The notes under the pieces: generated by a model
What the model was told of the DNA's origin: nothing
What the model saw: the letters and a program-made list of their open reading frames with translations, nothing else
Database searches by the model: none
Assembly (NCBI GenBank): GCA_044225365.1
Contig: JBGAIQ010000019.1
Coordinates: 32,001-96,000, forward strand
Length of the DNA: 64,000 bases
Direction: 5' to 3'
Source of the DNA: Planctomycetota bacterium
Lineage (GTDB): Bacteria; Planctomycetota; B15-G4; JADJEK01
Program-made: the position numbers and the translations under genes
Part shown: positions 1-64,000 of the stretch, piece after piece
How the letters are laid out: each line of letters starts with the position of its first letter
Position numbering within the stretch: position 1 is the stretch's first letter

Positions 1-1608
1 GCGGGGATCATCGGCTGCACGACCGCGCATGAGGCGAGGCTCGATCCTCTCCTCTTTCCGGACCTCGGTGATTGGCGTCCTGCGGCGAGCACCTCGTCGG
101 ACGAAGCCCGCCGCTGGTTCGATCAGGGCAGCGTCTTCTACTGGGGCTTCAATCACAAGGAAGCGGAGCGATCGTTCGCCCGCGCTTTCGAACTCGACCC
201 CACGTTCGCGCTCGCCGCGGCCTTCGAGGCGCTCGCGGACGGGCCCAACATCAACAGCCCGGAGATGAGCGAACAGCAGAGCGAGTCGGCATTCGCAGCG
301 GCACGCCGCGCCCTCGGCGCGGCCACTGCGACGACCTCGCCGCGGGATCGCGCGATCATCGATGCGGTGCTCACTCGTTATTCGTCGCCGCCGCCGGCCG
401 ACCGCAGCGCGTTGAATCAGGCGTACGCCACGGCAATGCGCGCGGCCCATCATCGATTCCCGAAGGATGCCGAGATCGCGACTCTCTTCGCCGAGTCGAT
501 GCTGGATCTGCGTCCGTGGGACCAATGGACCCACGATGGCACTCCGCAGGAGGGGACGCTCGAATGCGTCGCGGCGCTCGACGTCGCGCTCGACCTCGAG
601 CCGAATCATCCCGGCGCGAATCACCTGTACATCCACGCCCTCGAGGGATCGACCCATCCCGAACGCGCGATGGTGGCTGCCGATCGTCTGCGCACGCTCG
701 TGCCGGGGATCGCGCATCTCGTGCACATGCCGGCGCACATCGACGTGCGCACCGGTCGCTATGCCGAAGCGATCGCCACGAACGAGCGCGCCGTCGAGGT
801 CGATCGAGCGTACAACGCCGTCCGACCGCGCACGGGGATCTACGCGATGTATCGCGCGCACAACCCGCACTTCATCGTGTTCGCGGCAATGTTCGCGGGC
901 AACAAGAAGGAAGCGTTGCGCGGCCTCGACATCCTGGACGAAGTCCTCGCGCCCGCGGTCGTCGCGTCGCTTCCCGACGTGCTCGACGGGTTCCTCGTGA
1001 CGCGCGATCACGTCTACGTCCGATTCGGGATGTGGAACGAGATCCTGGCGCTTCCCGATCCGCCCGCGTCGTCGCCGCTGCGCCAGGCAATGCGCCATTA
1101 CTCGCGAGGCGTCGCGCTCGCCGCGCTCTCACGCGTCGATGCCGCGCTCGTCGAACAGTCGGCCTACGCGGCAGCCGCGGCCAAGGTCGATTCGAAGACG
1201 ATGGTCGGCAACAACCCCGCCTCGCTCGTGCTCTCGATCGGAGCTGCGCAGTTGCGAGGCGAGATCGAATATCGTCGGGGCCGCTACGATGCCGCGTTCG
1301 AGCATCTGCGCGAAGCAACTCGTCTGTACGACTCCCTTCGCTACGACGAACCCTCGTCGTGGGTGATGCCGCCGCGCCACGCGCTCGGCGCGCTACTTCT
1401 CGAACAAGGCAAGGCGGAAGAGGCTCTCGTCGAGTATCGAGCCGACCTCGTCGCGAACCCCGAGAACGTGTGGTCGCTGCAAGGCCTCACAGAGTGCTTG
1501 ACGAAACTTGACCGGGGCGACGAAGCCGCCGCCGCGCGAGCCCGCTTCGACAAAGCCCGCGCCGGCGCCGATATCGAGATCGCCGTGTCGTGCTTCTGTC
1601 GACGATGA
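1..1608 (+). CDS. TPR-repeat-containing protein (5'-partial)
   Basis: Frame 1 is open from base 1 (..WFDQGSVFYWGFNHKEAERSF..GPNIN..) into ORF 265-1608. Contains HLYIH and HLVHMPAHI motifs, TPR-like helices and a C-terminal SCFCRR, typical of a widespread uncharacterised TPR family. Confidence 0.8.
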   Translation, partial: AGIIGCTTAHEARLDPLLFPDLGDWRPAASTSSDEARRWFDQGSVFYWGFNHKEAERSFARAFELDPTFALAAAFEALADGPNINSPEMSEQQSESAFAAARRALGAATATTSPRDRAIIDAVLTRYSSPPPADRSALNQAYATAMRAAHHRFPKDAEIATLFAESMLDLRPWDQWTHDGTPQEGTLECVAALDVALDLEPNHPGANHLYIHALEGSTHPERAMVAADRLRTLVPGIAHLVHMPAHIDVRTGRYAEAIATNERAVEVDRAYNAVRPRTGIYAMYRAHNPHFIVFAAMFAGNKKEALRGLDILDEVLAPAVVASLPDVLDGFLVTRDHVYVRFGMWNEILALPDPPASSPLRQAMRHYSRGVALAALSRVDAALVEQSAYAAAAAKVDSKTMVGNNPASLVLSIGAAQLRGEIEYRRGRYDAAFEHLREATRLYDSLRYDEPSSWVMPPRHALGALLLEQGKAEEALVEYRADLVANPENVWSLQGLTECLTKLDRGDEAAAARARFDKARAGADIEIAVSCFCRR

Positions 1609-1619
1609 AGATCAGGAAT

Positions 1620-1722
1620 GCCGGGCAGAGCCCGGCGGTCCTGCGGATCGGTCCTGCGGATCGGCCCTGCGGATCGGATGGCCGGGCAGAGCCCGGCATC
1701 GGACCGCCGGGCTCTGCCCGGC
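1620..1722. repeat. REP-like palindrome cluster: three copies of GCCGGGC(AGA/TCT)GCCCGGC plus three CCTGCGGATCGG units
   Basis: Palindrome copies at 1620-1636, 1681-1697 and 1706-1722. The first and third carry a GGACC tail in opposite orientations. Lies between convergent genes. Confidence 0.8.
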
Positions 1723-1762
1723 ATCTTGAATGGGCGGGCCTGCGGAGTTCGGCGCTAGGGCG

Positions 1763-2263
1763 TCAGGCGCTCGCGGCTCGCACGCCCTTCTTGTAGGTTT
1801 CGTAGACGAAGACGTCGATGCCGAGGGGACCGAGCACCTTCTCGATCACGGGCTTGACGTCGTTCCAATCGAGTCCACCGACGCCCGTCGCGAGCCGGGG
1901 GAGCGCGAGGCTCTTGATCCCTTCATCGCGAACGAGACGCGCCAGGGCGTGCAGTGCGTGATTCACGTACTCGAGGTGAGCTTTGCCAGGATGCTCCCCC
2001 GAATGCGTCGGCGCAGGTTCCTGAGTCAGGAGGTTGATCACACGGATCGAGTGACCGGCGGGCCCGACGCCGGCCCAGCAGAAGAGGTCGCCCGGGATTG
2101 GGTGATGAGCGTGGCAGTAGTGTCGGAAGTCCTTCACCATCGACGGGAACTGCTCGCGAATCGCGAGGCCGAGTCCGGTCTTGAAGTCGTCGTTGGGCGC
2201 GACGCCGTGCGCAATGGCTTCGGCCGTCGTCAGCGTGATGTCGCCCGTCAGATATCGAATCAT
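1763..2263 (-). CDS. Macro domain (ADP-ribose-processing) protein
   Basis: MIRYLTGDIT..AIAHGVAPND..GLGLAIREQFP..SLALPRLATGVGGLDW matches the Poa1p/Appr-1-p-like macrodomain pattern. Confidence 0.85.
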   Translation of the reverse strand: MIRYLTGDITLTTAEAIAHGVAPNDDFKTGLGLAIREQFPSMVKDFRHYCHAHHPIPGDLFCWAGVGPAGHSIRVINLLTQEPAPTHSGEHPGKAHLEYVNHALHALARLVRDEGIKSLALPRLATGVGGLDWNDVKPVIEKVLGPLGIDVFVYETYKKGVRAASA

Positions 2264-2429
2264 CGGAGTGTCCTCGTCGCCAAGGGAAGCGTTGTTCTTC
2301 AACGATGGCGAGAGTGCATCGAGCGTGCCGAGCGGGGAAACGTCACGCGAACACGGGCGTGTAGGGCTCGCGGCGCATCGAACTGAACACGGGCGGGTAT
2401 ACCTTCCCGCATGCCGCGTGACTGGGGAT

Positions 2430-3077
2430 CTACGCGCGCCGGAACATTCGCACCACGCCGACGACGCGACCTTGGATGTCGACTTTCGACACGTAGAGCG
2501 GACCGAGCCGAGAATTCGCGGGCTGAAGGCGAATGCGTTTCTTCCCGACCTCGCGGTAGACGCGCTTCAGGGTTGCCGTCCCATCGTCGAGGAGTGCAAC
2601 CGCGATCTCGCCATCGTCGACGTGCGACTGCCGGCGTACGACGATCACGTCGCCATCGAGGATGTGATCGTCGATCATCGAATCGCCGCGCACTCGAAGC
2701 GCGAAGGTATCGCTGTCGACGCTCTCCGCGGGCAGCATCACGGAGTCCTGATCGCCGTCCGGCGCCGTGCTGAGATCGAGCGCTTCGATAGGTGACCCCG
2801 CCGCGATCGTTCCCCGAATGACGACGCGCTTCGCGCGCGTCACCTTCTCCAGCGAGTCGCTCTCGTCCACAGCGCAGGCGCGCCAGCCGTGGGCAGTGCC
2901 GTCGCTCTGCATCAGGTTCTTCTTCTCGAGCGCGCGCAGCATCTGGTGGATCGTCGACGGCGCGCGTCCGAGCGCGCGACAGAGTTCGCGCACGCTGGGG
3001 GTGCGGCCTTGCTTCTCGGCGAAAGCGCGCCAAGCGTCGAGGAGATCCTGCTGGGGCCTTGAAATGGGCAACGTCAT
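2430..3077 (-). CDS. lexA: SOS transcriptional repressor LexA
   Basis: N-terminal wHTH (TPSVRELC..STIHQML..LEKK), Ala-Gly cleavage site (IAAGSP), catalytic Ser (LRVRGDSM) and Lys (ATLKR). Start moved to MTLPISRP. Confidence 0.93.
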   Translation of the reverse strand: MTLPISRPQQDLLDAWRAFAEKQGRTPSVRELCRALGRAPSTIHQMLRALEKKNLMQSDGTAHGWRACAVDESDSLEKVTRAKRVVIRGTIAAGSPIEALDLSTAPDGDQDSVMLPAESVDSDTFALRVRGDSMIDDHILDGDVIVVRRQSHVDDGEIAVALLDDGTATLKRVYREVGKKRIRLQPANSRLGPLYVSKVDIQGRVVGVVRMFRRA

Positions 3078-3085
3078 CGCCGCCG

Positions 3086-3112
3086 AGGTTAGCGACCGAA
3101 CGAAATCCGAAC
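3086..3112 (-). promoter_or_regulatory. Candidate lexA promoter and operator: -10 TAACCT plus GTTC-N7-GTTC direct repeat
   Basis: Minus strand reads GTTC GGATTTC GTTC GGTCGC TAACCT CGGCGGCG ATG. Confidence 0.55.
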
Positions 3113-3216
3113 AAGCGGGAAGGGCGACTCGACGCCCATTCTCGCGGCATGCTCCTTGCACACCTTCTTCGGTGAATTCGAAGCGAAGCCGAAACCGTGA
3201 CGATAGGAGTCGACCG

Positions 3217-3777
3217 ATGATCCGCACCGCCGAGCAATTGATGCAGAAGAACGTGATCGCGATCTCGCCAACGGCGACGCTGCGGGAACTCGCCGAACTC
3301 CTCGACGACGAAGGCGTCCACGGCGTGCCGGTCGTCGACGCCGTCGGCAATCCCGTCGGCGTGGTGTCGCGATCCGACCTCGTTCACGCGATGAACGAGA
3401 GCGAGCCCCGGCAGCGTCCGGTCGAGCGCTACTACGGCGTGCACGAAGAGGACATCGACTGGAGCGACGACGATTCGGGCGTTCGGTTCCAGGACACCGT
3501 CGAGGCGGAGAAGCAGGTCGCCGAGATCATGTCGGCAAGGATCCTCTCGACGAACCTGCGGGCGACCGCGGGGGAGTTGTCGCGCACGATGTTGAAGTTC
3601 GGCGTCCGTCGGCTCCTCGTGCTCGAGGGGCGGCGGCTCGTCGGCATCGTGTCCGCCACCGATCTGTTGCGCTGCCTCTCGCAGTACGAGAAGGCACTCG
3701 CCCCGGTCGTGCGAGCGCCGCGACGCGCGGCGAAGGTCCGCACTCGGGCCCCGGCGAAGAAAGCGGCGAAGCGCTGA
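3217..3777 (+). CDS. CBS domain pair protein
   Basis: MIRTAEQLMQKNVIAI..GVPVVD..VGVVSRSDL and ..RRLLVLEGRRLVGIVSATDLL; AGGAG RBS upstream. Confidence 0.88.
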   Translation: MIRTAEQLMQKNVIAISPTATLRELAELLDDEGVHGVPVVDAVGNPVGVVSRSDLVHAMNESEPRQRPVERYYGVHEEDIDWSDDDSGVRFQDTVEAEKQVAEIMSARILSTNLRATAGELSRTMLKFGVRRLLVLEGRRLVGIVSATDLLRCLSQYEKALAPVVRAPRRAAKVRTRAPAKKAAKR

Positions 3778-3816
3778 TCGGGCGAGGCGCGCCGGCAAAA
3801 TGCCTACACTGCGGGG

Positions 3817-5448
3817 GTGAGCGAACCTTCGCGCAAGGACCGGCGAATCCGTCGCGGTGCGACGTGGACCCTCGCGTTCGCGATCGTCGCGGCCGCGTGC
3901 GGTGCGTGGCTCCATCGTGATTTCGGAACGACGTGGGACGATCCGTTCCACGCGCGGGTCGGCGCGCTCGCGCTGCGGTACTTCCGCGAGGGGTTCGCGC
4001 TGGAGGTGATTGCGACGATCGAGTCGTTCGGGACCGCGCGCATCTACGGCCCATTGCACGATCTCGTCCCTGCGGTGATCCGCGAATTCACCGGACACGG
4101 CGATGCCGTCGATCCCTCGCTCTTCGAGTTGCGCCACGCCTGGAATTTCGCCTTCGCGTTGCTCCTCGTCCCGGCGATCGCCCTGGTAACGCGACGCGTC
4201 GCGTCTCCCGCGCTGCCCGTCTTCGCGTGCATCGCACTCTTCGCGCAGCCGCGATTCTTCGGCGACGCGTTCCTCAACTCGATCGACACGTCGTTCGCGG
4301 TCGCGATGGCGTGGCTGCACGTCGCGCTGCTTCGTTCGTTGCGGATGGGCGCTCCGCGGCGAGTCGATTTCGCCCTGCTCGGCGGCGCGCTCGGATTCGT
4401 ACTGATCGAGCGACCGGGCGCGCTCCCCCTCGGGCTCGTTCTCGTCATCTTGACCTTTGCGCTGCGGGATCTGTTGCGGCGCAAGCAGGCGGGAGAGGGA
4501 GAGACGGGTTTCCTCTTCGGGGTCTGCGTCGCATTCGCGATCGCCTGGGTGCTGATGATCCTGCCCTGGCCCTCGGCACACTTCGAACCGCTGATGAAGC
4601 CGTTCGAGGCGATGAGCGCGTCGGTGCGCTTCGTCGAGTCGTATCCCGTCCTCCACGACGGGGCCTACGTCTCGAGCTCCGAGCTGCCGCGCTCGCACGT
4701 TCCCTGGATGTTCCTGATCACCACTCCGTTGCCGACGCTCGCGCTCTGGGCGATCGGCCTCTTCGTCACCGCGGGGCGAATCATGAGGGCACCGCGCGGC
4801 CGTTCGCGGCATGCTCTGTTCGTCGCGCTCCTGTGGCTCGGTGTGCCGTTCGTCGGGATCGTCGTCGCGCGACCGAACGTGTACGACGGGATTCGTCACT
4901 TCCTCTTCGTCCTTCCCGCGGTCGCGATCTTCGCCGGTCTCGGCGCCGTTCGGGTGGCAAGCCTCGCGAGCCGATTCCTCGGCCGAATCGGAGGTCATGC
5001 CTGCGCGCTCGTCCTGCTGCTCCTTCCCGTGATCGATTGCGTGCGCTTGCATCCCTACGAGTACGTCTTCTTCAACTCGCTCGTCGGCGGCGTCGAGGGC
5101 GCGAGCGGTCGGTACGACACCGAGTACTTCGCAACGTCGTATCGCGAGGGCATGGCGCTCGTGAATGAACGGGCGCGGCGCGAGCCTGCGCGCACCTTCC
5201 GGGTCGCGGTCGGCGGATCGGAATTGATGTTGCCCGGCGTGATCGCGGCCGCGGCGAGGAACGTGGAAGTCGTCCTGGTGCGCCCCGATCGACCGAATCC
5301 TTCGGCCCTGCCGAACGACATCGACTTCTATCTCGGTCTCGCGCGCTACCGCCTCGAACAGCGTCCGTTCGAGGATTCGCCGGTGATCGCGACGATCGGG
5401 CGCGATGGAGCCATCTTCGCGGTGCTGCGCGGCCACGAACAACGCTGA
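3817..5448 (+). CDS. GT-C fold membrane glycosyltransferase (GT39/PMT_2-like)
   Basis: TWDDP motif after the first TM helix, many TM helices, YDGIRHFLF and HPYEYVFFN..DTEYFATSY motifs. Confidence 0.7.
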   Translation: MSEPSRKDRRIRRGATWTLAFAIVAAACGAWLHRDFGTTWDDPFHARVGALALRYFREGFALEVIATIESFGTARIYGPLHDLVPAVIREFTGHGDAVDPSLFELRHAWNFAFALLLVPAIALVTRRVASPALPVFACIALFAQPRFFGDAFLNSIDTSFAVAMAWLHVALLRSLRMGAPRRVDFALLGGALGFVLIERPGALPLGLVLVILTFALRDLLRRKQAGEGETGFLFGVCVAFAIAWVLMILPWPSAHFEPLMKPFEAMSASVRFVESYPVLHDGAYVSSSELPRSHVPWMFLITTPLPTLALWAIGLFVTAGRIMRAPRGRSRHALFVALLWLGVPFVGIVVARPNVYDGIRHFLFVLPAVAIFAGLGAVRVASLASRFLGRIGGHACALVLLLLPVIDCVRLHPYEYVFFNSLVGGVEGASGRYDTEYFATSYREGMALVNERARREPARTFRVAVGGSELMLPGVIAAAARNVEVVLVRPDRPNPSALPNDIDFYLGLARYRLEQRPFEDSPVIATIGRDGAIFAVLRGHEQR

Positions 5449-5513
5449 TCCGTCCGTCCTCGGTTTGGTACAACTTCGAGGTAGCCGCATCACGACAACG
5501 GACGGAGACGACG

Positions 5514-7589
5514 ATGACGACGACGATCACGAGAGACCGGCTGCGACGAAAGGCGTCCCCGGCTCTGCTGTTCCTCTTCACTCTTGCGAGCGCCGCGACG
5601 GCCGAGGATCGCCATCCACTCACGATCCACGACATGCTCGCGATGCAGCGCGTGGGGGACGTCGCCGTGTCGGCGGGCGGCACCAAACTCGCGTTCACCG
5701 TGCGCACGACGGACGTCGCCGCGAACACGGGTCGCTACGACGTGTGGCTCGTCGATGCGAAGGAGGGCGGTCCGCGTCGCCTCACGTCGAACGTCGCGAA
5801 CGACACGTCCCCGCGTTTCTCGCGCGACGATCTCTCGATCTACTTCCTCTCGTCCCGCAGCGGGTCCTCGCAGATCTGGTCGCTGTCCCTCATGGGCGGC
5901 GAGCCGACGCAGATCACGGACCTGCCGCTCGACATCGACAACTTCCTCGTCTTCCCCGATGGCCGTCGATTCCTCGTCTCCATGGAGGTGTATCCCGACG
6001 CCAAGGACCTCGCCGAGACCGCGGCGCGCGATGAAGCGAAGGCGAAGTCCAAGATGAAGGCGAAGGTCTACGACTCGCTCCTGTTCCGCCATTGGGATCA
6101 GTGGGAGGACGGCAAGCGCAGCCATTGGTTCACGCTCGACGCCGTGACGGGGAAAGCGACCGACCTGATGGCGGGCATGCCTTGCGACGCTCCGAACAAA
6201 CCGTTCGGCGGTGCGGAAGAAGCGACGATCCGGAACGACGGCAAGACGGTCGTGTTCGCGACGACGAACATGGGTCGCGAGGCGGCGTGGTCGACGAACG
6301 TCGATCTCTACAGCGTTCCTTCCGACGGATCCGCGGCGCCGACCTGCCTCACCACCGACAACCCGGCGACCGACAATCTCCCGCAATTCTCACCCGACGG
6401 ACGTTTCCTCGCGTACGTCGCGATGAAGCGGCCCATGTACGAATCGGATCGTCAGGGGCTCATGATCCGCGAGGTCGAGAGCGGAAAGGTCCGTGAGATC
6501 GCGCCCAACTGGGATCGTTCCGCGAGCGGCTTCACGTGGAGCCGCGACGGAAAGACGCTCTACGCGACCGCCGATCACATCGGCAACACCGGCCTGTTCG
6601 CCGTCGACGTCGGAAGCGGCACGGTGAAGCCGCTCATCGAGAAGGGCGCCGCGGGCGGCCCGGTCGCGATCGAGGGCGGAGTTGCGTTCCTCTGGAACGA
6701 CATGAAGCACCCCGATGAGATCCACACGCTCGACGCCGCGGGGAATCGAAAGGTCCTGACCGCGATCAACGCACCGCTGCTCGAGAAGATCGCCTTTGGC
6801 GACTACGAGCAGTACTCGTTCAAGGGCGCGCACGACGACACGGTCTACGGCTACGTGATGAAGCCGTGGAACTACGAGAGCGGCAAGAAGTACCCCGTCG
6901 CGTTCTTGATCCACGGCGGCCCGCAGGGCTCGTTCTCGGATCACTTCCACTATCGTTGGAACGCCGAAGCGTTCGCGGGCCGCGGACTCGGCGTCGTGTT
7001 CGTCGACTTCCATGGGTCGACGGGATACGGCCAGGCCTTCTGCGACTCGATCCGCGGCGATTGGGGCGGCGCACCGTACGAGGACTTGATGAAGGGCCTC
7101 GACGCCGCGCTCGCGAAGTACTCGTTCCTCGATGGCTCGCGCGTCGCGGCGGCGGGCGCGAGCTACGGCGGTTACATGATCAACTGGATCGCGGGCCAGA
7201 CGGATCGCTTCAAGTGCCTCGTCTGCCACGACGGCAATCTCGACAACCGAATGGCCTACCTCGACACCGAGGAACTCTGGTTCGACGAATGGGAGCACCA
7301 CGGCACGCCGTGGGAGAATCCCGACGCGTTCAGCAAGCACAACCCGATCGACTTCATCAAGAACTGGAAGACTCCGACGCTCGTCCTGCACGGCGGCAAC
7401 GACTTCCGCGTCGTCGATACGCACGGCATGGCGACGTTCACGGCGCTGCAGCGCAAAGGGATTCCGTCGAAGTTCGTGTTCTTCCCGGACGAGAATCACT
7501 GGGTGCTGAAGCCGCAGAATTCGATCCTCTGGCACGACAGCGTGCTCGACTGGATCGATCAGTGGACCAAGTCGCCGCCCGCCAAGTGA
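5514..7589 (+). CDS. S9 family (prolyl oligopeptidase/acylaminoacyl) peptidase, secreted
   Basis: Signal peptide, PD40/TolB-like propeller, IHGGPQ, GASYGG nucleophile, DFRV Asp and ENHW His. Confidence 0.92.
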   Translation: MTTTITRDRLRRKASPALLFLFTLASAATAEDRHPLTIHDMLAMQRVGDVAVSAGGTKLAFTVRTTDVAANTGRYDVWLVDAKEGGPRRLTSNVANDTSPRFSRDDLSIYFLSSRSGSSQIWSLSLMGGEPTQITDLPLDIDNFLVFPDGRRFLVSMEVYPDAKDLAETAARDEAKAKSKMKAKVYDSLLFRHWDQWEDGKRSHWFTLDAVTGKATDLMAGMPCDAPNKPFGGAEEATIRNDGKTVVFATTNMGREAAWSTNVDLYSVPSDGSAAPTCLTTDNPATDNLPQFSPDGRFLAYVAMKRPMYESDRQGLMIREVESGKVREIAPNWDRSASGFTWSRDGKTLYATADHIGNTGLFAVDVGSGTVKPLIEKGAAGGPVAIEGGVAFLWNDMKHPDEIHTLDAAGNRKVLTAINAPLLEKIAFGDYEQYSFKGAHDDTVYGYVMKPWNYESGKKYPVAFLIHGGPQGSFSDHFHYRWNAEAFAGRGLGVVFVDFHGSTGYGQAFCDSIRGDWGGAPYEDLMKGLDAALAKYSFLDGSRVAAAGASYGGYMINWIAGQTDRFKCLVCHDGNLDNRMAYLDTEELWFDEWEHHGTPWENPDAFSKHNPIDFIKNWKTPTLVLHGGNDFRVVDTHGMATFTALQRKGIPSKFVFFPDENHWVLKPQNSILWHDSVLDWIDQWTKSPPAK

Positions 7590-8254
7590 CGGCGGATCCA
7601 GAAGCGCTTCAGTGTGCGGGGGCTGTCCTTCGGGAGTTCGCCGCGTCCATGCACGATCCGCGTGTTGTCGACGTAGAGGCTCTGGCCCGGCTCGAGTCGC
7701 ACGTCGATCCGCGGCGAGGATTCGATCGCGTCGGAGAATCTCCGAAAGGTCTCGCGAACCGCCGGGTCTTCGATCGGAGCGACGTTCCAAGCGGCGTAGT
7801 AGACCCGCGGCCCTCCGCTGTCACGCGAGAGCAGCGGGACGAGCGTCGCGTCGAGGCGGCCGTCGACGTCCGGGCAACGCATCGTGATCTGGCCGAGACG
7901 ATCGCGATCGTCGTCGCTCAGTGAGTCGAGGATCGGCCTGCTGTCGACGAGGCGCGTCGCGCCCCCGATCTCCGCCGCGCGGACGCAATACCACGCGATC
8001 CGATCGACGTAGTGCTGATCCGTATGCAGTCCGAGTTCGCGCGGCGAATGCGCGCCGCGCGGACTGTTGCCGAGCTTGATGTCCTCGATTCGCAGGACGC
8101 TACCCAGGCATCTCCCGAGGTGGTAGAACGACCCGACGCGAATCGGTTGCTCGAGCACGTGGAAGCCGCGAGATTCCAGATCCCGCTCGATCATGGCGAC
8201 CGCTGCGGCGCCATCGAACGGGACTTCGCGAGGAGTGTCGGTCGATGCGGACAT
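7559..8254 (-). CDS. TauD/TfdA-family Fe(II)/2-oxoglutarate dioxygenase
   Basis: LHTD (HxD) motif, WYCVRAA..GGATRLVD, and DNTRIVHGR..R distal His/Arg motif. Confidence 0.82.
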   Translation of the reverse strand: MSASTDTPREVPFDGAAAVAMIERDLESRGFHVLEQPIRVGSFYHLGRCLGSVLRIEDIKLGNSPRGAHSPRELGLHTDQHYVDRIAWYCVRAAEIGGATRLVDSRPILDSLSDDDRDRLGQITMRCPDVDGRLDATLVPLLSRDSGGPRVYYAAWNVAPIEDPAVRETFRRFSDAIESSPRIDVRLEPGQSLYVDNTRIVHGRGELPKDSPRTLKRFWIRRHLAGGDLVH

Positions 8255-8345
8255 CACGATGTCGTATCCTCTCGGAATCTTCTCGCTTTCGTCGGCGACT
8301 CGGAGCGGCATTCGACATGACCAACGAACGGGGCAGCGAGCGCAA

Positions 8346-8852
8346 ATGAGCTACTCCACTCCATACCACGAACACGGCGTTCCCATCGACTCCGAGTTCT
8401 GTCGCGGCTCGAACACGGCGCGCAAGGCGCGACACGTTCTCGAGGATTCGCGCAGATTGCTGGGTTGCGACGAGGCCGCTCTCTGGGTGTTCAGCAAGGA
8501 CAACCAGAATCTCGTCGCCGCGCTGAATCACGGCAAGCACGAGAAGAGCGTCGAGGGACTCGAGGTCCAGATCCGCGGTTCGCTCGTCGGGCTCGTCGCA
8601 ATGACGGGCGAGGGCATCTGCGTAGGGCCCGATGCGAACTACAACCCGGAGGTCGCCCGCGCCCTCGACGTCAAGACGTACGCGATGGTCGCCGCCGCCG
8701 TCGTGGTCGACGACGAGATCTGTGGCGTGATCTCCGCGGTCAACCTGTACGGGACGACGGAGTCGATCTTCACCGTCGAGCACCTGCGTGCGGTGCAATG
8801 GGCGGCGTACGTCATGGGTCTCGTGCTCTCGGATTGCAAGAAGCGTGATTGA
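8346..8852 (+). CDS. Stand-alone GAF domain protein
   Basis: ..AALWVFS..GSLVGLVAMTGEGI..MVAAAVVVDDEICGVISAVN..FTVEHL is a GAF-type pattern. Confidence 0.75.
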   Translation: MSYSTPYHEHGVPIDSEFCRGSNTARKARHVLEDSRRLLGCDEAALWVFSKDNQNLVAALNHGKHEKSVEGLEVQIRGSLVGLVAMTGEGICVGPDANYNPEVARALDVKTYAMVAAAVVVDDEICGVISAVNLYGTTESIFTVEHLRAVQWAAYVMGLVLSDCKKRD

Positions 8853-9636
8853 CGCGCCGCTCACCGACGACGAATTGACCGCCGCGACCGGCGAGGGAAT
8901 TCGGGTGCTCGTGATGGACTCCGGAATCGAGTCCGATCACCCGACGCTCGTCGGCCGCGAGATCCCGAACTTCGAGGTCCTGCCGTTCCCGATCGGCGCC
9001 GACGTCACGTATCGAGTCCAATCGGCGCCCGGCGGCGATGCGTTCGGGCACGGAACCGCCGTCGCTTCCCTGCTCGTCGCGCATGCGCCAGGCGTGAAGA
9101 TCGAGAGCTTGCGGATGCTCGACGCCGATCGTCAGGGCAGTTCCGAGCGCGTCCTCGCCGGGCTGCGCTGGGCGATCGAGCGGCGCTTCGACATCGTGAA
9201 CTGCAGCTTCGGCACCTTCGGTCCGTCGACGACCAAGTTCCTCGCCTCCTACAAACGAGTCGTCGACATCGCATTCTGTGAGAACGTGCTGCTCATCGGC
9301 GCGTGCTCGAACTCGGACCATCGACTGACGTCGCTCCCGGCCTCGTTCCCGACCGTGCTCTCGACCGATGCCGGACGGATCGAGGATTCGCCGCTGCCGA
9401 AGGTGAAGCGACGCAAGGGACAACTCGTCGAGTTCGTGACGCGCGGCGTCGACGTCTCGGTGTCCTGGAAGGATGGCAGTTCGCGCCTCGTAACGGGTAG
9501 CAGCTTCGCTGCCCCGCACCTCGCGGCGCTCGTCGCCCGCATCCGACAATTGCGACCGCATTGGAATGCTTGCGAGATGAAGGCGGAGTTGTACCGTCGA
9601 TCCGAGCCCGTCACGGCCGCGGACGACGCCGACTGA
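8845..9636 (+). CDS. S8 (subtilisin-like) serine peptidase, no signal peptide or prodomain
   Basis: Triad motifs VMDSGI, GHGTAVAS and TGSSFAAPH. GTG start overlaps the end of the GAF gene. Confidence 0.88.
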   Translation: MIDAPLTDDELTAATGEGIRVLVMDSGIESDHPTLVGREIPNFEVLPFPIGADVTYRVQSAPGGDAFGHGTAVASLLVAHAPGVKIESLRMLDADRQGSSERVLAGLRWAIERRFDIVNCSFGTFGPSTTKFLASYKRVVDIAFCENVLLIGACSNSDHRLTSLPASFPTVLSTDAGRIEDSPLPKVKRRKGQLVEFVTRGVDVSVSWKDGSSRLVTGSSFAAPHLAALVARIRQLRPHWNACEMKAELYRRSEPVTAADDAD

Positions 9637-9711
9637 GGTCGCTGCGCGTGATGATCGAATTCGTTTCGATCGCGATTCAGGACCGATGGGGCGGGCAGGA
9701 GCGACCTCGAA

Positions 9712-10383
9712 GTGAGTGAAGCCGACGAATCGAAGAAGCCATCTCCATCGCTCGTACGCGCTCGCGGCGAGCCCTCGCTCGCAGAGTCCGCGCGCGAGTG
9801 GGATGCGTTCTTCACGAGCGGCAGGTATCGCGAGGAATGGCACCTCGATCAGGCGTCCCCCGAACTCATGTGCCTGCTCGCAGCGGGGATCGTCGTGCCG
9901 CCAGGGCGCGCGCTCGACCTGGGTTGTGGAGGTGGCACGGAGGCCGTGCATCTCGCGCAACAGGGTTTCACGGTGACGGCCCTCGACGTTTCGGGCGAGG
10001 CACTTGCGATGACTCGGCGGCTCGCGGCGCGGCGCGGCGTCAAGCTTGCAACGCTTCAGGCCTTCGTGCCGAGAACCGAGCTCCCCGACCAGTCCTTCGA
10101 CTTCATCAATGATCGCAGCTGCTTCCACGCCATCGAGCCGAGGCTCGAGGTGCTCACCGCCTACGCCGCGGAGATCCAGCGCATCCTGGTTCCGGGCGGC
10201 GTCCTGTTCATTCGCAGGTTCGGTCAGCCGCAGATCTCCCTCTCGACGTTCTCGTCCGTATTCTCAGAAGAAGCCGGATTCGATCTCGGGCGCGTTCAAG
10301 AGGTCCCCTTCCACGAACCTCATTTTCCCTCGCGAGTCGCCGTGATCCGGTGGCGGGGGAAGAGTGCGTCGCGAGCATCATGA
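9712..10383 (+). CDS. Class I SAM-dependent methyltransferase
   Basis: ALDLGCGGG motif I, VTALDVS, FDFINDRSCFH, LVPGG. Confidence 0.88.
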   Translation: MSEADESKKPSPSLVRARGEPSLAESAREWDAFFTSGRYREEWHLDQASPELMCLLAAGIVVPPGRALDLGCGGGTEAVHLAQQGFTVTALDVSGEALAMTRRLAARRGVKLATLQAFVPRTELPDQSFDFINDRSCFHAIEPRLEVLTAYAAEIQRILVPGGVLFIRRFGQPQISLSTFSSVFSEEAGFDLGRVQEVPFHEPHFPSRVAVIRWRGKSASRAS

Positions 10384-10396
10384 TGGAGGCAGTCGC

Positions 10397-11578
10397 ATGA
10401 GCATCGTCCTCGACCGTCGATCGTCGTCGCAGCCGCAATCGAACGATCCGCGAACCCTCCTTCCGCTCGAGGTGTTCTTCCAGAACATCCGCTACGTGAC
10501 GCTCAAGCTGACGAACGGCTGCAATCTGAAGTGCTCGTACTGCAACGTCGAGGCCGATTCGCCCACCACGCCGAAGATGAAGATCGAGACCTTCAAGAAG
10601 GTCGCGAAGCTCCTCATCGAGAACTCGAAGTTCCCGCAACTCGGACTCGAATTTCACGGCGGCGAGCCGATGCTCCTCCCCGATGCGTGGTACGAAGAAG
10701 CGGTCGGTTACGCGGGAGAACTCGCGAAGAAGCACGGCAAGTTCATTACGCATCCGCTGCAGACGAACGGCACGTTGCTCACGGAGGAACGCGCGAACAA
10801 GCTGATGTCGCTCGGAATCCAGATCGGCTTCTCGATCGACGGTCCGCCCGACATCAATGACAAGATGCGCGGCGCCGGCAAAGCCGTCGAGAAGGTGATT
10901 CGACGCATGAAGTCGCAGGGCCGCGGCTTCGGCTGCCTGCTCGTCCTGAACCGCTCGAACTGCAATCACATGTACCGGGTGATGGACTATTTCCGGGAGA
11001 TCGGGATCGAGAACTACCGGATCAACTTCCTGCAGCCGCAGGGTCGTGGCTTGACGCAGGATCTCCTGACGGCGGAGGAGATGTTCGCGGGTCTCAAGGG
11101 CATCTTCGATCACATGCTCGACACGAATTGCTCGGTGCTCGAGTCGACGACGCAGACGATGGTCCAGCGGTTCGCGATCGGTCGCAATCCGCAGCCGGCG
11201 CTCTCCTGCTGGGAATTCCAGTGTCAGGCCGGCCGCGTCTATTGCGCAATGAACGATCGCGGCGAACTCCACGCCTGCGGCACGGACATGCAGCACCATC
11301 GACTCGGTGACATCGACACGCCACTGAACCGCCCGCACGTGGAGGCGGTGCTGAAGAAGCTTCACCACAAGGACGAGTGGTACGTGCGCTGCTTCGACTG
11401 CAAGGCGCGGCGCATCTGTTCGATGTCGTGCCCGACGAGCGACCACAACGATCTCTTGTATCGCGAACGCGAGTGCGCGTACACCAAGATGATCTACCGC
11501 TACTACGCGGAGAACGAAGACAAGGTGCTGCAGCTCCATGCCCGGCTGCAGCAACTCCGCCCGAATGGGGCGATGTAA
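10397..11578 (+). CDS. Radical SAM/SPASM-domain peptide maturase
   Basis: CNLKCSYC (CX3CX2C), FHGGEP, QTNG and SIDGP motifs. C-terminal Cys-rich SPASM region with CFDCKARRICSMSCP..EC (CX2CX5CX3C). GGAGG RBS. Confidence 0.92.
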   Translation: MSIVLDRRSSSQPQSNDPRTLLPLEVFFQNIRYVTLKLTNGCNLKCSYCNVEADSPTTPKMKIETFKKVAKLLIENSKFPQLGLEFHGGEPMLLPDAWYEEAVGYAGELAKKHGKFITHPLQTNGTLLTEERANKLMSLGIQIGFSIDGPPDINDKMRGAGKAVEKVIRRMKSQGRGFGCLLVLNRSNCNHMYRVMDYFREIGIENYRINFLQPQGRGLTQDLLTAEEMFAGLKGIFDHMLDTNCSVLESTTQTMVQRFAIGRNPQPALSCWEFQCQAGRVYCAMNDRGELHACGTDMQHHRLGDIDTPLNRPHVEAVLKKLHHKDEWYVRCFDCKARRICSMSCPTSDHNDLLYRERECAYTKMIYRYYAENEDKVLQLHARLQQLRPNGAM

Positions 11579-11641
11579 GCGCGGAATTCCGCGCCTACGA
11601 TGCGAGGGCAGAGGTACTACGTCCCAAAAAGGAGTTTGAAC

Positions 11642-12088
11642 ATGGCTATCGTCCGCAGTGAGGACGGCCGTTTCTTCGACGTCGACGACACGGAACTCGA
11701 CAAGCATGAGATCAAGCCGGAAGACCTCCCGACCGGATCGGTCTACGCCCGCCCGCAAGGTGGGCCCGGGATGGGCGGTCCCGGCGCCGGTGGACCCGGG
11801 ATGGGCGGCCCGCGCGGCGGCGGCGGTGGTCCGGTGCAACTCGTCATCAATCTCGGCGGCGGCGGTGGAATGGGCGGCGGTGCGCCGCAGATGGGCTCCG
11901 GCCCGCAGGCGTCGGGTCCGGTTCAGCGCGGTCAGGGCGGGCAACAGGCCGGCGCGCGCGGTGATGTCCAGGCTCACAATTGGTGCGGCATGCCGTGGCC
12001 GTGGGGCAACTGGCACAACTGGCACAATTGGAACAACTGGAACAACTGGATGAACTGCTGGAACAACTGCTGGCACAACTGCAGCTGA
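11642..12088 (+). CDS. Putative RiPP precursor peptide (148 aa): acidic leader, Gly/Pro/Met-rich spacer, (WxN)8/Cys core
   Basis: AAGGAG RBS. C-terminus is DVQAH-NWCGMPWPWGNWHNWHNWNNWNNWMNCWNNCWHNCS. Located between the rSAM/SPASM and DUF692 genes. Confidence 0.85.
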   Translation: MAIVRSEDGRFFDVDDTELDKHEIKPEDLPTGSVYARPQGGPGMGGPGAGGPGMGGPRGGGGGPVQLVINLGGGGGMGGGAPQMGSGPQASGPVQRGQGGQQAGARGDVQAHNWCGMPWPWGNWHNWHNWNNWNNWMNCWNNCWHNCS

Positions 12089-12185
12089 GATCCAGCGCGG
12101 GGTGCGCCCGGTCGAGCGACCGCGCGCACCCCGCTCACCTCGAATCCCTCGTCCGTCCAAATCGCCCGGCGCCGAAGAGGTCCTC

Positions 12186-12575
12186 ATGACTCGGGTCTAC
12201 TCTCTCGATGGTCGCGTCTTCGAACTCGACGAATCGATGCTCGCCAAGTCGCAGATGGCGGCCGAAAAGGTGAGTCGCCTGATCGACAAGGACACGTTGC
12301 CCGAGCCGCCGCCGGTCGGCGACTTCCCGCAACAGGGCATTCCGCCGCACATCCAGCAGATGCTCGCGCAAGGGGTCGAACTGCCGATCCCCGAGGAAGC
12401 GCGTCACCTGGTGCGTGCGCGCAGCTTCATGGACGGAACGATCGTCATCGACATCGACGTTCGAGCGCTTCCCGGTTCGTCGGCGTGCGGGGGTCCCGCC
12501 TGTGGGCCCGCTCCGCGCGATCCCGCGGGGCAAACGCGGCCGGGCGAATGCGACTCCGGGGCCCGTCCGGCATGA
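12186..12575 (+). CDS. Small protein with precursor-leader-like N-terminus (second precursor or partner protein)
   Basis: MTRVYSLDGRVFELDESMLAK aligns with the precursor's MAIVRSEDGRFFDVDDTELDK. GAGG RBS; stop overlaps the DUF692 start (ATGA). Confidence 0.7.
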   Translation: MTRVYSLDGRVFELDESMLAKSQMAAEKVSRLIDKDTLPEPPPVGDFPQQGIPPHIQQMLAQGVELPIPEEARHLVRARSFMDGTIVIDIDVRALPGSSACGGPACGPAPRDPAGQTRPGECDSGARPA

Positions 12576-13711
12576 GGCCACGGCTTCCGGCGTACGGAGT
12601 GGGCATCGGCTACCGATACTGCATCCATCGCGAGATCTTGCGCTGCGCGCCGATGATCGATTTCCTCGAAGTCCCGTCGGAGGATTACGTCGAGGACGAT
12701 CGGCGAGCGCGATTCGATCCCGACGAATCCCTGCTGCGCGCCGCGGTCGAACGCTTCCCGTGCGTCGCGCACGGCACGGGTCTCTCGCTCGGCACTGCCG
12801 CGCCGCCGGATGAGAACTATCTGCAGCGGCTCGCGAACTTCGCCGAACGGACGCCGATCGGCGAGTATTCCGAGCACCTGTCGTTCATCCGCGGGATCGA
12901 TCACGAGGTCGATGCGTTCATGGCGCTCCCGTTCACCGACCTCGGCGTCGCGATCGCCGCCGAGAACGTGATGCGTTCCGCTCGAGCTCTCGGCGTCCCC
13001 TTCCTCGTCGAGAACGTGAGCTACTACTTCGCGCTGCCGGAGTCGACGTACAGTGAGGCCGAGTTCATCTCGCGGGTCGCGCAGGCTGCTGATTGCGGCA
13101 TCCTGCTGGATGTCGCGAACCTCCACATCAACGCCACGAATCACCATTACGACCCCGAGGCCTTCATCCGCGCCTTGCCGAAGGAGCGCGTGCTCCATTC
13201 GCATTTCTGCGGCGCGAGCCGAGGTCCGGATCGGTTCCTCTACGACACGCACTTCGAAGTGACGATGCCCGCCGTCTGGCGCATCCTCGATACGGCGTTG
13301 CGGGAGACGGCGCTGCGTGCGCTCGTGTTCGAACGCGATCAGCGGTTCGTTCCGTTCCAGGAGCCGATGGAAGAGATCTTCCAGGCGCGCGAGTTGTTCC
13401 GCCGGCATCGCAAGACCAAGCCATTGCTGCCCGTCACGACGCACTCGCCGGCTCCCGCGGGTGGCGACGATGCGGTCTACTCTCGGGAGTTGCGAAAGCT
13501 CCAGGACGTGCTGTGCCGGTTGTTGACCGACGAGGATCTCGGGCGCGCGGTCGAGCGCGAGGGTGAAACCGCGCTCGTCCACACCGGGATCGACCGCGAT
13601 TCGCGGCGCATCCTCGCCGCGATTCCGGGCGTCGCGCGCGAGCGCATCGGCCGGCGGCTGCGCGAGCGGCTGCGAAAGGGTGGGCGCTCCAACGTGGAAT
13701 CGTTGCCATGA
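12572..13711 (+). CDS. DUF692 / multinuclear non-heme iron-dependent oxidative enzyme (MNIO) with C-terminal helical extension
   Basis: GVGIGYR, HGTGLSLG, YSEHLSF, LVENVS, LLDVANL..N, HSHFCG, YDTH and VFERD motifs of DUF692, plus an extra C-terminal region of about 90 aa. Confidence 0.88.
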   Translation: MRPRLPAYGVGIGYRYCIHREILRCAPMIDFLEVPSEDYVEDDRRARFDPDESLLRAAVERFPCVAHGTGLSLGTAAPPDENYLQRLANFAERTPIGEYSEHLSFIRGIDHEVDAFMALPFTDLGVAIAAENVMRSARALGVPFLVENVSYYFALPESTYSEAEFISRVAQAADCGILLDVANLHINATNHHYDPEAFIRALPKERVLHSHFCGASRGPDRFLYDTHFEVTMPAVWRILDTALRETALRALVFERDQRFVPFQEPMEEIFQARELFRRHRKTKPLLPVTTHSPAPAGGDDAVYSRELRKLQDVLCRLLTDEDLGRAVEREGETALVHTGIDRDSRRILAAIPGVARERIGRRLRERLRKGGRSNVESLP

Positions 13712-15600
13712 CCGAATCGAGAGATCCGGGGCCGCCGCCGGGCATGAAGGACGCGGGACCTCCGAAGGGAGTTGCGGATAGTGGTCCGCCGCCGGGGATG
13801 AAGGACGAACCCCCGGCCGATGGCGGTCCACCGCCCGGGATGATCGACGCCCCGCCGAAGCTGGATCGGGAGACGATCGCGTTCTTCGTACCCTACGTGC
13901 GAAAGCAGCGCGGACGTCTCCTCGCGATCCTCGGCATGCTCCTGTTCTCCGCGCTGATGCCGGTCGCGATGAGCTTCCTGCCGACGAAGCTCGCTCAGAA
14001 TTGGCATCCGGGCGGCGAACACGAAGTCATGAAGTGGCTCGTGGCATTCCTGGCGCTCTCGGTCGTCGCGCTCACGCTCGCGCCCGTCCAGGGTTATCTG
14101 ACGGCGCGCGTCGCGCAGGACCTCGCGTGTGATCTGAAGGGCGCGATCTTCCGCAAGGTCGGCGCGATGTCGAAGACCGCGATGGCGTTCCGGTCGGTCG
14201 GATCGCTCGCGCATCGCAGCTCCGGCGATGTCGCTCATCTCCAGGAGTTCCTCGCCCGCTTCGTGCCCGATGCCGTCGCGAACGTGATCCAGCTCGTGTT
14301 CGTCGTCCTCGCGATGCTCTGGCTGCAGCCGGTCATCGCGATCGTCGGGCTCGTCCTCGTTCCGACGATCTGGTTCATCATGGACCGCTTCAACGCGAAG
14401 GTTCGACTGCTCGCACGCAGTTCGCAGAAACAGAGCGAGTCGTCGCTCACGCGGCTGATCGAGGGCGTCGCGGGGTACATCGATCTCGTCGCCGCCGGAC
14501 GCTTCCCCAAGGCCGCGGACGAATACGTGAGCGTGCTCGACGATCTGCGGCGCACGGCGATCAAGATGACGCTGACGAGTTCGATCGCCGCGCTCATTCC
14601 GAGCATCGCGTTCATGGCGATCACGAACGGCTACTACTTCGTCGCCGCGGCCGACGAGAAAATGCTCGCCGCGACGACGGTCGGATTCGGCCAGGTGATG
14701 ACCTTCGTTTCGCTGATCAACGTCGTGCGCATGCCGATCATGACGCTCGCTCGGTTCTTCACCGAGACCGCGATCGCCGCTCCGAGCTTCCACGAAGTGA
14801 AGAAGCTCCTCGAGTCGCCCGAGGTGTCCGCGCCGACGCACGGCGTGAAGATCGACGGCAGCGCGATCGAGTTCAAGGGCGTGGTATTCAGTTACGGCCC
14901 AGGCTTCCCGCCCGTGCTCGATGGCGTCTCGTTCCGGATTCCCGAAGGGAGCTTCACAGCGATCGTCGGCGAGACCGGGTCCGGCAAGACGACGCTCTTC
15001 CACATGCTGCTGCGGCTCCTCGAGCCGACGAGCGGAGAGATCCGCCTCGGCAACTCGACGCTCGGCGCGATCGCCCTCGAGGATTTGCGGTCGTACGTCG
15101 GATTCATTCCGCAGTCGCCTTTCCTGTTCGATGCGACGATTCGTGAGAACGTCGCGATCGCGCTCGCCGAGAACGAAGTCGATCAGGAGCGATTGCTGCG
15201 GGCCGTGAAGCTCGCGCGGCTGGAGCCCGTCGTCGAGAAGCGCAAATCCCAGGGCGGACTCGATGCCAAGGTCGGCGCCGCCGGCGCGAGTCTCTCGGGC
15301 GGAGAACGGCAGCGCGTCGCGCTCGCGCGCGTCTTCCTGCGCGATCCCAAGATCATCGTCTGCGACGAATACACGGCGAACATCGACAACGCGACGGCGC
15401 GGATCATCCAGGAGTCGATCGCACGCGAATTCGCCGGGCGCACGCGCGTCGTCATCACGCATCAGCTCTACACGATCCGCGGGGCGGATCAGATCCTGGT
15501 GCTCGACCGCGGGCGAATCGTCGATCGGGGCACGCACGAGGAACTCGTCGCGCGCGGCGGGCTGTATCGTGAGATGTGGGAAGTCCAGCGGCTCGCGTGA
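13708..15600 (+). CDS. ABC exporter, fused permease/ATPase (no C39 peptidase domain)
   Basis: TM domain, Walker A GETGSGKT, LSGGERQR signature, Walker B IIVCDE, H-loop ITHQ. ATGA overlap with the MNIO gene. Confidence 0.92.
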   Translation: MTESRDPGPPPGMKDAGPPKGVADSGPPPGMKDEPPADGGPPPGMIDAPPKLDRETIAFFVPYVRKQRGRLLAILGMLLFSALMPVAMSFLPTKLAQNWHPGGEHEVMKWLVAFLALSVVALTLAPVQGYLTARVAQDLACDLKGAIFRKVGAMSKTAMAFRSVGSLAHRSSGDVAHLQEFLARFVPDAVANVIQLVFVVLAMLWLQPVIAIVGLVLVPTIWFIMDRFNAKVRLLARSSQKQSESSLTRLIEGVAGYIDLVAAGRFPKAADEYVSVLDDLRRTAIKMTLTSSIAALIPSIAFMAITNGYYFVAAADEKMLAATTVGFGQVMTFVSLINVVRMPIMTLARFFTETAIAAPSFHEVKKLLESPEVSAPTHGVKIDGSAIEFKGVVFSYGPGFPPVLDGVSFRIPEGSFTAIVGETGSGKTTLFHMLLRLLEPTSGEIRLGNSTLGAIALEDLRSYVGFIPQSPFLFDATIRENVAIALAENEVDQERLLRAVKLARLEPVVEKRKSQGGLDAKVGAAGASLSGGERQRVALARVFLRDPKIIVCDEYTANIDNATARIIQESIAREFAGRTRVVITHQLYTIRGADQILVLDRGRIVDRGTHEELVARGGLYREMWEVQRLA

Positions 15601-15648
15601 GCCGTCGTCGGATACTCCCCGCTTCGCTCTCGTTCCCGGAATCCTCCC

Positions 15649-16698
15649 GTGACCTCGCAATCGGTCCACGGCCGCGGCGCGGCCGACAATCCCGACAACC
15701 GATTCGTCCGCCTCACGGTCGAGCCCGATCCGGAGTGCAGCCAAGAAGAGCGGGCGATCGTCACCGAGTACTTCGTCGATGCCTCGAAGACGATCCTGTC
15801 GCGCAACGACAGCCCCGACATCGGATTCGAGTTCAGCGTCAACCCTTATCGGGGCTGCGAGCACGGATGCATCTACTGCTACGCGCGGCCGACGCACGAA
15901 TACCTCGGCCTCTCCGCGGGGCTCGAGTTCGAGAGCAAGATCTTCGTGAAGGAGAAGGCGCCCGAACTCCTGCGCGCGGAACTGATGAACGAGAGGTGGC
16001 GGCCGCAGGCGATCAACTTCTCGGGTGTGACCGATTGTTATCAACCGCTCGAGCGACGGCTGCGCCTCACGCGGCGCTGTCTCGAAGTGCTGATCGAGTT
16101 CAAGAACCCGGCGGCCGTCATCACCAAGAGCGCGCTGATCGAGCGCGACATCGACGTGCTGGCCGAACTCGCGGCGATCGGCGGAGCGCTCGTGGGCATC
16201 ACGATCACGACGCTCGATGAGTCGCTCGCTTCCAAGCTCGAGCCGCGCGCCGCTTCCCCGCGGCGGCGAATCGGCGCGATCGCAGCACTGGCAAACGCGG
16301 GCGTCCCGGTGCACGTGATGACGGCGCCGATCGTGCCCGGGCTCACCGATCACGAGATCCCGGCGATCCTGAAGGCCGCTGCAGAAGCCGGTGCGCGGTC
16401 AGCGGGATGGACTCTTCTGCGGCTCCCGCACGCCGTGAACCCGTTGTTCGAGGACTGGCTCACGCGGTACGCGCCGGGTCAGAAGGAGAAGGTGCTGCGA
16501 CGCATCGAGGACGCGCGCGGCGGCGAGCGGCACGACTCCAGATTCCATGTTCGGATGCGCGGTGAAGGACGCATCGCCGAGGAAGTTGCCGACATGTTCG
16601 CCTTCGCGCGCGACCGCGCGGGCCTCGCGCCGGATGCTCCGAAACTGTCCGCGACGCACTTTCGTCGACCTGGCCCGCAACAGGGCAAGCTCTTCTGA
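15649..16698 (+). CDS. PA0069/Rv2578c-family (SplB-like) radical SAM protein
   Basis: NPYRGCEHGCIYCYARPTH, TDCYQPLE, LEPRA, and C-terminal QGKLF. Confidence 0.9.
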   Translation: MTSQSVHGRGAADNPDNRFVRLTVEPDPECSQEERAIVTEYFVDASKTILSRNDSPDIGFEFSVNPYRGCEHGCIYCYARPTHEYLGLSAGLEFESKIFVKEKAPELLRAELMNERWRPQAINFSGVTDCYQPLERRLRLTRRCLEVLIEFKNPAAVITKSALIERDIDVLAELAAIGGALVGITITTLDESLASKLEPRAASPRRRIGAIAALANAGVPVHVMTAPIVPGLTDHEIPAILKAAAEAGARSAGWTLLRLPHAVNPLFEDWLTRYAPGQKEKVLRRIEDARGGERHDSRFHVRMRGEGRIAEEVADMFAFARDRAGLAPDAPKLSATHFRRPGPQQGKLF

Positions 16699-16777
16699 TG
16701 GACCGCCAAGCTCCAGCTTGGCTCCTCTCTTCTCTTCCGATGGACCGCCAAGCTCCAGCTTGGCTCCTCTCTTCTCT
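16697..16777. repeat. Two identical 39-bp REP-like units (GATGGACC-GCCAAGCTCCAGCTTGGC-TCCTCTCTTCTCT)
   Basis: Units at 16697-16735 and 16739-16777 with an internal palindrome; between convergent genes. Confidence 0.82.
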
Positions 16778-16801
16778 GAGAGCCCATCGCTCCCACGCTG
16801 C

Positions 16802-17176
16802 TCAGCCCGCCGCTGCCGCCCCCGCAGCCCCGGCGGCCCCGGCACCTGCCGCCGCCTGGTCGCTCGCCTCCTGAGCCGCGAGGATCGCGAGCAGTTCGCT
16901 CCGGTTCGACCCTATGGCGCTCGTGACGTACACGATCCCGCTTCCGAGTCCGGGAAGATCGTTCGTCCAGAGGATCGCGCCGTTCTCTGGGTCGAGCGCG
17001 AAGGCGCGGCCACCCGCCGCGCAGAACACGAGCCCGTCTTCGTAGAGGATCGAGACGACGCCGTAGCCGGTGCTCGGCAGGGAGGTCTGCCAGATGGTCC
17101 TACCGCTCGCCTTCTCGATTGCGGCCACATGACCGTAGGTGCCGAGGAAGAGGAGTTTGTGCGCAGCGATCGTCAT
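16802..17176 (-). CDS. Small PQQ-like beta-propeller repeat protein
   Basis: VAAIEKASGRTIWQT and FALDPENGAILWTN repeats. Confidence 0.75.
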   Translation of the reverse strand: MTIAAHKLLFLGTYGHVAAIEKASGRTIWQTSLPSTGYGVVSILYEDGLVFCAAGGRAFALDPENGAILWTNDLPGLGSGIVYVTSAIGSNRSELLAILAAQEASDQAAAGAGAAGAAGAAAAG

Positions 17177-17279
17177 TTCGCGCCCTCGTAGAGATCGACG
17201 GATCCTCTCCAGTGTACCGCCGATCGACTCCTTTCTATGCTGCGCGGCTTCGTCGCCACCTCCCGATCGGAACCCGAGC

Positions 17280-18593
17280 ATGAACGCAGCCGCGCCGCCG
17301 CTCTCGATCTCGTTGAACATCCGTCTGTCGCTGATGATGTTCCTGCAGCTCGCGATCTGGGGAGCGTGGTTGCCGCTCATGTGGACTTTCCTCGAGACGC
17401 ATCGGCACTTCACGGCCGATCAGATCGGCTTCATGTTCATGGTGGGCGGCGTCGGCGCGATCGCCGCGCCTTTCATCGCGGGGCAGATCGCCGATCGTTG
17501 GTTCAATACGGAGCGATTCCTCGCGATCAGCCATCTCGTCGGGGCGATCCTCGTCTGGCAGCTGGCGAACATCGAGACGTATTCGAGCTTCCTCGTCTTT
17601 TCGCTGCTGTACTCGCTCGTGTATTCCCCGACGCTCTCGCTCACCAATTCGCTCGCGTTCCATCACGTGCCCGATCGCGATCGCGACTTCGGACGAGTTC
17701 GCGTGTGGGGGACGTTTGGCTGGATCGCGGTTGGGATCGGCATCGGCCAGTGGCTCCTGCATCACCACACTCCGCAAGGCGCGAGCGTCGAGGTCGTGAA
17801 GGCGGCGCAAGCAGCGGGCATCGCCGATGCGTTCCGTCTCAGCGCGATCCTCGGCGCGATCATGGGCGTCTTCTGCCTCACCTTGCCCGCAACCCCGCCG
17901 TCGAAGGGCCAGCGTGCGAGTGCGATCGCCGAGGCGCTCCTCGAGATCAAGAAGCAGCCGCTGTTCACGCTCTTCCTTCTCGCGATCCCCGTCTCGTGCG
18001 TTCACCAGTTCTACTTCGTCCACACGGCGAGCTTCCTCGGGAAGTTCCAATCCGAGATGGCGAGCAAGATCAACGAATTCGTTGGCGTGGGCGGCGGCGG
18101 CCTCATGACCATCGGGCAGATGTCGGAGCTCGCCGTGCTCGCGGTGATCCCGTTCGTGGCGCGCGCTCTCTCGCGCAAGACCCTGCTCTCGATCGGAATC
18201 CTGGCGTACGCCGTCCGCATGGCGCTGTTCGCGTACGTTCATCCCATTCACGAAGCCACGGGGCTCCCTGAAGTGGCGATCCTGATCACCGGCATCGCGA
18301 TGCACGGGATCTGCTTCGGGTGCTTCATCTTCGTCGCGTTCATGGTGATCGACGAGGAGACGACGAGCGACGTGCGGGCGACGGCGCAGAGCCTATTCGG
18401 CCTCGTCGTCTTCGGCGTCGGCATCATCGTGGGATCGATCGTCGCGGCGCGAGTCGCGGACTGGGCGAAACAGGTAGAGAGCGAGTACTACACGCGCCTG
18501 TTCAGCGTGCCGTTCTACGGCGCGATCCTCTGCGTCGTGCTGTTGCTGTTGCTCTACCCGAATCGGAGCCGAATCGCGGAGGACCCAGCGTGA
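17280..18593 (+). CDS. MFS transporter, nucleoside:H+ symporter (NupG/YegT-like) family
   Basis: LSLMMFLQLAIWGAW, GQIADRWF, RVWGTFGWI, IGQMSE. Confidence 0.88.
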   Translation: MNAAAPPLSISLNIRLSLMMFLQLAIWGAWLPLMWTFLETHRHFTADQIGFMFMVGGVGAIAAPFIAGQIADRWFNTERFLAISHLVGAILVWQLANIETYSSFLVFSLLYSLVYSPTLSLTNSLAFHHVPDRDRDFGRVRVWGTFGWIAVGIGIGQWLLHHHTPQGASVEVVKAAQAAGIADAFRLSAILGAIMGVFCLTLPATPPSKGQRASAIAEALLEIKKQPLFTLFLLAIPVSCVHQFYFVHTASFLGKFQSEMASKINEFVGVGGGGLMTIGQMSELAVLAVIPFVARALSRKTLLSIGILAYAVRMALFAYVHPIHEATGLPEVAILITGIAMHGICFGCFIFVAFMVIDEETTSDVRATAQSLFGLVVFGVGIIVGSIVAARVADWAKQVESEYYTRLFSVPFYGAILCVVLLLLLYPNRSRIAEDPA

Positions 18594-19078
18594 AGCTCGC
18601 CGGTCTCGCGATCCTCGAGTTGGCCTCGTGCTGCGCCTTCGTGTTGGTGGGCTGCGCCGCGGGCCCCGCGAGAACGGAGGCCGAGGTCTTCGCTCGCCAC
18701 GCGGTCCTGCAGCGCCTCGACGACTACATGGTCGCATCGCGCGCCGTGGATGCCGATGCGATCGCGGCCTTCTACTCGACGACCGGAACGCTCTTCGAAC
18801 CCGGGATCGAGCCCATCGTGTCGGCCGATGCGATCCGCTCTTTCATCCGGTCGTTCCCCGGCGCGATGGTCGAAGTCGCCAACGTGACCCCGGACGAGGT
18901 CGAAGTGTTCGGCGCCACCGTTGTGATCTGGGGCTCGTACCACGAGCGCCTGAGTTTCCCGGGCCAGCCCGTCAGCGAGCAGGATGGGAAGTTCGTGATG
19001 GAGTGGAAGAAGGATCCATACGGCGTGTGGCTCGTCGAGCGGTTGCTCCGCGTGCCCTTGCCGCCCAAGACGCCGTGA
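18590..19078 (+). CDS. NTF2/SnoaL-like (DUF4440) protein, probable lipoprotein
   Basis: GTG overlaps the MFS stop. Hydrophobic leader ending LVGC; DADAIAAFY..GKFVMEWKK..G.W pattern. Confidence 0.7.
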   Translation: MKLAGLAILELASCCAFVLVGCAAGPARTEAEVFARHAVLQRLDDYMVASRAVDADAIAAFYSTTGTLFEPGIEPIVSADAIRSFIRSFPGAMVEVANVTPDEVEVFGATVVIWGSYHERLSFPGQPVSEQDGKFVMEWKKDPYGVWLVERLLRVPLPPKTP

Positions 19079-19082
19079 TGCG

Positions 19083-19298
19083 GGAGCGCCGGGCTCTGCC
19101 CGGCAATGGGGCGGCGATGCGGAGGAAAGAAGATGCCAGGCTGGAGCCTGGCGGTCCGCCTGGCGGTCCGAATTTGGAGCGCCGGGCTCTGCCCGGCAAT
19201 GGGGCGGCGATGCGGAGGAAAGAAGATGCCAGGCTGGAGCCTGGCGCTCCGCCTGGCGGTCCACCTGGCGGTCCACCGGGCGCTCCGCCTGGTGGTCC
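19083..19298. repeat. BIME-like array: two copies (93-bp period) of an inverted REP pair plus ~12-bp CCTGGCGGTCC repeats
   Basis: GGAGC-GCCGGGCTCTGCCCGGC...GCCAGGCTGGAGCCTGGC-G(G/C)TCC starting at 19083 and 19176. Confidence 0.85.
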
Positions 19299-19304
19299 GG
19301 CCGC

Positions 19305-22085
19305 TCAATCCTTCATGCGATACGCGTCGTTCGTCGGGCGGACGGCGCGGGCGAAGTGGAGGGGGCGTCGGAGGCCACCGGGATGTACCGGCCGGGCTTT
19401 CTTCACCCACTCCTCGAAGACCTCCATCGACTTCTTCGTGTCGATGAACACGTCGCCGTATTGATCGCCTTCGCGCGCTCGTTCCACCGTCACCGCCTGG
19501 TGCCAGCAGTGCATTCCGGAGACCGGGTCGGGCTGGACGCAGAACGTAAGGTTCTGATGCACTCCGCCGTCGGTCCACCACACGCGCTTGCTGTCGGGGT
19601 CCTTGCTCTCGAACGGAGCGACGTCCTTCAGGCGTGAGAAGCGCACCTTGCCCGCGGCGTCGATCTCCTTCTTCACGAGCGCGCTCGCCCAGCGATCCGT
19701 GCCGACCGTCTCGAAGAGACGCCAGCGTCCGAGGTGATGCGAGCACGCGATCACGCCGGGCCGGATGCCCTCGGTCACCCAGGCGCGATTCACGAAGTGC
19801 CCGATCCGGGTCGATACACGCACGAGTCCGGCCATCTCGATGCCGAGGCGTTTCGCGTCCTCCGGATGGACCCAGACGGGATTCGTGTTCGATAGCTCGT
19901 ACAGCCACTTCGCATTCGCGGACCGCGTGTGGATGAGCGTCGGAAGACGGAACGTCGCGACGAGCACCATCTGGCCCTTCGCCGGATCCATGTGCTTGCG
20001 ATGGACGTGGCTCTCGATGTAGGTCGGCAGCGCGAACTCGGGCCAGCCCCAGTCGGAAGTCGTCTTGCTGTAGATCTCGAGCCGCTTGCTCGGCGTCGTG
20101 AACCCGGTTACGGGCTTGCCGTCGGCGACGATGCCGACCTTCGCGCCGTCCTTCGTCACATCGTTCGACTTCTCGTCGATCGTGGCGCCCGTCGCGACCG
20201 CGGCAGCGAGCGACTTCTTGTGGCCGTCCCAGGTCTCCTTCTCGACGAGGAACGCGCCGTGGCGGCGCATGTACTCGAGCGGAGTCATGCCGTGTTTCTT
20301 CGCTTCTTCCGGAAGGCCCGGCACGGAGTTCTCGAAGATCCAGCGGTAGTACTCGGGGACCGTGATCTTCTCGGCTTTGCCGGGGCGATACGGATTCTCG
20401 TAGTACTTGCGGACCCCGAGACTGCCGTCGGGATCGATCGCCCAAGAGAGCTCGATCCAGAATTCGTCCTCCTCCCACACGTCGCCGGGGTTCGTGTCGC
20501 GAGTGCAGTCGACCTTCTTGCCCTGCAGCTCCATCATCGCGCGGACGACGGGCTGGCGGAAGCCGAGCCATTTCGCGGAGTGCGTCTCCTGGCTTTGCAG
20601 GTCGTGACGCTCGGCGCCGACGCCCATCGGAAGGACGTAGTCCGCGTACTGCGCGGTCTCGCTCCACACCGGCGTGAGCGCGGCGTGCAGCTCGATCATC
20701 GATTCATCCTTCAGCACCTGCTCCCAGAGCATGCCGTCGGGATTCGTCCACACCGGGTTGTAGACGCGCGTGAAGTAGGCGGAGAGCTTCTTCCTGCGCG
20801 ACAACATCAGGTGGGGGAGCAGGAACGAGAGCTCGTGATGCGAGAGGGGCCACTCGGGGGGATAGAGCAGCTCGTTCCACACGTTCTGCGGCGGCGGCTT
20901 GAGGAACGGCGCCGGCACGAACTTGTCGGACGTGTTGAGATTCGTTCCGCCCTTCGCATTGATCGCGCCGACCAGCACCGAGACGAACGCGAGGCAGCGT
21001 GCGACCTGCCAACCGCCTTCGTTGCCGGAGGCAGCCGAACGCCAGACGTGCGAAGCGAACGCGGATCCGGCCTTGCCGATCTCGCGCGCGACCTCGACGA
21101 TCGTCGCCGCCGCTACGCCGCACTCGGCCTCGGCGGCCTGCGGCGTGTACTTCGCGTAGTGTTTCTTCAGCGCCGCGAGGAACGCATCGAAGCCGGTCGC
21201 CCCGGGATCGAGCTGGGCGAGCGTCTCCTGCCAATTGGTCCACGTCCGCAGGAACTCGCGGTCGAAGAGATCCTCGGCGAGCAGCACCTGAGCGAAGGCG
21301 AGCAGGAGGAAGGCTTCGGTGCCGGGATGCGGCGCGAGCCAGTAATCGGCGACCGACGCCGTGTTCGACAATCGCACGTCGATCGCGGCGATCTTCGCGC
21401 CCTTCATCTTGCCGTCGATGATGCGCTGCGCGTGGGGATTGAAGTAGTGACCGGTTTCGAGGTGCGACGAGATCAGGAGGATGAACTTCGCGTTCTCATG
21501 ATCGGGCGACGGGCGATCGGCGCCCTGCCACAATGCGTAGCCGAGGCGGGCCGCGCCCGAGCAGACGTTGGTGTGCGAGTTGTGGCCGTCGACGCCCCAG
21601 CTTTGGAGCACGCGATCCATGTAGCCGTCGTGGCCGGGACGGCCGACGTGATACATCACCTCGGTCCGCCGGTTCTCGATGAGCGCCTTGCGGATCTGCG
21701 CCGCGAAGACCTCGATCACGTGCTCCCACGTGCAGGGCTCGAACTTACCGCTGCCGCGTGGGCCGACGCGCTTCAGCGGAGTGAGGATGCGCTCGGGATC
21801 CTGGATCTGCGAAAGCGTCGCCGGTCCCTTCGCGCAGTTGCGACCCCGCGAGCCGGGGTGATAGGGGTTGCCCTCGACCTTGCGGATCGAGTGATCCTCC
21901 TTGTCGATGTACGCGACGAGGCCGCAGGCCGCTTCGCAGTTGAAGCAGGTCGTCGGCACCAACGTGTAATGCTTCTCGACGCGCTTCGGCCAGGCCTTCG
22001 AATCGAGCTCGACCCAGTCGTTCCACTTCTCGAAGGGCGGGAAGGACTCGAGCGGAGTCACGCGCATTTCGGCGGAATCACTCAT
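19305..22085 (-). CDS. Molybdopterin (DMSO-reductase superfamily) oxidoreductase catalytic subunit
   Basis: N-terminal CFNCEAAC..NCAKG Fe-S motif, SHTNVC Mo-ligand region, SETAQYADYVLP, C-terminal dinucleotide-binding domain (HTRSAN..VWVHPEDA). No Tat signal. Confidence 0.9.
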   Translation of the reverse strand: MSDSAEMRVTPLESFPPFEKWNDWVELDSKAWPKRVEKHYTLVPTTCFNCEAACGLVAYIDKEDHSIRKVEGNPYHPGSRGRNCAKGPATLSQIQDPERILTPLKRVGPRGSGKFEPCTWEHVIEVFAAQIRKALIENRRTEVMYHVGRPGHDGYMDRVLQSWGVDGHNSHTNVCSGAARLGYALWQGADRPSPDHENAKFILLISSHLETGHYFNPHAQRIIDGKMKGAKIAAIDVRLSNTASVADYWLAPHPGTEAFLLLAFAQVLLAEDLFDREFLRTWTNWQETLAQLDPGATGFDAFLAALKKHYAKYTPQAAEAECGVAAATIVEVAREIGKAGSAFASHVWRSAASGNEGGWQVARCLAFVSVLVGAINAKGGTNLNTSDKFVPAPFLKPPPQNVWNELLYPPEWPLSHHELSFLLPHLMLSRRKKLSAYFTRVYNPVWTNPDGMLWEQVLKDESMIELHAALTPVWSETAQYADYVLPMGVGAERHDLQSQETHSAKWLGFRQPVVRAMMELQGKKVDCTRDTNPGDVWEEDEFWIELSWAIDPDGSLGVRKYYENPYRPGKAEKITVPEYYRWIFENSVPGLPEEAKKHGMTPLEYMRRHGAFLVEKETWDGHKKSLAAAVATGATIDEKSNDVTKDGAKVGIVADGKPVTGFTTPSKRLEIYSKTTSDWGWPEFALPTYIESHVHRKHMDPAKGQMVLVATFRLPTLIHTRSANAKWLYELSNTNPVWVHPEDAKRLGIEMAGLVRVSTRIGHFVNRAWVTEGIRPGVIACSHHLGRWRLFETVGTDRWASALVKKEIDAAGKVRFSRLKDVAPFESKDPDSKRVWWTDGGVHQNLTFCVQPDPVSGMHCWHQAVTVERAREGDQYGDVFIDTKKSMEVFEEWVKKARPVHPGGLRRPLHFARAVRPTNDAYRMKD

Positions 22086-22091
22086 GGTGTC

Positions 22092-23564
22092 TCACGACAA
22101 CGGCGGTAGCTGGCCTGCGCGGACGAAGGCAGCTTCGAACAGGAACAACGCGAACAGAGCGGGGATCCAGGCGATCATTGGTGCGAAGAGCGCGAGAGGG
22201 ATCGCGAGGAGGGAGAGCGCGATTCCGGTCGAGTAGGCCGGGATCGATCCAAAGCGCACTGCGGTGAGGAATCCAGCGGCCTGCCGTGCGTTCGCCGTGG
22301 CGTGTTTCTTGATCGGCTCCAGGATCGCGAGGAGTACGTGCGCGACGCTTGCCACGATCGCCACGATCGCGAGCGGGCGCGGCGAGTCCGAGAACGGCAA
22401 CAGCGCAAACGCTCCCGCGAGCACGGCCTGCGCGACGAGATGTGGCAGCACGAGCGAGCTCTGCCACAGATCGCGCCCTTCGCACTGCTTGAGCAGGAAC
22501 GCGGTGTAGGCGGCGGCGGCGAAGCCGAACAAGACGTTGGGGATCCGCAATAGGTCCGCGACGCCGTCGAAGCCGAGGAATCGCAGACCGAGGATTGCCG
22601 ATGTCGTCATCGAGAAGGCGATCAGGATGTAGGCACCCTTCACGAGCCAGCTCGTCCGATTGCCGCGAGTCAGGAGCGTGAGGAACTTCCATGGCCGCTT
22701 CAGATCCTCGACCAGGATCGCCGTCGTGATCGTGGTGAAGACGAGCGCGAGGATCTCGGGAGCGTACCGCCCCTTGTTCGCGAGGATTCCGAACGTGGCG
22801 ACGAGCGGCGCGAGCAGCGCGGCGCCGCCCGCGATTCCCTTGGTGAGGAAGTAGAGCGAGACCGCGGCTCCCCATTCGACCTTGTGCCCGGTGTCGAGCA
22901 CCGTGGTCACGTTCGGCAGCGTCGGCACGCTCTCGGGCCACGCTTCCGGTTTGCTCTTCGGCTTGTCGCTCCACAAGTAGATCGGCGGTCGCGCGGCGGC
23001 GCCCGGCGCGAGGATCGAGGGCTCGTGGCCGACGTAATGCACGTTCGGGCCCGTGTTCTGCTCGGGCCGTCGCACCTCGGTCGCGAGCTCGCGAGTCATG
23101 ATCGAGATCTTCGAGTTCGGATCGTGCAGGTCACCCGGGATGATCGCTTGTTCGGGACACACGATGACGCATGCCGGCTCGAGACCCTGCTCGAGGCGAT
23201 GGTTGCAGAAGTGGCACTTCTCGACGGCGCCCTTGTCCTCGTTCAGGTAGATCGCGTCGTAGGGGCAGGCCTGCATGCACGCGCGGCAACCGATGCAGAC
23301 GTCGCGATCGATGTCGACGACGCCGTTCTTCTCCTTGGAGAGCGCGGTCACCGGGCAGATCGTGACGCAGGGCGCGTTCGTGCAGTGGTTGCACCGCAGC
23401 ACGGCGAAGTGTCGCTTCACCGTCGGAAACGTTCCCGTCTCCTGGTACTTGACCCAGGTGCGGAAATCGCCGACCGGGACGTCGTTCTCGGACTTGCAGG
23501 CGACGGTGCACGCGTGGCAGCCGATGCATCGCCGATGATCGATCAAAAAGCCGTACTGGGTCAC
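22092..23564 (-). CDS. 4Fe-4S dicluster (NrfC/DmsB-like) - NrfD/PsrC membrane anchor fusion
   Basis: CIGCHAC, CNHC..PCV..CP, CIGCRACMQACP and KCHFC..PAC..CP, followed by W...SLYFLT.G and DLKRP..SWLVKGA TM segments. Confidence 0.88.
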   Translation of the reverse strand: MTQYGFLIDHRRCIGCHACTVACKSENDVPVGDFRTWVKYQETGTFPTVKRHFAVLRCNHCTNAPCVTICPVTALSKEKNGVVDIDRDVCIGCRACMQACPYDAIYLNEDKGAVEKCHFCNHRLEQGLEPACVIVCPEQAIIPGDLHDPNSKISIMTRELATEVRRPEQNTGPNVHYVGHEPSILAPGAAARPPIYLWSDKPKSKPEAWPESVPTLPNVTTVLDTGHKVEWGAAVSLYFLTKGIAGGAALLAPLVATFGILANKGRYAPEILALVFTTITTAILVEDLKRPWKFLTLLTRGNRTSWLVKGAYILIAFSMTTSAILGLRFLGFDGVADLLRIPNVLFGFAAAAYTAFLLKQCEGRDLWQSSLVLPHLVAQAVLAGAFALLPFSDSPRPLAIVAIVASVAHVLLAILEPIKKHATANARQAAGFLTAVRFGSIPAYSTGIALSLLAIPLALFAPMIAWIPALFALFLFEAAFVRAGQLPPLS

Positions 23565-23721
23565 GAACGGTTCCTCGCTTCGAAGGTGTGAGAAGCTACC
23601 CGAGGAACGGTTCGGAACGCTCGAGATTCAGCCCTGGAGCGGCCGCGCGTTTCGGATCCAGAAGGGGCGCGGTATCCTCCGCCAGGACGCTTCGGTTTCC
23701 CCGTGCCCTGCGGAGTCCTCG

Positions 23722-25029
23722 ATGATCGCGCTCCTTCCATTCTTCTCGTTCCTTTTTCCCGCCTCGGGAGTGCTCGCCGCAGCGCAAGAGCAAGCGGGCG
23801 ACGTCGTCGGCACCGGCTCCTTCGAGCTGAACAGCCACCTCGCGCGCGGCGATTTCTATCGCGACAACTTCCTCGGCTTCACGCCCGCGACGATCGCGCT
23901 CTCGAAGGACAAACCCTCGAGCGTCGCGAAGATCCCCGCCGTCGCAGATTCCGCGCTCTACGGGACCGTGGTGTTCGGGAACGGCCCGCATGCGGCGACG
24001 AACGTCCTCGTCGACGACGCCGCGAAGAAGATCTTCATCGATGCCAATCAAGATGGCGATCTCTCGAACGATCCAGAGGTGAAGTGGAGCAAGGTCGACA
24101 AGAACGAGCGCGGCGAGTTCCTCTCCGGTGAGTTCGAGTTCCTCGCCTCGTGGAAACTCTCGGACGGGAAGTTCACGGCGGGGAGGTACGAGATCGCGAT
24201 GTACCGCGGCGCGGGCGACGCCCGCGCGTTCTACTACCCGTTGAGCGGACTCTCGGGGAAGGTGACGATCGAGGGCAAGACGTATTCAGCGGCGATGATC
24301 GACGTCGGAGGTCCGACCGGGGGACACGCCTTGTTCGGTTCGCCCGGGGCCGATGGCGCGGCGACGGCGGCGCCCACATTGCTCATCGACCTCGACGCCG
24401 ATGGCACGTTTCGTTCCCTCGGCCACGGCGAGGCGTTCGGCACGGACGGTGAACGCGCGTCTCCGATCGGTGAGGCCTGGTACCTGTTCTCGGCGTCGGA
24501 CTTCGGAACCCGGCTCGCCGTGAAGAAGGGCGACATCCCCCTCGAGGTGAAGTACCGCAAGCCGATGGCGAAGGCGGGCGACGTCGCGCCGGGCTTCGAC
24601 ATGATCGGCGCCGACGGATCGAGATCGAGCCTCGCCGATCGCAAGGGCAAGGTCGTCCTCGTCGACTTCTGGGCGACGTGGTGCGGCCCGTGCCAGAAAG
24701 CGATGCCGATGGTTCAGCAGATGCACGAGAAGACGAAGGACCGAAAGGACTTCGAGATCATCGGTCTCTGCGTCGGCGACGAGAAGACGGCGTTCGACGA
24801 GTGGGTCGTCAAGAACCGCGAGAAGTACACGTTCACGATCGGCTTCGACCCCGTCGGCAGGAAGGTCGAAGAGAATGCGCAGATGTTCCGCTGGGGCATC
24901 TCGGGCATTCCCTTCGGCGCCGTCATCGACAAGGAAGGAAAGGTCGTGGAGACCGTCACCGGCTACACGCCGGAGAACGAGAAGAAGATCAAGGACGCGC
25001 TGAAGAAGCTCGGTGTCGACGTCGAGTGA
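23722..25029 (+). CDS. Secreted TlpA/ResA-family thiol-disulfide redoxin with large N-terminal domain
   Basis: Signal peptide; GKVVLVDFWATWCGPC; cis-Pro motif GIP. Confidence 0.85.
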   Translation: MIALLPFFSFLFPASGVLAAAQEQAGDVVGTGSFELNSHLARGDFYRDNFLGFTPATIALSKDKPSSVAKIPAVADSALYGTVVFGNGPHAATNVLVDDAAKKIFIDANQDGDLSNDPEVKWSKVDKNERGEFLSGEFEFLASWKLSDGKFTAGRYEIAMYRGAGDARAFYYPLSGLSGKVTIEGKTYSAAMIDVGGPTGGHALFGSPGADGAATAAPTLLIDLDADGTFRSLGHGEAFGTDGERASPIGEAWYLFSASDFGTRLAVKKGDIPLEVKYRKPMAKAGDVAPGFDMIGADGSRSSLADRKGKVVLVDFWATWCGPCQKAMPMVQQMHEKTKDRKDFEIIGLCVGDEKTAFDEWVVKNREKYTFTIGFDPVGRKVEENAQMFRWGISGIPFGAVIDKEGKVVETVTGYTPENEKKIKDALKKLGVDVE

Positions 25030-27287
25030 GATTCACTTGGCCGCACCGACACTCGCCGCCGCAGGCGCCGCTTCCTTCTCGACGGTGGCGCTGCTCGCAG
25101 CGGAGGAAGGCTGAGCGCGATCACGCCTTGTCGGCCGGCCATGAGCAGGCGCCCGACCAGTGTGCGATGCGCTTCGGAATCGAACTCGACGGTCTCAGCA
25201 GGCGTGATCGGGTCGGCGCTGCGCGGCAGCTTCGAATCGATCCAACGGTCGCCGCGCTTGTAGAACGCGCGATCGCCGATCTGCGCGACGCCCTGGATCT
25301 CCACGTTCTTGAAGGTCGAGTCGAGCATCCGATTGCGTCGGTTCTGCTGCGATTGCGCGGCCTGGCCCCGGGTGTTGATCGCTTGCACGATCGCGCCGCG
25401 ACCCGTTCGGACGTTCTGCAGTCGACTCGCGATCCTGCGGTTCATCTCGCCGACGTTGAGCTTCTCGGCGTCGAGGTTCGTGCCCTCGAGCGCGAGGAAG
25501 GCGGTGTACTCCGTCATCACGCCGAACTCGCGGGACAAGCGGTACACCTCGTTCGCAACCTCGGAGTTCGCTTTCTCGTCGATCTTGGCGTCCTTGCCGA
25601 CGGCGCCCGCCTGTCGCAGTTGATCGACGAGGAAACCGATTCGCCTGCTCGCCCACAGGCGCGGCACGTAGGCGCACTCGAGACTCGCTTTCGCCGGGTT
25701 CAGCTCGAAACGAAATGCGCGCATCGTTCCGAGGTAGTCGCCGCGGATCTCGAGGACGAGCGGCTCCTTGCCGCGATAGCGTCCGGTGAGGACGAGTTCG
25801 TCGCCGTCGAAGAGGTCGGGCAGTGGCGTCGGCAGTAGATCCACGGCGCGCGCATCGGCCGGTTTGCCGCTGGTATCGAGGATCGCGATCTGCGGCGACG
25901 CGAGGATCGGATCCTTCAACTTCACGAAGACCTCGGAGACGCGCTTCTCGACCGCCTCGTTCGGACGCACGTATGCGCTCGTCGCCCGCGATCGCGTCGC
26001 AATCACGTCGAGCAGCGGTGCGTTGACGTCGTCGCCGACGCCGAACGTGAAGATGCGGCGGCGGAACTTGTTCTCCGTCTCCGCGTCGCCGCGGATCGTC
26101 GCTTCGTCGGTGACTCCGATCGTCGGCAATCCGTCGGTGAGGAAGAGGACGATCGGGATCATGGCTTCATCGTGCGGTTGCGCGAGTGCGCGCTCGAGCG
26201 CGCCGTGCAGGTTCGTGCCGCCGAGCGCCTTCATCGTCTCGATGTAGCCGCGCGCCCGCAGAACGGCGTCCTTCGTCTTCGCGATCGGCTCGGACTCGAA
26301 GCTGCGAACCTGATCCGAGTAGTCGATGATGTTGAAGCGCTCGCCTTCGTCGAGTCCTTCGAGCACCTGCAGCGCTGCGGCTTTCGCCTGCTCGATCTTT
26401 GTCCCGGCCATCGAGCCGGAGGTGTCGAGCACGACCACGACCTCGCGCTTACGACTCTTCTCCAACTTCGGATCGCGCTTCACGGGCACTCCGCCGAGCA
26501 GCAGGAAGTAGCCGTCGTCGCCTCGGTCCGGGTAGAGGAAGTACGAGCCGTTCACTCCGTCGCCCTGCAGCAGGTACGAGAAGTCGATGGGCCCGGGCTC
26601 GCGCGCGGCGTCGAGCATGAGGCGGAGGCGCAGCTCGTTCTCCGCGACGCGTATCTGTTGGAACGAATGGGTCGGCGAGTACGCAGAAGCGATCGGTTTG
26701 CTGGCACGGAGGCGCACCTCGACGCGCCAGGGAATCGCGCACGCGGCGAGCGATTCGGAGCGCGGCAGTTCGTAGTCGATGCGGTCGCCGTCACCCTCGA
26801 GGAGATGCTCGTAGACGAGGCGAACCGTCTGCGTTCCCTTGCCGGGGACGGGAAACACCGAGGATCGGACCATTGCGCGGCCCGCGAATTCGAGGATTGC
26901 GGGATCCTTGATCTTCGAGACGAGCGACTCGTACGTCCGGCGCGCCTCGTCGACGGGCAACACCTTCGCGGTCGGTTCGCTCGACTTGCCGAGGAAGTCG
27001 AACGAACGGATCGTGGCGCCGTCGGGGATCGGCATCAGGATCTCGGCCTCTTCGACAGTCGCCGCGAGGTTGCGCAGGTGGATCGTGAGCGACGTCACCG
27101 CGACGCGCTGCATGACGTCGACATCGGCGCCGACGTCGACGATCGCGATCGAGGTCGCGCCGCCGCCCGTGGCGATCGATCGTGACTGCGGGACGACGAC
27201 GTTCCGCGCGAACTGCGCGCGAGCGGAGGCCGTGAAGAGGAGTGCGGTCAAGGCGAGGCAAAGGACGCGACACGCGCTGCGCGACAT
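24963..27287 (-). CDS. VIT + von Willebrand factor A domain protein (C-terminus possibly frameshifted)
   Basis: VIT region (..DPAILEF..VFPVP), MIDAS VLDTSGSM, GGTNL, FLTDGLPT, FGVGDDVN, TEYTAFL. Confidence 0.85.
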   Translation of the reverse strand: MSRSACRVLCLALTALLFTASARAQFARNVVVPQSRSIATGGGATSIAIVDVGADVDVMQRVAVTSLTIHLRNLAATVEEAEILMPIPDGATIRSFDFLGKSSEPTAKVLPVDEARRTYESLVSKIKDPAILEFAGRAMVRSSVFPVPGKGTQTVRLVYEHLLEGDGDRIDYELPRSESLAACAIPWRVEVRLRASKPIASAYSPTHSFQQIRVAENELRLRLMLDAAREPGPIDFSYLLQGDGVNGSYFLYPDRGDDGYFLLLGGVPVKRDPKLEKSRKREVVVVLDTSGSMAGTKIEQAKAAALQVLEGLDEGERFNIIDYSDQVRSFESEPIAKTKDAVLRARGYIETMKALGGTNLHGALERALAQPHDEAMIPIVLFLTDGLPTIGVTDEATIRGDAETENKFRRRIFTFGVGDDVNAPLLDVIATRSRATSAYVRPNEAVEKRVSEVFVKLKDPILASPQIAILDTSGKPADARAVDLLPTPLPDLFDGDELVLTGRYRGKEPLVLEIRGDYLGTMRAFRFELNPAKASLECAYVPRLWASRRIGFLVDQLRQAGAVGKDAKIDEKANSEVANEVYRLSREFGVMTEYTAFLALEGTNLDAEKLNVGEMNRRIASRLQNVRTGRGAIVQAINTRGQAAQSQQNRRNRMLDSTFKNVEIQGVAQIGDRAFYKRGDRWIDSKLPRSADPITPAETVEFDSEAHRTLVGRLLMAGRQGVIALSLPPLRAAPPSRRKRRLRRRVSVRPSESHSTSTPSFFSASLIFFSFSGV

Positions 27288-27414
27288 GAGGTTCTCCCGT
27301 CGAGTTCGAATTCCGACTTGCTCCTACCGTGACGCGGGGAGCGCGGTCTTCTCGATCGGCAGAACGTAGGTGCGATCCGCGCGCGGCGGAGTAAGCACCG
27401 CGTAACGTGCGCGG

Positions 27415-29985
27415 TTACTGCACGTGCATTTCGACGGCGTTCGAAGCGCAGAAGCCCCAGGGCACGCCGGCGTCCAGCACGATGGCCTGGAAGTCGATGA
27501 AGCCGAGCGCCGCAGGCGTAGGGAGTTTTCCAGAGAGCGTGAGTTTGCCGTTGCCTGCTCCGGTGCCTTGCATGGGCAAGGCGATCGTGACGGGGAACAA
27601 CGGGCTCGTCAGCAGGAAGCAGCCCATACCGAGCGGAACGTGTGCGTGAGACGCGCCGAGGACGAGGATCGCGGTCGCGCCGCCGAGGCCCTTCGTGAGC
27701 GACGCCTTCACCGTACCGCTACTCGTCGCGGTCCCCGAGAGAGCGAGGTTCGGCACGAAGCCACCGGAACCCGCGCACCCCGTTCCATAGGACGTGAAGA
27801 ACCGCGGAAGGAGGTTCTTGTGGAGGACGAGTCGGCTCGGTGCAGCGATGGTGATCGCTGCGAGATTCGCGATGTCCATCCGGCCGTCCCGATTGCCATC
27901 GTAGGTACAAAGACCTCCCGCGAGTTCGCCGCCGGATGCGAACCACCGTGACTCGAGCGCGAACTGCGCATGGCCGCACAGCGCATAGAGCGCGTTCGGT
28001 CCGCTCGCGACGACGTCGTCGTAGCCGTCGCCATCGGCATCGAGGGCGGCGATCGTGTTCGGATGACCCCCTGCGGCGCCGCCGAGGTTTCCATTGAAGA
28101 CGACCGGTGCGGCGAACGTGCCGAGTCCGAGTGCTCGATGGGCACGCAGTTGGCTCGAGTTGTTCGTCGTGACGACGTCCAGATTGCCGTCGCCGTCGAG
28201 ATCCGCGAACGCCACGTCCTGGAGATGAGCGCTTGCTCCGGGATCGATCGATGCCGAGACGAGGAAACCGCCGTGCCCGTTCCCCGGACATACGAACAAG
28301 CGACTGCTCGTGAAGAACGGCGCGCCGTCGGCGACGAGCGCGAGGTCGAGGATTCCGTCGTTGTCGACGTCTCCCACCGCCTGTTGACTGAGGCCGTTCG
28401 CGGAAAGAGGGCCCGAGGTGCCGCTCACGAGCGTTCCGCTCGCCGTGCCGAGGAAGGTCACGAAGTTCGTGCCCTGCTCGAACGTCGCGGCGACGTCGTT
28501 GCGTCCGTCGCCGTCGAAATCGCCGATCGAGAACGACGAGAGCGAGTTCGAGATCGGGACCGTGAAGCCATAGTCGGCCGAAGTCGGGAATCCGCCCGCG
28601 CCGTTGCCCTTCATGACCCGCACGACGCTTCCGTTGCCCGCGACGAACGCGCCGACGATGGCATCGGAAATGCCGTCGCCGGTCACGTCTCCCATCGAGA
28701 AGGACGACACCGATCCGGGTCCCTGCGTGACCGCGGGCACGCTCACGTGCGATGCGACGCCGCCCGAGCCATCACCGGCGTACACCTCGAGCGATTTGCC
28801 CGGGATCGACAGCGCGACGAGATCGGGAGAACCGTTCTGATCGATGTCGGCGCTCTCGACCGCACTCGCTCCATTGGAATCGAACGTGGGATTGCTCGCG
28901 AAGATCGGGACACTGCCCGGGTTCATCAGAGAGACCGCACCGAATGCGGCGCTGACGGCGAGATCGGTCCAACCGTCCCCGTTCCAGTCGCCCGCTGAGA
29001 GGTCCGCAGGCTTCCCCGAGAGGAACGACGTGAGAGCTGGGGCGAAACCGCTTCCGGTGCCGAGGAACACCTGGAGCGAGCGGTCGACCGTTCCCGCCGT
29101 GGCGGCATCGACGAGTCCGTCGCCATTCAGATCGCGGACCACGAGCCCGACGGGAAGCGATGCCGTCGGTATGCCGAACGCCGGCCCGAACGCTCCGCCG
29201 GGCGAACCGAACATCACCTTCAGCGAGGCGGCGGCACTGTCGAGCACGACGGCATCGACCCGGGCATCGACATCGAGGTCGAAGAGCGCGAGGCGCGTGC
29301 CACTCCCCGGCGAGGTGATCGGCGAGTTGAAGATGCCTCCTCCCGCCCCTGTGAACGTTGCGAGATTCGGTCCGATGCCGACGATGTCCTCGATTCCATC
29401 GCCGTCCTTGTCCGCGACCGCGAAATCGGTGTAGCCGTTCGAACCCGCGAGCAGGTGGGCGAACGTGACCGAACCCGTTCCATCGTTCTCGCAGATGTTC
29501 GCGCTGTTCGTGCCGGTGAGGACGTCCGGGCGTCCGTCACCCGTGACGTCGGCCACCGCGAAGATCCGCGTGTCGCTCGTTCCGGCAAGAGGAAGGGTCG
29601 AATGGATCGTGAAACCACCGCTGCCGTTGCCGAATGCGACGACCAGGGATGTGAACGTCCTCACGACGAGATCGACGTTCCCGTCGCCATCCATGTCGCC
29701 GAACTCGACGCCGCTCGTGAAGGCCGGCATCGCGATGGGTGTGCTCGGTCCGAATTTGCCCGTGCCATCGTTCTTGGCGAGCGAGACGAAGGCTTGGCCG
29801 CCGGCGCTCGCCCAATCGAGGTCGCCGTCGTGATCGATGTCCGCGACGGCGAGGCGCGATGCGCTGCCGAGCGGAAAGGTCGGTTGAAGGTACGGGGTCT
29901 GCCCGAGGGCGGTGGTGGGCGCGAGAATCGTCGCGATGAGGGTCGTCAAACGAAGGAATGGCGTGAAGCGCGTTCGCATCGACAT
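27415..29985 (-). CDS. Secreted FG-GAP/VCBS-repeat beta-propeller protein
   Basis: More than 10 D-x-D/N-G-D-G-x-x-D repeats, signal peptide, C-terminal YGTGCAGSGG..FQA..D..SNA domain. Confidence 0.88.
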   Translation of the reverse strand: MSMRTRFTPFLRLTTLIATILAPTTALGQTPYLQPTFPLGSASRLAVADIDHDGDLDWASAGGQAFVSLAKNDGTGKFGPSTPIAMPAFTSGVEFGDMDGDGNVDLVVRTFTSLVVAFGNGSGGFTIHSTLPLAGTSDTRIFAVADVTGDGRPDVLTGTNSANICENDGTGSVTFAHLLAGSNGYTDFAVADKDGDGIEDIVGIGPNLATFTGAGGGIFNSPITSPGSGTRLALFDLDVDARVDAVVLDSAAASLKVMFGSPGGAFGPAFGIPTASLPVGLVVRDLNGDGLVDAATAGTVDRSLQVFLGTGSGFAPALTSFLSGKPADLSAGDWNGDGWTDLAVSAAFGAVSLMNPGSVPIFASNPTFDSNGASAVESADIDQNGSPDLVALSIPGKSLEVYAGDGSGGVASHVSVPAVTQGPGSVSSFSMGDVTGDGISDAIVGAFVAGNGSVVRVMKGNGAGGFPTSADYGFTVPISNSLSSFSIGDFDGDGRNDVAATFEQGTNFVTFLGTASGTLVSGTSGPLSANGLSQQAVGDVDNDGILDLALVADGAPFFTSSRLFVCPGNGHGGFLVSASIDPGASAHLQDVAFADLDGDGNLDVVTTNNSSQLRAHRALGLGTFAAPVVFNGNLGGAAGGHPNTIAALDADGDGYDDVVASGPNALYALCGHAQFALESRWFASGGELAGGLCTYDGNRDGRMDIANLAAITIAAPSRLVLHKNLLPRFFTSYGTGCAGSGGFVPNLALSGTATSSGTVKASLTKGLGGATAILVLGASHAHVPLGMGCFLLTSPLFPVTIALPMQGTGAGNGKLTLSGKLPTPAALGFIDFQAIVLDAGVPWGFCASNAVEMHVQ

Positions 29986-30096
29986 TTCTCCTGATTCGTC
30001 CCGATCCGGAAACGATGCGCGATCAGGAACTGTAACGCGAGAAGATCGAGCGGGTAACGGAGCAATCCATTTTCGTGGGAGGTCGGCGTCCGACGA

Positions 30097-33000
30097 TCAC
30101 TCGGCGATGACGTTGCTCCGACCGAGCACCGCACCGAACGCGTCGAGTGCGTCTTCGTTCATCGCAACCTTGAATTTCGACCCGGCTCGGATCACGTCGG
30201 CGCGCCCCGTGCCGGTGTCGAAGCACAGGTAGAGCGGGATCTCGCCGGGGAACTTCTTCACCACGGCCTGCACCTTCTCCACGAGCGGGATGTCCGGCGA
30301 GCGCAGTCGCAGCACGAGGCGCGTGATCTGTCGCGAGAGCAGGGCCTCGAGGGACTCGAACTTCACGATGCGGAGAGACGGCTCCTCGCGCGAACGGTCG
30401 ACGGTGCCGCGGAACACGCCGATGGCGTCATCGATGAGGGCGTTCTGCGCACGTTCGTAGTCCTCGGCGAAGCAAACGGCGTCGCAGCTCTCCCCGTCCG
30501 CGCCGGTGACCTTCAGCATCGCCATCTTCTTGCCCATCGAACGGCCGCGCTTCGTGACCACCGTTCGCAATCCCGCGACGGCGCCCGCAAGGCTGACTTC
30601 GCTCTTGTCCTCGAGGTTCCGAAGATCCGCGAGGGTGTGAGTGGAGAATCGACGCAGGACTCCCGCGTTCTGCCGCAGCGGATTGTCGGAGAGGTAGAAG
30701 CCGAGTGCTTCCTTCTCACGCCGCAGCTTCTCGCGCAGCGGCCATTCCTCGATCGCGGGAGGACGGTACTCCGGTTTCTCGTCGTCGCCGAGTGCGTCGA
30801 AGAGCGACTTCTGCCCGCTCTTCTTGTCGCGCTGCGCGATCTGTCCGATCTTCTGCAGGGAGTCGAGCGAAGCGGTGAGCGCCGCGCGCGGGAAACCGGT
30901 CCAGTCGAACGCGCCCGCGGCGATGAGCCTTTCGCCAGCCGCGCGATTGAGCGACGCGGCGTCGACGACCTCGAACATCTCGGCGATCGACTTGAAGGGA
31001 CGTCCGAGCTTCTTCCGGGCCTCGAGCACGGCTTCGACCGCTTTCTCGCCGACGCCCTTGATCGCGCCGAGTCCAAATCGGATCTTCCCTTCCTCGATCG
31101 CGAAATCGAGTTGCGAGGCGTTGACGTCGGGACCGAGGACCTTGATGTTCGAGAGCGCGCATTCGCCGAGATAGAGTCCGACCTTGTCGGTATCGCCTCG
31201 GTCGATCGACATACAGGCAGCGAGGAACTGCTCGGGGAAGTTGGCCTTGAGGTATGCGGTGCGGTAGGTGACGAGTCCGTAGGCGACGGTATGGCTCTTG
31301 TTGAAGCCGTAGCCTGCGAAGAACGCCATCGTCTCCCAGATCTCCGACGCGAGCTTCTCGTCGCAGCCGCGCGCGGCGGATCCCTTCACGAACTTGCCCT
31401 TGAACTTCTCCATCACCTCGGGCTTCTTCTTGCCCATCGCCTTGCGGAGGTTGTCCGCTTCTTCGAGCGTGAAGCCGGCGAGCACGTTCGAGATGCGCAT
31501 GATCTGTTCCTGGTAGACCATGACGCCGTAGGTCTCTTTCAAGATGCTCTCGAGCGAAGGATGCGGGTATTCGATTGGCTCGCGGCCGTGCTTCCTGTTG
31601 ACGAACGTCTCGACCATTCCCGAGCCGAGCGGGCCCGGTCGATACAACGCGAGGATCGCGACGATGTCCTCGAACACGTCGGGCTTCATGCCCTTCAGCA
31701 GTTCGCGCATGCCCGTGGATTCGAGCTGGAACACGCCCGTCGTCTCACCGCGCGTCAGCATCTCGTAGGTCTTGCGGTCGTCGAGAGGGGCGGTAGCAGA
31801 GTCGACCTCGTGACCCGATTCACGGATGAGTTGTTCGGCGCGCTCGATCACGGTGAGCGTCTTCAGGCCGAGGAAGTCCATCTTCAGCAGCCCGATCGAT
31901 TCGAGCTCGGTCATCGCGAACTGGGTGTTCACTTCGCCTTGCACTACGCAGAGCGGCGCATACTCGATGAGCGGTCGGTCGGTGATCACGACGCCGGCGG
32001 CGTGCGTCGACGTGTGTCGGTTGAGGCCTTCGATGGAGAGCGCGATCTTGAACAGGTCCTCGAGCTGCTTGTCATCGTCTCGCAGCTTCTTCAGATCCGC
32101 ATCCTGCTCGATCGCGTCCTTCAGCTTGGTGCCGGGAGTATTCGGGATCTTCTTGCTGATCTTGTCGACGAGGACCGGATCGATGCCGAGGACGCGGCCC
32201 GTGTCGCGAACCGCGGCCTTCGCGGCGAGCGTTCCGAACGTCACGATCTGGCACACCGACTCCGTGCCGTACTTCTTGCGCACGTACTCGATGACGTCGC
32301 CGCGCTTGTCGCGGCAGAAGTCGATGTCGATGTCGGGCATCGACACGCGGCCGCGATTCAGGAAGCGTTCGAACAGCAGGTCGTAGCGCAGGGGATCGAC
32401 GTCGGTGATCCGCAGGCCGTAGGCCACGATCGAGCCCGCTGCCGAGCCGCGGCCGGGGCCGACCGGGACGCCGTGCGCCTTGCCCCAGTTGATGAAGTCC
32501 GCGACGATCAGGAAGTACGCGACGAAGCCCATCTCCTCGATGACTTCCATCTCGTACGCGAGGCGCTTCTCGATCGCGTCGGTGAGCGGCCCGTAGCGCT
32601 CGATGCAGCCTTCGCGACAGAGGCGCCGGAAGTAGACCTTCGGATCCTCGCCCGTCGGCACCTCGAAGTGCGGCAGGTGGAACTGGTCGAGCTTGAGGTC
32701 GACGTTGCAGCGCGACGCAACGGCGTAGGCGTTCTCGCAGAGTCGATCGGCGCCGCGGAACAGGGTCGCCATCTCCGAGGTCGAGCGGAAGAACTGCTTC
32801 TCGGTATCGAGGTGCCAGCGATTCTCGTCGGCGAGCGTTTTGCTCGACGCCACGCACATCAACACCTCGCGGGCCGGAGCGTCCTCGGCCCGGAGATAGT
32901 GCACGTCGTTCGTGAGCACCGGGATCGCTCCCGTTGCTTCCGCCAGTTCGAGAAGGCCATCGCGCTGCTTGCGTTGCAAGGGCAGCTCGTTGTCCATCAC

Positions 33001-33516
33001 TTCGAGGTAGTAGTTCTCCTTGCCGAAGATCTCCCGGTGCTCGGCGACGACGCGCTCGGCGCCGGCCTTGTCCGCAGCGAGAACCCGGCGCGATAGTTCG
33101 CTCTTCATGTCGCCGGAGAGGGCGAGGATTCCCTTCGCGTGCGTCGCGAGCAGCGACTTCGAGACGCGCGGCTTGAAGTAGAACCCCTCGAGGTAACCCT
33201 TCGAGACCAGCTTGATCAAGTTCCCCCAACCCTCGAGGTTTTCGCAGAGCAGTACGAGGGGGTAGGTCGGAGACTTCGCATCCTTGGCGGTGTGATCGCC
33301 GTCGACGACCAAGACCTCACATCCGAGGATCGGGGTGACGCCCTTGTTCTTCGCGGCGTTGTAGAACTGGATCGCTCCGAACAGATTTCCGGAGTCGGTG
33401 AGCGCGAGACGATCCTGAGAGTGGGCGGCCGCTGCTGCTACGAGATCGGGCAGCCGCGTCGGGCTCTCGAGGATGCTGAAGTGGCTGTGGACGTGCAGGT
33501 GCGCGAAGCGAACCAT
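30097..33516 (-). CDS. dnaE: DNA polymerase III alpha subunit
   Basis: HLHVHS PHP motif, GPGRGSAAGS, MPDIDIDF, GLLKMDFLGL, YGFNKSH. Confidence 0.97.
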   Translation of the reverse strand: MVRFAHLHVHSHFSILESPTRLPDLVAAAAAHSQDRLALTDSGNLFGAIQFYNAAKNKGVTPILGCEVLVVDGDHTAKDAKSPTYPLVLLCENLEGWGNLIKLVSKGYLEGFYFKPRVSKSLLATHAKGILALSGDMKSELSRRVLAADKAGAERVVAEHREIFGKENYYLEVMDNELPLQRKQRDGLLELAEATGAIPVLTNDVHYLRAEDAPAREVLMCVASSKTLADENRWHLDTEKQFFRSTSEMATLFRGADRLCENAYAVASRCNVDLKLDQFHLPHFEVPTGEDPKVYFRRLCREGCIERYGPLTDAIEKRLAYEMEVIEEMGFVAYFLIVADFINWGKAHGVPVGPGRGSAAGSIVAYGLRITDVDPLRYDLLFERFLNRGRVSMPDIDIDFCRDKRGDVIEYVRKKYGTESVCQIVTFGTLAAKAAVRDTGRVLGIDPVLVDKISKKIPNTPGTKLKDAIEQDADLKKLRDDDKQLEDLFKIALSIEGLNRHTSTHAAGVVITDRPLIEYAPLCVVQGEVNTQFAMTELESIGLLKMDFLGLKTLTVIERAEQLIRESGHEVDSATAPLDDRKTYEMLTRGETTGVFQLESTGMRELLKGMKPDVFEDIVAILALYRPGPLGSGMVETFVNRKHGREPIEYPHPSLESILKETYGVMVYQEQIMRISNVLAGFTLEEADNLRKAMGKKKPEVMEKFKGKFVKGSAARGCDEKLASEIWETMAFFAGYGFNKSHTVAYGLVTYRTAYLKANFPEQFLAACMSIDRGDTDKVGLYLGECALSNIKVLGPDVNASQLDFAIEEGKIRFGLGAIKGVGEKAVEAVLEARKKLGRPFKSIAEMFEVVDAASLNRAAGERLIAAGAFDWTGFPRAALTASLDSLQKIGQIAQRDKKSGQKSLFDALGDDEKPEYRPPAIEEWPLREKLRREKEALGFYLSDNPLRQNAGVLRRFSTHTLADLRNLEDKSEVSLAGAVAGLRTVVTKRGRSMGKKMAMLKVTGADGESCDAVCFAEDYERAQNALIDDAIGVFRGTVDRSREEPSLRIVKFESLEALLSRQITRLVLRLRSPDIPLVEKVQAVVKKFPGEIPLYLCFDTGTGRADVIRAGSKFKVAMNEDALDAFGAVLGRSNVIAE

Positions 33517-33639
33517 GGCGGCGACGAAGGGGTGCTGCGAGGCGTGAATCGACGACGATGGGAGATGCGACCGCGTCGCGCTCCCGTCTCGCTCTCACCA
33601 GGAAAGCGCCGCACTCGCGTTACCTCAATCCCCAAACCC

Positions 33640-34848
33640 TCAATCTTCGAGAGCGCCAGCCGTCGCCATGACGGCGAGGAGCGCCTCGGCGATCGGCCAT
33701 GCGACGTCCGGGAATTCGAGGACCAGGAAAGTCTTCGCGAGTACGTAGAGAACGAGCGCGGTGATGACGCCGCGCCGCGCGCCCCGCGCGAGGAGCGCGT
33801 TGAGCGGTGGATAGGCGACGAGGAGCACGGCGGTATCGAGAACGGGTCGGGCGGCGCCCGGAGCATCGAACAGGAAAGACGATGCCGCGAGGATCAGTGC
33901 GAGCCCGTACGAGATGAGTCGGAAGCGCCGTGCGCGTCGTTTGGCGTCGAACAGGATCGGCGGCAGCGCCGACGCCGTGACGGCGAACAACACGCATTCG
34001 GGGAGCACGCGCGCATCGGAGTAGAAGTCGGAGAGCGCAGGAACGAGCGGCAGGAGCAGGAACGGCGCGACGGCGAGCGCACGTTCCACGATATGCATGT
34101 CGTGAACGGCGGCTTCGTGACCACTCGGGTCTCGTTCGGCTTGAGAAATACCGAACCCCGGTCGCGCGAGCCGGCTCGCGGCCGCGAGATAGCGCTGGAC
34201 ACCTGCCCCGAGGACGTTGCCCACGATGATCGACGGCACCGCGATCCGGACGAGTCCGTCGAGATCCGGTCGCGCGATCAGCGTCGTGAGCGCGAAGACG
34301 AGCGCACCCCAGGACGGACCGATGCTGGGACGCGCCGTGGGGATTCCGCGATGCTCGCGAACGATGGGGGATGCGATCGCGTAGGACGCCATCGTGAGTG
34401 CGAGGATCTCGATGGCGCGCAGGAAGTCGCCGGAGCGGCTACCCCGAGGATCGACGAGAAGGTGTGGTACTGCCCACGCGGCGAGCAGGACGAAGAGCAA
34501 CGTGAGGCGCAGCTTGACTCGAAGCAGCGCACGGCGAACGTAGTGCTCGGAGAATGGCGCTTCCTCGAGACGCCCGCAAACCACCAGATTCGGCGCGGTA
34601 TCGCAGACGAGGCGGAGCACGAGGAACAGCCCGCCGATCTCCACCATGCGCCGCGCTTGTTCGGGATGCATTCGAAAAGTGAGCGCGAGTGCGACGCACC
34701 AGAGCAAGGGCTCGGCGAGCCGCGCGGCGACCGGGCGTCGAGTGAACGAAGCGATGCGATCGAGCACGGCGCGAGCCGAGCTTGACGCATTCGAGCGCTC
34801 GCTGCTAGCTTTCGCACGTCCATTCGCTTTCATCGCCCGTTCGTCCAT
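33640..34848 (-). CDS. Hypothetical integral membrane protein
   Basis: Long ORF with many hydrophobic segments filling the gap between flanking genes; no recognised motif. Confidence 0.5.
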   Translation of the reverse strand: MDERAMKANGRAKASSERSNASSSARAVLDRIASFTRRPVAARLAEPLLWCVALALTFRMHPEQARRMVEIGGLFLVLRLVCDTAPNLVVCGRLEEAPFSEHYVRRALLRVKLRLTLLFVLLAAWAVPHLLVDPRGSRSGDFLRAIEILALTMASYAIASPIVREHRGIPTARPSIGPSWGALVFALTTLIARPDLDGLVRIAVPSIIVGNVLGAGVQRYLAAASRLARPGFGISQAERDPSGHEAAVHDMHIVERALAVAPFLLLPLVPALSDFYSDARVLPECVLFAVTASALPPILFDAKRRARRFRLISYGLALILAASSFLFDAPGAARPVLDTAVLLVAYPPLNALLARGARRGVITALVLYVLAKTFLVLEFPDVAWPIAEALLAVMATAGALED

Positions 34849-34866
34849 CTTCGATTCCGGTGGTGC

Positions 34867-35778
34867 ATGTTCCTACGCGCCGTTTCCGCTTTCGCCTGCG
34901 TCCTCGTGCTGTTCGCTTGTTCGAGCCCAACGGGGTCCTCGAAATCGGCGAACGAGTCCGGCGCGAGCGCGGCGGCGGGGCCGAACAAGGCCCAGATGGA
35001 CGGCTGGTGGAAACTCTATCAGGCGGGCGACCCGAAGTGGCCCGCCGCGCGTCAACGCTGGTCCGCTTACGGCGGGTCGGCGCGGACCACCTTGATCCTC
35101 TCGCTCGTGCGCGAACTCGTCGTCGCCGCGGGAGTGCGCAATCCGGATGGATCCCTTGCGCACAAGAAACCGCAAGCCGAACTGCTTGCCTTGCCGGCCG
35201 ACGACGTCATCCCCGTACTGATCGAAACGATCCGGATCGGAAAACATGCGACGGCGCTCGATGCGCTGTCGACGACGATCGCCGAGACGGGACGCGACGA
35301 AGCGGTGATCGCGGCCCTCGAGTCGCCGAAAGAAGGGGATTCGTCGCAATCGGCGCCGACCTTGCTGAAGACGCTGATTCGAATCGGCGGCGCGCACGCG
35401 CTGTCGGCGGTGGAGAAGCAACTCCTGACTGCGAGCGACTGGCAGGTCCGTGCGGCGGCGGCCGAGGCGTGCCGACTCGCCCACGTCTCGGATCATCCGA
35501 TCGTGATCAAGACGCTCGCGAAGGGCCTCGACGATGCCGACGGATTCGTCGTGCGAACGAGCCTGAAATCGCTGTCGTCGATCGGCGATGTCCACGCGAC
35601 CTCCTACGTCGCTCGCGCCTTCGAGAAGATCGCGGAGGGCAGCGACAAGGAAACGAAATCGGAGGCGATTGCCACGTTGCGTTCGCTGAGCGGGCGGATC
35701 ATCGAGGGGAACGATCCGAAGCGCTGGCAGGAGATCGCGGTCGAGGTCATCCGCGACGCCGATGCGAAGAAGCCCTGA
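34867..35778 (+). CDS. HEAT-repeat lipoprotein
   Basis: Lipobox LFAC; DWQVRAAAAEAC and D.DGFVVR HEAT-like repeats. Confidence 0.75.
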   Translation: MFLRAVSAFACVLVLFACSSPTGSSKSANESGASAAAGPNKAQMDGWWKLYQAGDPKWPAARQRWSAYGGSARTTLILSLVRELVVAAGVRNPDGSLAHKKPQAELLALPADDVIPVLIETIRIGKHATALDALSTTIAETGRDEAVIAALESPKEGDSSQSAPTLLKTLIRIGGAHALSAVEKQLLTASDWQVRAAAAEACRLAHVSDHPIVIKTLAKGLDDADGFVVRTSLKSLSSIGDVHATSYVARAFEKIAEGSDKETKSEAIATLRSLSGRIIEGNDPKRWQEIAVEVIRDADAKKP

Positions 35779-35915
35779 CGCAGGGCGCGAACCCGGGCAT
35801 CGGCCCTTGATTTCCGATGCGGCGGCCTGTTGCTTGTAGGGGAGTCGTCCTGGCGGAGGGCGCAATGGAATCCCCCGTTGCGCCTACCTTCGCGGCAAGT
35901 CGACCGACGGATGTG

Positions 35916-36473
35916 ATGGAATACAAGATTCGCAAGACGGCCGGGACGTGCGGCGGGTGCTCCCAGGAGATTCCGCTCGACACCGAGATGGTGTCGACGA
36001 TCCTCCTCGAGTCGATCGAGCCGTCGCGTCGCGATTTCTGCATTGCGTGTTTCGAGCGCCTCGATCGCAAGCCCGAGGACGAATTCGCGTATTGGCGAAC
36101 CAAGCGAACTGGCACGAAGCAGGTCCGGCGCGTCATCGACTTCCCCACATTGCGCGCGTTGTTCTATCGCATGGCGCAACAGGCCGGCGAGGAATACCGC
36201 AAGATCGGCTATCTCGTCGCGCTCCTTCTGTTGCGCAAGAAGTACCTGCGTCTGCACGAATTCGTGACCGAGGGCGGCAAGGACTACGTGGTCGTGAGCT
36301 CGAAGGAGAAGCCGGACGCGCTCAAGATCGAGGCGCCCTCGCTACGGGCGGAAGAGTTCGCCGAGATCCGCGAGAAGCTGAGTTGCCTCCTCGATGTCGA
36401 CATCGAGGCCGACGGTGGACTCGAGGCGCCGACGAGCGATGTCGAGTCGAGCGCCGTGACCGACGCCGGCTGA
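35916..36473 (+). CDS. Conserved hypothetical protein with CxxC..CxxC zinc-ribbon-like N-terminus
   Basis: CGGC...RRDFCIACF..AYWRT; YLVALLLLRKK. Confidence 0.65.
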   Translation: MEYKIRKTAGTCGGCSQEIPLDTEMVSTILLESIEPSRRDFCIACFERLDRKPEDEFAYWRTKRTGTKQVRRVIDFPTLRALFYRMAQQAGEEYRKIGYLVALLLLRKKYLRLHEFVTEGGKDYVVVSSKEKPDALKIEAPSLRAEEFAEIREKLSCLLDVDIEADGGLEAPTSDVESSAVTDAG

Positions 36474-36734
36474 GGCGCGGCGAGCGACCGTGTTTCGTGA
36501 ATGCGATCGAAAAGCTCAAAAAAAATCTTCGATTCGGCTTGGGTTCGACGGGCGCGGCAAATTGCCTCACGATTGAGTGTGGAAGAATGGTTGAGAACTC
36601 GCGCGGAATACGGGAATCGGTGGTGGAGAGTCAACCGCGACCGAACGCCATAAGATGCTATTAGTAACTGGCTTGTAAGAAGAGCAGGGCAAGCGGTGAA
36701 GACGCCCGAGGCGCCGTCGTCGGCACGTTTTCGG

Positions 36735-36949
36735 GTGGTGGAAAGTGGGTGAGTCGCTGATCCGTAGAAGTCTTGCTACCTGGCGAAAAGGGCATCTTCG
36801 GCACCCTGGCAATGCATCTCGAAATCAACAGAACAACATATTTTAAAGCGACTAAAGATCGATAACGCTTTCTGACGAGTCCGTGATCAAGGGCTCTTGT
36901 GCGAAAAGTCGAGTGGAGGTACAACCCTCCTCGGTGGCGCAAAGTGGAG
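36735..36949 (+). promoter_or_regulatory. Candidate MraZ-binding GTGG repeats upstream of the dcw operon
   Basis: GTGGTG-GAAA-GTGGGT (36735-36750) and GTGGCG-CAAA-GTGGAG (36934-36949), each with a 10-bp period, resembling known MraZ boxes. Confidence 0.5.
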
Positions 36950-36960
36950 GCGAGCGCTCT

Positions 36961-37404
36961 TTGGACTTCTACGGTACGAACGATCACTCGGTGGATGCGA
37001 AGGGTCGCGCCTTCGTGCCGAGCAAGTTCCTCGAATCGATGGAGGGTTCGGAGCCTCGTTGGCTGTACGTGACGCGCGGACTCGACGGCTGCCTCGCGCT
37101 CTATCCCGATAGCACTTGGAAGGACAAGCTCGCCAAGATCGCGGCGAAGCCCGACGGCGATCCGGACAAGCGGGCTTACATGCGAATCTTCGCGGGTCAG
37201 GCGAAGAAGCAGGAAATCGATGGCTCCGGCCGAATCCTCATCCCCGAGGAATTGCGCAAGCTCGCGGGCCTCACCGAGAAGGTCGTGTTCGTCGGCCAGG
37301 GCATCTTCATCGAGCTGTGGGACAAGGGTCGCTGGGATGCGAAGTACGGCGGCATCTCCGACGCCGATCTCGAGGCGATGGCGGCGAGGTTGCTCGGCCA
37401 ATGA
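36961..37404 (+). CDS. mraZ: Division/cell wall cluster transcriptional repressor MraZ
   Basis: TTG start with GGAGG RBS; two DxxGR motifs (DAKGR, DGSGR); IELWD. Confidence 0.93.
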   Translation: MDFYGTNDHSVDAKGRAFVPSKFLESMEGSEPRWLYVTRGLDGCLALYPDSTWKDKLAKIAAKPDGDPDKRAYMRIFAGQAKKQEIDGSGRILIPEELRKLAGLTEKVVFVGQGIFIELWDKGRWDAKYGGISDADLEAMAARLLGQ

Positions 37405-37535
37405 ACCGCGCACACAACGATCCCGCTCGCACGACCTACGCGCTGTTCCGCGCCCGACGGGTTCGCGCGCCGCGTCGCCGCGACTCGTTCGCGATGACGA
37501 TCGTCCTGCGACCGCGGGGTGGGCGAAGTGAAGCG

Positions 37536-38540
37536 ATGGGTTCCATGAACGATCCGCACGCGAGGGTCCACGAGTCGGTGCAGGCCGACGCCGTCCTGCA
37601 GTACCTCGCTCCGCGGGATGGCGATCTCATCCTCGACGGAACGCTCGGTGCCGGTGGACATGCTCTTCGCGTCCTACAGGCGACGGCGACGGGACGCGTG
37701 ATCGGGCTCGATCGCGACCCCGAGATCCTCGCGATCGCGAAGCAGCGTCTGGAGGGATTTGCGGCGCGTGCGCGGTTCGAACTCGCGAGCTTCGAACGGT
37801 TCGACGAATTCCTGGGCGATGCGCCGCTTGCCGGGGCGTTGCTCGATCTTGGAGTCTCGTCGCTGCAGATCGATCGTGCAGCGCGCGGCTTCTCGTATCG
37901 CGAGGATGGACCGCTCGACATGCGGATGGACGCCTCGGGGACGAGCGCGGGCAAGAACGTCCCGCGTCATCTGCGAAGCGCCGCCGACCTGCTGAACAAG
38001 GCGCCCGCCGACGAGCTCTATCACGTGCTGCGCGACCTCGGCGACGAACCGGCAGCGAAGCGAATCGTCGCAGGAATCGTGGAAGCGCGCGGCCGGGCTC
38101 CCCTGCGCCGCACCTGCGAGTTGCGCGACGTGGTCGCGAAGGCGCTCCGTCGCCCCTCCGAGGACTCGCTCACGAAGAGTCTGTCGCGCGTGTTCATGGG
38201 TATCCGAATGGCGGTGAACGACGAACTCGGCGTGCTCGAGCGGACGCTGCCACGCCTCATCGCGCGGCTCGCCGCGGGGGGTCGGCTCGTCGTCCTTTCG
38301 TTCCACGGCGGAGAGGATCGCGTCGTGAAGCGCGCGTTCCTGGACGCGGCCGGCGCCGGGCTCGCCCGTGTGCTGACCGATCGTCCGCTCGAACCGACGG
38401 CCTTCGAAGTGGCGAAGAACCCCCGTGCGCGCAGTTCGAAGCTGCGAGCGCTGGAGCGAGTCGCCACCGACCGCTCGACCGCGACGAATTCCCTGGTCCA
38501 ACGCCCGACTCCCTCGAATCCGAATCCACGCAAGGACTGA
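37536..38540 (+). CDS. rsmH: 16S rRNA (cytosine1402-N4)-methyltransferase RsmH
   Basis: DGTLGAGGH, DLGVSSLQID..RGFS..PLDMRMD, NPRARSSKLR. Confidence 0.95.
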   Translation: MGSMNDPHARVHESVQADAVLQYLAPRDGDLILDGTLGAGGHALRVLQATATGRVIGLDRDPEILAIAKQRLEGFAARARFELASFERFDEFLGDAPLAGALLDLGVSSLQIDRAARGFSYREDGPLDMRMDASGTSAGKNVPRHLRSAADLLNKAPADELYHVLRDLGDEPAAKRIVAGIVEARGRAPLRRTCELRDVVAKALRRPSEDSLTKSLSRVFMGIRMAVNDELGVLERTLPRLIARLAAGGRLVVLSFHGGEDRVVKRAFLDAAGAGLARVLTDRPLEPTAFEVAKNPRARSSKLRALERVATDRSTATNSLVQRPTPSNPNPRKD

Positions 38541-38543
38541 GCG

Positions 38544-38882
38544 ATGCGACACGAAGCCGCCTGCATCGGAATCCTCGGACTCACGAGTCTCCTCATCTAC
38601 ACGGTGCAGCTCAACATCGAGTCGCGCCAGATGGGGTATCGGATCGGGAGCAACATCACCGAATCCGACAATCTGCGCCAGCTCATCCTCTCGCGCCGCG
38701 AGAGCTGTCGGCAGATGCTCGAGATGAAGGACGTTCAGAACTACGTGAAGCAGCTCGGGCTCACGGTGGATGAGCTCTTGCCCCCGGTCCTGCCCGAGGA
38801 GAACTACGACAAGGTCGTCGCCTACGGCGGCCCCGTTCGCGATCGCCATGCCCTCGACGCCATCTCGGCGAGGAGCAACTGA
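38544..38882 (+). CDS. ftsL: Probable FtsL-like cell division protein
   Basis: Single TM helix plus coiled coil, located between rsmH and ftsI. Called on synteny only. Confidence 0.55.
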   Translation: MRHEAACIGILGLTSLLIYTVQLNIESRQMGYRIGSNITESDNLRQLILSRRESCRQMLEMKDVQNYVKQLGLTVDELLPPVLPEENYDKVVAYGGPVRDRHALDAISARSN

Positions 38883-38885
38883 GTC

Positions 38886-40688
38886 ATGGTCACGTTCGCA
38901 AGCGGAATGGGAGCGGTCGACACGTCGAGAGGTCGCTTCACCTTCATGATGGGGATGTTGCTGTTCAGCTTCGTCGCCATCGAGGCGCGACTGTTCTTCT
39001 TACAGGTACGGACGCATCCTGATCGTCTCGCGGAGGCCACGGAGCGCTACTTCAAGGACGATGAGATCCTGGCCGCGCGTGGCTCGATCCTGCTGCGCAA
39101 CGACTTCCCCGTCGCCGAATCGGTTCCTGCAGTACGCATCTGGGCGGACTCGAACTGGACCTCCCATCAAAAGGATCCCGCGAAGACGCAGCAACTGCGC
39201 GATGCGATCGCCTCCGAGATCGAAGAGGCCCTCGGGCGGCGGATCGACAATCTGCGTGCCGAACTCGACAAGCCGGGATACCGCCTGATCGCGACCGAAG
39301 CGCTCGCGAACGGGAAACCGGTCAAGGTCGTTTCCGACGGCGAGTCGATCAAGTCGCTCCTCGAGAAGAAGAAGAACGGCAAGCTCCCGGGAATCGTCAT
39401 CGAGCGCACCTGGGTTCGCTCGTATCCGCACGACAGCGTCGCGGCGAACGTGCTCGGCTACGTCGACACCGAGGGCCGCGGGCAGGCGGGCACGGAACTC
39501 GCATTCAACTCCGACCTGAACGGCAGCAACGGTCGTCGCACGCTCGCGCGCGACGGCGCGGGTCGACCGATCTTCGACGTGGGTTGCGAGTCCGTAGCGG
39601 CGAAGCCAGGGGCCGATGTCCATCTCACGCTCGACGTCGTCCTCCAGTACTACCTCGAGGAAGCGCTCGCGAAGATCGTGAAGGATCACAAGCCCAAGTG
39701 GGTCTCTGGCATCGTGCTCGATCCGAAGACGGGCGAGATCCTTGCGATGGCGAATCTGCCCACTTTCGATCCGAACCACTATTCCAACTACGATCCCGAG
39801 AACTATAACAATCGTGCGATCGACTGCACGTACACACCGGGCTCGTCCTTCAAGCCGTTCATGATGTCCGCGGTAATGGAGTGGAGTCCGTTCTCGCTCT
39901 CCCAGTCCATCGACTGTTCGTCGTACGTCGTCGACGGCCGTTCGATCCACGACGCCCATCGCCACGCGAAGCTCACGCCGCCGGAGATCATGGCGGAGTC
40001 GTCGAACATCGGCATGTGTCGACTCGTCATGCGACTCTGCCCGGAGTCGATGACGTCGCACGACAAACAACTCGCGGTGTTCTCGCGGGTGAGGAACTTG
40101 CTCACGGATCTGGGATTCGGCTCGCGTCTCGAAATCGGTCTGCCTGCGGAGTCGAACGGTCGCCTCGCGGGCGTCGCGCAGTGGAGTCGGCGATACACGC
40201 TGGCTTCGCTCGCATTCGGTCACGAGATCGCGGTGACTCCGCTCCAGCTCGCCGGCGCCTTCTCCGTGTTCGCGAACGAGGGCGTGTACGTGAAGCCCTA
40301 CATCGTCGATCAGGTGATCGGGCCAGACGGAACCGTGCTGCGCCGCAACGTTCCAGAGAGCCGAAGGATCTACACGAAGGCTACCGTGAAGAAGGTGCTC
40401 GAGATGCTCGTCGGCGTCGTCGACGAGGGCACGGGCAAGAGCGCGCAGATCGATGGCTACAAGGTCGCCGGCAAGACTTCCACGGCGCAGTGGGAGAACG
40501 ACGGCAGCAAGTACACGTCGAGCTTCGCGGGTTTCGCGCCTGCATACGATCCGCGGTTGCTCGTCTCGATCGTCGTCGATCAACCCACGAAGGGCGGCCA
40601 TTACGGCGGCACGGTCGCTGCGCCCGCGGCGGCCGACGTGCTCGCGCGTGGACTCCAATATCTCCGCGTTCCCCAGGATCCGGAGTGA
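38886..40688 (+). CDS. ftsI: Class B penicillin-binding protein (FtsI/PBP3)
   Basis: ARGSI, R.YP..ANVLG, PGSSFK (SxxK), SSN, GKTSTAQ; dcw position. Confidence 0.9.
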   Translation: MVTFASGMGAVDTSRGRFTFMMGMLLFSFVAIEARLFFLQVRTHPDRLAEATERYFKDDEILAARGSILLRNDFPVAESVPAVRIWADSNWTSHQKDPAKTQQLRDAIASEIEEALGRRIDNLRAELDKPGYRLIATEALANGKPVKVVSDGESIKSLLEKKKNGKLPGIVIERTWVRSYPHDSVAANVLGYVDTEGRGQAGTELAFNSDLNGSNGRRTLARDGAGRPIFDVGCESVAAKPGADVHLTLDVVLQYYLEEALAKIVKDHKPKWVSGIVLDPKTGEILAMANLPTFDPNHYSNYDPENYNNRAIDCTYTPGSSFKPFMMSAVMEWSPFSLSQSIDCSSYVVDGRSIHDAHRHAKLTPPEIMAESSNIGMCRLVMRLCPESMTSHDKQLAVFSRVRNLLTDLGFGSRLEIGLPAESNGRLAGVAQWSRRYTLASLAFGHEIAVTPLQLAGAFSVFANEGVYVKPYIVDQVIGPDGTVLRRNVPESRRIYTKATVKKVLEMLVGVVDEGTGKSAQIDGYKVAGKTSTAQWENDGSKYTSSFAGFAPAYDPRLLVSIVVDQPTKGGHYGGTVAAPAAADVLARGLQYLRVPQDPE

Positions 40689-40706
40689 GGAAGGCGTGAG
40701 GACACC

Positions 40707-42233
40707 ATGTCGGTGATCACCATGAATGCAGCACTTCGCGATCCTCGGCTAGGACGCTCCTTCGGAGATCCGAACCGGCGTCGCACGCTCGCCGATCTCA
40801 TCGACTCGATCGACGTCATCTCGATCGCGGGGAATCCAAAGGTTGCGGTGACCGATCTGTGTTCCGACTCGCGGAACGTCACGCCGGGCGCCGTGTTCTT
40901 CGCGATCGCAGGCGAGAAGGAGAACGGCGCGGCCTATGTCGATCAAGCGATCGCGCGCGGCGCCGTCGCGATCGTGACGGAGCAGGATTCGCTGCTGCCG
41001 GAAGAAGTCACCGTCGTTCGCGTTTCCAACTGTCGCGCCGCGAAGTCACGGATCGCCGCGGAGTTCTTCGGCAATCCGAGTCACGAGATGCCGACCGTCG
41101 GAGTCACCGGGACGAACGGCAAGACGACGACGACGAAGATGCTCCAGTCGATCTCGGACTACGATCGGGGTCCGACCGTGTTCCTCGGAACGACCGGCTA
41201 CGAGATCGCGGGCGAGCACCAGGACGCGCCGAACACGACTCCCGATCCGATCGTGGTGCATCGCATCCTTCGCCAGGGTGTCGATCGCGGCTGTCGCCTC
41301 GCGGCGATGGAGGTCTCCTCGCACGCGCTCGAGCAGGGCCGCGTGTCCGACGTGCGCTACCAGGTGGGGGTCTTCACGAACCTCACGCCCGAACATCTCG
41401 ACTATCACGGCGATCTCTCGACCTACCGCGATGCGAAGGCGAAGCTCTTCGAGCAGCTCGCGCCGGGTGCCGTCGCCGTGCTGAACGCCGACGACAAGGC
41501 GAGTGCGACGTTCCAGTCGCGGACTCAGGCTCGGGTGCTCACCTACGGGCTCGAGCATCGCGCCGATGTGACCGCACTCGTGCGTCGGATCGATATCGAT
41601 GGACTCTGGTTCACATTGAAGACGCCGCTCGGTTCCGTCGACGTCGTGACGCGTCTCGTCGGGCGCTACAACCTCATGAACGCGCTCGCCGCATCCGCGG
41701 CCGCGCTGAGTCTCGGTTACCCGCTGGAGTCGATCCGCGGCGGTTTCGAGATGCTCCGCGGCGTGCCCGGCCGGCTCGAATCGGTCGACTGCGGCCAGGA
41801 CTTCCGAGTCCTCGTCGACTTCGCGCACACCGATGACGCAATGCAGAAAGTCCTCCTCAATCTGCGACCTCTCACTCACGGGCGGATCATCACGGTGTTC
41901 GGTTGCGGCGGAGACCGCGATCGCACGAAGCGTCCGCGCATGGGGAAAGTCGCGGCAGAGCTGTCCGACCGCGTCCTCGTCACCTCGGACAATCCTCGCA
42001 GCGAGGATCCCGGCGCGATCGTCGCCGAGATCGTGGGCGGCATCGAGGATCGAAACAACGTCGAGATCGAGGTCGATCGCCGCGCGGCGATCACGAAGGC
42101 CATCGGCTACGCTCGCGGGGGCGACATCGTCCTGATCGCCGGCAAGGGCCACGAGGACTATCAGATCCTCGGCGACCGCAAGGTTCATTTCGACGATCGC
42201 GAGATCGCGCGGGAGGCACTGTGGAGCCTCTGA
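40707..42233 (+). CDS. murE: UDP-MurNAc-dipeptide:meso-DAP ligase
   Basis: GVTGTNGKTT, MEVSSH, DNPR (DAP-specific motif), GKGHE. Confidence 0.96.
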   Translation: MSVITMNAALRDPRLGRSFGDPNRRRTLADLIDSIDVISIAGNPKVAVTDLCSDSRNVTPGAVFFAIAGEKENGAAYVDQAIARGAVAIVTEQDSLLPEEVTVVRVSNCRAAKSRIAAEFFGNPSHEMPTVGVTGTNGKTTTTKMLQSISDYDRGPTVFLGTTGYEIAGEHQDAPNTTPDPIVVHRILRQGVDRGCRLAAMEVSSHALEQGRVSDVRYQVGVFTNLTPEHLDYHGDLSTYRDAKAKLFEQLAPGAVAVLNADDKASATFQSRTQARVLTYGLEHRADVTALVRRIDIDGLWFTLKTPLGSVDVVTRLVGRYNLMNALAASAAALSLGYPLESIRGGFEMLRGVPGRLESVDCGQDFRVLVDFAHTDDAMQKVLLNLRPLTHGRIITVFGCGGDRDRTKRPRMGKVAAELSDRVLVTSDNPRSEDPGAIVAEIVGGIEDRNNVEIEVDRRAAITKAIGYARGGDIVLIAGKGHEDYQILGDRKVHFDDREIAREALWSL

Positions 42234-43621
42234 AACTCGATGACGTCCTCGGCGCGACCGGCGCGGCCCCGATCGGCGAATTGCCGAGTTCCATCACCGG
42301 CGTGTCGACCGACACTCGGGCGATCGAACGCGGAGCGTTGTTCGTTGCCCTGAAGGGTGAGCGCTTCGACGCTCACGACTTCCTCCAGGAGGCCAAGGAC
42401 CGCGGCGCGTCCTGCGCGCTCGTGGAGCGCGAGGTGCCCAATTCGCCGCTGCCACTGCTGCGGGTCGCGGACAGCATGCGAGCGCTACTCGCGCTCGGCG
42501 GACTGCATCGCTCGCGCCTGCGCGCGAAGGTCGTCGCGATCACCGGCTCGAACGGCAAGACGACGACGAAGGACCTCACGGCGCGAACGGTTTCCCCGCG
42601 CTACCGCGTGGTGCGTTCGCCGTCGTCGTTCAACAACTTCATCGGTGTCCCGCTCACGCTCTTCTCGGCCGACGAGACGACGGACGTCGTCGTGCTCGAG
42701 GTCGGAACCAATGCGCCGGGCGAGATCGCCGCGATCGGACGCGTCGCACGGCCCGACGTCGCGATCATCACGACGATCGCTCCCGCACATCTCGAGGGCC
42801 TCGGATCGCTCGAAGGTGTTCTCGCCGAGAAGAGTTCGCTGCTCGATCATCTGCGTCCGACCGGTTTCGCCGTACTGAACGCGGACGAGGAGCACTCGAT
42901 CGAGCCGCTGAGAGCGCGCGCGAAGAACCGCGTCGTCACCGTGGGAGTGCGCAAGCGAGCGGACTACGTGGCCACGATGCCGGCCTGCGACGTCGATCGC
43001 ATCGCCTACCACCTGAATGGTCGCGACAAGGTGCGCGTCCCGTTGCTCGGCTGCCACAACCTCTACAACTCGCTGTTCGCGCTCGCCGTCGCCGTCGAAC
43101 TCGGCGTCTCGGTCGAGGCGGCCTGCGCCGCGCTGCGGGATTTCGAAGGCCCGCCGATGCGCCTCAAGAAGCAGCGGCTCGGATCCTGGCTCGTCATCGA
43201 CGACGCCTACAACGCGAACCCCGGATCGATGAAGGCGGCGATCAAGACGCTCGCGACCTTGCCGGTCGAGGGCCGCCGCGTGATCGTTCTCGGCGACATG
43301 CTCGAACTCGGAGCGGCGAGTGAAGAGATGCATCGCGACGTCGGTCGCCAGCTCTCGTGCGCGCCCTTCGATCTCGTCGTCGCGGTCGGCGCCGGCGCCA
43401 AGGCGATCCTCGATGGTGCGCGCGAGCGCGGAGTCGAGTCCGCGCGCATGCGCGCGTATCGCGACAGCGCCGATTGTGCTCGTGAATTGCCGCGCTTGCT
43501 CCTTCCTGGCGACACGATCCTCGTCAAGGGATCGCGCCGGATCGGGCTCGAGCGCGTGGTCAAGACAATGGCGGATGTCGCAGCGTCAGTCGGCGCTGCG
43601 ACGTTTGCCGACGGTACGTGA
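42221..43621 (+). CDS. murF: UDP-MurNAc-tripeptide:D-Ala-D-Ala ligase
   Basis: GTG start overlapping murE; ITGSNGKTTTKD, DAYNANP.SM, GDMLELG, KGSR. Confidence 0.95.
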   Translation: MEPLKLDDVLGATGAAPIGELPSSITGVSTDTRAIERGALFVALKGERFDAHDFLQEAKDRGASCALVEREVPNSPLPLLRVADSMRALLALGGLHRSRLRAKVVAITGSNGKTTTKDLTARTVSPRYRVVRSPSSFNNFIGVPLTLFSADETTDVVVLEVGTNAPGEIAAIGRVARPDVAIITTIAPAHLEGLGSLEGVLAEKSSLLDHLRPTGFAVLNADEEHSIEPLRARAKNRVVTVGVRKRADYVATMPACDVDRIAYHLNGRDKVRVPLLGCHNLYNSLFALAVAVELGVSVEAACAALRDFEGPPMRLKKQRLGSWLVIDDAYNANPGSMKAAIKTLATLPVEGRRVIVLGDMLELGAASEEMHRDVGRQLSCAPFDLVVAVGAGAKAILDGARERGVESARMRAYRDSADCARELPRLLLPGDTILVKGSRRIGLERVVKTMADVAASVGAATFADGT

Positions 43622-43623
43622 AA

Positions 43624-43772
43624 TTCAGTCCTCGGTGTGAAGCGTCGACCAGGTGCAGCGGATCGAGAATCCAGCGTTCAGGTGTGTCCGGGTGTTCCGG
43701 ATGCCAGAGGGAAACGAAAGCGGTATCGGCCGGTCCGTCGCTCCCTAGTCCTGCTTCGCCACCGAGACTGAA
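43624..43772 (+). ncRNA. Candidate structured RNA, 6S RNA-like rod hairpin with central bubble
   Basis: Ends pair by hand: TTCAGT/ACTGAA, CTCGGTG/CACCGAG, TGAAGCG/TGCTTCG, GAC/GTC, AGG/CCT, GCGGATCG/CGGTCCGT. Then an internal bubble and an apical GTCCGGG/TCCGGAT stem. G-U pairs favour the + strand. Confidence 0.5.
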
Positions 43773-43780
43773 CACTTGCC

Positions 43781-43838
43781 GCGACCGGCTCGTCCCCCCT
43801 TCATGGCGGTTGGGGGCGGCGAGCCGGTCGCCCCCTTT
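43781..43838 (+). terminator. Strong GC hairpin (possible terminator or processing stem)
   Basis: GCGACCGGCTCGTC (43781-43794) pairs with GGCGAGCCGGTCGC (43818-43831); only a weak T tract follows. Confidence 0.4.
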
Positions 43839-43921
43839 CGATTCGATCGACGATCCATGAACGCTTGGCGGTGTTCTTCCTCGTCGATCTCATGGCGACT
43901 CCGTGAAGGAATGACCAAGGC

Positions 43922-45040
43922 GTGATCCTCGAGATCCTCACTCGATGGTTCCAGGGCACGACGCTCTTGAACTTCTTCCAGTACCTGACGGTGCGCGCCG
44001 CGCTCTCCGCCGTCGTGAGCTTCCTCGTCGCGCTCTTGATCGGGCCGAAGATGATCGCGTGGCTGCGGTACCGCAAGATCGGCGAGGACACGGGCAAATC
44101 GGACTCGGCGGTCCTGAAGCAACTCCATCACGACAAGAAGGGGACGCCGACGATGGGCGGCGTCCTCATCATGGCGAGCCTCTTCATAACGGTCGGCCTG
44201 TTCGGACAGTGGCGCAATCTCTACGTCGTCCTCGCGATGTTCGGCACCGCGGCGCTCACCTTCGTCGGCGCGCTCGACGACTGGATCAAGCTGAACCACG
44301 TGAAGCAGTCCGGACTCTCGGCACGGGCCAAGATGCTGCTGCAGGTCGCGGTCTGCCTCGCTCTGTCGTACGCGATCTACCTGATCGCGCGGAACAGCGG
44401 CTACAAGTCGCCGTTCCTGCTACGGATCCCATTCCTGAAGGACGCGTGGATCGACCTGTCGTTCTGGGCCGGTGCGCCCTATGTCGTCGTCGCCGCCTTC
44501 GTGATGGTGGGTTGCTCGAACGCCGTGAACCTGACCGATGGACTCGATGGGCTCGCGACGGGCTGCTCGGTGATGGCCACGCTTGCGCTCACCGTCATCA
44601 TCTACGTGGTCGGCCGCGAGGACTTCACGCGCTACCTGCTCCTGCCGCATGTTCCCGGGGCCGCGGAACTGACGATCGTCGGAGCGGCGCTCGCGGGATC
44701 CTCGCTCGGATTCCTCTGGTTCAATGCGTATCCCGCGCAAGTGTTCATGGGCGATACCGGCTCGTTGCCGATCGGCGGCCTGCTCGGTTATCTCGCCGTG
44801 GTGGCTCGACAGGAACTCGTCCTACCGTTCATCGGAGGACTGTTCGTGATCGAAGCTCTCTCCGTGATGTTGCAGGTCGGCTGGTTCAAGCTGAGCAAGG
44901 GGAAGCGCATCCTCCGGTGTGCACCGCTGCATCATCATTTCCAGTTCCTCGGATGGCACGAGGTCAAGGTCGTCACGCGCTTCTGGATCGTCGGCGCGAT
45001 CTGCGCGATCATCGGCCTGGCAACTCTCAAGGTGAGGTAA
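43922..45040 (+). CDS. mraY: Phospho-N-acetylmuramoyl-pentapeptide transferase
   Basis: KKGTPTMGG, LDD, NAVNLTDGLDGLA, FMGDTGS, APLHHHF. Confidence 0.97.
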   Translation: MILEILTRWFQGTTLLNFFQYLTVRAALSAVVSFLVALLIGPKMIAWLRYRKIGEDTGKSDSAVLKQLHHDKKGTPTMGGVLIMASLFITVGLFGQWRNLYVVLAMFGTAALTFVGALDDWIKLNHVKQSGLSARAKMLLQVAVCLALSYAIYLIARNSGYKSPFLLRIPFLKDAWIDLSFWAGAPYVVVAAFVMVGCSNAVNLTDGLDGLATGCSVMATLALTVIIYVVGREDFTRYLLLPHVPGAAELTIVGAALAGSSLGFLWFNAYPAQVFMGDTGSLPIGGLLGYLAVVARQELVLPFIGGLFVIEALSVMLQVGWFKLSKGKRILRCAPLHHHFQFLGWHEVKVVTRFWIVGAICAIIGLATLKVR

Positions 45041-45043
45041 GGG

Positions 45044-46309
45044 ATGGCTGGCGAAAGCGACTCGGCGGATCGCGACGCGCTCGATCTCAATGCGAAGCGC
45101 GTGGAGTTCGCGACTCTCGCACTCTGTGCGATCGGACTCGTCATGGTGTACTCGGCGTCGTCGCCGTACACCGACAAGGTGCGTACGGGCTCGGTCCCCG
45201 ACACCTTTCCGACCCTGATGATGCAGTTCCTGAAGCTCGGGCTCGCGTTCGCCCTGTTCCTTTGCGGGCGTTTCATCAGTCTCGAGTTCATCCGGCGCCA
45301 TGCCGCGAAGTTCTTCGTGGGCTCCCTCCTGTTGCTGTGTCTCGTGCCGTTCATCGGCATCTCGCTGAATGGCAGCCGGCGCTGGCTCGCCGCGGGGCCA
45401 TTCACCTTCCAGCCCGTGGAGATGGTGAAACTCGCGATTGTCGCGCTGCTCGCGAGCCGACTGGGTGCGCTCGGAAGGAAGATCGAGGAATTCCCGCGAC
45501 TCATGGGCGTGGTCGCGCTCGCCCTCGTTCCGCCGCTCGCACTGCTCTGGAAGCAGCCGGACTTCGGTTCCTCGGTGTTCCTGTTCGGTGTCTGCGTCGT
45601 CCTCGTGGTCATCGCGGGGGCAAAGGTGCGGCACTGCGCGCTCGGCCTGCTCGGCGGTCTCGCCGGGCTCGCGCTGACGGCCGCGCTCTTCATGCCCCAC
45701 GTGCGTGAGCGATTCGAGAAGCACAGCGCGCCGAAGCCGGGCGATCAGGTCTACGAAGCCCTGCTCTCCCTCGGCTCGGGCGGCCTCGCGGGCGGAGAGA
45801 GCGGGATCGGTGGCGGAGTCGGCAAGCTCGGTTACGTGCCGATGATCCAGAGCGACTTCATCTTCGCGGCGGTGGGCGAAGAGACCGGCTTCATCGGCAC
45901 GTCGCTCGTCATCGCCCTCTTCGTCACGCTCACGTACGCCGGAGCACGGATTGCCCGCCTCCAGCGCGATCCCTTCCGTTTCCTTCTCGGCGTCGGCCTC
46001 ATCGTGGAGGTCGCCGTACAGGCCTTGATCAACCTCGTCGTCGTGACCGCCCTCGGGCCGACGAAGGGGATCGCATTGCCGTTCATCTCGTCCGGCGGCT
46101 CTGCATTGATGTTCTCACTGTTCGGTATCGGCCTCCTCGTCAACATCGCGCGCACTCCGCAACAAGTCGCGGTGGAGTCGAAGGACTCACCTCGCTACGC
46201 TGCGGACGACGACAGCGCGGGGCCCGAAGAAGGTGGCCGTATCCTTCCCTTGCGTCGCCCGACTCCGGTGCGCGTCGCAGCTCGCAAAAAGGTGGTTGCC
46301 CATGGATGA
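45044..46309 (+). CDS. ftsW: SEDS peptidoglycan glycosyltransferase FtsW
   Basis: GLVMVYSAS, NGSRRW, QP.E..K, QPDFG, SDFIF..GEE.G, LPFISSGGS. Confidence 0.93.
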   Translation: MAGESDSADRDALDLNAKRVEFATLALCAIGLVMVYSASSPYTDKVRTGSVPDTFPTLMMQFLKLGLAFALFLCGRFISLEFIRRHAAKFFVGSLLLLCLVPFIGISLNGSRRWLAAGPFTFQPVEMVKLAIVALLASRLGALGRKIEEFPRLMGVVALALVPPLALLWKQPDFGSSVFLFGVCVVLVVIAGAKVRHCALGLLGGLAGLALTAALFMPHVRERFEKHSAPKPGDQVYEALLSLGSGGLAGGESGIGGGVGKLGYVPMIQSDFIFAAVGEETGFIGTSLVIALFVTLTYAGARIARLQRDPFRFLLGVGLIVEVAVQALINLVVVTALGPTKGIALPFISSGGSALMFSLFGIGLLVNIARTPQQVAVESKDSPRYAADDDSAGPEEGGRILPLRRPTPVRVAARKKVVAHG

Positions 46310-47222
46310 ACTCCAGCGCTACGGATTGCTCTCGATCGCTTGCCTGATCGTTCTGTGCCTGGCACTGACCTTCAAGGATCGCGATCACGCGAACGCGAAA
46401 TCGGCGAAGGCGCCTATCGTCAAGCCGGAAGGCGTCGGCGAGGGCGCCACGAACGATGCGAACGCTCTCGCAGGCGGTGATTCCGCTCCGCCGTCGAAGC
46501 CGGGCGGCGAGGTCGCGAATCAGGATGCGGGATCGAAGCCGAAGGCGGGAAGCGACGGCAAGGTCGCTCCGGATGCGAAGGAATCGTCGTCCGGCTCGAA
46601 GTCCCCCCTCGCTGCGAACGGAAGCGAAGGCAAGGACAAGGCAACGCCTGCGACCAACCCCGACCTCGAGCCCTCGACCTACAAGGTCCAGGCCGGGGAT
46701 ACGTTTCGCAAGATCGCGAAGACGAAGCTCGGTGACGAGGCTCGCTTCGCCGAGATCGTCGCCGCGAATCCCGGTGTGAAGGCGAACGCGCTCAAGGCGG
46801 GTGCGACGTTGAAGATCCCTCCGAAGTCGAAGCCGCTGCCGCCGACCTCGCCGCAAGCCGAATCGAAGCCGGGCGATTCCGTCGCCAAGGACGGCAAGAA
46901 TCCCGCTCCGGATGCCGCGAGCGGGAAGAACCCTGCGGCGCCGGGCGACGTGAAGAGCCCTTCGGGCGCTCGACCCAAGTCGAAGAAGGACCTCGCCGAG
47001 TCGGCAGCGACCAAGTCGGATCCCAAGTCGGATTCGAAGAAGGCCGCGAAGGCGCGCACGATCCCCACGAGTCACAAGGTGGGGCGAGGCGAATCGCTGG
47101 CATCCATCGCTCGCAAGTACTACGACGACGCGACCGACTGGAAGAAGATCTACTCGGCCAACAAGTCGAAGATGAAGAACTCGAGCGACATCCATGAGGG
47201 TCTGGTTCTCACGCTGCCGTGA
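46302..47222 (+). CDS. Membrane-anchored protein with two LysM domains
   Basis: N-terminal TM; YKVQAGDTFRKIA..ANP and HKVGRGESLASIARKYY..I..AN..GLVLTLP; low-complexity linkers. Confidence 0.88.
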   Translation: MDELQRYGLLSIACLIVLCLALTFKDRDHANAKSAKAPIVKPEGVGEGATNDANALAGGDSAPPSKPGGEVANQDAGSKPKAGSDGKVAPDAKESSSGSKSPLAANGSEGKDKATPATNPDLEPSTYKVQAGDTFRKIAKTKLGDEARFAEIVAANPGVKANALKAGATLKIPPKSKPLPPTSPQAESKPGDSVAKDGKNPAPDAASGKNPAAPGDVKSPSGARPKSKKDLAESAATKSDPKSDSKKAAKARTIPTSHKVGRGESLASIARKYYDDATDWKKIYSANKSKMKNSSDIHEGLVLTLP

Positions 47223-48424
47223 GGATCCTGCTCGCCGCCGGCGGTACCGGCGGACACGTGACCCCCGCGATCGCGACCGCGCAGGCGATCGTCGAACGAC
47301 TTCCATCCGCCTCCATCGTGTTCGTCGCCGACGGCCGACCGGTCGCCGAGAAGTTCTTCTCGCGCGTCTCGTTCGGCCGCGAGCATCTGTTCCCCGATCA
47401 CGTCACGGCGCCGAAGAAGCACGAACTCCTCGCCTGGTGGGCCGCATTTCGCCGTGCGCGGGCGTTGCTGCGGGATTTCGAACCCGACGTGATCGCCGGT
47501 TTCGGTGGGTATCCGACGTTCGTCCTGGGACTCGCAGCGCTCGGATCGCCCGTCACGGCCCTGCTGCGCGCATGGCTAGGGGCGCCGGCGCCGAGGCTCC
47601 CCGCCTTCCCTTCTCGTGCTCCGTCCCGCCCGCCGCTCGTCCTGCTCGAGCAGAACGCGCATCCCGGAAAGGCGGTCCGGTTCCTCGCCAAGAACTGCGC
47701 GGCGGTCCTTCTCGCGATGCCGGACGCGAAGGACCATTTGCGAGGCGGTGTGCGCAGCGAGGTCGTCGGCAATCCGCTTCCGGCTGCGTTCACGAGTTCG
47801 CCCGTGAAGGGCAAGGCGGAGGCTGCCTCCGAATTCGGTCTCGACCCGGGTCGGCCGACGCTCCTCGTGTGTGGGGGCAGTCAGGGTGCGCGGGGCGTGA
47901 ACCGGCTGGTGCTCGGTGCGCGCGCCGAACTGTGCAAGCGCTTCCCCGATCTGCAGATCCTCTTCATCAGCGGGGACGCGGAGTTCGAGGCGGTCCGTCG
48001 AGAAGTGCAGGACAACCCCCAGCCTCAGACGATCGTCCTGCCTTTCGAACATCGCATGCGACTCGCCTACGAGTGCGCGGACGTGGTGGTCTGTCGCGCG
48101 GGCGGGACCACGCTCGCCGAACTCGCGATCGTCGGACGGCCGATGGTCGTCGTTCCGTATCCGTACCACCGCGATCGCCATCAATCGCGCAATGCCGAAG
48201 CCTTTGCCCGAGTGGGCGCGGCGCGGATCGTCGAGGAAGGCGAGGGCGCTCCATCGAAGATGCTCGAAGCCCTGACGAACTACCTGCGCGATCCAGGACT
48301 GCGGACGTCTGCGGCCGCGGCAGCGCGCACGCTCGGATTCCCCGATGCGGCCGATCGAGCGGCGAAGCGCATCCTCGAGATCGGCGGGCTGCGAACGGCC
48401 GGCGACGAAACGGCGTGGACTTGA
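47219..48424 (+). CDS. murG: Lipid I N-acetylglucosamine transferase MurG
   Basis: AGGTGGH, GFGGY, EQN, GNP, GGSQGA, RAGGTTLAE. Confidence 0.95.
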   Translation: MRILLAAGGTGGHVTPAIATAQAIVERLPSASIVFVADGRPVAEKFFSRVSFGREHLFPDHVTAPKKHELLAWWAAFRRARALLRDFEPDVIAGFGGYPTFVLGLAALGSPVTALLRAWLGAPAPRLPAFPSRAPSRPPLVLLEQNAHPGKAVRFLAKNCAAVLLAMPDAKDHLRGGVRSEVVGNPLPAAFTSSPVKGKAEAASEFGLDPGRPTLLVCGGSQGARGVNRLVLGARAELCKRFPDLQILFISGDAEFEAVRREVQDNPQPQTIVLPFEHRMRLAYECADVVVCRAGGTTLAELAIVGRPMVVVPYPYHRDRHQSRNAEAFARVGAARIVEEGEGAPSKMLEALTNYLRDPGLRTSAAAAARTLGFPDAADRAAKRILEIGGLRTAGDETAWT

Positions 48425-48427
48425 ACG

Positions 48428-49840
48428 ATGGGTGAGCTTGAACTCGAAGGTCCGGTTCACCTCGTGGGCTGCGGCGGCTCGGGCATGAATGCGCTCGCTC
48501 GCGTGCTGCTCGATCGGGGGATGGCCCTGACCGGCTCGGATCGGAAGGAGAGCGAATCCATCGCGTCGCTCCGCGCGCGGGGCGCATCGATCGTCGTCGG
48601 CGATCATCGCAAGGAAACGCTTCCGACCTCCGCGAAGTCGGTGATCGCGAGTGCTGCGATCCAAGAGACCAATCCGGAGATCGTCGCCGCGAGGGCCATG
48701 GGAATCCCGGTCCGGCGTTATGCCGAAGCTCTCGGATTGGCGATGGCGGACCGGCGCGGCATCGCGATCGCCGGCACGCACGGCAAGAGTACGACGACGG
48801 CGATGGTGGCGAGCACCCTCGTCCTCGCGGGTCGCGATCCCAGCTTCGTCGTCGGCGCCGATGTCCCGATGCTGAGGACTTCCGGGCGAGGCGGGAGCGG
48901 CGCCGAGTTCGTCGCCGAGGCTTGCGAATATCACCGTTCGTTCCTGTCGCTCCGCTACGAGATCGCCGCGATCATCAACGTCGAGGCCGAACATCTCGAC
49001 TACTTCAAGGACTTCGACGACGTGAAGCGGGCGTTCGCGGGCTTCGCGGCGCGAATCCCATCGGGCGGAACGCTCGTGCTCGGCGTCGGGGCGTTACGAG
49101 TGCTGCGCGATCACCTCGAATCGTCGGCGTCCACCGCCGTGAAGCGCATCGTCACCGGGGTGGAAGGCGACGCCGCCGCGGATCTCGTGGCGTCGAACCT
49201 CCGCTTCGATGAGGGCTGCGCGCGTTTCCAACTGCGGGGGCCGTACGGATCGTCGGCCACGACCGAGGTGTCACTCGCGGTTCCCGGCAGGCATTTCGTC
49301 GACGACGCGCTCGTCGCGGCGGGCGTGTTGTTCGCGGTCGGGCTGACGTCCGACGAAATCGCTCGCGGCTTGTCCGCGTATCGCGGAGCTCGGCGGCGAC
49401 TCGAAGAAGTCGTCGACGGCCGGATCCGAGTGCTTTCCGACTACGCGCATCATCCGACCGAACTCCGTGCGGTGTACTCGGCGTTGCGGGGGAGCCATCC
49501 GGGGCGGCGACTCGTTGGAGTCTTCCAGCCGCATCAAGCCTCGCGCCTCAAGGCGTTCCTTCCCGAGTTCGCTGCGGCGCTCATGCCCTTCGATCGGGTG
49601 CTCGTGTCGGACGTCTACCGCGTTCGCGACAGCGAAGCCGACTTCAAGGCGATCACCGCGAACGATCTCGCGCACGCGATCGCGGCTGGGAGCGGGAACG
49701 CGCTCGCCAGCGGGGACCTGATCTCTACCATGGAGCGACTGCGCTCCGAATGGCGCGACGGCGACGTCGTCGTGCTCCTCGGTGCGGGAGACATCGATGA
49801 CCTCCGCGATGAAGTTGCAGCTGCCCTGTCCCAGCCGTAG
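48428..49840 (+). CDS. murC: UDP-N-acetylmuramate--L-alanine ligase
   Basis: G.GGSGM, AGTHGKSTT, EACE, DYAHHPTE, FQPH. Confidence 0.95.
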   Translation: MGELELEGPVHLVGCGGSGMNALARVLLDRGMALTGSDRKESESIASLRARGASIVVGDHRKETLPTSAKSVIASAAIQETNPEIVAARAMGIPVRRYAEALGLAMADRRGIAIAGTHGKSTTTAMVASTLVLAGRDPSFVVGADVPMLRTSGRGGSGAEFVAEACEYHRSFLSLRYEIAAIINVEAEHLDYFKDFDDVKRAFAGFAARIPSGGTLVLGVGALRVLRDHLESSASTAVKRIVTGVEGDAAADLVASNLRFDEGCARFQLRGPYGSSATTEVSLAVPGRHFVDDALVAAGVLFAVGLTSDEIARGLSAYRGARRRLEEVVDGRIRVLSDYAHHPTELRAVYSALRGSHPGRRLVGVFQPHQASRLKAFLPEFAAALMPFDRVLVSDVYRVRDSEADFKAITANDLAHAIAAGSGNALASGDLISTMERLRSEWRDGDVVVLLGAGDIDDLRDEVAAALSQP

Positions 49841-50714
49841 CGACGTCCCGCTCGGGCCCTTCACGACGATGGGCGTGGGCGGACGAACGCCGTTGCTCGT
49901 CGAACCGCGGAATGCGGACGAAATGATCGGTGCGCTCTCCGTCCTGCGCAAGGAAGGTCTCGCGTTCCGCATGCTCGGCGGCGGCGCGAATCTCCTCATC
50001 GACGATCAGGGCGTGAACGAGCCTGTGATCCTCACCGTGAATTCTCGCTACTGCATGCGGGAGGGCGAGGACGGGCGGACATTGCGCGTCGCGTGCGGAT
50101 TGCCGATCCCGACGTTCGTGCAGCAGACGCGCGAGATGGGCCTCACCGGCGCCGAGTGCCTCGTCGGCATCCCCGGCACGATGGGCGGGGCGACCGCGAT
50201 GAACGCGGGCGGGCGCCATGGCTGGCTCTCCTCGATCGTGACGCGCGTGCGCATCCTCACGAACGACGGCGAGGACGTGACCCTCGCGAAGAACGACGCG
50301 ATGTTCGCGTATCGCAATTCGATCTTCAGCGACGGCCGCGCCGCGGTGATCGAGACGGTCGTCGAACTCGCTCCAGGAAATCGCGCGGCGATCCAGGAGC
50401 AGATCAAGACGATCCTCAAGGAGAAGAGCACGGCGCAGCCGCTCACCGAGAAGAGCGCGGGGTGCATCTTCAAGAATCCGCCCGGCGGATCCGCCGGCAA
50501 GGCGATCGAAGCCGCGGGCCTCAAGGGCCACTCGATCGGCGGCGCGAAGATCTCGACGAAGCACGGCAATTTCATCGTGAACACGGGCGGGGCGACCCTT
50601 GCCGACATCGCCGCTCTCGTGCGCGAGATCCGGCGCGTGGTGAAGGAGCACTCGGGCATCGTGCTCGAGCGCGAGGTGAAGGCGTGGACGTCGGCGCCCG
50701 ATCTCCTCGATTGA
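49809..50714 (+). CDS. murB: UDP-N-acetylenolpyruvoylglucosamine reductase
   Basis: GGGANLL, GIPGTMGGA..MNAG, SAGCIFKNP, HGNFIVN, LEREV. Confidence 0.95.
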   Translation: MKLQLPCPSRSDVPLGPFTTMGVGGRTPLLVEPRNADEMIGALSVLRKEGLAFRMLGGGANLLIDDQGVNEPVILTVNSRYCMREGEDGRTLRVACGLPIPTFVQQTREMGLTGAECLVGIPGTMGGATAMNAGGRHGWLSSIVTRVRILTNDGEDVTLAKNDAMFAYRNSIFSDGRAAVIETVVELAPGNRAAIQEQIKTILKEKSTAQPLTEKSAGCIFKNPPGGSAGKAIEAAGLKGHSIGGAKISTKHGNFIVNTGGATLADIAALVREIRRVVKEHSGIVLEREVKAWTSAPDLLD

Positions 50715-50736
50715 ACGACTCTCCAAGGAGACAACG

Positions 50737-51960
50737 GTGACGATCTCAGCCAGCGTTCTCGCGACCGTCCTGCTCGTCGTGTGCGGCCCGCTCGATCCTC
50801 AGCAGTCGAAGGAAGGCGCAGGGCAGAAGCCCGCGACCCCGACGACGTCGCCGCCCCAGATCGATGCCAACGCATGGACGACGACCGGGATCGCGAAGCT
50901 CCTCGCCATGCAGGAAGGATCGAACGCGGCCGAGTGGCCGTATGAGGGCGTCTACCGCGAGTCGAACGAGATCCCGATGGGATACCGCGTCGGTGGCACC
51001 GCGATCTGTGCGCAGGCGTTGCTCGAACTCCCTGGGTTCGAGAAGGACGAGGCTCGGAAGGCGGCGGTGAAGAAGGCTGCGCTGTTCGTCGCCAAGATGG
51101 TGATGGACGATGGGGCGATGGGCAAGACCATCTCACGCAATTACGACGTTCGCGGCTGGGGGCACGCCTACGCACTCGCCTTCTTCATGGCGCTGGAGCG
51201 GAGCAAGCAGGTCGACGGCGAGTTGAAGGACGTCTTCGAGAAGGCGATCGCCAGTTCGCTCGACGTCATCGCCGCGACCGAGATCCCGTCGTTCGGGGGC
51301 TGGAACTACTCCCGTCCGCGCGGGTTCAAGGCGCCTGCGAGTCCGTCCTCGTTCATGACCGCGGCGACCCTGCTCGCGCTCTACGACGTGGCCGCGAGCG
51401 GGCGCAAGGTCGACGCCGCGATGATCACGCGCGCGCTCGATTTCCTCGAGAGCGGGAGGACCGAGAAAGGTACCTACGTCTACGCGGGCGCCGCGACGAG
51501 CAAAGGCGCGTGGGGCGGTGAGCCGGAGGGTAATTGCGCGCGCGCGGCCGTCGTCGAGATCGCGCTCGACCTCGCCGGACGCTCGAGCCCCGATCGCGTG
51601 CGCACCGCGATCGATCAGTTCGTCGAGCATTGGGAATGGCTCGAGAAGCGGCGTGCTCAGCCCGGCACCCACGAGCCACCGTTCAACATCGCGCCGTACT
51701 ACTTCTACTTCGGACACGAGTACGCGGCGATGGCCGTCGAGCTCCTGCCCGACTCGGAGCGACCGGGTTACCGAGCGGCGATCGCAAAGCTGCTCGCACG
51801 CACGCGCGCGGAGGACGGCACGTGGGACGATCGCGTCTTTCCGCGCTCCAAGAATTTCGGCACCGCGGCCGCGCTGCGCACGCTGCTCGCTTCGCAGCTC
51901 AGAATGCCCGCGACCTACGCTGCGGCGAAGAAGGACGAGAAGCCGACGAAGCAGGGCTGA
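50737..51960 (+). CDS. Secreted alpha/alpha-toroid (prenyltransferase/squalene-cyclase-like repeat) protein
   Basis: Signal peptide; GGWNY, G.Y.Y, YYFYFGH.YAA and DGTW motifs. Confidence 0.65.
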   Translation: MTISASVLATVLLVVCGPLDPQQSKEGAGQKPATPTTSPPQIDANAWTTTGIAKLLAMQEGSNAAEWPYEGVYRESNEIPMGYRVGGTAICAQALLELPGFEKDEARKAAVKKAALFVAKMVMDDGAMGKTISRNYDVRGWGHAYALAFFMALERSKQVDGELKDVFEKAIASSLDVIAATEIPSFGGWNYSRPRGFKAPASPSSFMTAATLLALYDVAASGRKVDAAMITRALDFLESGRTEKGTYVYAGAATSKGAWGGEPEGNCARAAVVEIALDLAGRSSPDRVRTAIDQFVEHWEWLEKRRAQPGTHEPPFNIAPYYFYFGHEYAAMAVELLPDSERPGYRAAIAKLLARTRAEDGTWDDRVFPRSKNFGTAAALRTLLASQLRMPATYAAAKKDEKPTKQG

Positions 51961-51969
51961 GCGCCCGCG

Positions 51970-53727
51970 TCAGGCGATCTTGACGTCACGAACCTCGAGT
52001 TCGACCTCGGCCTGGCCGCGGAACAGATTGAGTCGGGGCGTATAGGCGAGAGCGATCTTCTTGCCTTCGAGCGCGGCGGCGCGATCGGCGAAGCCGAATG
52101 CGATCGCGCGGCGACGAATTCCGTTGTCCATCACCGAGAAGCTCAGGTGATTCTGGCTGCGGCCGACGCGCTTCAACGGGCCGCTCGTCTCGACGCTCGG
52201 TGTCGAGAACACCGGGATCGCGAGCCCTTCGCCGAAGGGCGCCAACTGATTGATGTCGTGCATGAAGCTCGGAGTGAGCACTCCGAGCGGGAGCTCGGCG
52301 TCGATGAGGATCTCGCGCTCGTCGGTGTTCGCAGGATTCTCCCGAGCATAGGCGCACATCGCATCGCGCAACGCGGCGACGTTGCCGGCCTCGACCTCGA
52401 GACCGGCGGCGAAGGCGTGGCCCCCGAAGCCGACGAGATGCGATGCGCAGGCCGACAAGGCACGATGGAGATCGAAGCGTCGTACCGAGCGACCGGAGCC
52501 ACGGCCGCGGTCCTTCGCGTTCTCACCGGAGAGTGCGATGAGGACGGCCGGCCGATCGAATTCGGTTGCGATCCGTGAGGCCACGATCCCGACGACGCCG
52601 GCGTGCCAGCGCGAATCGGCGAGCACGAGGATCGGATCGCCGCGCTCCGCGGCACGAGCGGCGTGCGCCCGCGCGGTGTCGAAGATGTCGGCTTCGAGTA
52701 CCTGGCGTTCGGCGTTGCGCGTATCGAGCTCGCGCGCGATCGCCTGGGCCTCGGCCTTGTCGTCGGCGAGCAAGAGGGCGAGCGCACGCTCGGCCTGACC
52801 GAGGCGTCCCGCGGCGTTGATGCGAGGGCCGAGTCGGAACGAGAGATCGTCCGACTGGACCTCGCGACCGACGCCGGAGATCGCGCGAAGCGCGGCGAGC
52901 CCGGCGTGTTCCGACGAACGCAGGGCGGTGATCCCTGCGCGCGCCAGGAGACGATTCTCGCCGACGAGCGGGACGCAATCGCAGATCGTCGCGAGCGCGA
53001 CGAAGGCGATCGAGGTCTTCGAGAGATCGTAGAACGCGTCCTGCGCCGAGCCGCGCGCGGGCACTCGGCTCGCGAGGCCGGAGATGAGTTGGAACGCGAC
53101 GCCACTTCCGCAGAGGTAGGGGAAGGGATACCCCGAACCCTGGAGCTTGGGATTGAGCAGGGCGGTCGCCGGAGGGAGTTCGCCCCCCGGCTCGTGATGA
53201 TCGCACACGATGACGTCGATCCCGAGCGCGCGCAGTTCACGGACCTTCGCGACCGCCGTCGTCCCGTTGTCGACGGTGATCACCACCTTGGCGCCGCGAC
53301 GCGCGATCTCCTCGACCCCGGCCTTCGAGAGCGAATACCCCTCGACGAGGCGATTCGGGATGTAGGCACTGACGTTCATCCCGATCTGGCGCAGGAAGCG
53401 GACGAGCAGCGCCGTTCCGCACACGCCGTCGACGTCCGAGTCGCCGTAGATCACGACGGGCTCGCGTCCGAAGAGTGCGACGAGGAGTCGCTCGACCGCG
53501 GCTTCCATCTGGACGAGGGCGAACGGATCGGTGAGCCCGTCGAGTCCGGGCTTCAGGAAGAAGTGGGCCTCCTCCGGCGAGCGCACGCCGCGATTGACGA
53601 GCAGGCGGGCGAGCAATGCGGAGACGCGGGACTTCTGCGAGATCTCGTCTTGCAGCGGTCCGCGCTCGGGATGGAATCGCCAGCGGTAGCGCGGGGCACT
53701 CGGTTGCGGTTCGAGGCGATCGCTCAT
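51970..53727 (-). CDS. recJ: Single-stranded-DNA-specific exonuclease RecJ
   Basis: YGDSDVDG, ITVDNG, DHH, PRINAAGRL, GSGRS, GGH..AAG, APFG. Confidence 0.95.
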   Translation of the reverse strand: MSDRLEPQPSAPRYRWRFHPERGPLQDEISQKSRVSALLARLLVNRGVRSPEEAHFFLKPGLDGLTDPFALVQMEAAVERLLVALFGREPVVIYGDSDVDGVCGTALLVRFLRQIGMNVSAYIPNRLVEGYSLSKAGVEEIARRGAKVVITVDNGTTAVAKVRELRALGIDVIVCDHHEPGGELPPATALLNPKLQGSGYPFPYLCGSGVAFQLISGLASRVPARGSAQDAFYDLSKTSIAFVALATICDCVPLVGENRLLARAGITALRSSEHAGLAALRAISGVGREVQSDDLSFRLGPRINAAGRLGQAERALALLLADDKAEAQAIARELDTRNAERQVLEADIFDTARAHAARAAERGDPILVLADSRWHAGVVGIVASRIATEFDRPAVLIALSGENAKDRGRGSGRSVRRFDLHRALSACASHLVGFGGHAFAAGLEVEAGNVAALRDAMCAYARENPANTDEREILIDAELPLGVLTPSFMHDINQLAPFGEGLAIPVFSTPSVETSGPLKRVGRSQNHLSFSVMDNGIRRRAIAFGFADRAAALEGKKIALAYTPRLNLFRGQAEVELEVRDVKIA

Positions 53728-53962
53728 GGTGGCGTCGTTCCCAAGGTGTACACGATGTTCGCTGCGAAACGGGAGTTCTCGATTCCGCGCGTGGCCCGTT
53801 CAACAACTTGGCCAGCAACTCGATCGGTTCGCGCCGCGACGTCCGTAGGATACATGGGTCCACGGCGGCGTCGAGCGAAGATCGCGGGTGTCCGTGAGCT
53901 CGGTGCACGCCGTTCGGACCGGGCACTCATTCCACTCGGATTCGGATCGTCGGGAGATCGCG

Positions 53963-55372
53963 ATGACGGAACCCGCCGCACCTCTACGCGGAATACCGCA
54001 GGTCGACGCGCTGATCGGCCGTGCGGTCGCCGAACCCGCCCTCCGCAAGATCCCTCGCTCGATCGTCCGCGATGTCGTCCGCGAGATCGTCGGGGAAGTG
54101 CGCGAGCGCTGGCGCGGTGGACGCGGGCCGGCGGGCGATTACTTCCTGCGCGAGGACTTCCTCGCGGACGTCGAAGAGCGCGTTGCGCGGAGACTGCGGC
54201 GACGTCACGAGCCCGTCGTGAATGCGACCGGCATCCTGCTGCATACCGGGCTCGGCCGCGCGCCACTCTCCGATGCGGCGATCGATGCCGCGGCGGCCGC
54301 TGGGCGCTATGCGATCGTCGAAGTCGATCCCGATCGCGGCGACCGCGACCTTCGTGAGGTCCGCTGCGCAGAACTCGTCGCGGAACTCACGGGCGCGGAG
54401 TCCGCGACGGTCGTCAACAACAACGCGGCCGCGACGATGCTGATCCTCGCGACGCTGGCTCCTCGGCGCGACGTCCTCGTATCGCGAGGCGAACTCGTCG
54501 AGATCGGTGGCGGCTTCCGCATGCCCGACGTGATGGCGGCCGCGGGATGCCGACTCGTCGAAGTGGGAACGACGAATCGAACGTACGTGAAGGACTACGC
54601 ATCGGCGATCGGGGAGACGACGGGGCTCCTGCTGAAGGTGCACACCTCGAACTTCCGTGTCCTCGGTTTCACCCATTCACCCGCGATCGGTGAACTCGCG
54701 GATCTCGCGGCGACGCGCGGTGTACCGCTCGTGTACGACCTCGGTTCCGGGCTCCTCCGCCACTTCGATGTCGAACCGCTCACGAACGAGCCCACGGTTT
54801 CCGACGCGATCGCCGCAGGCGCCGACGTGGTTTGCTTCTCCGGCGACAAACTGCTCTGCGGACCGCAGTCCGGGATCCTCGCGGGCAAGAAGCGATACAT
54901 CGATCGCATCCGGGAGAATCCGTTGTTCCGCGCGCTGCGGCCCGGCAAGCTCGACCTCGCGGCCCTCGAAGCAACGCTTCTCGCCTATCGCATCGACGAC
55001 GGCGGGAGCGATGAACTCCCCGATCTGCCGCTCTACCGTCAGCTCGCGTTGTCGTGCGACGAGTTGCGTCGACGCGCGGAGCGAATTCGCGGCGCGCTCG
55101 CTCACCTGCCAGTGCGACTCGAGATCCGCAAGACGATCGGATTCCTCGGGTCGGGCTCGGCGCCGGCGCGTGAGATCGAGAGCGTTGCGCTCTCGATCGT
55201 CGCCCCCGATCTCTCGGCCGCCCAGCTCGCCGATCGGCTGCGGCGCGGCACGCCACGCGTGTTCGCTCGCATCGCCGACTCCGAAGTGCTGGTCGAGATG
55301 CGCAGCGTGTTCGAGGATCAGGTGGAAGCTCTCATCGCCAGTCTGACGGGAGCCCTCGCTGCCCACGCTTGA
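53963..55372 (+). CDS. selA: L-seryl-tRNA(Sec) selenium transferase
   Basis: VNATG.LLHT.LGRAP, VNNNAAA, SRGELVEIGGGFR, EVGTTNRT, FSGDKLL (PLP Lys). Confidence 0.96.
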   Translation: MTEPAAPLRGIPQVDALIGRAVAEPALRKIPRSIVRDVVREIVGEVRERWRGGRGPAGDYFLREDFLADVEERVARRLRRRHEPVVNATGILLHTGLGRAPLSDAAIDAAAAAGRYAIVEVDPDRGDRDLREVRCAELVAELTGAESATVVNNNAAATMLILATLAPRRDVLVSRGELVEIGGGFRMPDVMAAAGCRLVEVGTTNRTYVKDYASAIGETTGLLLKVHTSNFRVLGFTHSPAIGELADLAATRGVPLVYDLGSGLLRHFDVEPLTNEPTVSDAIAAGADVVCFSGDKLLCGPQSGILAGKKRYIDRIRENPLFRALRPGKLDLAALEATLLAYRIDDGGSDELPDLPLYRQLALSCDELRRRAERIRGALAHLPVRLEIRKTIGFLGSGSAPAREIESVALSIVAPDLSAAQLADRLRRGTPRVFARIADSEVLVEMRSVFEDQVEALIASLTGALAAHA

Positions 55373-55433
55373 TTCGTCATCGACCGTCGTCCGTTTCCCG
55401 GAAGGACGCCCGAGGGGCGTCGAGGAGTTCCTC

Positions 55434-56483
55434 ATGAGCGAAGGCAAGAAGATCCGCCTCACCAGCTATTCGTCCTGCGCGGGCTGAGCCGCGAAGTTGC
55501 CGCCGGGGGACCTCGTGAAGGTCCTCGATCGCATCCCGAAGTCGCACAGCGATTCACTCATCGTGGGGCCCGACACGCTCGACGATGCGGGAGTCTTTCG
55601 TCTCACGAGCGAGATCGCGCTGGTGCAGACCCTCGACTTCTTTCCGCCGATCCACGACGACCCGGTTTGGTTCGGGCGGATCGCGGCCGCGAATTCGTTG
55701 TCCGACGTCTACGCGATGGGAGGCGTTCCGCTCACGGCGATGAACATCGTCGGCTTCCCGAAGGAACTGCCGATCGAGATCCTCGGCGACATCCTGCGCG
55801 GTGGCGCGGAGAAGGTGATCGAGGCCGGCGCGGTCATCGTGGGCGGGCACTCCGTTGCGGACGCGGAGATCAAATACGGTCTGTCGGTGACGGGCCGGGT
55901 GCATCCCGACCGCGTGGTGACGAATGCCGCAGCGCGACCGGGCGACGTCCTCGTGCTGACGAAGCCACTCGGAATGGGTGCGACGTCCACCGCGATGAAG
56001 TTCGAGAAGCTCAGTGAGGAACGCGGTCTGCTGGCGGCCGAGCAGATGGCGACGCTCAATGCCGGGGCGGCGCGCGCGATGAACCAGGTCGGCGCGCGCG
56101 CAGCGACGGACATCACGGGCTTCGGCCTCGCGGGCCACGCCCGCGGGATGGCGGAAGCCAGCGGAGTGACGCTCGAATTCGCGGCCGAGTCGGTCCCCCT
56201 GTTTCCGGGAGCGCTCGAGTTCGCGGAGCAGAAGCTGGTGTCCGGCGGTGCGAAGCGCACTCGCCTGTTCCTGGGTGAGCGCGCCGAAGTGAAAGCGACC
56301 TTGCCGCCCTCGCTCGTGAGCTTGATGTTCGATGCCGAGACGTCCGGCGGGCTCATGATCGCGGTTCCACCCGAACGACTCTCGGAACTCCTTCGAGCCC
56401 TCGCTGCCGAGCAGACCTTGTGCGCTGCCGTCATCGGCAGAGTCCTCGAGCGGCAGGGCGAGATCCGCGTCCGATTCGTCTGA
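55434..56483 (+). CDS. selD: Selenide, water dikinase SelD, selenoprotein (UGA = Sec18)
   Basis: GAGGAG RBS, then ATG 55434: MSEGKKIRLTSYSSCAG-TGA(55485-55487)-AAKL, in frame with ORF 55497-56483 (DDAGV, DFF.P, SDVYAMGG, GGHS, TDITGFGL.GH, ETSGGL). Confidence 0.93.
55506..55526 (+). promoter_or_regulatory. Candidate bacterial SECIS hairpin
   Basis: GGGGACCT-CGTGA-AGGTCCTC stem-loop starting about 18 nt downstream of the in-frame UGA. Confidence 0.5.
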
Positions 56484-56520
56484 ATCCGGAGCGGAGGGGC
56501 GAGTTGCACCGAATCCCGCG

Positions 56521-56550
56521 TTGCCGAAACGGCTCGCGGCGGAGTACACT
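56521..56550 (+). promoter_or_regulatory. Sigma70-like promoter candidate for the S1-domain gene
   Basis: TTGCCG-N18-TACACT upstream of ATG 56616. Confidence 0.4.
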
Positions 56551-56615
56551 GGCGCGCCCGGCGTGGCTCGACAATCGACGAGCTTTCACCGTGGGTCCCG
56601 TGGACTGTGAATACC

Positions 56616-57938
56616 ATGACCAACGAACAGAATCTCGACGACCAGGCGGCGCAGGCGATCCGCGCCCAGATCGATGCTCACCTCGACAAGATGGGGGATC
56701 CGTCGCTCGGACCCGATGCGGGAGGCGGCGAGAAGAAGAGCCGGCGCTCCAGTGGCAACCGCGGATCGTCCGGCTCCGGACAGGGCGGACACGGTGCGCA
56801 CGGGGGTCACGCGGCTCCGGCGCAGGACGTGCCCCACTTCGTGAACGGCACGATCACGTCGATCGACGCGGAGCGCAAGCGCGCGATGGTCGAGCTCGGA
56901 CCGAAGAGCCACGGTGAGATCACGCTCGAGGAATTCGACGAAGAGCCGAAGGTCGGCGAGACGTTCGAGTTCAGCCTGGTATCGATCCAGGAGGGGCTCT
57001 GGTCGCTGTCGCGCAAGGAAGCGCGTACGCTCGCCACGTGGAAGGAACTCGAGAAGGGTCGTATCGTCAAGGCGACCGTGATCGGTGAGAACTCCGGCGG
57101 CCTCGAATTGAAGGTCGGCCCGGTGTCGGCGTTCATGCCGGCGTCCGAGATCGACGTGAAACGCATCGACGAATTCACGACCCTCGTCGGACAGACGTTC
57201 GTGTGCGAGGTGATCGAAGTCGCTCCGAAGCGCAAGCGAGTCGTTCTCTCGCGGCGCGCGGTGCTCGCGCGCGAGAAGCGTGAGGCGCGCGAACGCGCGT
57301 TCGAGACCGTCGCGGTCGGCCAGGTCGTGAAGGGTAAGGTCGACAAGATCGAGTCGTTCGGCGCGTTCATCGACATCGGGAATGGCGTGAACGGTCTGCT
57401 GCACGTCTCGAACATCTCGCACCAGCGCGTCGAGGATCCTTCGAAGGTGCTGACCCTCGGCCAAGAGGTCGAAGTCCAGATCCTCGAGATCAAGCCGGGC
57501 AAGAAGATCGGTCTCGGCATGAAGCAGCTGAAGACGGACCCCTGGGAGGCCACGGCCGCCAAGCTGCGTACCGGTCAAGTGCTCCAGGGGAAGGTGAAGC
57601 GGCTCCAGGAATTCGGAGCCTTCGTCGAGATCGAACCCGGTGTCGAAGGACTCGTCCATCGTTCGCAGATCACGCCTGATCGTATGGTGAAACTGTCGGA
57701 CGTGGTGAAAGAAGGCGAGAACATCACCGTCCGCGTCGTGTCGGTCGATGCGAAGGCACGTCGCATCGCGCTCTCGCGGCTCACCGAGCGTGGCCACCTC
57801 ATCGGTTCCGACGAGGACGTCGCCCCTGAGGAACGCGATCGCTACATCCACAAGGGCTCGGGCCCGGTGGGTGGTACCAACCTTGGCGCGCTCCTCCGCG
57901 AGGCGATGGCGAAGAAGTCGACGCCGCCGTCGAACTGA
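56616..57938 (+). CDS. rpsA: Ribosomal protein S1-like multi-S1-domain RNA-binding protein (short form, about 4 S1 domains)
   Basis: Repeated S1 motifs (GKV..IESFGAFIDI..GLLHVS; GKV....FGAFVEI..GVEGLVH.S). May be a paralog of the main rpsA. Confidence 0.7.
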   Translation: MTNEQNLDDQAAQAIRAQIDAHLDKMGDPSLGPDAGGGEKKSRRSSGNRGSSGSGQGGHGAHGGHAAPAQDVPHFVNGTITSIDAERKRAMVELGPKSHGEITLEEFDEEPKVGETFEFSLVSIQEGLWSLSRKEARTLATWKELEKGRIVKATVIGENSGGLELKVGPVSAFMPASEIDVKRIDEFTTLVGQTFVCEVIEVAPKRKRVVLSRRAVLAREKREARERAFETVAVGQVVKGKVDKIESFGAFIDIGNGVNGLLHVSNISHQRVEDPSKVLTLGQEVEVQILEIKPGKKIGLGMKQLKTDPWEATAAKLRTGQVLQGKVKRLQEFGAFVEIEPGVEGLVHRSQITPDRMVKLSDVVKEGENITVRVVSVDAKARRIALSRLTERGHLIGSDEDVAPEERDRYIHKGSGPVGGTNLGALLREAMAKKSTPPSN

Positions 57939-57944
57939 CCGCGC

Positions 57945-57966
57945 GGACCGCCGGGCTCCGCCCGGC
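57945..57966. repeat. Single REP-like palindrome GGACC-GCCGGGCTCCGCCCGGC
   Basis: Same family as the copies at 1620-1722 and 19083-19298; between convergent genes. Confidence 0.75.
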
Positions 57967-57998
57967 ATCTCATTTCAATGCTGCCCGGCGGTCCACAC

Positions 57999-59129
57999 TC
58001 ACCGCTGCAGCATCGGCAGGTACTCGTCGGGGACCCGCAGGATGATGCACGCGACCGCGGTCGCGAAGTTGTCGCCGGGACCCACGTCGTTGCACCAGCG
58101 GCCGTCTTCCTGCTGGCGACGCAGCAGATCGGCGGAGATCTTGTCGAAGAACCGTTCGAAACGGCGACCGCCGATCTGGTGCAGCGCCTGCGTCGCGTAG
58201 TAGTTTCCGTACCAGAAGTAGAAGTGGTCCGGGTAGTTCCTCGAGAGACCGTCGTACTCGTCCTCGAGGTACTTCACCGCGGCGCCGAACTGCGATTCGT
58301 CGTAGACGCCGGCGCACAGGAGTGACGTTGCAGCCGCAGCGTTGATCGCGTACGACGACTTCGTCCTCGCCGCCGTCCCGTAGATCTTGTAGTAGAACCC
58401 GCCGGTCTCGTAGCCGTCCTCGATTCGACTCGCTCTCACGTAGTCGAGGACGCGGCGGATCGTCGCGATCGGGACGTGCGCGCCCACGTCGCGTGCGGAT
58501 CGGAGCGCCTGCACCTGGCACACCGTCACCGAGAGATCCGCTTCGGTGGTGAAGGGTGAATAACGCCAGGCGCCGTATTCGTTCTGCGTGTCGGCGATGA
58601 ACTGCGACGCGCGTCGTAGCGTCTCGTGGACGACGGCCTTCTTCGTCTTCGTCATGCCCTCCACCTCGGCGAGGAAGAGCGTGGCGAACGCATGGCTGTA
58701 CATCCGCGTGTCGCTGTCGCTGAGGTAGCCGTATTCGTCGGCGTGCGCGACGACGTAGTCGATCGCGCGATCGAGAACCTTGCCGTAGGTGCCGCGACCG
58801 GGGACGTTCCCTGAAGCGAGGATCGCGAGGCCAGCGAGAGCGGTGACGCCCATGTGGCCGCGATCGTTCGCCTCCTGCGTCTTCGCGGATTCGAAGACGA
58901 GGTAGGAATCCTCCTGCTTGTGACCCACGTCGCCGGACCATGCGCCGCAGGCGAGCTGGTGCTCCGCGAGATACTTGAGGCCGCGTTCGACGGAGGCGTC
59001 GAGTGCGCGGCGATGCGCTTCTTCCGCCACGACCTTGGGATTCGTCGCAGGAGCGGGATCGTCGTTCGCGGCGGGTGGATCCCCGAACACGCAGACGAAC
59101 GAGAGAGCGATGGCGATCCGTGGATCCAT
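57999..59129 (-). CDS. Prenyltransferase/squalene oxidase repeat-containing protein
   Basis: RGLKYLAEHQ..G.W, MYSHAFATLFLAE, Q...GAWRY.P....DLSVT..Q..AL, YYATQA, Q.EDGRW. Confidence 0.82.
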   Translation of the reverse strand: MDPRIAIALSFVCVFGDPPAANDDPAPATNPKVVAEEAHRRALDASVERGLKYLAEHQLACGAWSGDVGHKQEDSYLVFESAKTQEANDRGHMGVTALAGLAILASGNVPGRGTYGKVLDRAIDYVVAHADEYGYLSDSDTRMYSHAFATLFLAEVEGMTKTKKAVVHETLRRASQFIADTQNEYGAWRYSPFTTEADLSVTVCQVQALRSARDVGAHVPIATIRRVLDYVRASRIEDGYETGGFYYKIYGTAARTKSSYAINAAAATSLLCAGVYDESQFGAAVKYLEDEYDGLSRNYPDHFYFWYGNYYATQALHQIGGRRFERFFDKISADLLRRQQEDGRWCNDVGPGDNFATAVACIILRVPDEYLPMLQR

Positions 59130-59184
59130 CGCGCGCGATGTTACTCCATTCGCACGTGTCGACGTCGCAGGATTCGGTTCGCCG

Positions 59185-61323
59185 TCAATGCGTCGCGCTG
59201 CGGGCGATCTCCTGCGCCGCACCACCGATCGCAGAGGCCTTCAAGTCGTCGTGATGCAGCGATAGCGCCCAATCGGCGACCGCGAACGCGGATTCCTTCG
59301 GATCGCGGATCCGACACGCCGCGAGTTCGGCGGCGGCGCTCGCGCCGTACGGTGAGTCGGTGTGCGTGATCCCGTCGAAGAGCGCCCGGGCTTCGCTCGC
59401 GCGGTCCTGGCGTGCGCGCGCCGCGGCGAGCGCGTAGTCGGCCGCCGTCCGCATCGATTCGAACGTGATCTGTTTGCGGAGTTCGTCGGCATCATCGATC
59501 CGCGACAGAGCAATCTCCGCCTCGGCGAATTGCCAGAGCGCGACGCCGCCGCGCATCGTCGATCCGAGGAGGCCGCCATCGAAGGCGGCGAGCTTCGCCT
59601 TGCGGTGGATCTCGGTGTTTCCCGCTTCGGCGGCGCGCCAAGCGAGCCAGGAGAGAGCGATCTCTCCGAAGTCGCGAAGGTTCGGATCGTGCACGAGGAG
59701 CAGGGCCTTCGCGAGTGATTCGTCGAATCGTTTCAGATCCGCGAGATAGATCGCTTCGGGGAGGCTCGACAGGTCCTTCGCCGAGGCAACGATCTCGAGC
59801 GCGCTTCGCATCAAGTCCTTCGAACGCGTCGAGTCGGAGATCGACTCCGCGAGGGCCGCGAGGCGGGCGTATCGAAGCACCGAGTCGGCATCCTTCGGGA
59901 CCACCGACAGCGCCTCCGCGGTGGCCTCGAGGGTCGCCGTCACGTCCGCACTCGGGTCGAACCGAACCTGCGCGCGTGCAATCGAGATCAAGAAGTCGGA
60001 GGCGGCGCGAGGGTTCGGCAAGCGAAGCGCGTCCCGATAGGCCTCGAGGAGCAGAGGGCGGGGCGACAACGGCGCAGGTGACTTGCAATCACGCTCCGCG
60101 AGCGCGAGCATTGTGCGCAGTCGATCGGCGATCTCGATCCTGGGCTCGCCGTGGATCGTCTTGTCGAAGAGGTCCGTCCAGAACTCCGGGCAGGAGCGCG
60201 CCAAGGAATCGAATCGATCGCGCGCCGCGGGATCGCCGTCGCGCGCCGCCTCGAACAGCAGACGGAGCGCCCCTTGGACATCGCGCTTCGACATCGCGCC
60301 TTCGGCCTCCTCGAGCATCTTCGCCGCGCGCGCGGCCCGAGCGGTCCTCGCTTCGTTCGTGGCGCGCTCGAAGATTCCCTTCGCACCGGCGAAGCGGTCC
60401 GCACCAAAGCCCTTCGAGCTCGAGTCGTACTCGCGCGTGGCGGCACCGAGCTCTTCGATCCCCGCTTGCCACGTCTGGGGCGCGAACTGCGCAACGCGCT
60501 CGGCGATCGCAGAGTTCTTCGCCGACTCCGCTTCGAACCGGATGGTGGTCGCCGCGTCGCGCTGGCGCTCGAGGTCCTGGAGCCGAGCGACGACGTCGAG
60601 CGCCTTCCTGAACCGCTCCCCCGCGGCTCGGTATTCGTACTCGCTCCAGAAGTGTTCGCCGGAGTTCACTTCGGCATCCAACTCCTTGAACAGGGTGTCG
60701 AATGCCGGGAGCTTGCCGAGCGACTCGAAGTGCTCGCGATTCGCACGAGCCTCGCGCCGCAGCGGTTCCGCTGCACTCTCGCTGCCGTGGAGCGCGCGCT
60801 TGATGAGGGGCGGGAGAACGATGAGCGCGAGGATGCACGACACGATGAGAACGAGGGTCGTGCGGTCGAGACCCGATCGAGTCGGCGTCGCGGTTGCAGG
60901 TCGTGGGCCTCGCGGCTTCTCGACCTTCGGCTTCTTCTCCCGTTCCGGATCGACGTGACTGCCGCGAACGATCGCGCTGGCGACCGTGGGATCGATCGCG
61001 GGGAGCGCTTCGAGGAGACCGCGGCGCAGGATCTTTGCAGCGCGCTTGATCTCGCCCTGCCCCGGAGACTTGCGATTCGAGTTCGTGGCGTGCACGAGAT
61101 CGTTGCGGACGCCGATTGCGAACATCATGTCGGGCAGCGAAGTGAAGAGCCCCGCATTGCGCTTGATCCGCTCGCTCGGAGATTGCGCACGATCCTCGTT
61201 CCCGGAACGCGGCAACGATGCGAGCGCGAAGTCGATCAGGATCGTGAGATCGATGATTCGGCTCGCAGGATCACTCTGCTGCTCGATCTCGCGCAGGGGT
61301 TTCTTGCCCGGAGGAAGTTCCAT
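59185..61323 (-). CDS. Hypothetical single-TM protein with helical/TPR-like extracytoplasmic region
   Basis: 712-aa ORF with one hydrophobic segment (LVLIVSCILALIVLPPLI) and Ala-rich helical repeats. Confidence 0.55.
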   Translation of the reverse strand: MELPPGKKPLREIEQQSDPASRIIDLTILIDFALASLPRSGNEDRAQSPSERIKRNAGLFTSLPDMMFAIGVRNDLVHATNSNRKSPGQGEIKRAAKILRRGLLEALPAIDPTVASAIVRGSHVDPEREKKPKVEKPRGPRPATATPTRSGLDRTTLVLIVSCILALIVLPPLIKRALHGSESAAEPLRREARANREHFESLGKLPAFDTLFKELDAEVNSGEHFWSEYEYRAAGERFRKALDVVARLQDLERQRDAATTIRFEAESAKNSAIAERVAQFAPQTWQAGIEELGAATREYDSSSKGFGADRFAGAKGIFERATNEARTARAARAAKMLEEAEGAMSKRDVQGALRLLFEAARDGDPAARDRFDSLARSCPEFWTDLFDKTIHGEPRIEIADRLRTMLALAERDCKSPAPLSPRPLLLEAYRDALRLPNPRAASDFLISIARAQVRFDPSADVTATLEATAEALSVVPKDADSVLRYARLAALAESISDSTRSKDLMRSALEIVASAKDLSSLPEAIYLADLKRFDESLAKALLLVHDPNLRDFGEIALSWLAWRAAEAGNTEIHRKAKLAAFDGGLLGSTMRGGVALWQFAEAEIALSRIDDADELRKQITFESMRTAADYALAAARARQDRASEARALFDGITHTDSPYGASAAAELAACRIRDPKESAFAVADWALSLHHDDLKASAIGGAAQEIARSATH

Positions 61324-61461
61324 CCGTCGTCGCGTGCTTCCGTGGAGAGTCCAGTCGTTTCTGCTTCAGGTCGTGGTCCGCTAGACTACCGATCGCGAGC
61401 CCCGAAGAAGAGCGTCCCTACTCGCTGCGGCGCCCTTCTCACGAAGAATCTCATCGGATCG

Positions 61462-61488
61462 GGAACTGCCGGACGATGAGTCGGTCTC
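61462..61488 (+). promoter_or_regulatory. ECF-sigma-type promoter (GGAACT-N16-GTCT), probably autoregulatory
   Basis: Matches the GGAAC..GTC sigmaE-like consensus and ends 17 nt upstream of the sigma factor start. Confidence 0.55.
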
Positions 61489-61505
61489 GCGGGTGACGAA
61501 AGACC

Positions 61506-62168
61506 GTGGACAACGACTTGCGCGAAGCACCTGATTCGCAGGACGGGCTCCCCGACGAGCTACTGCTCCAGAAGAGCCGCAGCGGCGATGTCGCTGCGTT
61601 CGGTGTCCTCGTCGATCGTTACCAGGATCTCGTCTTCCGGGTCGTTCGGAGGACAGCCCGGGTGAACGTCGAGACGGCGGAAGATCTCGCGCAGGACACG
61701 TTCCTTCGGGCCTTCCGCGGCCTGCCGCAGTTTCGCGGTGAGTGTCGTTTCGTCCACTGGTTGCTTCGGATCGCGCACAACGCGGTCATCAATCGAGGGA
61801 CGTCGATGAGCGTTCGATTCGAACAGAAGATGAACTCGATCCACTCCTCACGAACGGGGCACGACGACGACCGCGGGATGGACCCCGTCGATGGACTCGC
61901 CGAGTCGCCTGCCGCCGGCGTCGAACGCGCGGAGCTCAAAGAGGTTCTCGGCCGGGCGCTGGAGCGACTCCCCGACGAGTTCCGCGCGGCGGTCGTGCTG
62001 CGGGACATCGAAGGGCTCGAATACGAGGAGATCTCCCTCATCCTCTCGGTTCCGCTCGGCACCGTGCGATCCCGGATCCATCGGGGCCGCGAAGCGCTGA
62101 AGGACATCGTCGCGCGCGCATTCAAGGGCGCAAGAACCGGCTTCGAGCTGCGGGGGAACGAAGCATGA
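61506..62168 (+). CDS. ECF (RpoE/SigW-like) RNA polymerase sigma factor
   Basis: GD..AF..LV.RYQ, AEDLAQDTF.RA, WL.RIA.N, LP...R..VVLRDIEGL.YEEI......GTVRSRIHRGR. Confidence 0.92.
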   Translation: MDNDLREAPDSQDGLPDELLLQKSRSGDVAAFGVLVDRYQDLVFRVVRRTARVNVETAEDLAQDTFLRAFRGLPQFRGECRFVHWLLRIAHNAVINRGTSMSVRFEQKMNSIHSSRTGHDDDRGMDPVDGLAESPAAGVERAELKEVLGRALERLPDEFRAAVVLRDIEGLEYEEISLILSVPLGTVRSRIHRGREALKDIVARAFKGARTGFELRGNEA

Positions 62169-63706
62169 CGAGATCGGAGCACCCGAGCGATCCACTTCGC
62201 GAGCAGATGCACGACCTGTTGGATGGACGGCTCTCGAACGCCGATGCGGAGAGCGTGCGGGCGAAGATCGCGGCGGACGAGAATCTGACCCGCGAGTACG
62301 GGGAGTTGTCGCAGCTCGTCGACGATCTGTCGGCGCTTCGCGAGGACAGCGCGCCGCATCGCTTGCGCGACTCCGTGATTCGAGCCGTTTCCGCGGAGTC
62401 GACCTCGCGCACGAGAGGCCCACGACGATCCCTCCGCGTCGTCCTTCCCATTGCGGCGGCGGCGCTACTTTCCGCGACGGCGCTCCTGATCCATCGCACG
62501 AGTGCGCCGTCCGCGCCGGAGACGGCGAGAGAGTCCGACATCGCCCGATTGGAGCACAAGGACGAGGACTTCCGGCGCATGGACTCCGAGTCTCGCGACT
62601 CCTCGCGTTCGAACGATTCGGCTCCGCCTGCGCAGCCGGTCGAAGGCGCGAAGTTCACGGGACGCGACGGCGATGTCGCTGAGAAGGCCCCAAAGGAGCG
62701 GGCCACCGGAATCGATGCGAAGCGCGACAGGGGTGATCCTTCTCACGACGAGCCTCGCAGCGCCACGGCGCGAGGCGCGGGCGGGGGCGGGGGAGCCGGG
62801 CCGGTCCTACCCGAGTCCGGGAAAAGTGCATCCGACAAGGACACGAAGTTCGGCGCTCATCCCGGGCAGAAACCCGGCAAGAACAAGTCGGGGGCAGCGA
62901 CCGGGTCACCGGGCGCCGAGATACCTACGGGCGGGATGCCGCCGAAGGCACCGGGCGTCAAGTCGGCGGCGCCCGCCGGAGCCGTCGCTGCGCCCGGGAA
63001 ACCGGAGGAGGCCTCCGCGTCGGACAAGCGCGAGGCCACGGCAGCCGGAGGGGAATTGAAGGCGGTCCGCCCGAACGGCGAGAAAGGCGGAATCGACGGA
63101 TCCACCGCTAGCGCGGGAACCGGAGCCCCGCGACTCTTGCGCCTTCGCGCTACCGCGAATCACACGTCGCCCGAGTCGGCGTCGGCGTCCGACGATCGAC
63201 GGATCGGCGGGCTTCTGAAGACGAAGGACGATCTCGCGAGGGTCATCACGAACGACGCCGAGATCGAACGGGCGATCGCGGCGTTGCCCGAGGCGGCGCG
63301 CGAAGCCGTGGTTGCCGCGCGCAAGCGAGCACCGAATCGTGTTCACCTCGTGTCTCTCACCGAGGCGGAGAGCGATACGTTGATCGCGAACGCGAAGAAG
63401 GCGCACCGGGAAGTCGACGAATTCGTCGCCGGTGAGCCGAAGCGGGACGACGTGTCGAAGCCAACCCTTCTCGACTCGGGCGAGCAGGCCGGCGCACCCG
63501 TCTGGCGTTCGCTCGGAGAGAGCACCAAGAAGAGCGGCGGGGACGCGGGCAGCACGGTGGGGCCAGCGACGGGCGGCGGCAAGAAAGCAGGCGAGACGAA
63601 GGGTCGAGCGGTCGACACCGCGACGAAGGAAGCATCGACTCCCGCGAAGGCCGCCGCATCGACTGCGCCGACACGGAGACTCGTGATCGTGATCGACGAG
63701 TCGTGA
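62165..63706 (+). CDS. Putative anti-sigma factor (N-terminal ASD, TM, long low-complexity extracytoplasmic region)
   Basis: ATGA overlap with the sigma gene; DLLDGRLS anti-sigma-like N-terminus without Zn-binding Cys; single TM. Confidence 0.7.
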   Translation: MTRSEHPSDPLREQMHDLLDGRLSNADAESVRAKIAADENLTREYGELSQLVDDLSALREDSAPHRLRDSVIRAVSAESTSRTRGPRRSLRVVLPIAAAALLSATALLIHRTSAPSAPETARESDIARLEHKDEDFRRMDSESRDSSRSNDSAPPAQPVEGAKFTGRDGDVAEKAPKERATGIDAKRDRGDPSHDEPRSATARGAGGGGGAGPVLPESGKSASDKDTKFGAHPGQKPGKNKSGAATGSPGAEIPTGGMPPKAPGVKSAAPAGAVAAPGKPEEASASDKREATAAGGELKAVRPNGEKGGIDGSTASAGTGAPRLLRLRATANHTSPESASASDDRRIGGLLKTKDDLARVITNDAEIERAIAALPEAAREAVVAARKRAPNRVHLVSLTEAESDTLIANAKKAHREVDEFVAGEPKRDDVSKPTLLDSGEQAGAPVWRSLGESTKKSGGDAGSTVGPATGGGKKAGETKGRAVDTATKEASTPAKAAASTAPTRRLVIVIDES

Positions 63707-63719
63707 CGCGGGATCGACT

Positions 63720-63998
63720 TCAGGGCGAGGGGTCGATCTCGACGGCCGTGCCATAAGCGACGATCTCGGCAGCGCGGCTCGCGACTTCCGCCGTGGCGAA
63801 GCGCACGCCGACGACGGCGTTGGCGCCGAGCTCGCGCGCGTGAGTGCGCATGCGATCGAGCGCCTGCTCGCGCGCCTCCGCGATGATCTTCGTGTACTCG
63901 AGCACTTCGCCGCCGAGCATCCCCGAGAGCGCCGCCGTGAATCGTTTCCGGAGTGGGAGCGCTCGCGTCACGGTCCCCTGGACGAGACCGAGAGTCTT
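63720..63998 (-). CDS. YbjQ/UPF0145 family protein (5' end beyond the window)
   Basis: LGLVQG..GGEV..YT....EAREQAL.RM...A..LGANAVVGVRF..EIVAYGTAV. Confidence 0.88.
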   Translation of the reverse strand, partial: KTLGLVQGTVTRALPLRKRFTAALSGMLGGEVLEYTKIIAEAREQALDRMRTHARELGANAVVGVRFATAEVASRAAEIVAYGTAVEIDPSP

Positions 63999-64000
63999 CT

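What the first reader, a model, noticed from the sequence alone, without database searches (positions are those of the whole stretch)
7559..15600. Hybrid radical-SAM/SPASM + MNIO (DUF692) RiPP biosynthetic cluster
Seen: eight tightly packed + strand genes (GAF, S8 peptidase, methyltransferase, rSAM/SPASM, WxN/Cys-rich small ORF, leader-like small ORF, DUF692, ABC exporter) with several start/stop overlaps, plus a divergent Fe/2OG dioxygenase. Known: SPASM rSAM enzymes form three-residue cyclophanes on aromatic-x-Asn motifs (triceptides such as the XYE, Grr/Osc and Fxs types), and MNIOs (MbnB, TglH, ChrH) oxidatively rearrange Cys in RiPPs. Inference: the pathway makes a poly-cyclophane peptide with additional Cys oxidation, methylation and hydroxylation. 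I do not recognise this enzyme combination from any characterised pathway.
Basis: partly seen in the sequence, partly recalled or inferred. Interest (0 to 1): 0.92.

Follow-up and report, generated by a model that had tools for sequence, protein, structure and literature searches.

The report
Trp-x-Asn repeat peptide biosynthetic cluster
This is a real gene cluster for a ribosomal peptide whose core is a run of Trp-x-Asn motifs. It belongs to a small, unnamed family of such clusters, and its product is probably a ladder of small cross-linked rings that no one has yet made or characterised.

Summary
Eight co-directional genes (GAF, S8 peptidase, methyltransferase, radical SAM/SPASM, two small ORFs, MNIO/DUF692, ABC exporter) and a divergent TauD-type dioxygenase lie at 7559-15600.

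Related loci show which parts are core. These are the rSAM, a precursor directly downstream (19 of 20 loci), a GAF-S8 gene pair (12 of 12 loci holding S8) and an ABC exporter. The MNIO occurs in 6 loci, all with Cys in the core. TauD occurs in 4 loci and the methyltransferase in 2, so these three are accessory.

The precursor belongs to an unnamed family of 98 proteins, all labelled 'hypothetical' or left unnamed and without a Pfam domain. Each has a conserved leader (MAILRSxDGKFYEVPD) and a C-terminal run of W-x-N motifs: 371 observed against 66±7 in shuffled cores. The window's copy has eight.

Trp(i)-to-Asn(i+2) Cβ cyclophanes are documented triceptide chemistry. However, this rSAM reaches no curated family cut-off, so the cross-link type is inferred from the substrate, not shown.

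The second small ORF is a conserved leader-only paralogue, not an ordinary precursor. My searches found no paper describing this family. I rate it a good genome-mining lead and a new variant of a known kind.

The parts
7559..8254 (-). TauD/clavaminate-synthase-like Fe(II)/2-oxoglutarate dioxygenase, 231 aa (longest ORF reaches 8311). Accessory tailoring enzyme.
   Evidence: PF02668 at 62.9 bits. Homologues sit beside the rSAM in L017, L020 and L026. H96, D98, H221 and R223 are invariant in 4 of 4.
8346..8852 (+). Small GAF-domain protein, 168 aa, translationally coupled to the S8 peptidase.
   Evidence: PF01590 at 40.8 bits. A GAF gene lies directly upstream of S8 in 12 of 12 loci that hold S8. 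Its stop overlaps the S8 start by 8 nt.
8845..9636 (+). Subtilisin-like S8 serine peptidase, 263 aa. Probable leader peptidase.
   Evidence: PF00082 at 72.6 bits. Sub-threshold matches to QhpE (74.1 bits against cut-off 165) and mycosin. D25, H69, N156 and S220 are invariant in 6 of 6.
9712..10383 (+). Class I SAM methyltransferase, TPMT/TehB-like, 223 aa. Accessory.
   Evidence: Methyltransf_11 61.2, TPMT 46.6, TehB 36.6 bits. Found elsewhere only in the close relative L026, at 70% identity.
10397..11578 (+). Radical SAM/SPASM peptide maturase, 393 aa, with no N-terminal RRE-sized extension.
   Evidence: PF04055 at 63.5 bits. CX3CX2C and 8 SPASM Cys are invariant in 8 of 8. Best NCBIfam matches are all below cut-off: PapB 114.9/340, anSME 105.1/349, DynA 104.6/450, QhpD 104.3/453. 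PDB: CteB 89 bits, anSME 84, ChlB 69.
11642..12088 (+). Precursor peptide preA, 148 aa: leader, Gly-rich linker and W-x-N core.
   Evidence: Member of a family of 98 proteins with no Pfam domain and no source name beyond 'hypothetical protein'. A precursor is adjacent to the rSAM in 19 of 20 loci. Residues 1-30 are modelled as a β-hairpin plus helix at pLDDT 85-91, and the rest is disordered.
11963..11977 (+). DVQAH motif (residues 108-112), the probable leader cleavage site.
   Evidence: The Val is at least 90% conserved in 85 sequences. Family variants are EVQPY, DVEPY and DVGGR. The translation was checked. The cleavage itself is inferred.
11978..12085 (+). Predicted core peptide, N113-S148 (36 aa). 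It has eight W-x-N motifs (W121, 124, 127, 130, 133, 136, 140, 144) and four Cys (C115, 139, 143, 147).
   Evidence: W136/N138, W140/N142 and W144/N146 are at least 90% conserved.
12186..12575 (+). preB, 129 aa: a leader-like, core-less paralogue with a clade-specific Cys/Gly tail. Its stop overlaps the MNIO start.
   Evidence: A leader HMM built without it scores it at E 1.1e-4 among 3672 ORFs. The same HMM finds equivalents in L001, L014, L018, L013 and L024. A search of the 5.8-billion-protein database returned 11 proteins, counting those of the query alignment.
12572..13711 (+). MNIO (DUF692) enzyme, 379 aa, of a distinct subfamily.
   Evidence: PF05114 at 234 bits. HvfB 193.5/360 and BufB 188.5/310 are below cut-off. 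There are 29 close homologues of 373-414 aa (261-856 bits), then a drop to 178 bits. AF2 pLDDT is 93.9. Foldseek: 3bww 9.6e-19, TglH 8hi7_B 9e-16, MbnB 7dz9_A 1.6e-12.
13424..13708 (+). C-terminal extension of the MNIO, about 95 aa. Four helices, 305-376.
   Evidence: Confidently modelled and present in the loci's MNIOs. It gave no Pfam hit at E≤10 apart from a chance-level one. It is not covered by solved MNIO chains, which align over 281-301 columns.
13708..15600 (+). ABC exporter (fused permease/ATPase), 630 aa, with an N-terminal Pro-rich GPPxG repeat stretch and no C39 peptidase domain.
   Evidence: ABC_membrane and ABC_tran. Homologues at 34-45% identity in L001-L004, and in two pieces (28% and 54%) in L005. 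The N-terminal repeats are seen in 8 of 9 exporters inspected.

Best explanation
This is a biosynthetic gene cluster for a ribosomally made, post-translationally modified peptide (RiPP).

Shown:
- preA is a precursor with a conserved about 30-residue N-terminal recognition element, a disordered Gly/Pro linker and a C-terminal core of eight W-x-N motifs.
- It is always encoded next to a SPASM radical SAM enzyme.
- A GAF-S8 peptidase pair and an ABC exporter complete the conserved core of the cluster.

Inferred mechanism:
1. The radical SAM enzyme abstracts a hydrogen from Asn Cβ and joins that carbon to the indole of the Trp two residues upstream. This happens at each W-x-N, giving a ladder of up to eight three-residue cyclophanes (-2 Da each), as in triceptides.
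2. The MNIO, which carries its own C-terminal helical domain in place of a separate partner protein, then oxidises the Cys residues that follow Asn in the core (N-C-W/S). This is probably bufferin-like Cys-to-thiooxazole chemistry.
3. The TPMT/TehB-like methyltransferase may methylate the resulting sulfur, and the TauD-like enzyme may hydroxylate a side chain.
4. The cytoplasmic S8 peptidase, working with its GAF partner, removes the leader after the (D/E)-V-x-x-(Y/H/R) motif.
5. The ABC transporter exports the product.

The role of the leader-only paralogue preB is open.
For: Precursor and synteny:
- A precursor lies directly downstream of the rSAM in 18 loci by pattern search, and in L024 by HMM. 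That is 19 of the 20 loci that hold DNA downstream of the rSAM.
- Hosts by record title are Verrucomicrobiales, four Planctomycetota and two Hyphomicrobiales.

W-x-N motif:
- 371 of the 505 Trp in the cores have Asn at +2, against 66±7 W-x-N in shuffles. 85 of 98 cores have two or more W-x-N.
- One member has F-R-N-C in place of W-R-N-C, so an aromatic residue substitutes.
- W-x-N holds in both period-3 arrays (WHNWHN) and period-4 arrays (WRNC, WHNHH). Of the 371 W-x-N, 146 are followed by C and 86 directly by another W.

Precedent for the chemistry:
- XncB links Trp C6 to Cβ of Arg or Asn. OscB links Trp C7 to Cβ of Asn or Asp, between residues i and i+2 (PMC11002830, section 16 passages).
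- A WVN cyclophane occurs in a xenorceptide (bioRxiv 10.1101/2024.12.16.628070, passage).
- The W-R-R-N variants (P0051, P0054, P0065) parallel dynobactin's Trp(i)-Asn(i+3) link.

rSAM: CX3CX2C and a full SPASM Cys set.

MNIO:
- Domain, fold and invariant H67, H102, E147, D180, N183, H211, D225, H227, E254.
- Nearest curated families are HvfB and BufB.
- All 6 MNIO-bearing loci (window, L003, L005, L007, L018, L020) have Cys in the core.
- Both Cys-free loci with 8 kb held on each side (L002, L004) lack an MNIO.
- In L007 and L020 the MNIO gene directly follows a Cys-bearing precursor.

S8 and export: the catalytic D/H/S and oxyanion N are invariant. The exporter has no C39 domain.

Leader: the first about 30 residues are modelled with confidence, and the Val of DVQAH is at least 90% conserved.
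Against: - No cross-link has been observed.
- The rSAM is not a member of any curated cyclophane synthase family: GrrM/OscB 68.3/310, YhhB 72.1/445, AmcB 77.4/425, DarE 80.8/650, DynA 104.6/450.
- It scores as well or better against thioether formers and anSME: PapB 114.9, QhpD 104.3, anSME 105.1; CteB 89 bits against ChlB 69 in the PDB.
- Ten of its nearest relatives also reach no cut-off.
- The MNIO-Cys link rests on few, related loci. L001 is an exception: it has Cys in both cores but no MNIO within 8 kb on either side.
- MNIOs also act on non-Cys residues, including N-Cα cleavage at Asn (PMC11002830 passage) and Phe hydroxylation (PMC12257519).
- The C-terminal extension of the MNIO shows no significant profile similarity to DUF2063 (hhalign probability 0.8, E 0.071 over 22 columns).
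- The roles of the methyltransferase and TauD enzyme are guesses from family type only.
Confidence: 0.6

Rival explanations
1. The radical SAM enzyme makes thioether (ranthipeptide/sactipeptide-type) bridges from Cys sulfur to a side-chain carbon, for example Asn Cβ as in the NxxC peptides. On this reading W-x-N is only a structural or recognition motif.
For: The highest-scoring curated and solved relatives include thioether formers: PapB 114.9 bits and QhpD 104.3, and CteB 5wgg at 89 bits. 64 of 98 cores have Cys in the last 30 residues, usually right after Asn. A Cys-to-Asn S-Cβ link is a known rSAM product (PMC11002830 passage).
Against: 34 of 98 family members have no Cys in the last 30 residues (a few of these are truncated or frameshifted entries). 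Cys-free cores such as WHNHHWHNHH sit beside intact rSAM genes in L002, L004, L015 and L019. All the cited scores are far below cut-off and reflect the shared rSAM/SPASM scaffold.
Confidence: 0.12
2. The radical SAM enzyme modifies Trp or Asn in another way. Candidates are a Trp-Trp ether or C-C link of the daropeptide kind, epimerisation, or another Asn side-chain reaction, with no Trp-Asn cyclophane.
For: The enzyme lies outside all characterised families, so new chemistry cannot be excluded. DarE, DarW and DynA give sub-threshold matches of 80-105 bits. In period-3 arrays the Trp residues are regularly spaced.
Against: Trp-Trp spacing varies between 3, 4 and 5 residues among family members, while Asn at W+2 is kept in 371 of 505 Trp. 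Daropeptides need aromatic-x-aromatic (PMC12912966 passage), which is not the conserved pattern here.
Confidence: 0.15
3. The MNIO does not act on the Cys of the W-x-N core. In this window it modifies the Cys/Gly tail of preB, whose gene is translationally coupled to it, or it acts on Asn or on the C-terminus of preA.
For: The preB stop overlaps the MNIO start (ATGA). Precursor-then-MNIO is the usual order in the MNIO clusters tabulated in PMC12452194 (sections 17-18). The preB tail has three Cys, kept in a 93%-identical homologue. MNIOs that cleave at Asn or hydroxylate Phe exist.
Against: preB-type proteins of other loci have no Cys tail (L018, L013, P0220-P0228) and also occur without an MNIO in L001. 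In L007 and L020 the MNIO follows a Cys-bearing W-x-N precursor directly.
Confidence: 0.2
4. This is not a peptide natural-product cluster. The rSAM is an anSME-like or cofactor-maturing enzyme and the small ORFs are chance ORFs in high-GC DNA.
For: anSME is among the best matches (105.1 bits; 4k37 aligned over the full length). High-GC DNA yields many spurious ORFs.
Against: The small ORF is conserved in sequence and position across phyla, with 98 homologues. No sulfatase lies nearby. The anSME score is far below its cut-off of 349. A leader peptidase and an exporter travel with it.
Confidence: 0.02

Closest known systems
Triceptides (three-residue cyclophane RiPPs made by rSAM/SPASM 3-CyFEs such as XncB, OscB/GrrM, MscB, YhhB, HaaB, ChlB)
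   Same: Both have a precursor with repeated aromatic-x-X motifs next to a SPASM radical SAM enzyme. Trp-to-Asn(i+2) Cβ links are documented for XncB and OscB (PMC11002830 passages; definition in PMC11499958 passages). From recall, the GrrM/OscB precursors also have Gly-rich stretches.
   Different: The maturase reaches no curated 3-CyFE cut-off, and its nearest relatives are all unnamed. The precursor family matches no NCBIfam model at E≤10. Up to eight or nine motifs sit back to back. A GAF-S8 pair replaces the peptidase-bearing exporters that I recall for XYE systems. MNIO tailoring is present in part of the family.
Dynobactin/darobactin maturases (DynA, DarE)
   Same: DynA is among the best sub-threshold matches (104.6 bits over residues 47-380). 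Dynobactin has a Trp-to-Asn Cβ bond.
   Different: Dynobactin's link is i to i+3 and occurs once in a short core. Scores are far below cut-offs (450 and 650). Leader and gene neighbourhood are unrelated.
Bufferin and HvfB-type MNIO systems (BufB/BufC)
   Same: These are the nearest curated MNIO families (HvfB 193.5 bits, BufB 188.5 bits). The nearest solved structure is the DUF692 protein 3bww. The substrate contains Cys.
   Different: Scores are below both cut-offs (360 and 310). There is no DUF2063 partner gene in the cluster; the genome's only match is on contig C77. Instead the MNIO has a fused helical C-terminal extension. By eye the precursor has no Sec signal peptide, whereas most MNIO precursors have one (PMC12452194 abstract). 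The MNIO subfamily is separated by a score gap, 261 to 178 bits.
Quinohemoprotein amine dehydrogenase maturation module (QhpD rSAM, QhpE subtilisin, QhpF ABC exporter)
   Same: Both use the same logic: a SPASM rSAM cross-links a small polypeptide, a cytoplasmic subtilisin-like peptidase removes its leader, and an ABC transporter exports it (module roles recalled). QhpD scores 104.3 bits and QhpE 74.1 bits.
   Different: Both scores are well below cut-offs (453 and 165). There are no dehydrogenase subunit genes nearby. QhpD makes Cys thioethers (recalled), which Cys-free cores here cannot form.
pbs (biphenomycin-like) and aminopyruvatide pathways: characterised MNIO + radical SAM hybrids
   Same: An MNIO and a radical SAM enzyme act on one RiPP precursor (PMC12257519, abstract and passages).
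   Different: Those use B12-dependent rSAMs, separate MNIO partner proteins and short FHAFRF-type or Asp-terminal cores. None has a SPASM enzyme with W-x-N repeats.

Membership tests
Triceptide RiPPs / 3-CyFE maturases | Core holds aromatic(1)-X2-X3 motifs | tested here: met
   Eight W-x-N in the window's core. Across the family 371 of the 505 Trp have Asn at +2, against 66±7 W-x-N in shuffles.
Triceptide RiPPs / 3-CyFE maturases | rSAM/SPASM enzyme encoded beside the precursor | tested here: met
   CX3CX2C plus 8 SPASM Cys. Precursor adjacent in 19 of 20 loci.
Triceptide RiPPs / 3-CyFE maturases | Maturase belongs to a characterised 3-CyFE family (GrrM/OscB TIGR04261, YhhB NF041707, AmcB NF041718) | tested here: not met
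   68.3/310, 72.1/445 and 77.4/425 bits, aligned over the N-terminal half only. ChlB 9gm3 aligned over profile positions 19-172 only.
Triceptide RiPPs / 3-CyFE maturases | Aromatic carbon to Cβ C-C bond, -2 Da per motif | not testable with these tools
   Needs expression, MS/MS and NMR.
MNIO (PF05114, MbnB/TglH/ChrH) | PF05114 domain above the gathering score | tested here: met
   234 bits against a cut-off of 25.
MNIO (PF05114, MbnB/TglH/ChrH) | TIM-barrel fold like solved MNIOs, with conserved metal ligands | tested here: met
   AF2 pLDDT 93.9. Foldseek 3bww 9.6e-19, 8hi7_B 9e-16, 7dz9_A 1.6e-12. Nine His/Asp/Glu/Asn are invariant in 40 sequences. Their assignment as iron ligands is recalled from MbnB.
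MNIO (PF05114, MbnB/TglH/ChrH) | Partner protein (DUF2063, MbnC or TglI type) | tested here: inconclusive
   There is no such gene in the cluster. The fused 4-helix extension shows no significant similarity to DUF2063 (hhalign probability 0.8).
Bufferin maturase BufB / HvfB equivalogs | Score above the NCBIfam cut-off | tested here: not met
   188.5/310 and 193.5/360.
Ranthipeptide maturase PapB | Score above cut-off, and Cys present in every substrate | tested here: not met
   114.9/340. Cys-free cores occur in L002, L004, L015 and L019.
Anaerobic sulfatase maturase | Score above cut-off, and a sulfatase substrate gene | tested here: not met
   105.1/349.45. No sulfatase among the ten ORFs scanned.
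QhpD/QhpE quinohemoprotein maturation | Scores above cut-offs | tested here: not met
   QhpD 104.3/453 and QhpE 74.1/165.

The most novel reading that the evidence does not exclude
This is a new RiPP class. Its scaffold would be a rigid ladder of up to eight contiguous Trp-Asn cyclophanes, made by a radical SAM clade unrelated to known triceptide synthases. In part of the family it would be capped by MNIO-made sulfur heterocycles that bind metal. Leader handling would also be unconventional. A GAF-domain protein, rather than an RRE, would present the β-hairpin leader to an S8 peptidase. A stand-alone leader-only paralogue (preB) would act in trans, as an activator or a gatekeeper of modification or export.
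Probability: 0.15. Interest if true: 0.85.

Novelty: new variant of a known kind. Interest (0 to 1): 0.62.

Why it matters
Cyclophane RiPPs include the BamA-targeting antibiotics darobactin, dynobactin and the xenorceptides. Their cross-links lock peptides into strand-like shapes.

A family with eight or more back-to-back Trp-x-Asn motifs would be an extreme case of that architecture. It is made by an uncharacterised SPASM clade and comes from phyla (Planctomycetota, Verrucomicrobiota) that have yielded few natural products.

Pairing with a distinct, partner-less MNIO subfamily offers a test of how MNIOs recognise substrates without a DUF2063-type protein. The universal GAF-S8 pair and the leader-only paralogue point to leader handling that has not been described.

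All of this is directly testable by co-expression in E. coli with about five genes.

Tried and rejected
- Complex prediction of GAF + S8 + leader gave 'no answer' (score 0.00 against a mark of 0.32). It counts neither for nor against binding.
- hhalign of the MNIO C-terminal extension (29 sequences) against 12 DUF2063 proteins from the phylum gave probability 0.8, E 0.071, over 22 columns. This gives no support for a fused DUF2063.
- Pfam at E≤10 on the extension, preA and preB found nothing meaningful. NCBIfam at E≤10 on five preA-type precursors, two preB-type proteins and the GAF protein gave nothing above chance level. The ESM Atlas gave only 'hypothetical protein' clusters at 0.86 and 0.79.
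- The promoter and terminator scan of 7000-17000 found 0 promoter-like sites, and 5 terminator-like sites against 5.1 expected.
- Sequencing runs: no RNA holder is listed. Two DNA runs of one sample hold the stretch, one of which may be its source. The others hold small shares that I did not lay.
- The rSAM profile against 1.84 billion representatives gave a continuum of scores (551 down to 150 bits; 293 proteins at E≤1e-30) with no clear family boundary. I therefore dropped the idea of a sharply separate rSAM clade.
- The leader-profile search of 401 genomes of the phylum found the family in 2, including the window's own genome. It is rare among those searched.
- A search of the window's own genome with preA found only itself plus one chance-level hit at E 0.28.
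- Two literature searches were badly designed and uninformative.
- I did not build a tree with characterised cyclophane and thioether synthases.
- Supplementary files of PMC12452194 (Fig. S3 and its cluster lists) and of the triceptide papers were not seen. They might list this MNIO or rSAM group.

Full report
**What is there.** Pfam and NCBIfam give the following:

| Gene | Best hit |
|---|---|
| TauD-type dioxygenase (- strand) | PF02668, 62.9 bits |
| GAF protein | PF01590 |
| S8 peptidase | 72.6 bits |
| Class I methyltransferase | closest to TPMT/TehB types |
| Radical SAM enzyme | PF04055, 63.5 bits |
| Two small ORFs | no hit |
| MNIO | PF05114, 234 bits |
| Fused ABC exporter | ABC_membrane + ABC_tran |

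- The SPASM domain gave no Pfam hit. It is plain in the sequence as CFDCKARRICSMSC.
- Eight auxiliary Cys and the CX3CX2C motif are invariant in an alignment of 8 homologues.
- After checking start codons the eight + strand genes are separated by -8, 75, 13, 63, 97, -4 and -4 nt. That is consistent with one operon.
- The PA0069-family radical SAM gene at 15649-16698 scores 460.7 bits against a cut-off of 360. It does not recur in related loci, so I leave it out of the cluster.

**Relatives define the core of the cluster.**
- A scan of one genome per species found 7 loci with the rSAM at 49-61% identity. By record title they are one Verrucomicrobiales, four Planctomycetota and two Hyphomicrobiales.
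- A metagenome scan added 21 loci, of which about 16 are close relatives at 39-77% identity.
- Twenty loci hold DNA downstream of the rSAM. Eighteen have a preA-type ORF there by pattern search. L024 has a truncated leader-like ORF by HMM. L025 holds only 256 bp downstream and shows none.
- An S8 gene is present in 12 loci including the window. In all 12 a GAF-domain gene lies directly upstream of it.
- The S8 catalytic Asp, His and Ser and the oxyanion Asn are invariant in 6 of 6 aligned.
- Homologous ABC exporters follow the precursors in L001-L005, L014, L018 and L023, and flank the preB-type gene in L013.

The accessory genes are less widespread.
- The MNIO occurs in the window, L003, L005 (frameshifted in that assembly), L007, L018 and L020.
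- TauD occurs in the window, L017, L020 and L026.
- The methyltransferase occurs only in the window and L026.
- L026 is a close relative (rSAM 77% identical) with the same S9-TauD-GAF-S8-MTase-rSAM order.
- The TauD homologues keep H96, D98, H221 and R223 in 4 of 4.

**The precursor family.**
- A profile of nine precursors retrieved 98 proteins from the 5.8-billion-protein collection. None has a Pfam domain or any source name beyond 'hypothetical protein'.
- All begin MAI(L/V)R(S/G)xDG(K/R)FY(E/D)(V/I)(P/D)D. A Gly/Pro-rich linker follows, then a (D/E)-V-x-(P/A/G)-(Y/H/R) motif, and they end in a Trp/Asn-rich core.
- In the last 40 residues, 371 of the 505 Trp have Asn at +2. Shuffling each core gives 66±7 W-x-N, with a maximum of 85 in 1000 shuffles. 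85 of 98 cores have at least two W-x-N.
- The 13 exceptions fall into three groups. Eight or so are truncated or frameshifted entries. One has F-R-N-C repeats. Three have W-R-R-N.
- The window's preA has eight W-x-N, at W121 to W144. Six are back to back (period 3) and two are W-x-N-C. It has four Cys.
- AlphaFold2 with 85 sequences models only residues 1-30 with confidence, as a β-hairpin plus a short helix at pLDDT 85-91. The rest is disordered.
- The family is rare. The leader profile found it in 2 of 401 genomes of the window's phylum, its own included.

**What the radical SAM enzyme probably does.**
- Triceptides are defined by an aromatic-to-Cβ bond on aromatic(1)-X2-X3 motifs (PMC11499958, passages).
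- Trp-to-Asn links between i and i+2 are documented for XncB and OscB (PMC11002830, section 16 passages). A WVN cyclophane occurs in a xenorceptide (bioRxiv 10.1101/2024.12.16.628070, passage). Dynobactin has Trp(i)-Asn(i+3), which matches the W-R-R-N variants.
- W-x-N is the one feature kept across period-3, period-4 and period-5 arrays and across Cys-rich and Cys-free cores. A Trp-Asn cyclophane at each motif is therefore the best-supported reaction.

This is an inference from the substrate only.
- The enzyme reaches no curated cut-off. PapB scores 114.9/340, anSME 105.1/349, DynA 104.6/450 and QhpD 104.3/453. The cyclophane families GrrM/OscB, YhhB and AmcB score 68-77 bits.
- Its profile hits CteB (89 bits), anSME (84) and ChlB (69, N-terminal part only) in the PDB.
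- Against 1.84 billion representatives the scores fall smoothly from 551 to 150 bits. Ten of the nearest relatives are likewise unnamed by NCBIfam.
- Thioether formation is the main rival. It is disfavoured because Cys-free cores (L002, L004, L015, L019) sit beside intact rSAM genes, and 34 of 98 family members have no Cys in the last 30 residues.

**The MNIO.**
- It belongs to a distinct subfamily of 29 clusters, 373-414 aa long, scoring 261-856 bits. The next hits are ordinary bufferin-type MNIOs of about 285 aa, at 178 bits and below.
- The AlphaFold2 model is confident (pLDDT 93.9). It shows the TIM barrel plus four C-terminal helices at 305-376.
- Foldseek finds the DUF692 structure 3bww, TglH and MbnB over about 281-301 columns. 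That covers the barrel only.
- Nine candidate metal ligands are invariant in 40 sequences.
- No DUF2063, MbnC or TglI-type gene is in the cluster. The genome's single DUF2063 match is on another contig.
- The extension may stand in for a partner protein, but hhalign against DUF2063 gave no support.

Evidence on its substrate:
- All six MNIO-bearing loci have Cys in the core.
- The two Cys-free loci with 8 kb held on each side have no MNIO.
- L001 is an exception, with Cys but no MNIO.
- L006, L014 and L017 have Cys, but their contigs end too soon to tell.
- The loci are few and related, so this is a lead and not a test.

The nearest curated families, HvfB and BufB, suggest Cys oxidation. MNIOs acting on Asn or Phe are also known.

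**The second small ORF.**
- A leader HMM built without preB detects it at E 1.1e-4 among 3672 ORFs.
- The same HMM finds core-less equivalents in L001, L014, L018, L013 and L024, each placed after the last precursor. Where the downstream DNA is held, the ABC gene follows directly.
- A profile of five of them retrieved 11 proteins, including those of the query alignment.
- Most are 81-92 aa and end just after a conserved NPFV+V..G.N..IINV..P strand.
- The Cys/Gly tail of the window's copy is shared only with its closest relatives.
- preB is thus a conserved leader-only paralogue. It occurs with and without an MNIO. Its role is unknown.

**Comparison with the literature.**
- MNIO plus radical SAM hybrids exist, such as pbs, which uses a B12-rSAM (PMC12257519, abstract and passages).
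- I found no paper holding 'cyclophane', 'radical SAM' and 'planctomycet' together.
- I found none holding 'GAF domain', 'RiPP' and 'leader peptide' together.
- Among the 12 papers holding 'MNIO' and 'SPASM', none describes such a cluster, judged from titles and abstract openings.
- The MNIO landscape paper PMC12452194 has no occurrence of SPASM, Trp or Planctomyc in its main text. Its only 'radical SAM' and 'cyclophane' hits are in the reference list. Its supplements were not seen.
- Subscription-only papers are outside the library, including the 2022 triceptide landscape and the rSAM-RiPP atlas. Prior listing of this family in an SSN cannot be excluded.

**Verdict.** The reading as a hybrid rSAM/SPASM + MNIO RiPP cluster is right in kind, and its chemistry is plausible but unproven. 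I rate it a new variant of a known kind, with interest 0.62. It offers a well-defined, experimentally tractable family with several unusual parts: an extreme W-x-N ladder, a partner-less MNIO, a GAF-S8 pair and a leader-only paralogue. It does not depart from RiPP logic.

Noticed in passing
window 13708-13857; also L001, L003, L004, L005, L014, L018, L023: The ABC exporter starts with a cytoplasmic stretch of repeated (D)PGPPxG motifs. The repeats are seen in 8 of the 9 exporters inspected; L002 lacks clear repeats. Their function is unknown. A docking site for the Trp-rich peptide is only a guess.
   Followed up: partly
window 5514-7589 (+): An S9 (prolyl-oligopeptidase-type) peptidase with a signal-peptide-like N-terminus converges on the TauD gene and overlaps it by 31 nt. 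It is conserved next to TauD only in the close relative L026, at 77% identity. S9 peptidases do process some cyclophane RiPPs (PMC12957482, search listing only).
   Followed up: partly
L017 761-4541; L020 2146-5847: In two relatives the TauD gene follows a long ABC protein (866-896 aa, with an insertion in the ATPase domain) and a cyclic-nucleotide-binding protein. L020 also has a TPR-sensor adenylate/guanylate cyclase. This may reflect cNMP-linked regulation of the cluster.
   Followed up: no
L018 6388-7089: An ECF-type sigma factor gene, followed by an ORF with no family, sits between the S8 and rSAM genes. In the window the methyltransferase occupies that position.
   Followed up: no
L019 1-1979; L027: L019 holds two tandem copies of the rSAM gene, and L027 holds fragmentary overlapping matches. 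These could be duplication or assembly artefact.
   Followed up: no
L005 12053-13269: The MNIO gene is split over two frames in this assembly. This is either a frameshift or a sequencing error.
   Followed up: no
G000 contig C77:10825-11022: The window's genome has one DUF2063 match (47.7 bits) on another contig. A second, conventional MNIO/bufferin-type system may therefore exist elsewhere in the genome.
   Followed up: no
window 16690-16773 and 19083-19262: There are two intergenic tandem duplications: 42 nt x2 at 98% identity and 87 nt x2 at 99%. Each contains a short palindrome (CCAAGCTCCAGCTTGG and CCAGGCTGGAGCCTGG). They may be REP-like elements.
   Followed up: partly
window 15649-16698 (+): A PA0069-family radical SAM protein (460.7 bits against a cut-off of 360) lies 48 nt after the ABC gene. 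It is not conserved in related loci, so it is probably an unrelated neighbour.
   Followed up: yes

Follow-up and report, generated by a model that had tools for sequence, protein, structure and literature searches.

Three-residue cyclophanes, which occur in darobactin, dynobactin and the triceptides, constitute a young class of peptide modifications with drug-like rigidity, and most of them have no assigned function. We were interested in an open reading frame from a Planctomycetota bacterium with an array of W-x-N units at its C-terminus. What does it encode, which of the neighbouring enzymes would act on it, and does it belong to a known family? The locus lies within a 64,000-nucleotide stretch of contig JBGAIQ010000019.1, hereafter the window, to which all coordinates refer.

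The open reading frame most likely encodes the precursor of a ring-stapled, secreted peptide because the operon around it contains a radical SAM enzyme (rSAM), an MNIO, a protease and an exporter. We are highly confident that it is a RiPP precursor processed by the adjoining rSAM. The full reading, in which Trp-to-Asn C-C staples make the product a triceptide-like poly-cyclophane RiPP and the MNIO optionally modifies Cys, appears from the sequences to have a little better than even chances.

The precursor gene and its repetitive core

The precursor frame is open from 11600, and its stop codon occupies 12086–12088. We placed the start at the ATG at 11642 because the homologues all begin with MAIV or MAIL (Table 1). 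Pfam and NCBIfam scans of the precursor matched no family. A preliminary description, made from the letters of the window, had outlined the same gene with a W-x-N-rich tail, and both reading frame and composition bear it out. The 36 residues following the DVQAH junction include 10 Trp, 12 Asn, 4 Cys and 3 His. Six W-x-N units are arranged back to back with a period of three, followed by two more, each preceded by Cys, with a period of four; our recount agrees with that description in the numbers of Trp, Cys and W-x-N units and in their arrangement. Shuffling the 36 core residues reached eight W-x-N units in 34 of 100,000 trials. The description was also right about the junction, the acidic leader and the spacer rich in Gly, Pro and Met, and TRF detected the described tandem expansion of a 9-bp and then a 12-bp unit (4.9 copies at 12007–12050 with 91% matches; 2.5 copies at 12053–12082 with 94% matches). 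TRF also found a 30-bp unit (2.4 copies, 11747–11820) in the Gly/Pro spacer.

Variation in the copy number of the repeat had also been suggested. The number of units differs between homologues, with 8 in the window precursor, 9 in the homologue P0002 and 2–8 in 68 family representatives, whereas near-identical contigs covering the array (X2 record 5, X3 record 13 and X5 record 28) show no insertion or deletion and, where they give coverage, lend this part of the suggestion no support. Over 10900–12700, contigs of X2–X5 break at the repeat (12049–12057). One X3 contig joint steps back by 43 at a depth of 2, which is too weak to use.

Could the precursor frame be no gene, merely an open frame generated by the repeat in GC-rich DNA? 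Spurious frames are frequent in high-GC DNA, and the opposite strand indeed carries a 659-aa frame at 10208–12187, which we rejected as a GC artefact because the genes on the plus strand match families strongly. For the precursor, we regard this explanation as extremely improbable, since homologues of 33–72% identity from several phyla keep a constant position after the rSAM gene, their leader stays conserved as the spacer drifts, and the family numbers 189 clusters. A Shine-Dalgarno-like site precedes the ATG, and GC3 is 0.805 in the precursor frame and 0.92 in the core, compared with 0.76–0.86 in the neighbouring genes.

Table 1. Features of the locus, in window coordinates
Feature	Coordinates	Strand	Basis or remark
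TauD/TfdA-like Fe(II)/2-oxoglutarate dioxygenase, divergent; probable tailoring hydroxylase	7559–8311	-	PF02668, 62.9 bits
GAF-domain protein, start uncertain	8193–8852	+	PF01590, 39.8 bits
Subtilisin-like S8 serine protease, probable leader peptidase, start uncertain	8788–9636	+	PF00082, 72.6 bits
Class I SAM-dependent methyltransferase, accessory	9712–10383	+	PF08241, 61.2 bits
Radical SAM/SPASM peptide maturase without RRE domain	10364–11578	+	PF04055, 63.5 bits
AGGAG, Shine-Dalgarno-like	11630–11634	+	7 nt upstream of the precursor ATG; sequence reading
Precursor gene, 148 aa	11642–12088	+	Reading frame and homologues; no Pfam/NCBIfam family
Leader, acidic, conserved	11642–11740	+	M1, A2, I3 and G9 invariant in alignment of 29 precursors
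Hydrophobic strand-like VQLVINL within Gly/Pro spacer	11834–11854	+	Aligned in most of 29 precursors
DVQAH junction, candidate leader cleavage site	11963–11977	+	Identical in P0002–P0005 and P0007
Core, 36 aa, 8 W-x-N and 4 Cys	11978–12085	+	Composition count and TRF
Hairpin, 16-bp, GC-rich, no T-run after	12097–12134	+	Just past the precursor stop
ORF B, core-less precursor paralogue (leader and hydrophobic strand, no W-x-N core)	12186–12575	+	BLASTP E 0.004 against precursor
MNIO (DUF692), ~100-aa helical C-terminal extension, accessory	12572–13711	+	PF05114, 234.3 bits (gathering threshold 25)
ABC exporter, permease and ATPase, no C39 peptidase domain	13708–15600	+	PF00664, PF00005

Gene neighbourhood

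The genes are ordered as TauD-like dioxygenase (divergent), GAF-domain protein, S8 protease, methyltransferase, rSAM/SPASM enzyme, precursor, hairpin, ORF B, MNIO and ABC exporter. The GAF–S8 protease pair and the exporter are usual neighbours of the precursor/rSAM pair. The GAF gene, always found together with the S8 gene, directly adjoins it in the window and in loci L003, L005, L006, L011, L015, L017 and L023, and homologues of the exporter, whose start overlaps the MNIO stop, occur at 11 loci (L003–L008, L011, L014, L015, L017 and L020). The nearest NCBIfam models of the S8 protease are mycosin and QhpE, at 74 bits with a cut-off of 165. Homologues of the TauD-like gene stand beside the rSAM gene in L014, L017 and L023, and the methyltransferase is common only to the closest locus, L023 (70% identity). 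Downstream of the core, the segment 12080–12190 folds at -50.5 kcal/mol (z -3.2), which was equalled by 1 of 200 shuffles; a terminator scan made no call at the hairpin.

The precursor family across genomes

A profile search against 1.84 billion proteins returned 189 clusters (50% identity) at E ≤ 0.001, for which 150 representatives were listed and 148 examined. Both the precursor and the rSAM families occur in metagenome bins of Planctomycetota, Verrucomicrobiota and Hyphomicrobiales. Judged from the alignments, the precursors form an unnamed family whose members begin with an MAI[VL]R leader and continue through a Gly/Pro spacer, which includes a hydrophobic strand, to a junction and the repeat core. 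Beyond the invariant leader positions, the alignment of 29 precursors contains one W-x-N unit (W136 and N138) that is invariant in all 29. The strand is missing in L008 and L009 and is found in the ORF-B-like paralogues. The closest homologues retain DVQAH exactly, and the junctions at other loci read EVQGR, AVAAY, VEPYG and GVQPY, among others.

The cores are more variable. At least two W-x-N units within the last 50 residues were found in 68 of the 148 representatives examined, F/Y-x-N repeats replace them in 11, and 9 leader-sharing representatives carry Cys-rich cores without aromatic-x-Asn repeats, which therefore suggests other chemistry under the same leader family. The spacing between W-x-N units among the representatives examined is most often 4 (96 intervals), followed by 3 (38) and 5 (19), and the middle residue is Arg (110), His (61), Asn (14) or others. 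Cys is lacking in 22 of the 68 W-x-N cores and also in the cores of L004, L006, L012 and L016. Where Cys occurs, it often follows a W-x-N immediately (81 of 139 core Cys), and it is the penultimate residue in 26 of the 68. The W-x-N unit thus appears to be the sole core feature kept family-wide, with spacing, middle residue and Cys content all varying. Conservation of the W-x-N register in homologues, on which the preliminary description had depended, is confirmed by the shared unit and survives periods of 3, 4 and 5 as well as the loss of Cys. The window locus possesses the densest W-x-N arrays of its family.

A leader-bearing precursor adjoins the rSAM orthologue in 18 of 28 loci, a count in which L013 is included with its contig cut upstream of the core; L019 is a duplicate of L018. 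Wherever homologues were seen, the precursor comes after the rSAM gene. Among the other ten loci, the contigs of L022–L026 stop in or shortly past the rSAM gene, L027, L028, L029 and L031 contain distant rSAMs (23–31% identity), and L021 shows the start of an ORF-B-like gene alone. The rSAM was found in none of the 60 relatives of the host genome that we searched, so there is no vertical series for comparison.

The radical SAM/SPASM enzyme and the presumed cross-link

The previously noted pairing of a RiPP precursor with a radical SAM/SPASM enzyme is supported by the Pfam match directly upstream of the precursor. The enzyme has the CxxxCxxC motif plus eight conserved Cys in the SPASM region. 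It scores under the cut-off of all 70 NCBIfam models that it matched, and its family comprises 183 clusters at 90% identity, every one generically labelled. The AF2 model (pLDDT 90.3) has anSME, CteB and ChlB as its nearest folds; CteB and anSME outrank ChlB in sequence and fold searches, and CteB is the top PDB match by sequence. The rSAM shares with ChlB the FHGGEP motif (EFHGGEP and VFHGGEP, respectively), where CteB has Phe and anSME Gln in place of His. The residue following CxxxCxxC is Asn in the rSAM but Phe or Tyr in CteB, anSME and ChlB. Six catalytic positions referenced to CteB have been used for profiling cyclophane enzymes (PMC10288494). Of such positions, N61, H98, Q133/T134 and S157 can be read in the rSAM, and the comparison was made only with ChlB (His).

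The persistence of W-x-N at periods of 3, 4 and 5 and in cores devoid of Cys fits three-residue cyclophanes between Trp and Asn, as made by OscB, XncB and DynA. OscB connects Trp C7 to the C-beta of Asn or Asp, and XncB connects Trp C6 to the C-beta of Arg or Asn, in each case bridging residues i and i+2 (PMC11002830). The dynobactin enzyme acts in a W-x-N context and joins Trp to Asn by a Csp2-Csp3 bond (PMC10288494). We therefore consider a Trp-to-Asn C-C cross-link the probable outcome.

Could the rSAM instead be a thioether synthase of the sacti- or ranthipeptide type, joining Cys sulfur to the C-alpha or C-beta of Asn, with W-x-N as a mere scaffold? Its best NCBIfam scores include those of the thioether makers PapB (114.9) and QhpD (104.3), the S8 protease resembles QhpE, and CteB heads the PDB matches. 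Asn-to-Cys thioethers are made by NxxcB and QmpB (PMC11851443), and a Cys-Asn link is conceivable for the Cys residues located directly behind a W-x-N. Nine leader-sharing proteins have Cys-rich, W-x-N-free cores. However, the invariant core residues are W and N, no donor Cys is conserved, and the Cys-free cores of L004, L006, L012 and L016 reside beside orthologous rSAMs of 51–54% identity. The thioether models all remain far from their cut-offs (340 for PapB, 453 for QhpD, and 425 for SCIFF, at 74.1 bits), which is not the score of a ranthi- or sactipeptide maturase. We regard thioether formation as unlikely.

Another product on the same Trp/Asn array deserves more weight, though it is still rather doubtful: a Trp-O-C ether, a C-N bond, a Trp-Trp link, attachment at another atom, or modification of a subset of the eight units. 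Darobactin and dynobactin provide precedents for Trp-O-C ether or C-N links. The models of the corresponding enzymes score 80–105 bits, with DynA at 104.6 (cut-off 450, full-length alignment), DarE at 80.8 (650) and DarW at 82.4 (650), next to 105.1 for the anSME model. The Asn behind CxxxCxxC also sets the rSAM apart from its nearest folds. Changing the third residue leads DarE and XncB to ether or hydroxylated products (PMC11851443). Against this, only the i to i+2 distance within W-x-N is constant, as Trp residues follow one another at 3, 4 or 5, and a third-position Asn classically serves as the C-beta donor (PMC11002830). The Trp-to-Asn C-C bond remains our preferred assignment.

The MNIO and a core-less paralogue of the precursor

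HvfB and BufB are Cys-modifying MNIOs, and their models are the nearest to the MNIO of the window, although it stays below both cut-offs (193.9 against 360 bits for HvfB and 188.8 against 310 for BufB). Its C-terminal extension is present in all five full-length cluster MNIOs and is modelled as four helices (residues 305–370); a Pfam scan and a protein atlas search of the extension returned no real or usable match. No gene for a DUF2063/RRE partner was found in the window cluster or the annotated loci.

The preliminary description had divided the core into two zones, one for the rSAM and one for the MNIO. This design is no feature of the family, as an MNIO is encoded in only six loci (the window, L005, L007, L009, L015 and L017) and on another contig of the genome of L008, and none was found in the genomes of three cluster carriers, one of which (L003, completeness not given) has Cys-rich cores. 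Going by this gene content, the MNIO is accessory and appears dispensable in relatives. Cys is present in the cores of all seven MNIO-linked loci, and in L005 the sole Cys is the penultimate residue. Comparing these seven loci with the three genomes lacking an MNIO (one with Cys, two without) gives approximately 0.07 by hand count on loci that are kin. The predicted complex of MNIO and precursor scored 0.00, with a mark of 0.32, and is uninformative either way. From the nearest families, even below their cut-offs, and this weak co-occurrence, we put action of the MNIO on the Cys of the precursor at even chances.

ORF B would offer an alternative substrate in the window, because its stop codon overlaps the MNIO start, as expected for translational coupling, and its tail carries three Cys. 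Its GC3 is 0.777, and a protein atlas search gave no usable match. In L003, L011 and L015, homologues separate the precursors from the ABC gene, and another stands where L021 is cut. The tails of the three former are free of Cys, and no ORF-B-like gene was found at L005, L007, L009 and L017, which have an MNIO. We down-weighted ORF B as a second substrate because conservation does not extend to its Cys tail. More generally, the MNIO might have a target other than precursor Cys, such as ORF B, an aromatic residue to be hydroxylated, the C-terminus or Asn. Phe and Tyr are hydroxylated by MNIOs in the Pbs pathway (PMC12257519), the HvfB and BufB scores are sub-threshold, and L003 has Cys-rich cores without a detected MNIO; the occurrence of core Cys at every MNIO-linked locus speaks against it. 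We view a target other than precursor Cys as possible but the less expected outcome.

Relation to known systems

Aromatic-X-X3 motifs beside a radical SAM/SPASM maturase, the hallmark of triceptide precursors, are found here. The GrrA/OscA–GrrM/OscB system (TIGR04260/TIGR04261) likewise combines aromatic-x-Asn repeats in a Gly-rich precursor with a radical SAM/SPASM neighbour. A comparison with the GrrA/OscA, AmcA and XyeA precursor models had been recommended. TIGR04260 (cut-off 31 bits) matched neither the precursor nor any of the 29 family members even at E ≤ 10, and a genome-wide search with it did not have the window locus among its matches; no NCBIfam model matched the precursor, and no separate accession for AmcA or XyeA was identified. 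The rSAM scores 68.3 bits against TIGR04261 (cut-off 310), over residues 50–226 only. The leader of the window precursor differs from GrrA/OscA in being of a cytoplasmic type, acidic and starting with MAI[VL]R. Whereas GrrA/OscA has Gly runs between the units, the window family packs them with 0–2 spacer residues. The GAF–S8 pair, the core-less leader paralogue, the optional MNIO and the TauD-like enzyme are, as far as seen, absent from that system.

XncB/XyeB triceptides, YhhB, AmcB, WprB and HtkB share the three-residue motif with an aromatic residue first and an sp3 donor third. Several rings on one precursor are described for WprB, with three WPR motifs, and FwwB, with five cross-links (PMC11851443). 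Compared with the XncB/XyeB, YhhB and AmcB group, the window family reaches 8–9 units, partly contiguous, and the rSAM scores 77.4 (cut-off 425) against AmcB (NF041718), 72.1 (445) against YhhB (NF041707) and 61.9 (650) against WgkB (NF050035). The family appears related to triceptides; the GrrA/OscA, AmcB, YhhB and DynA models miss their cut-offs.

We recognised neither an RRE nor a WprC-like gene in the cluster; ORF B is a candidate helper. DynA, DarE and DarW are likewise RRE-less, anSME-like SPASM enzymes; their cores are short heptapeptides or decapeptides, in contrast to a 148-aa repeat-core precursor, and their clusters are composed differently. The radical SAM domain of ChlB (PDB 9gm3, 9gmc) is an RRE-less cyclophane fold (TM 0.68–0.73, E 4e-15, 18% identity to the rSAM). 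According to its PDB entry title, ChlB was crystallised with the leader region of its substrate, in line with direct leader binding. According to a reference title in PMC12452194, ChlB forms a fusion with an alpha-KG HExxH domain; the dioxygenase of the window is encoded on its own, as a TauD-type protein.

Bufferins (BufB/BufC) and oxazolins (HvfB/HvfC) have the PF05114 domain in common with the window. The window precursor has no signal peptide, and its MNIO is paired with a SPASM rSAM, without a DUF2063/RRE gene. The combination of an MNIO with a B12-dependent rSAM on one precursor has a published example in the biphenomycin-like Pbs pathway, which produces three-residue aromatic macrocycles; there, the rSAM joins two ortho-Tyr and the MNIO hydroxylates Phe (PMC12257519). 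The window differs in its SPASM rSAM, its W-x-N motif and an MNIO that is dispensable in relatives. A literature search returned no description of the leader or the cluster, with supplementary lists of synthases and families outside its coverage, where a prior mention is possible, and a search for W-x-N spellings gave unrelated matches only. In the MNIO landscape paper (PMC12452194), "radical SAM" and "tryptophan" appear in the references only, and "rSAM", "SPASM", "Planctomyc" and "Trp" are absent.

Proposed maturation and significance

In our model, the RRE-less rSAM would bind the conserved leader directly and abstract a hydrogen from the Asn C-beta of each W-x-N, and the resulting radical would add to the indole ring of the Trp that stands two positions earlier. 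The product would hold up to eight three-residue cyclophanes, each accompanied by a loss of 2 Da, as in triceptides and the first dynobactin ring. The MNIO, where present, might oxidatively modify Cys of the same precursor, perhaps the penultimate Cys of an N-C-x C-terminus, with its helical extension taking the place of the absent DUF2063/RRE partner. Further decorations may come from the TauD-like enzyme and the methyltransferase. The GAF–S8 pair would cleave near DVQAH to release the leader, and export of the product would fall to the ABC transporter. Cys and His at spacer positions of many family members invite the speculation that the peptide binds metal.

A bolder version, which we find improbable at present, would make this a distinct RiPP class and not a further triceptide, in which a single leader family guides an RRE-less SPASM enzyme to install up to 8–9 back-to-back Trp-Asn staples. 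These would form a rigid rod, which its spacer Cys and His, together with MNIO-made Cys heterocycles at its ends, would turn into a secreted metal-binding or signalling peptide. In it, the GAF partner would gate the S8 leader protease and the core-less leader copy would help or regulate in trans, and we know of no precedent in RiPP biology for either.

Two unnamed families, one of precursors and one of rSAMs, are defined by the window locus, which also pairs a SPASM rSAM with an MNIO without the usual partner protein. With periods of 3, 4 and 5 and between 2 and 9 units, the precursors represent a natural experiment on the tolerance of ring number and spacing. If the staples form, the enzyme would be one that equips a simple repeat with many consecutive cyclophanes, and this would make it useful for peptide engineering.

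The precursor gene and its repeat core

The precursor reading frame of 148 codons lies within a longer open frame beginning at 11600, and we place its start at the ATG at 11642 because all precursor homologues begin with MAIV or MAIL and an AGGAG precedes this ATG by 7 nt. Its third-position GC content of 0.805 is similar to that of the neighbouring genes. The core, comprising the 36 residues after the DVQAH junction, contains 10 Trp, 12 Asn, 4 Cys, and eight W-x-N units (Trp, any residue, Asn), which are candidate sites of three-residue cyclophanes. Six units are contiguous, and the two further units each have a Cys ahead of them. Eight units were attained in 34 of 100,000 shuffles of the same 36 residues. 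The reading frame, junction, W-x-N and Cys counts, and repeat layout given in the preliminary description were thus borne out in every detail. Sludge and bioreactor metagenome contigs (runs X4 and X5) diverge from the window at 12049-12057 into other repeats of the W-G-N or W-F-N type; therefore, several related repeat peptides seem to coexist in these communities.

Features of the window and corresponding features in related loci (L numbers, loci with homologues of the radical SAM enzyme)
Locus	Feature	Positions	Strand	Remark
Window	S9 prolyl-oligopeptidase-family protein with PD40 repeats	5514-7589		upstream of the cluster
Window	TauD-like dioxygenase	7559-8311	divergent to + strand genes	
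Window	GAF-domain protein	8193-8852	+	
Window	S8 subtilase	8788-9636	+	
Window	SAM methyltransferase	9712-10383	+	
Window	Radical SAM/SPASM enzyme (rSAM)	10364-11578	+	
Window	Precursor	11642-12088	+	
Window	30-bp tandem repeat x2.4	within Gly/Pro spacer of precursor		Tandem Repeats Finder
Window	9-bp tandem repeat x4.9	12007-12050		Tandem Repeats Finder
Window	12-bp tandem repeat x2.5	12053-12082		Tandem Repeats Finder
Window	16-bp GC-rich hairpin	12097-12134		directly past precursor stop codon
Window	ORF B	12186-12575	+	
Window	MNIO/DUF692 enzyme	12572-13711	+	
Window	ABC exporter	13708-15600	+	without peptidase domain
Window	PA0069-family radical SAM protein	15649-16698		directly past ABC gene
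Window	GAF-S8 pair	8193-9636		
L003	GAF-S8 pair	2144-3581		
L005	GAF-S8 pair	7605-8878		
L006	GAF-S8 pair	7945-9179		
L011	GAF-S8 pair	2564-3833	-	
L015	GAF-S8 pair	2793-4274		
L017	GAF-S8 pair	9339-10802		
L023	GAF-S8 pair	1090-2470		
L003	ORF B equivalent	6429-6776		between precursors and ABC gene
L011	ORF B equivalent	5820-6143		between precursors and ABC gene
L015	ORF B equivalent	9203-9472		between precursors and ABC gene
L021	ORF-B-like gene	1407-1529		at cut end of locus
L015	ECF-type sigma factor	4388-5089		between S8 protease and rSAM
L014	Additional genes, marine-type locus	761-3870		
L017	Additional genes, marine-type locus	146-5711		

Distribution and conservation of the precursor family

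A word-index search found eight relatives besides the window's own protein. The closest (P0002-P0004; P numbers denote precursor homologues) share 63-72% identity and retain DVQAH and the C-terminal Cys pattern; the repeat counts, proposed earlier for comparison, are nine, eight, and eight W-x-N units, respectively, versus eight in the window. Among species genomes, searching with the rSAM enzyme revealed seven loci, each in a metagenome bin with the label Verrucomicrobiales, Planctomycetes, or Hyphomicrobiales; 21 further loci came from metagenome contigs. The cluster is patchy, since the enzyme was absent from all 60 relatives of the host genome searched. A leader-bearing precursor adjoins the rSAM gene in 18 of the 28 loci, among which L019 is a duplicate of L018 and L013 breaks off ahead of the core. 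The remaining ten comprise L022-L026, ending in or right after the rSAM gene, L021 with only an ORF-B-like start, and the distant enzymes of L027, L028, L029, and L031 (23-31% identity).

In an alignment of 29 precursors, M1, A2, I3, G9, and one W-x-N unit are invariant. Its profile matched 189 of 1.84 billion representative proteins at E<=0.001 and 97 at E<=1e-10. We sorted the cores of 148 representatives, namely the best 150 of the 189 matches minus P0002 and P0006: 68 carry at least two W-x-N units in the last 50 residues, 11 have F-x-N or Y-x-N repeats instead, nine are Cys-rich without aromatic-x-Asn repeats, and 60 are fragments, frameshifted calls, or core-less proteins. The W-x-N register, on whose conservation the preliminary description had made its reading depend, is accordingly conserved in these 68 representatives and in the invariant unit of the alignment. 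Among the best 150 of 189 matches, the 68 W-x-N cores hold two to eight units each (mode 4), spaced by 4 (96 intervals), 3 (38), or 5 residues (19). Between Trp and Asn stands most often R (110), followed by H (61), N (14), and others; the units are separated mainly by C (49), H (20), or Y (12) as spacer residue, and 22 of these cores are free of Cys. The cores of L004, L006, L012, and L016 also lack Cys and consist of W-H-N-H-H or W-H-N repeats. Given this sorting and the Cys-free cores, the family constant is aromatic-x-Asn, with Cys and spacing as variables. Members with Phe or Tyr in place of Trp (F-R-N-C, Y-R-N, or Y-x-N in P0017, P0043, P0037, P0065, P0091, P0128, P0149, and P0153) are consistent with an aromatic-x-Asn rule and not a Trp-only rule. 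The same leader also precedes Cys-rich cores of the C-G-R-x or C-Y-S type without aromatic-x-Asn (P0040, P0069, P0083, P0093, P0099, P0104, and P0147).

Because W-x-N is constant, Phe or Tyr may occupy the first position, and some cores lack Cys, Trp-to-Asn cyclophane formation is the best-supported reading of the precursor, and we hold it to be moderately probable. Precisely such a bond is formed by known enzymes: OscB joins Trp C7 to the C-beta of Asn/Asp and XncB joins Trp C6 to the C-beta of Arg/Asn, in each case between residues i and i+2 (PMC11002830), and the dynobactin enzyme forms a Trp-Asn Csp2-Csp3 bond (PMC10288494). The enzyme might possibly form thioethers where Cys follows Asn, as 81 of 139 core Cys residues stand directly after W-x-N in the 68 cores among the best 150 of 189 matches, but thioethers are ruled out as the common chemistry of the whole family.

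The radical SAM/SPASM enzyme

Both CxxxCxxC and a complete complement of SPASM cysteines are present in the rSAM enzyme. An N-terminal RRE is lacking, and some orthologues begin a few residues ahead of the radical SAM core; the annotated loci showed no PqqD-like gene. For none of the 70 NCBIfam models that it matched did the enzyme reach the curated cut-off; the scores include those for PapB (114.9 bits), anSME (105.1), DynA (104.6), QhpD (104.3), DarE (80.8), AmcB (77.4), YhhB (72.1), and GrrM/OscB (68.3). Homologues of the enzyme at E<=1e-30 form 183 clusters, all with generic names. The closest folds to its confident AlphaFold2 model (pLDDT 90.3) are anSME, CteB, and the cyclophane synthase ChlB, for which one structure entry is a complex with the leader region of its substrate. 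Sequence and predicted fold thus place the enzyme in an anSME-like, RRE-less SPASM group, and both leave its chemistry undecided; the group also includes DarE, whose nearest enzyme by full-length similarity is anSME (PMC10288494). From the same paper we took six CteB-referenced active-site positions, four of which have readable equivalents in the rSAM enzyme; comparison was possible at one position only, the His in FHGGEP common to the enzyme and ChlB.

The MNIO enzyme and ORF B

The MNIO is a genuine member of PF05114 (234 bits). Its nearest models, HvfB (193.9 bits vs a cut-off of 360) and BufB (188.8 vs 310), both below cut-off, represent Cys-modifying enzymes. It is accessory to the cluster, being present in the window, L005, L007, L009, L015, and L017, with a cluster-type copy on another contig in the genome of L008, and found nowhere in the genomes, of unstated completeness, of L003, L004, and L006. 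Core Cys is present at each of the seven MNIO-linked loci, with the penultimate residue as the single Cys of L005; in the MNIO-negative genomes, the cores of L004 and L006 lack Cys and those of L003 are Cys-rich. This contrast, with a chance of about 0.07 by a hand count over related loci, is only a hint that MNIO presence is tied to core Cys. A penultimate Cys (N-C-x end) occurs in 26 and NCY in 17 of the 68 W-x-N cores among the best 150 of 189 matches. Since the MNIO of a known pathway combining it with a B12-rSAM hydroxylates Phe (PMC12257519), we keep a non-Cys target in view by analogy.

No DUF2063/RRE partner gene for the MNIO is present. At the C-terminus, all five full-length cluster MNIOs extend by 100-130 residues that are poorly conserved, have no Pfam match, and are predicted with moderate confidence as four helices; MovX may be partner-independent through an extra domain (PMC12452194).

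ORF B is a paralogue of the precursor that shares its leader, Pro-rich stretch, and hydrophobic strand, with no repeat core. In this subclade such genes have the precursors on one side and the ABC gene on the other. Similar complete-looking proteins occur among the profile matches (P0126, P0060, P0105, P0123, P0133, and P0084). The Cys-bearing tail of the window's ORF B is not conserved, which argues against ORF B as an MNIO substrate. It might be likened, purely by analogy, to WprC, a small helper protein required by the cyclophane synthase WprB (PMC11851443).

Gene organization and proposed maturation

The majority of the plus-strand cluster genes overlap or nearly abut, including the stop of ORF B with the MNIO start and the stop of the MNIO with the ABC start. 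Wider gaps separate S8 from the methyltransferase (75 nt), rSAM from the precursor (63 nt), and the precursor from ORF B (97 nt). The last contains the hairpin, and the region 12080-12190 folds with a z of -3.2; no T-run follows the hairpin, and the terminator scan makes no call there. The role of the hairpin may be to stabilise the precursor's mRNA or to reduce read-through to the genes downstream (ORF B, MNIO, and ABC exporter).

The GAF-S8 pair is constant in eight loci. That the GAF gene always lies directly beside the S8 gene, often with overlapping ends, suggests a two-part or ligand-gated leader peptidase. Judging from gene content, the S8 protease would remove the leader near the junction, the ABC transporter would export the product, and the TauD-like enzyme, methyltransferase, and MNIO would serve in tailoring. 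The marine-type loci L014 and L017 additionally encode a cyclic-nucleotide-binding protein, an unusually long ABC protein (866-896 residues), and a TauD-like enzyme, and L017 also an adenylate/guanylate cyclase bearing a TPR sensor. These genes and the GAF proteins together hint at cyclic-nucleotide control of the cluster. L015 has an ECF-type sigma factor gene.

The S9 protein is probably a host neighbour and not a cluster member, because synteny is confined to L023, the closest locus, where the last 111 residues show 77% identity. The PA0069-family protein (460.7 bits vs a cut-off of 360) belongs to a named housekeeping-type family and was not seen in the related loci.

Relation to known systems

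The system does not belong to the curated families GrrA/GrrM, AmcB, YhhB, WgkB, DynA, or DarE, and our literature search, whose reach did not extend to key triceptide papers and supplements, found no publication on the cluster. By analogy, it would work like a triceptide system. Particular to the locus are the leader family, the sub-threshold rSAM family, and units packed with 0-2 spacers, together with the constant GAF-S8 pair, the core-less leader paralogue, and the optional, partner-less MNIO.

Follow-up and report, generated by a model that had tools for sequence, protein, structure and literature searches.

The gene studied here, called X (12186..12575, forward strand), lies in the window, i.e. 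the whole 64,000-nucleotide stretch of Planctomycetota DNA that was analysed. By its translation, its homologs and several paralogy tests, X encodes a 129-residue, core-less paralog of the leader of the neighbouring precursor. RiPP enzymes and exporters recognize their substrates through the leader peptide, which serves as a handle. X is a RiPP leader paralog of an unusual sort, as it belongs to a conserved family that retains the leader domain alone. Its leader and that of a genuine precursor are homologous (hhalign 94-95.5%), and the aromatic-x-Asn core that follows a GDVxxH junction in precursors is not present. The family is small and unnamed, and at family level its members are best described as core-less leader-domain proteins. 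The sequence-only reading had offered three roles for X, namely a second, MNIO-specific substrate, a trans-acting leader or decoy, or a partner co-folding with the leader. The second of these fits the family best: X would be a leader mimic that acts in trans together with the radical SAM/exporter module, a reading to which slightly less than an even chance is given. No description of a core-less leader paralog, of this precursor family or of their sequence motifs was found in the literature covered (subscription journals and some supplements being outside its scope).

Gene X and its neighbours

The ATG of X is preceded, about 6 nt upstream, by the Shine-Dalgarno sequence GAAGAGG, and its stop overlaps the start of the MNIO gene as ATGA at 12572-12575. 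The stop of the MNIO gene and the start of the ABC exporter gene overlap likewise as ATGA. Judged from its sequence, X is confirmed as a real gene; a second copy was not found in the source genome. All genes described here are on the forward strand. A GAF-domain protein (8193-8852) and an S8 subtilase (8788-9636), a pair that recurs across related clusters, are followed by a SAM-dependent methyltransferase (9712..10383), a radical SAM/SPASM maturase (10397..11578), the precursor (11642..12088), X, the MNIO (12572..13711) and an MsbA-like ABC exporter whose N-terminus is extended by GPPPGM repeats (13708..15600).

The precursor (148 residues), defined from its translation and eight homologs, comprises a leader, Gly-rich linkers, a GDVQAH motif and a Trp-x-Asn/Cys core, and it has no NCBIfam or Pfam match. 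In its family, the leader reads MAI(V/L)RSxDG(R/K)F(F/Y)D(V/I)xDxxL, Gly/Pro-rich linkers flank a strand (QLVINL or VVIQI) and a GDVxxH-type junction follows. The cores begin with Cys-Gly and carry W-x-N or W-R-N repeats, mostly with Cys. Such repeats beside a SPASM radical SAM enzyme recall the triceptide precursors, whose maturases, according to PMC11002830, form three-residue cyclophanes in which Trp (position i) is linked with the C-beta of the Asn or Arg two positions on (i+2). The radical SAM enzyme of the window gave sub-threshold matches to PapB, QhpD, DynA and cyclophane-forming maturases, and its scores stay well under the cut-off of every named cyclophane maturase model, so that we infer triceptide-type chemistry for the precursor by analogy, from the motifs beside the SPASM enzyme. 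X itself differs from triceptide precursors in having no Trp and no aromatic-x-Asn (W/Y/F-x-N) repeat, nor does it contain the GDVQAH junction. A cluster type combining GAF, S8, a SPASM radical SAM enzyme, a long structured leader and a W-x-N/W-R-N core, with or without MNIO, was not found in the searchable literature (subscription journals outside scope).

The MNIO domain (PF05114, 1.9e-69) covers residues 9-275 of its protein, whose best NCBIfam models were HvfB (193.9 bits) and BufB (188.8 bits), both below their cut-offs. A C-terminal extension of about 95 residues (13424-13708) with four predicted helices is conserved in two relatives. It has no Pfam match, no PDB sequence match and no Foldseek match at E <= 0.001, and can therefore not be named DUF2063-like or RRE. 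In the radical SAM enzyme, the PF04055 domain spans residues 37-173 and its early start leaves no room for an N-terminal RRE-sized domain. The earlier remark that neither enzyme shows an RRE thus holds as far as it is testable.

A GC-rich stem-loop (12097..12134, forward strand) stands just 3' of the precursor stop and 5' of X. The fold of 12086-12188 reaches -47.4 kcal/mol (z = -3.75), a value that none of 200 shuffles attained. The stem-loop has no T-tract and a terminator scan called no site there. The metagenome locus L023 also has a stem-loop after the precursor stop and ahead of X (z = -2.9), and such post-precursor stem-loops were present in five of the seven intergenic regions folded, the exceptions being G237 and L027. 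Its location behind the stem-loop would fit an enzyme-like rather than a precursor-like expression level for X.

Homology and predicted structure of X

The ungapped alignment of the X and precursor N-termini put forward by the sequence-only reading stands. Over the first 29 residues of X there are 11 identities and a BLOSUM62 score of 49, which was reached by 0 of 100,000 shuffles; among 85,565 29-mers taken from the open reading frames of the window, only X and the precursor itself reach it. With whole proteins, BLASTP aligned X and the precursor at E = 0.003 with a 13-residue gap. Profile-profile comparison, the check that had been set beforehand, gave a significant alignment: hhalign returned 94.2% (E 1.2e-7, 30 columns) for the X profile against a profile of eight precursors and 95.5% (E 1.4e-8) for a 20-row X profile against the precursor profile. 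Nine X relatives against the precursor alone gave 91.8% (E 7.3e-7). At relaxed settings, the 20-row comparison placed TIVIDIDV of X on VQLVINL of the precursor, supporting the later hydrophobic strand that the two proteins had been said to share.

The X family is the sister clade of the precursor leaders, the two forming separate groups (support 97/99) in a tree built from the first 100 residues of 16 X sequences and the first 80 of 15 precursor leaders, without P0031 and P0034-P0036 (shorter than 80 residues). The X profile scored the distant precursors of L028 (8e-9) and L027 (4e-8) better than the precursor next to X (2.5e-4). Moreover, the helix EKVxxLI, (E/D)KVxxL(I/L), is kept in X and lost from the precursor of the window. 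Both observations show that the duplication is old.

AlphaFold2, run on a 10-row alignment, predicted for X the strands E2-5, E11-14, E76-80 and E86-90 and the helices H16-22, H26-34 and H54-62. The body would thus be built from three helices and a pair of hairpins at block pLDDT of 77-87 (80-84 for the second hairpin), and pLDDT falls below 50 at residues 99-112 and 116-129. As the mean pLDDT is 68.6 and the pTM 0.29, the model does not fix how the two halves pack against each other. Residues 1-34 (12186..12287, forward strand) form a predicted beta-hairpin (MTRVYSLDGRVFEL) followed by two short helices; according to AlphaFold2 and hhalign, this is the portion common to the precursor leaders. 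The N-terminus MTRVYSLDGRVFELDES is polar, and neither a hydrophobic signal segment nor a Sec signal peptide was found in it. Next comes LPEPPP (12297..12314, forward strand), the LPxAPP motif of the X-family alignments, in which L38, P39, P42 and P43 show little or no variation; this motif is specific to the X family and missing from the precursors. Residues 76-90 (12411..12455, forward strand) make up the second predicted hairpin, LVRARSF-DG-TIVIDI, whose last strand is the counterpart of the precursor VQLVINL in the relaxed hhalign comparison. Residues 99-129 (12480..12572, forward strand) form a Gly/Pro-rich tail that is predicted to be disordered. The translation bears out the earlier description of X as a protein without Trp and with three tail cysteines: they are residues 101, 106 and 122 (Cys101-Gly, Cys106-Gly and Cys122-Asp).

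X matched no Pfam or NCBIfam family at E <= 0.1, the NHLP and Nif11 models included, and its residues 1-97 matched none even at E <= 10. With the X model, whose pTM is 0.29, Foldseek found nothing in the PDB at E <= 0.001, the best Z of a wide VIA-align search was 2.4 and neither method gave an RRE/PqqD fold match. The ESM Atlas held no usable match. When PDB sequences were searched with the X profile, the one match was a designed beta-propeller (E 0.0026, 25 residues), which was judged to be due to chance.

Family members, tails and gene order

A word-indexed protein search with X returned two relatives. An exhaustive HMM search of 1.84 billion representatives returned six at E <= 0.001, one of which, the 432-residue repeat protein P0012, was excluded as unrelated. 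A profile search gave 19 X-family sequences, and the X proteins of the genomes G237, G731 and G616 were contributed by genome searches. The family counts 22 distinct sequences of 59-139 residues, P0030 and P0032 being recorded with N-terminal extensions. Homologs are 93%, 65% and less identical to X, down to about 25%, and the family spans 20-93% identity in five sub-clades. In a phylum sample of 400 other genomes, G237 held the sole convincing match to the X protein of the window (P0001); matches in 13 others (E 3e-5 to 9e-3) lay within long or unrelated frames and were judged noise. Among the genomes of the order of G237, 1 of 20 was positive, and a profile search of genome and metagenome contigs with the X alignment found no relative. 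P0028 and P0019 both lie on one ENA contig of 418,123 nt, which hints at a fifth X-bearing cluster.

All sub-clades conserve the hairpin MxRVxSLDGRxFE, Leu19, Leu32, LPxAPP and, towards the C-terminus, another hairpin that finishes in (I/V)I(D/N/E)(I/V). Tail cysteines are missing in 17 of the 22 members, so that modifiable residues C-terminal to the leader are not a conserved trait of the family, and many members stop about 4-6 residues past the last strand (e.g. ...INVVVPGVQ). Such proteins are not precursors in the ordinary sense. Cys tails are confined to P0001, P0006, P0007, P0009 and P0010, which form one clade (support 93/88) inside the X group, sister to the Cys-less P0011. The Cys-Gly tail is a derived character of this one X sub-clade. 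In this sub-clade the Gly/Pro tails measure about 12 to 50 residues and carry 1-3 Cys each, and Cys is kept in all five members, down to 45% identity. Seven of the ten Cys in the four non-redundant tails precede Gly (ACGG, ACGP, SCGP, ACGP, ACG, SCGP and TCGA).

Precursor-profile and genome searches provided the contexts of 18 related clusters, defined by at least one enzyme or exporter gene beside a precursor. X is present in four of them, those of the window, G237, G731 and G616. The order is prec-X-MNIO-ABC in the window and GAF-S8-..-rSAM-prec-X-ABC-MNIO in G237, where X and ABC overlap as ATGA and the cluster runs across a pair of contigs that have about 110 nt in common at their ends. 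It is GAF, S8 / rSAM-prec-X-ABC in G731, with the same sequences as L023, and GAF-S8-rSAM-prec-prec-X-ABC in G616. In all four clusters, which are independent, X follows the last precursor gene and precedes that of the MsbA-like ABC exporter; this slot and the conserved leader-like body are the constants of the family. The MNIO gene stands between X and ABC only in the window. The translational coupling of X to the MNIO gene, proposed from the sequence alone, is therefore real in the window and not a family-wide trait, as ABC comes next in the three other X clusters and PF05114 was not found at E <= 1e-5 in G731 (5.4 Mb) and G616 (3.8 Mb), genomes of unstated completeness.

X is absent from the 14 other clusters (L022, L025, L026, L027, L028, G401 (L034), G402, G747, G763, G743, G719, G781, G588 and G456). 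The sequence-only reading had named absence from homologous clusters, joined with dispensability for activity, as what would refute it. This is half borne out: X is missing from 14 of the 18 clusters and hence dispensable for such pathways in general, yet a sub-family of four conserves it. MNIO genes occur in 14 of the 18 clusters, and 12 of those 14 are without X. Two or three full precursors stand in tandem in G402, G588, G743 and G456, the second of them in the slot of X, which would fit an origin of X by tandem duplication. The ABC genes linked to X, four in number, stand closest to the window ABC (500-630 bits), and each encodes 3-6 GPP repeats ahead of the first membrane helix. Of the 11 ABC genes from X-less clusters, one (G747) has as many. 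The repeats of G747, a cluster without X, count against the leader-mimic reading.

Possible roles of X

If X is a leader mimic, it would act in trans through its leader-like domain. Of the leader architecture, X has kept the hairpin MxRVxSLDGRxFE with its helix, the DLP/LPxAPP segment and the late VIDI-type strand; a second strand and a helix have been added in the X family, and the aromatic core is absent. As hairpin and helix have been conserved in X and in the precursors since an old split, both may have the same binding partner, and X could dock on the leader-recognition site of a partner common to the precursors. The most likely partner would be the exporter or the radical SAM enzyme. Produced in enzyme-like amounts, X would as a leader mimic tune or assist processing and export and would not itself be the product. 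Reconstitution should include the exporter and the radical SAM enzyme, since X is not tied to MNIO.

Leaders supplied in trans are a laboratory engineering trick. For a stand-alone leader mimic, no described precedent was found in the literature (subscription journals outside scope). In its fullest form, the proposal would make X a natural stand-alone leader that gates or activates cyclophane-peptide processing and export by docking on the exporter, perhaps at its proline-rich GPPxG-repeat N-terminus, or on the radical SAM enzyme, one lineage having been re-armed with a Cys-Gly tail as a second MNIO product. This larger picture is distinctly unlikely as a whole. If true, it would add a regulatory or assisting layer undescribed for RiPP pathways and a case of a leader-only protein reverting to a precursor. 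More generally, a conserved natural gene for the leader domain alone, set between precursor and exporter, would mean that cells too employ a free leader, and it would be a ready-made tool to study or control the pathway.

The nearest analogy is offered by the large, protein-like NHLP and Nif11-like leaders, which are related to stand-alone proteins (PMC2887384, PMC12537861 and bioRxiv 10.64898/2026.10.04.756588); the trait in common is a long leader, about 75-95 residues and predicted to be structured, with a core-less stand-alone homolog. There is no sequence relation, neither X nor the precursor having an NCBIfam or Pfam match, and X, the stand-alone homolog in this case, sits in the same operon beside the precursor. 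Multi-precursor RiPP clusters, in which a single conserved leader goes with divergent cores (Nif11/NHLP-type sets and roseocin, a two-peptide lantibiotic; PMC2887384 and PMC10027976), are similar in their adjacent paralogs with a common leader. In contrast to those paralogs, X lacks an aromatic core, has motifs of its own and belongs to a clade apart, in which 17 of the 22 members are without a candidate core.

The main rival to the leader mimic makes X a second precursor, whose leader would bring its own tail to the MNIO for conversion of the Cys-Gly cysteines (oxazolone-thioamide or thiooxazole type). Such chemistry is expected to change the mass by about -4 Da per Cys. The position of X is the usual one of an MNIO substrate, directly upstream of the enzyme gene and coupled to it by ATGA. 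The nearest models of the MNIO, although their cut-offs are not reached, are the Cys-modifying HvfB and BufB, enzymes of a type whose substrates are Cys peptides according to the available part of PMC12452194. The disorder predicted for the tail, the retention of 1-3 Cys in every member of the sub-clade, mostly before Gly, the Cys-Gly at the start of the precursor cores and the tandem second precursors in the X slot all agree with this reading. Against it, 17 of the 22 family members are without tail Cys and most without a tail, X is found in two genomes that gave no PF05114 match, and the conserved X-specific motifs (LPxAPP and the second hairpin) are in the body and not in the tail. X also lacks the GDVQAH-type motif that precedes precursor cores, it is grouped with the enzyme genes 3' of the post-precursor stem-loop, and the main precursor already supplies Cys to the MNIO. 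The radical SAM enzyme would have no target in X, and the tail-less relatives would have to be degenerate or of other chemistry. As the sole function of X, a second precursor is unlikely, while falling well short of negligible.

The two readings are compatible, with the substrate role as an added function. In the window sub-clade, the added Cys tail is plausibly a secondary MNIO substrate. The MNIO-specific substrate suggested by the sequence-only reading can accordingly be retained for the Cys-tailed sub-clade and not for the family, with its 17 Cys-less members, its two genomes without PF05114 and the 12 of 14 MNIO-bearing clusters that do without X. The retention of Cys in 5/5 tailed members suggests that the tail matters, an observation that favours the substrate reading for the X protein of the window.

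Known MNIO-associated proteins provide further comparisons. Oxazolins (HvfA, with its EGKCG motif) and bufferins, as presented in PMC12452194, share with X Cys-Gly motifs in a disordered stretch and a place directly 5' of the gene for an HvfB/BufB-like MNIO. Unlike them, X has no Sec signal peptide, DUF2282 or EGKCG-type signature, the MNIO of the window scores below the HvfB/BufB cut-offs and the Cys tail is restricted to 5 of 22 X members. [quoted passage not shown] However, X precedes the MNIO gene where partners usually follow, has no DUF2063, MbnC or related signature and is predicted to be mixed alpha/beta rather than a helical domain with a winged helix. Moreover, X occurs in genomes in which no MNIO was found, and 12 of the 14 related clusters with an MNIO do not carry it. 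At family level, X is therefore not an obligate partner of the MNIO. The same MNIO landscape paper defines partner types and several 'adjamnio' families beside MNIOs (PMC12452194); X matches none of the MNIO-adjacent families described in the available part of it, and the X and precursor motifs gave no match in two of its supplementary text files.

The co-folding partner of the sequence-only reading would have X pair with the precursor leader, as a pseudo-dimer formed by beta-sheet augmentation, and serve as a chaperone or RRE substitute that presents the precursor to RRE-less enzymes. In the biphenomycin-like pathway, an MNIO and a B12-radical SAM enzyme are combined with an RRE partner (PMC12257519). 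In the window there is no RRE-sized domain in the radical SAM enzyme, nor could one be identified in the extension of the MNIO; X and the leader both have strands able to pair, and X adjoins the precursor in 4/4 X clusters. Nevertheless, such pairing is improbable: 14 of the 18 related clusters do without X, among them three whose radical SAM enzymes are of the same close clade (G402, 5e-133; G588, 3e-138; G456, 5e-136).

Contigs from four DNA runs, belonging to four studies, contain fragments of close relatives of the cluster. X fragments share about 90% of their letters with the window DNA (29/299, 24/243 and 29/271 differ), and radical SAM/precursor and MNIO fragments of the same runs about 95-96% (26/542, 24/518, 11/259 and 11/263 differ). 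No indel was present in the X fragments among the rows listed for the four runs. X evolves faster than its neighbours and stays in frame; its lower DNA identity could reflect weaker constraint. This faster change and the dispensability of X count against the leader-mimic reading. Together with the lack of a core and the absence of X from most related clusters, the faster change might also suggest a functionless, decaying tandem duplicate of the precursor gene, which is highly improbable in view of the intact frame, the Shine-Dalgarno sequence and the ATGA coupling, the open frames kept across five sub-clades at 20-93% identity, with invariant residues foreign to the precursors, and the identical slot in four clusters of different lineages.

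Terminal extensions of the exporter and the MNIO

In the window, the ABC exporter begins with a cytoplasmic N-terminal extension (13708-13870) made of repeated units of the type (D)PGPPxG / GPPPGM. Such an extension is encoded by all four ABC genes linked to X, the core-less leader paralog (the window and the related genomes G237, G731 and G616), and by one of the 11 others (that of genome G747). The Gly/Pro linkers of the precursor are similar to it in composition.

The MNIO ends in an extension of about 95 residues (13424-13708), predicted to form four helices (pLDDT 78.7, pTM 0.63) and kept in the G237 enzyme and in that of locus L034. No match to it was obtained in Pfam, in the PDB sequence search or with Foldseek. 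This C-terminal extension may be a fused recognition domain.

Precursor variants and orphan genes

The metagenome clusters L026, L027 and L028 contain divergent MNIOs (E-values between 1e-15 and 1e-21 in comparison with the MNIO of the window), near which precursors are encoded at 446-841, 6081-6443 and 9935-10336, respectively. The cores of these precursors are aromatic, free of Cys and terminated by Asn-Tyr (..PNY, ..TNY and ..GNY). Cys cannot be the site of MNIO chemistry in these three loci. A further variant, in locus L025 (380-778), has the same leader followed by a His/Cys-rich core (..HGGHHCHHCHRCHRCHNCHHCHHCFF) in place of the Trp repeats.

The length of the precursor linker is plastic. 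The indels listed in the relatives' contigs concentrate in this Gly-rich part of the precursor (window 11799-11851).

Additional precursor genes were observed at a distance from any rSAM, MNIO or ABC match in genome G402 (loci L035, L036, L042 and L043) and in L024/L029. Three such orphan precursors are located in G402, besides the two within its cluster. L024/L029 correspond to two precursors on one metagenome contig, adjoining RND-efflux and conjugation-type genes.

Other genes and repeats in and around the cluster

Genes for a GAF-domain protein and for an S8 subtilase are paired in at least seven related clusters, the window included, and the pair is a conserved component of these clusters. 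It was located at 8193-9636 in the window and at L033 3508-5146, L058 6704-8009, L059 5651-7097, L028 11636-13124, L043 8326-9907 and L066 10543-12032. The S8 subtilase is likely to act as the leader protease.

Adjoining the cluster, on the reverse strand, is a TauD-family dioxygenase gene (7559-8311) whose product matches the TauD-family dioxygenase of the G456 cluster (L066 4099-4860; phmmer 1.9e-28); a role as a tailoring enzyme is possible. On the other side, 3' of the ABC gene, a PA0069-family radical SAM protein is encoded (15649-16698; NF033668, 2.8e-138, above its cut-off). None was seen in the related clusters, and it probably has no link to the pathway. Two intergenic tandem duplications are also present in the window. 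In the first (16690-16773) the two copies of 42 nt are 98% identical; in the second (19083-19262) the two copies of 87 nt are 99% identical and their spacing is 93 nt.
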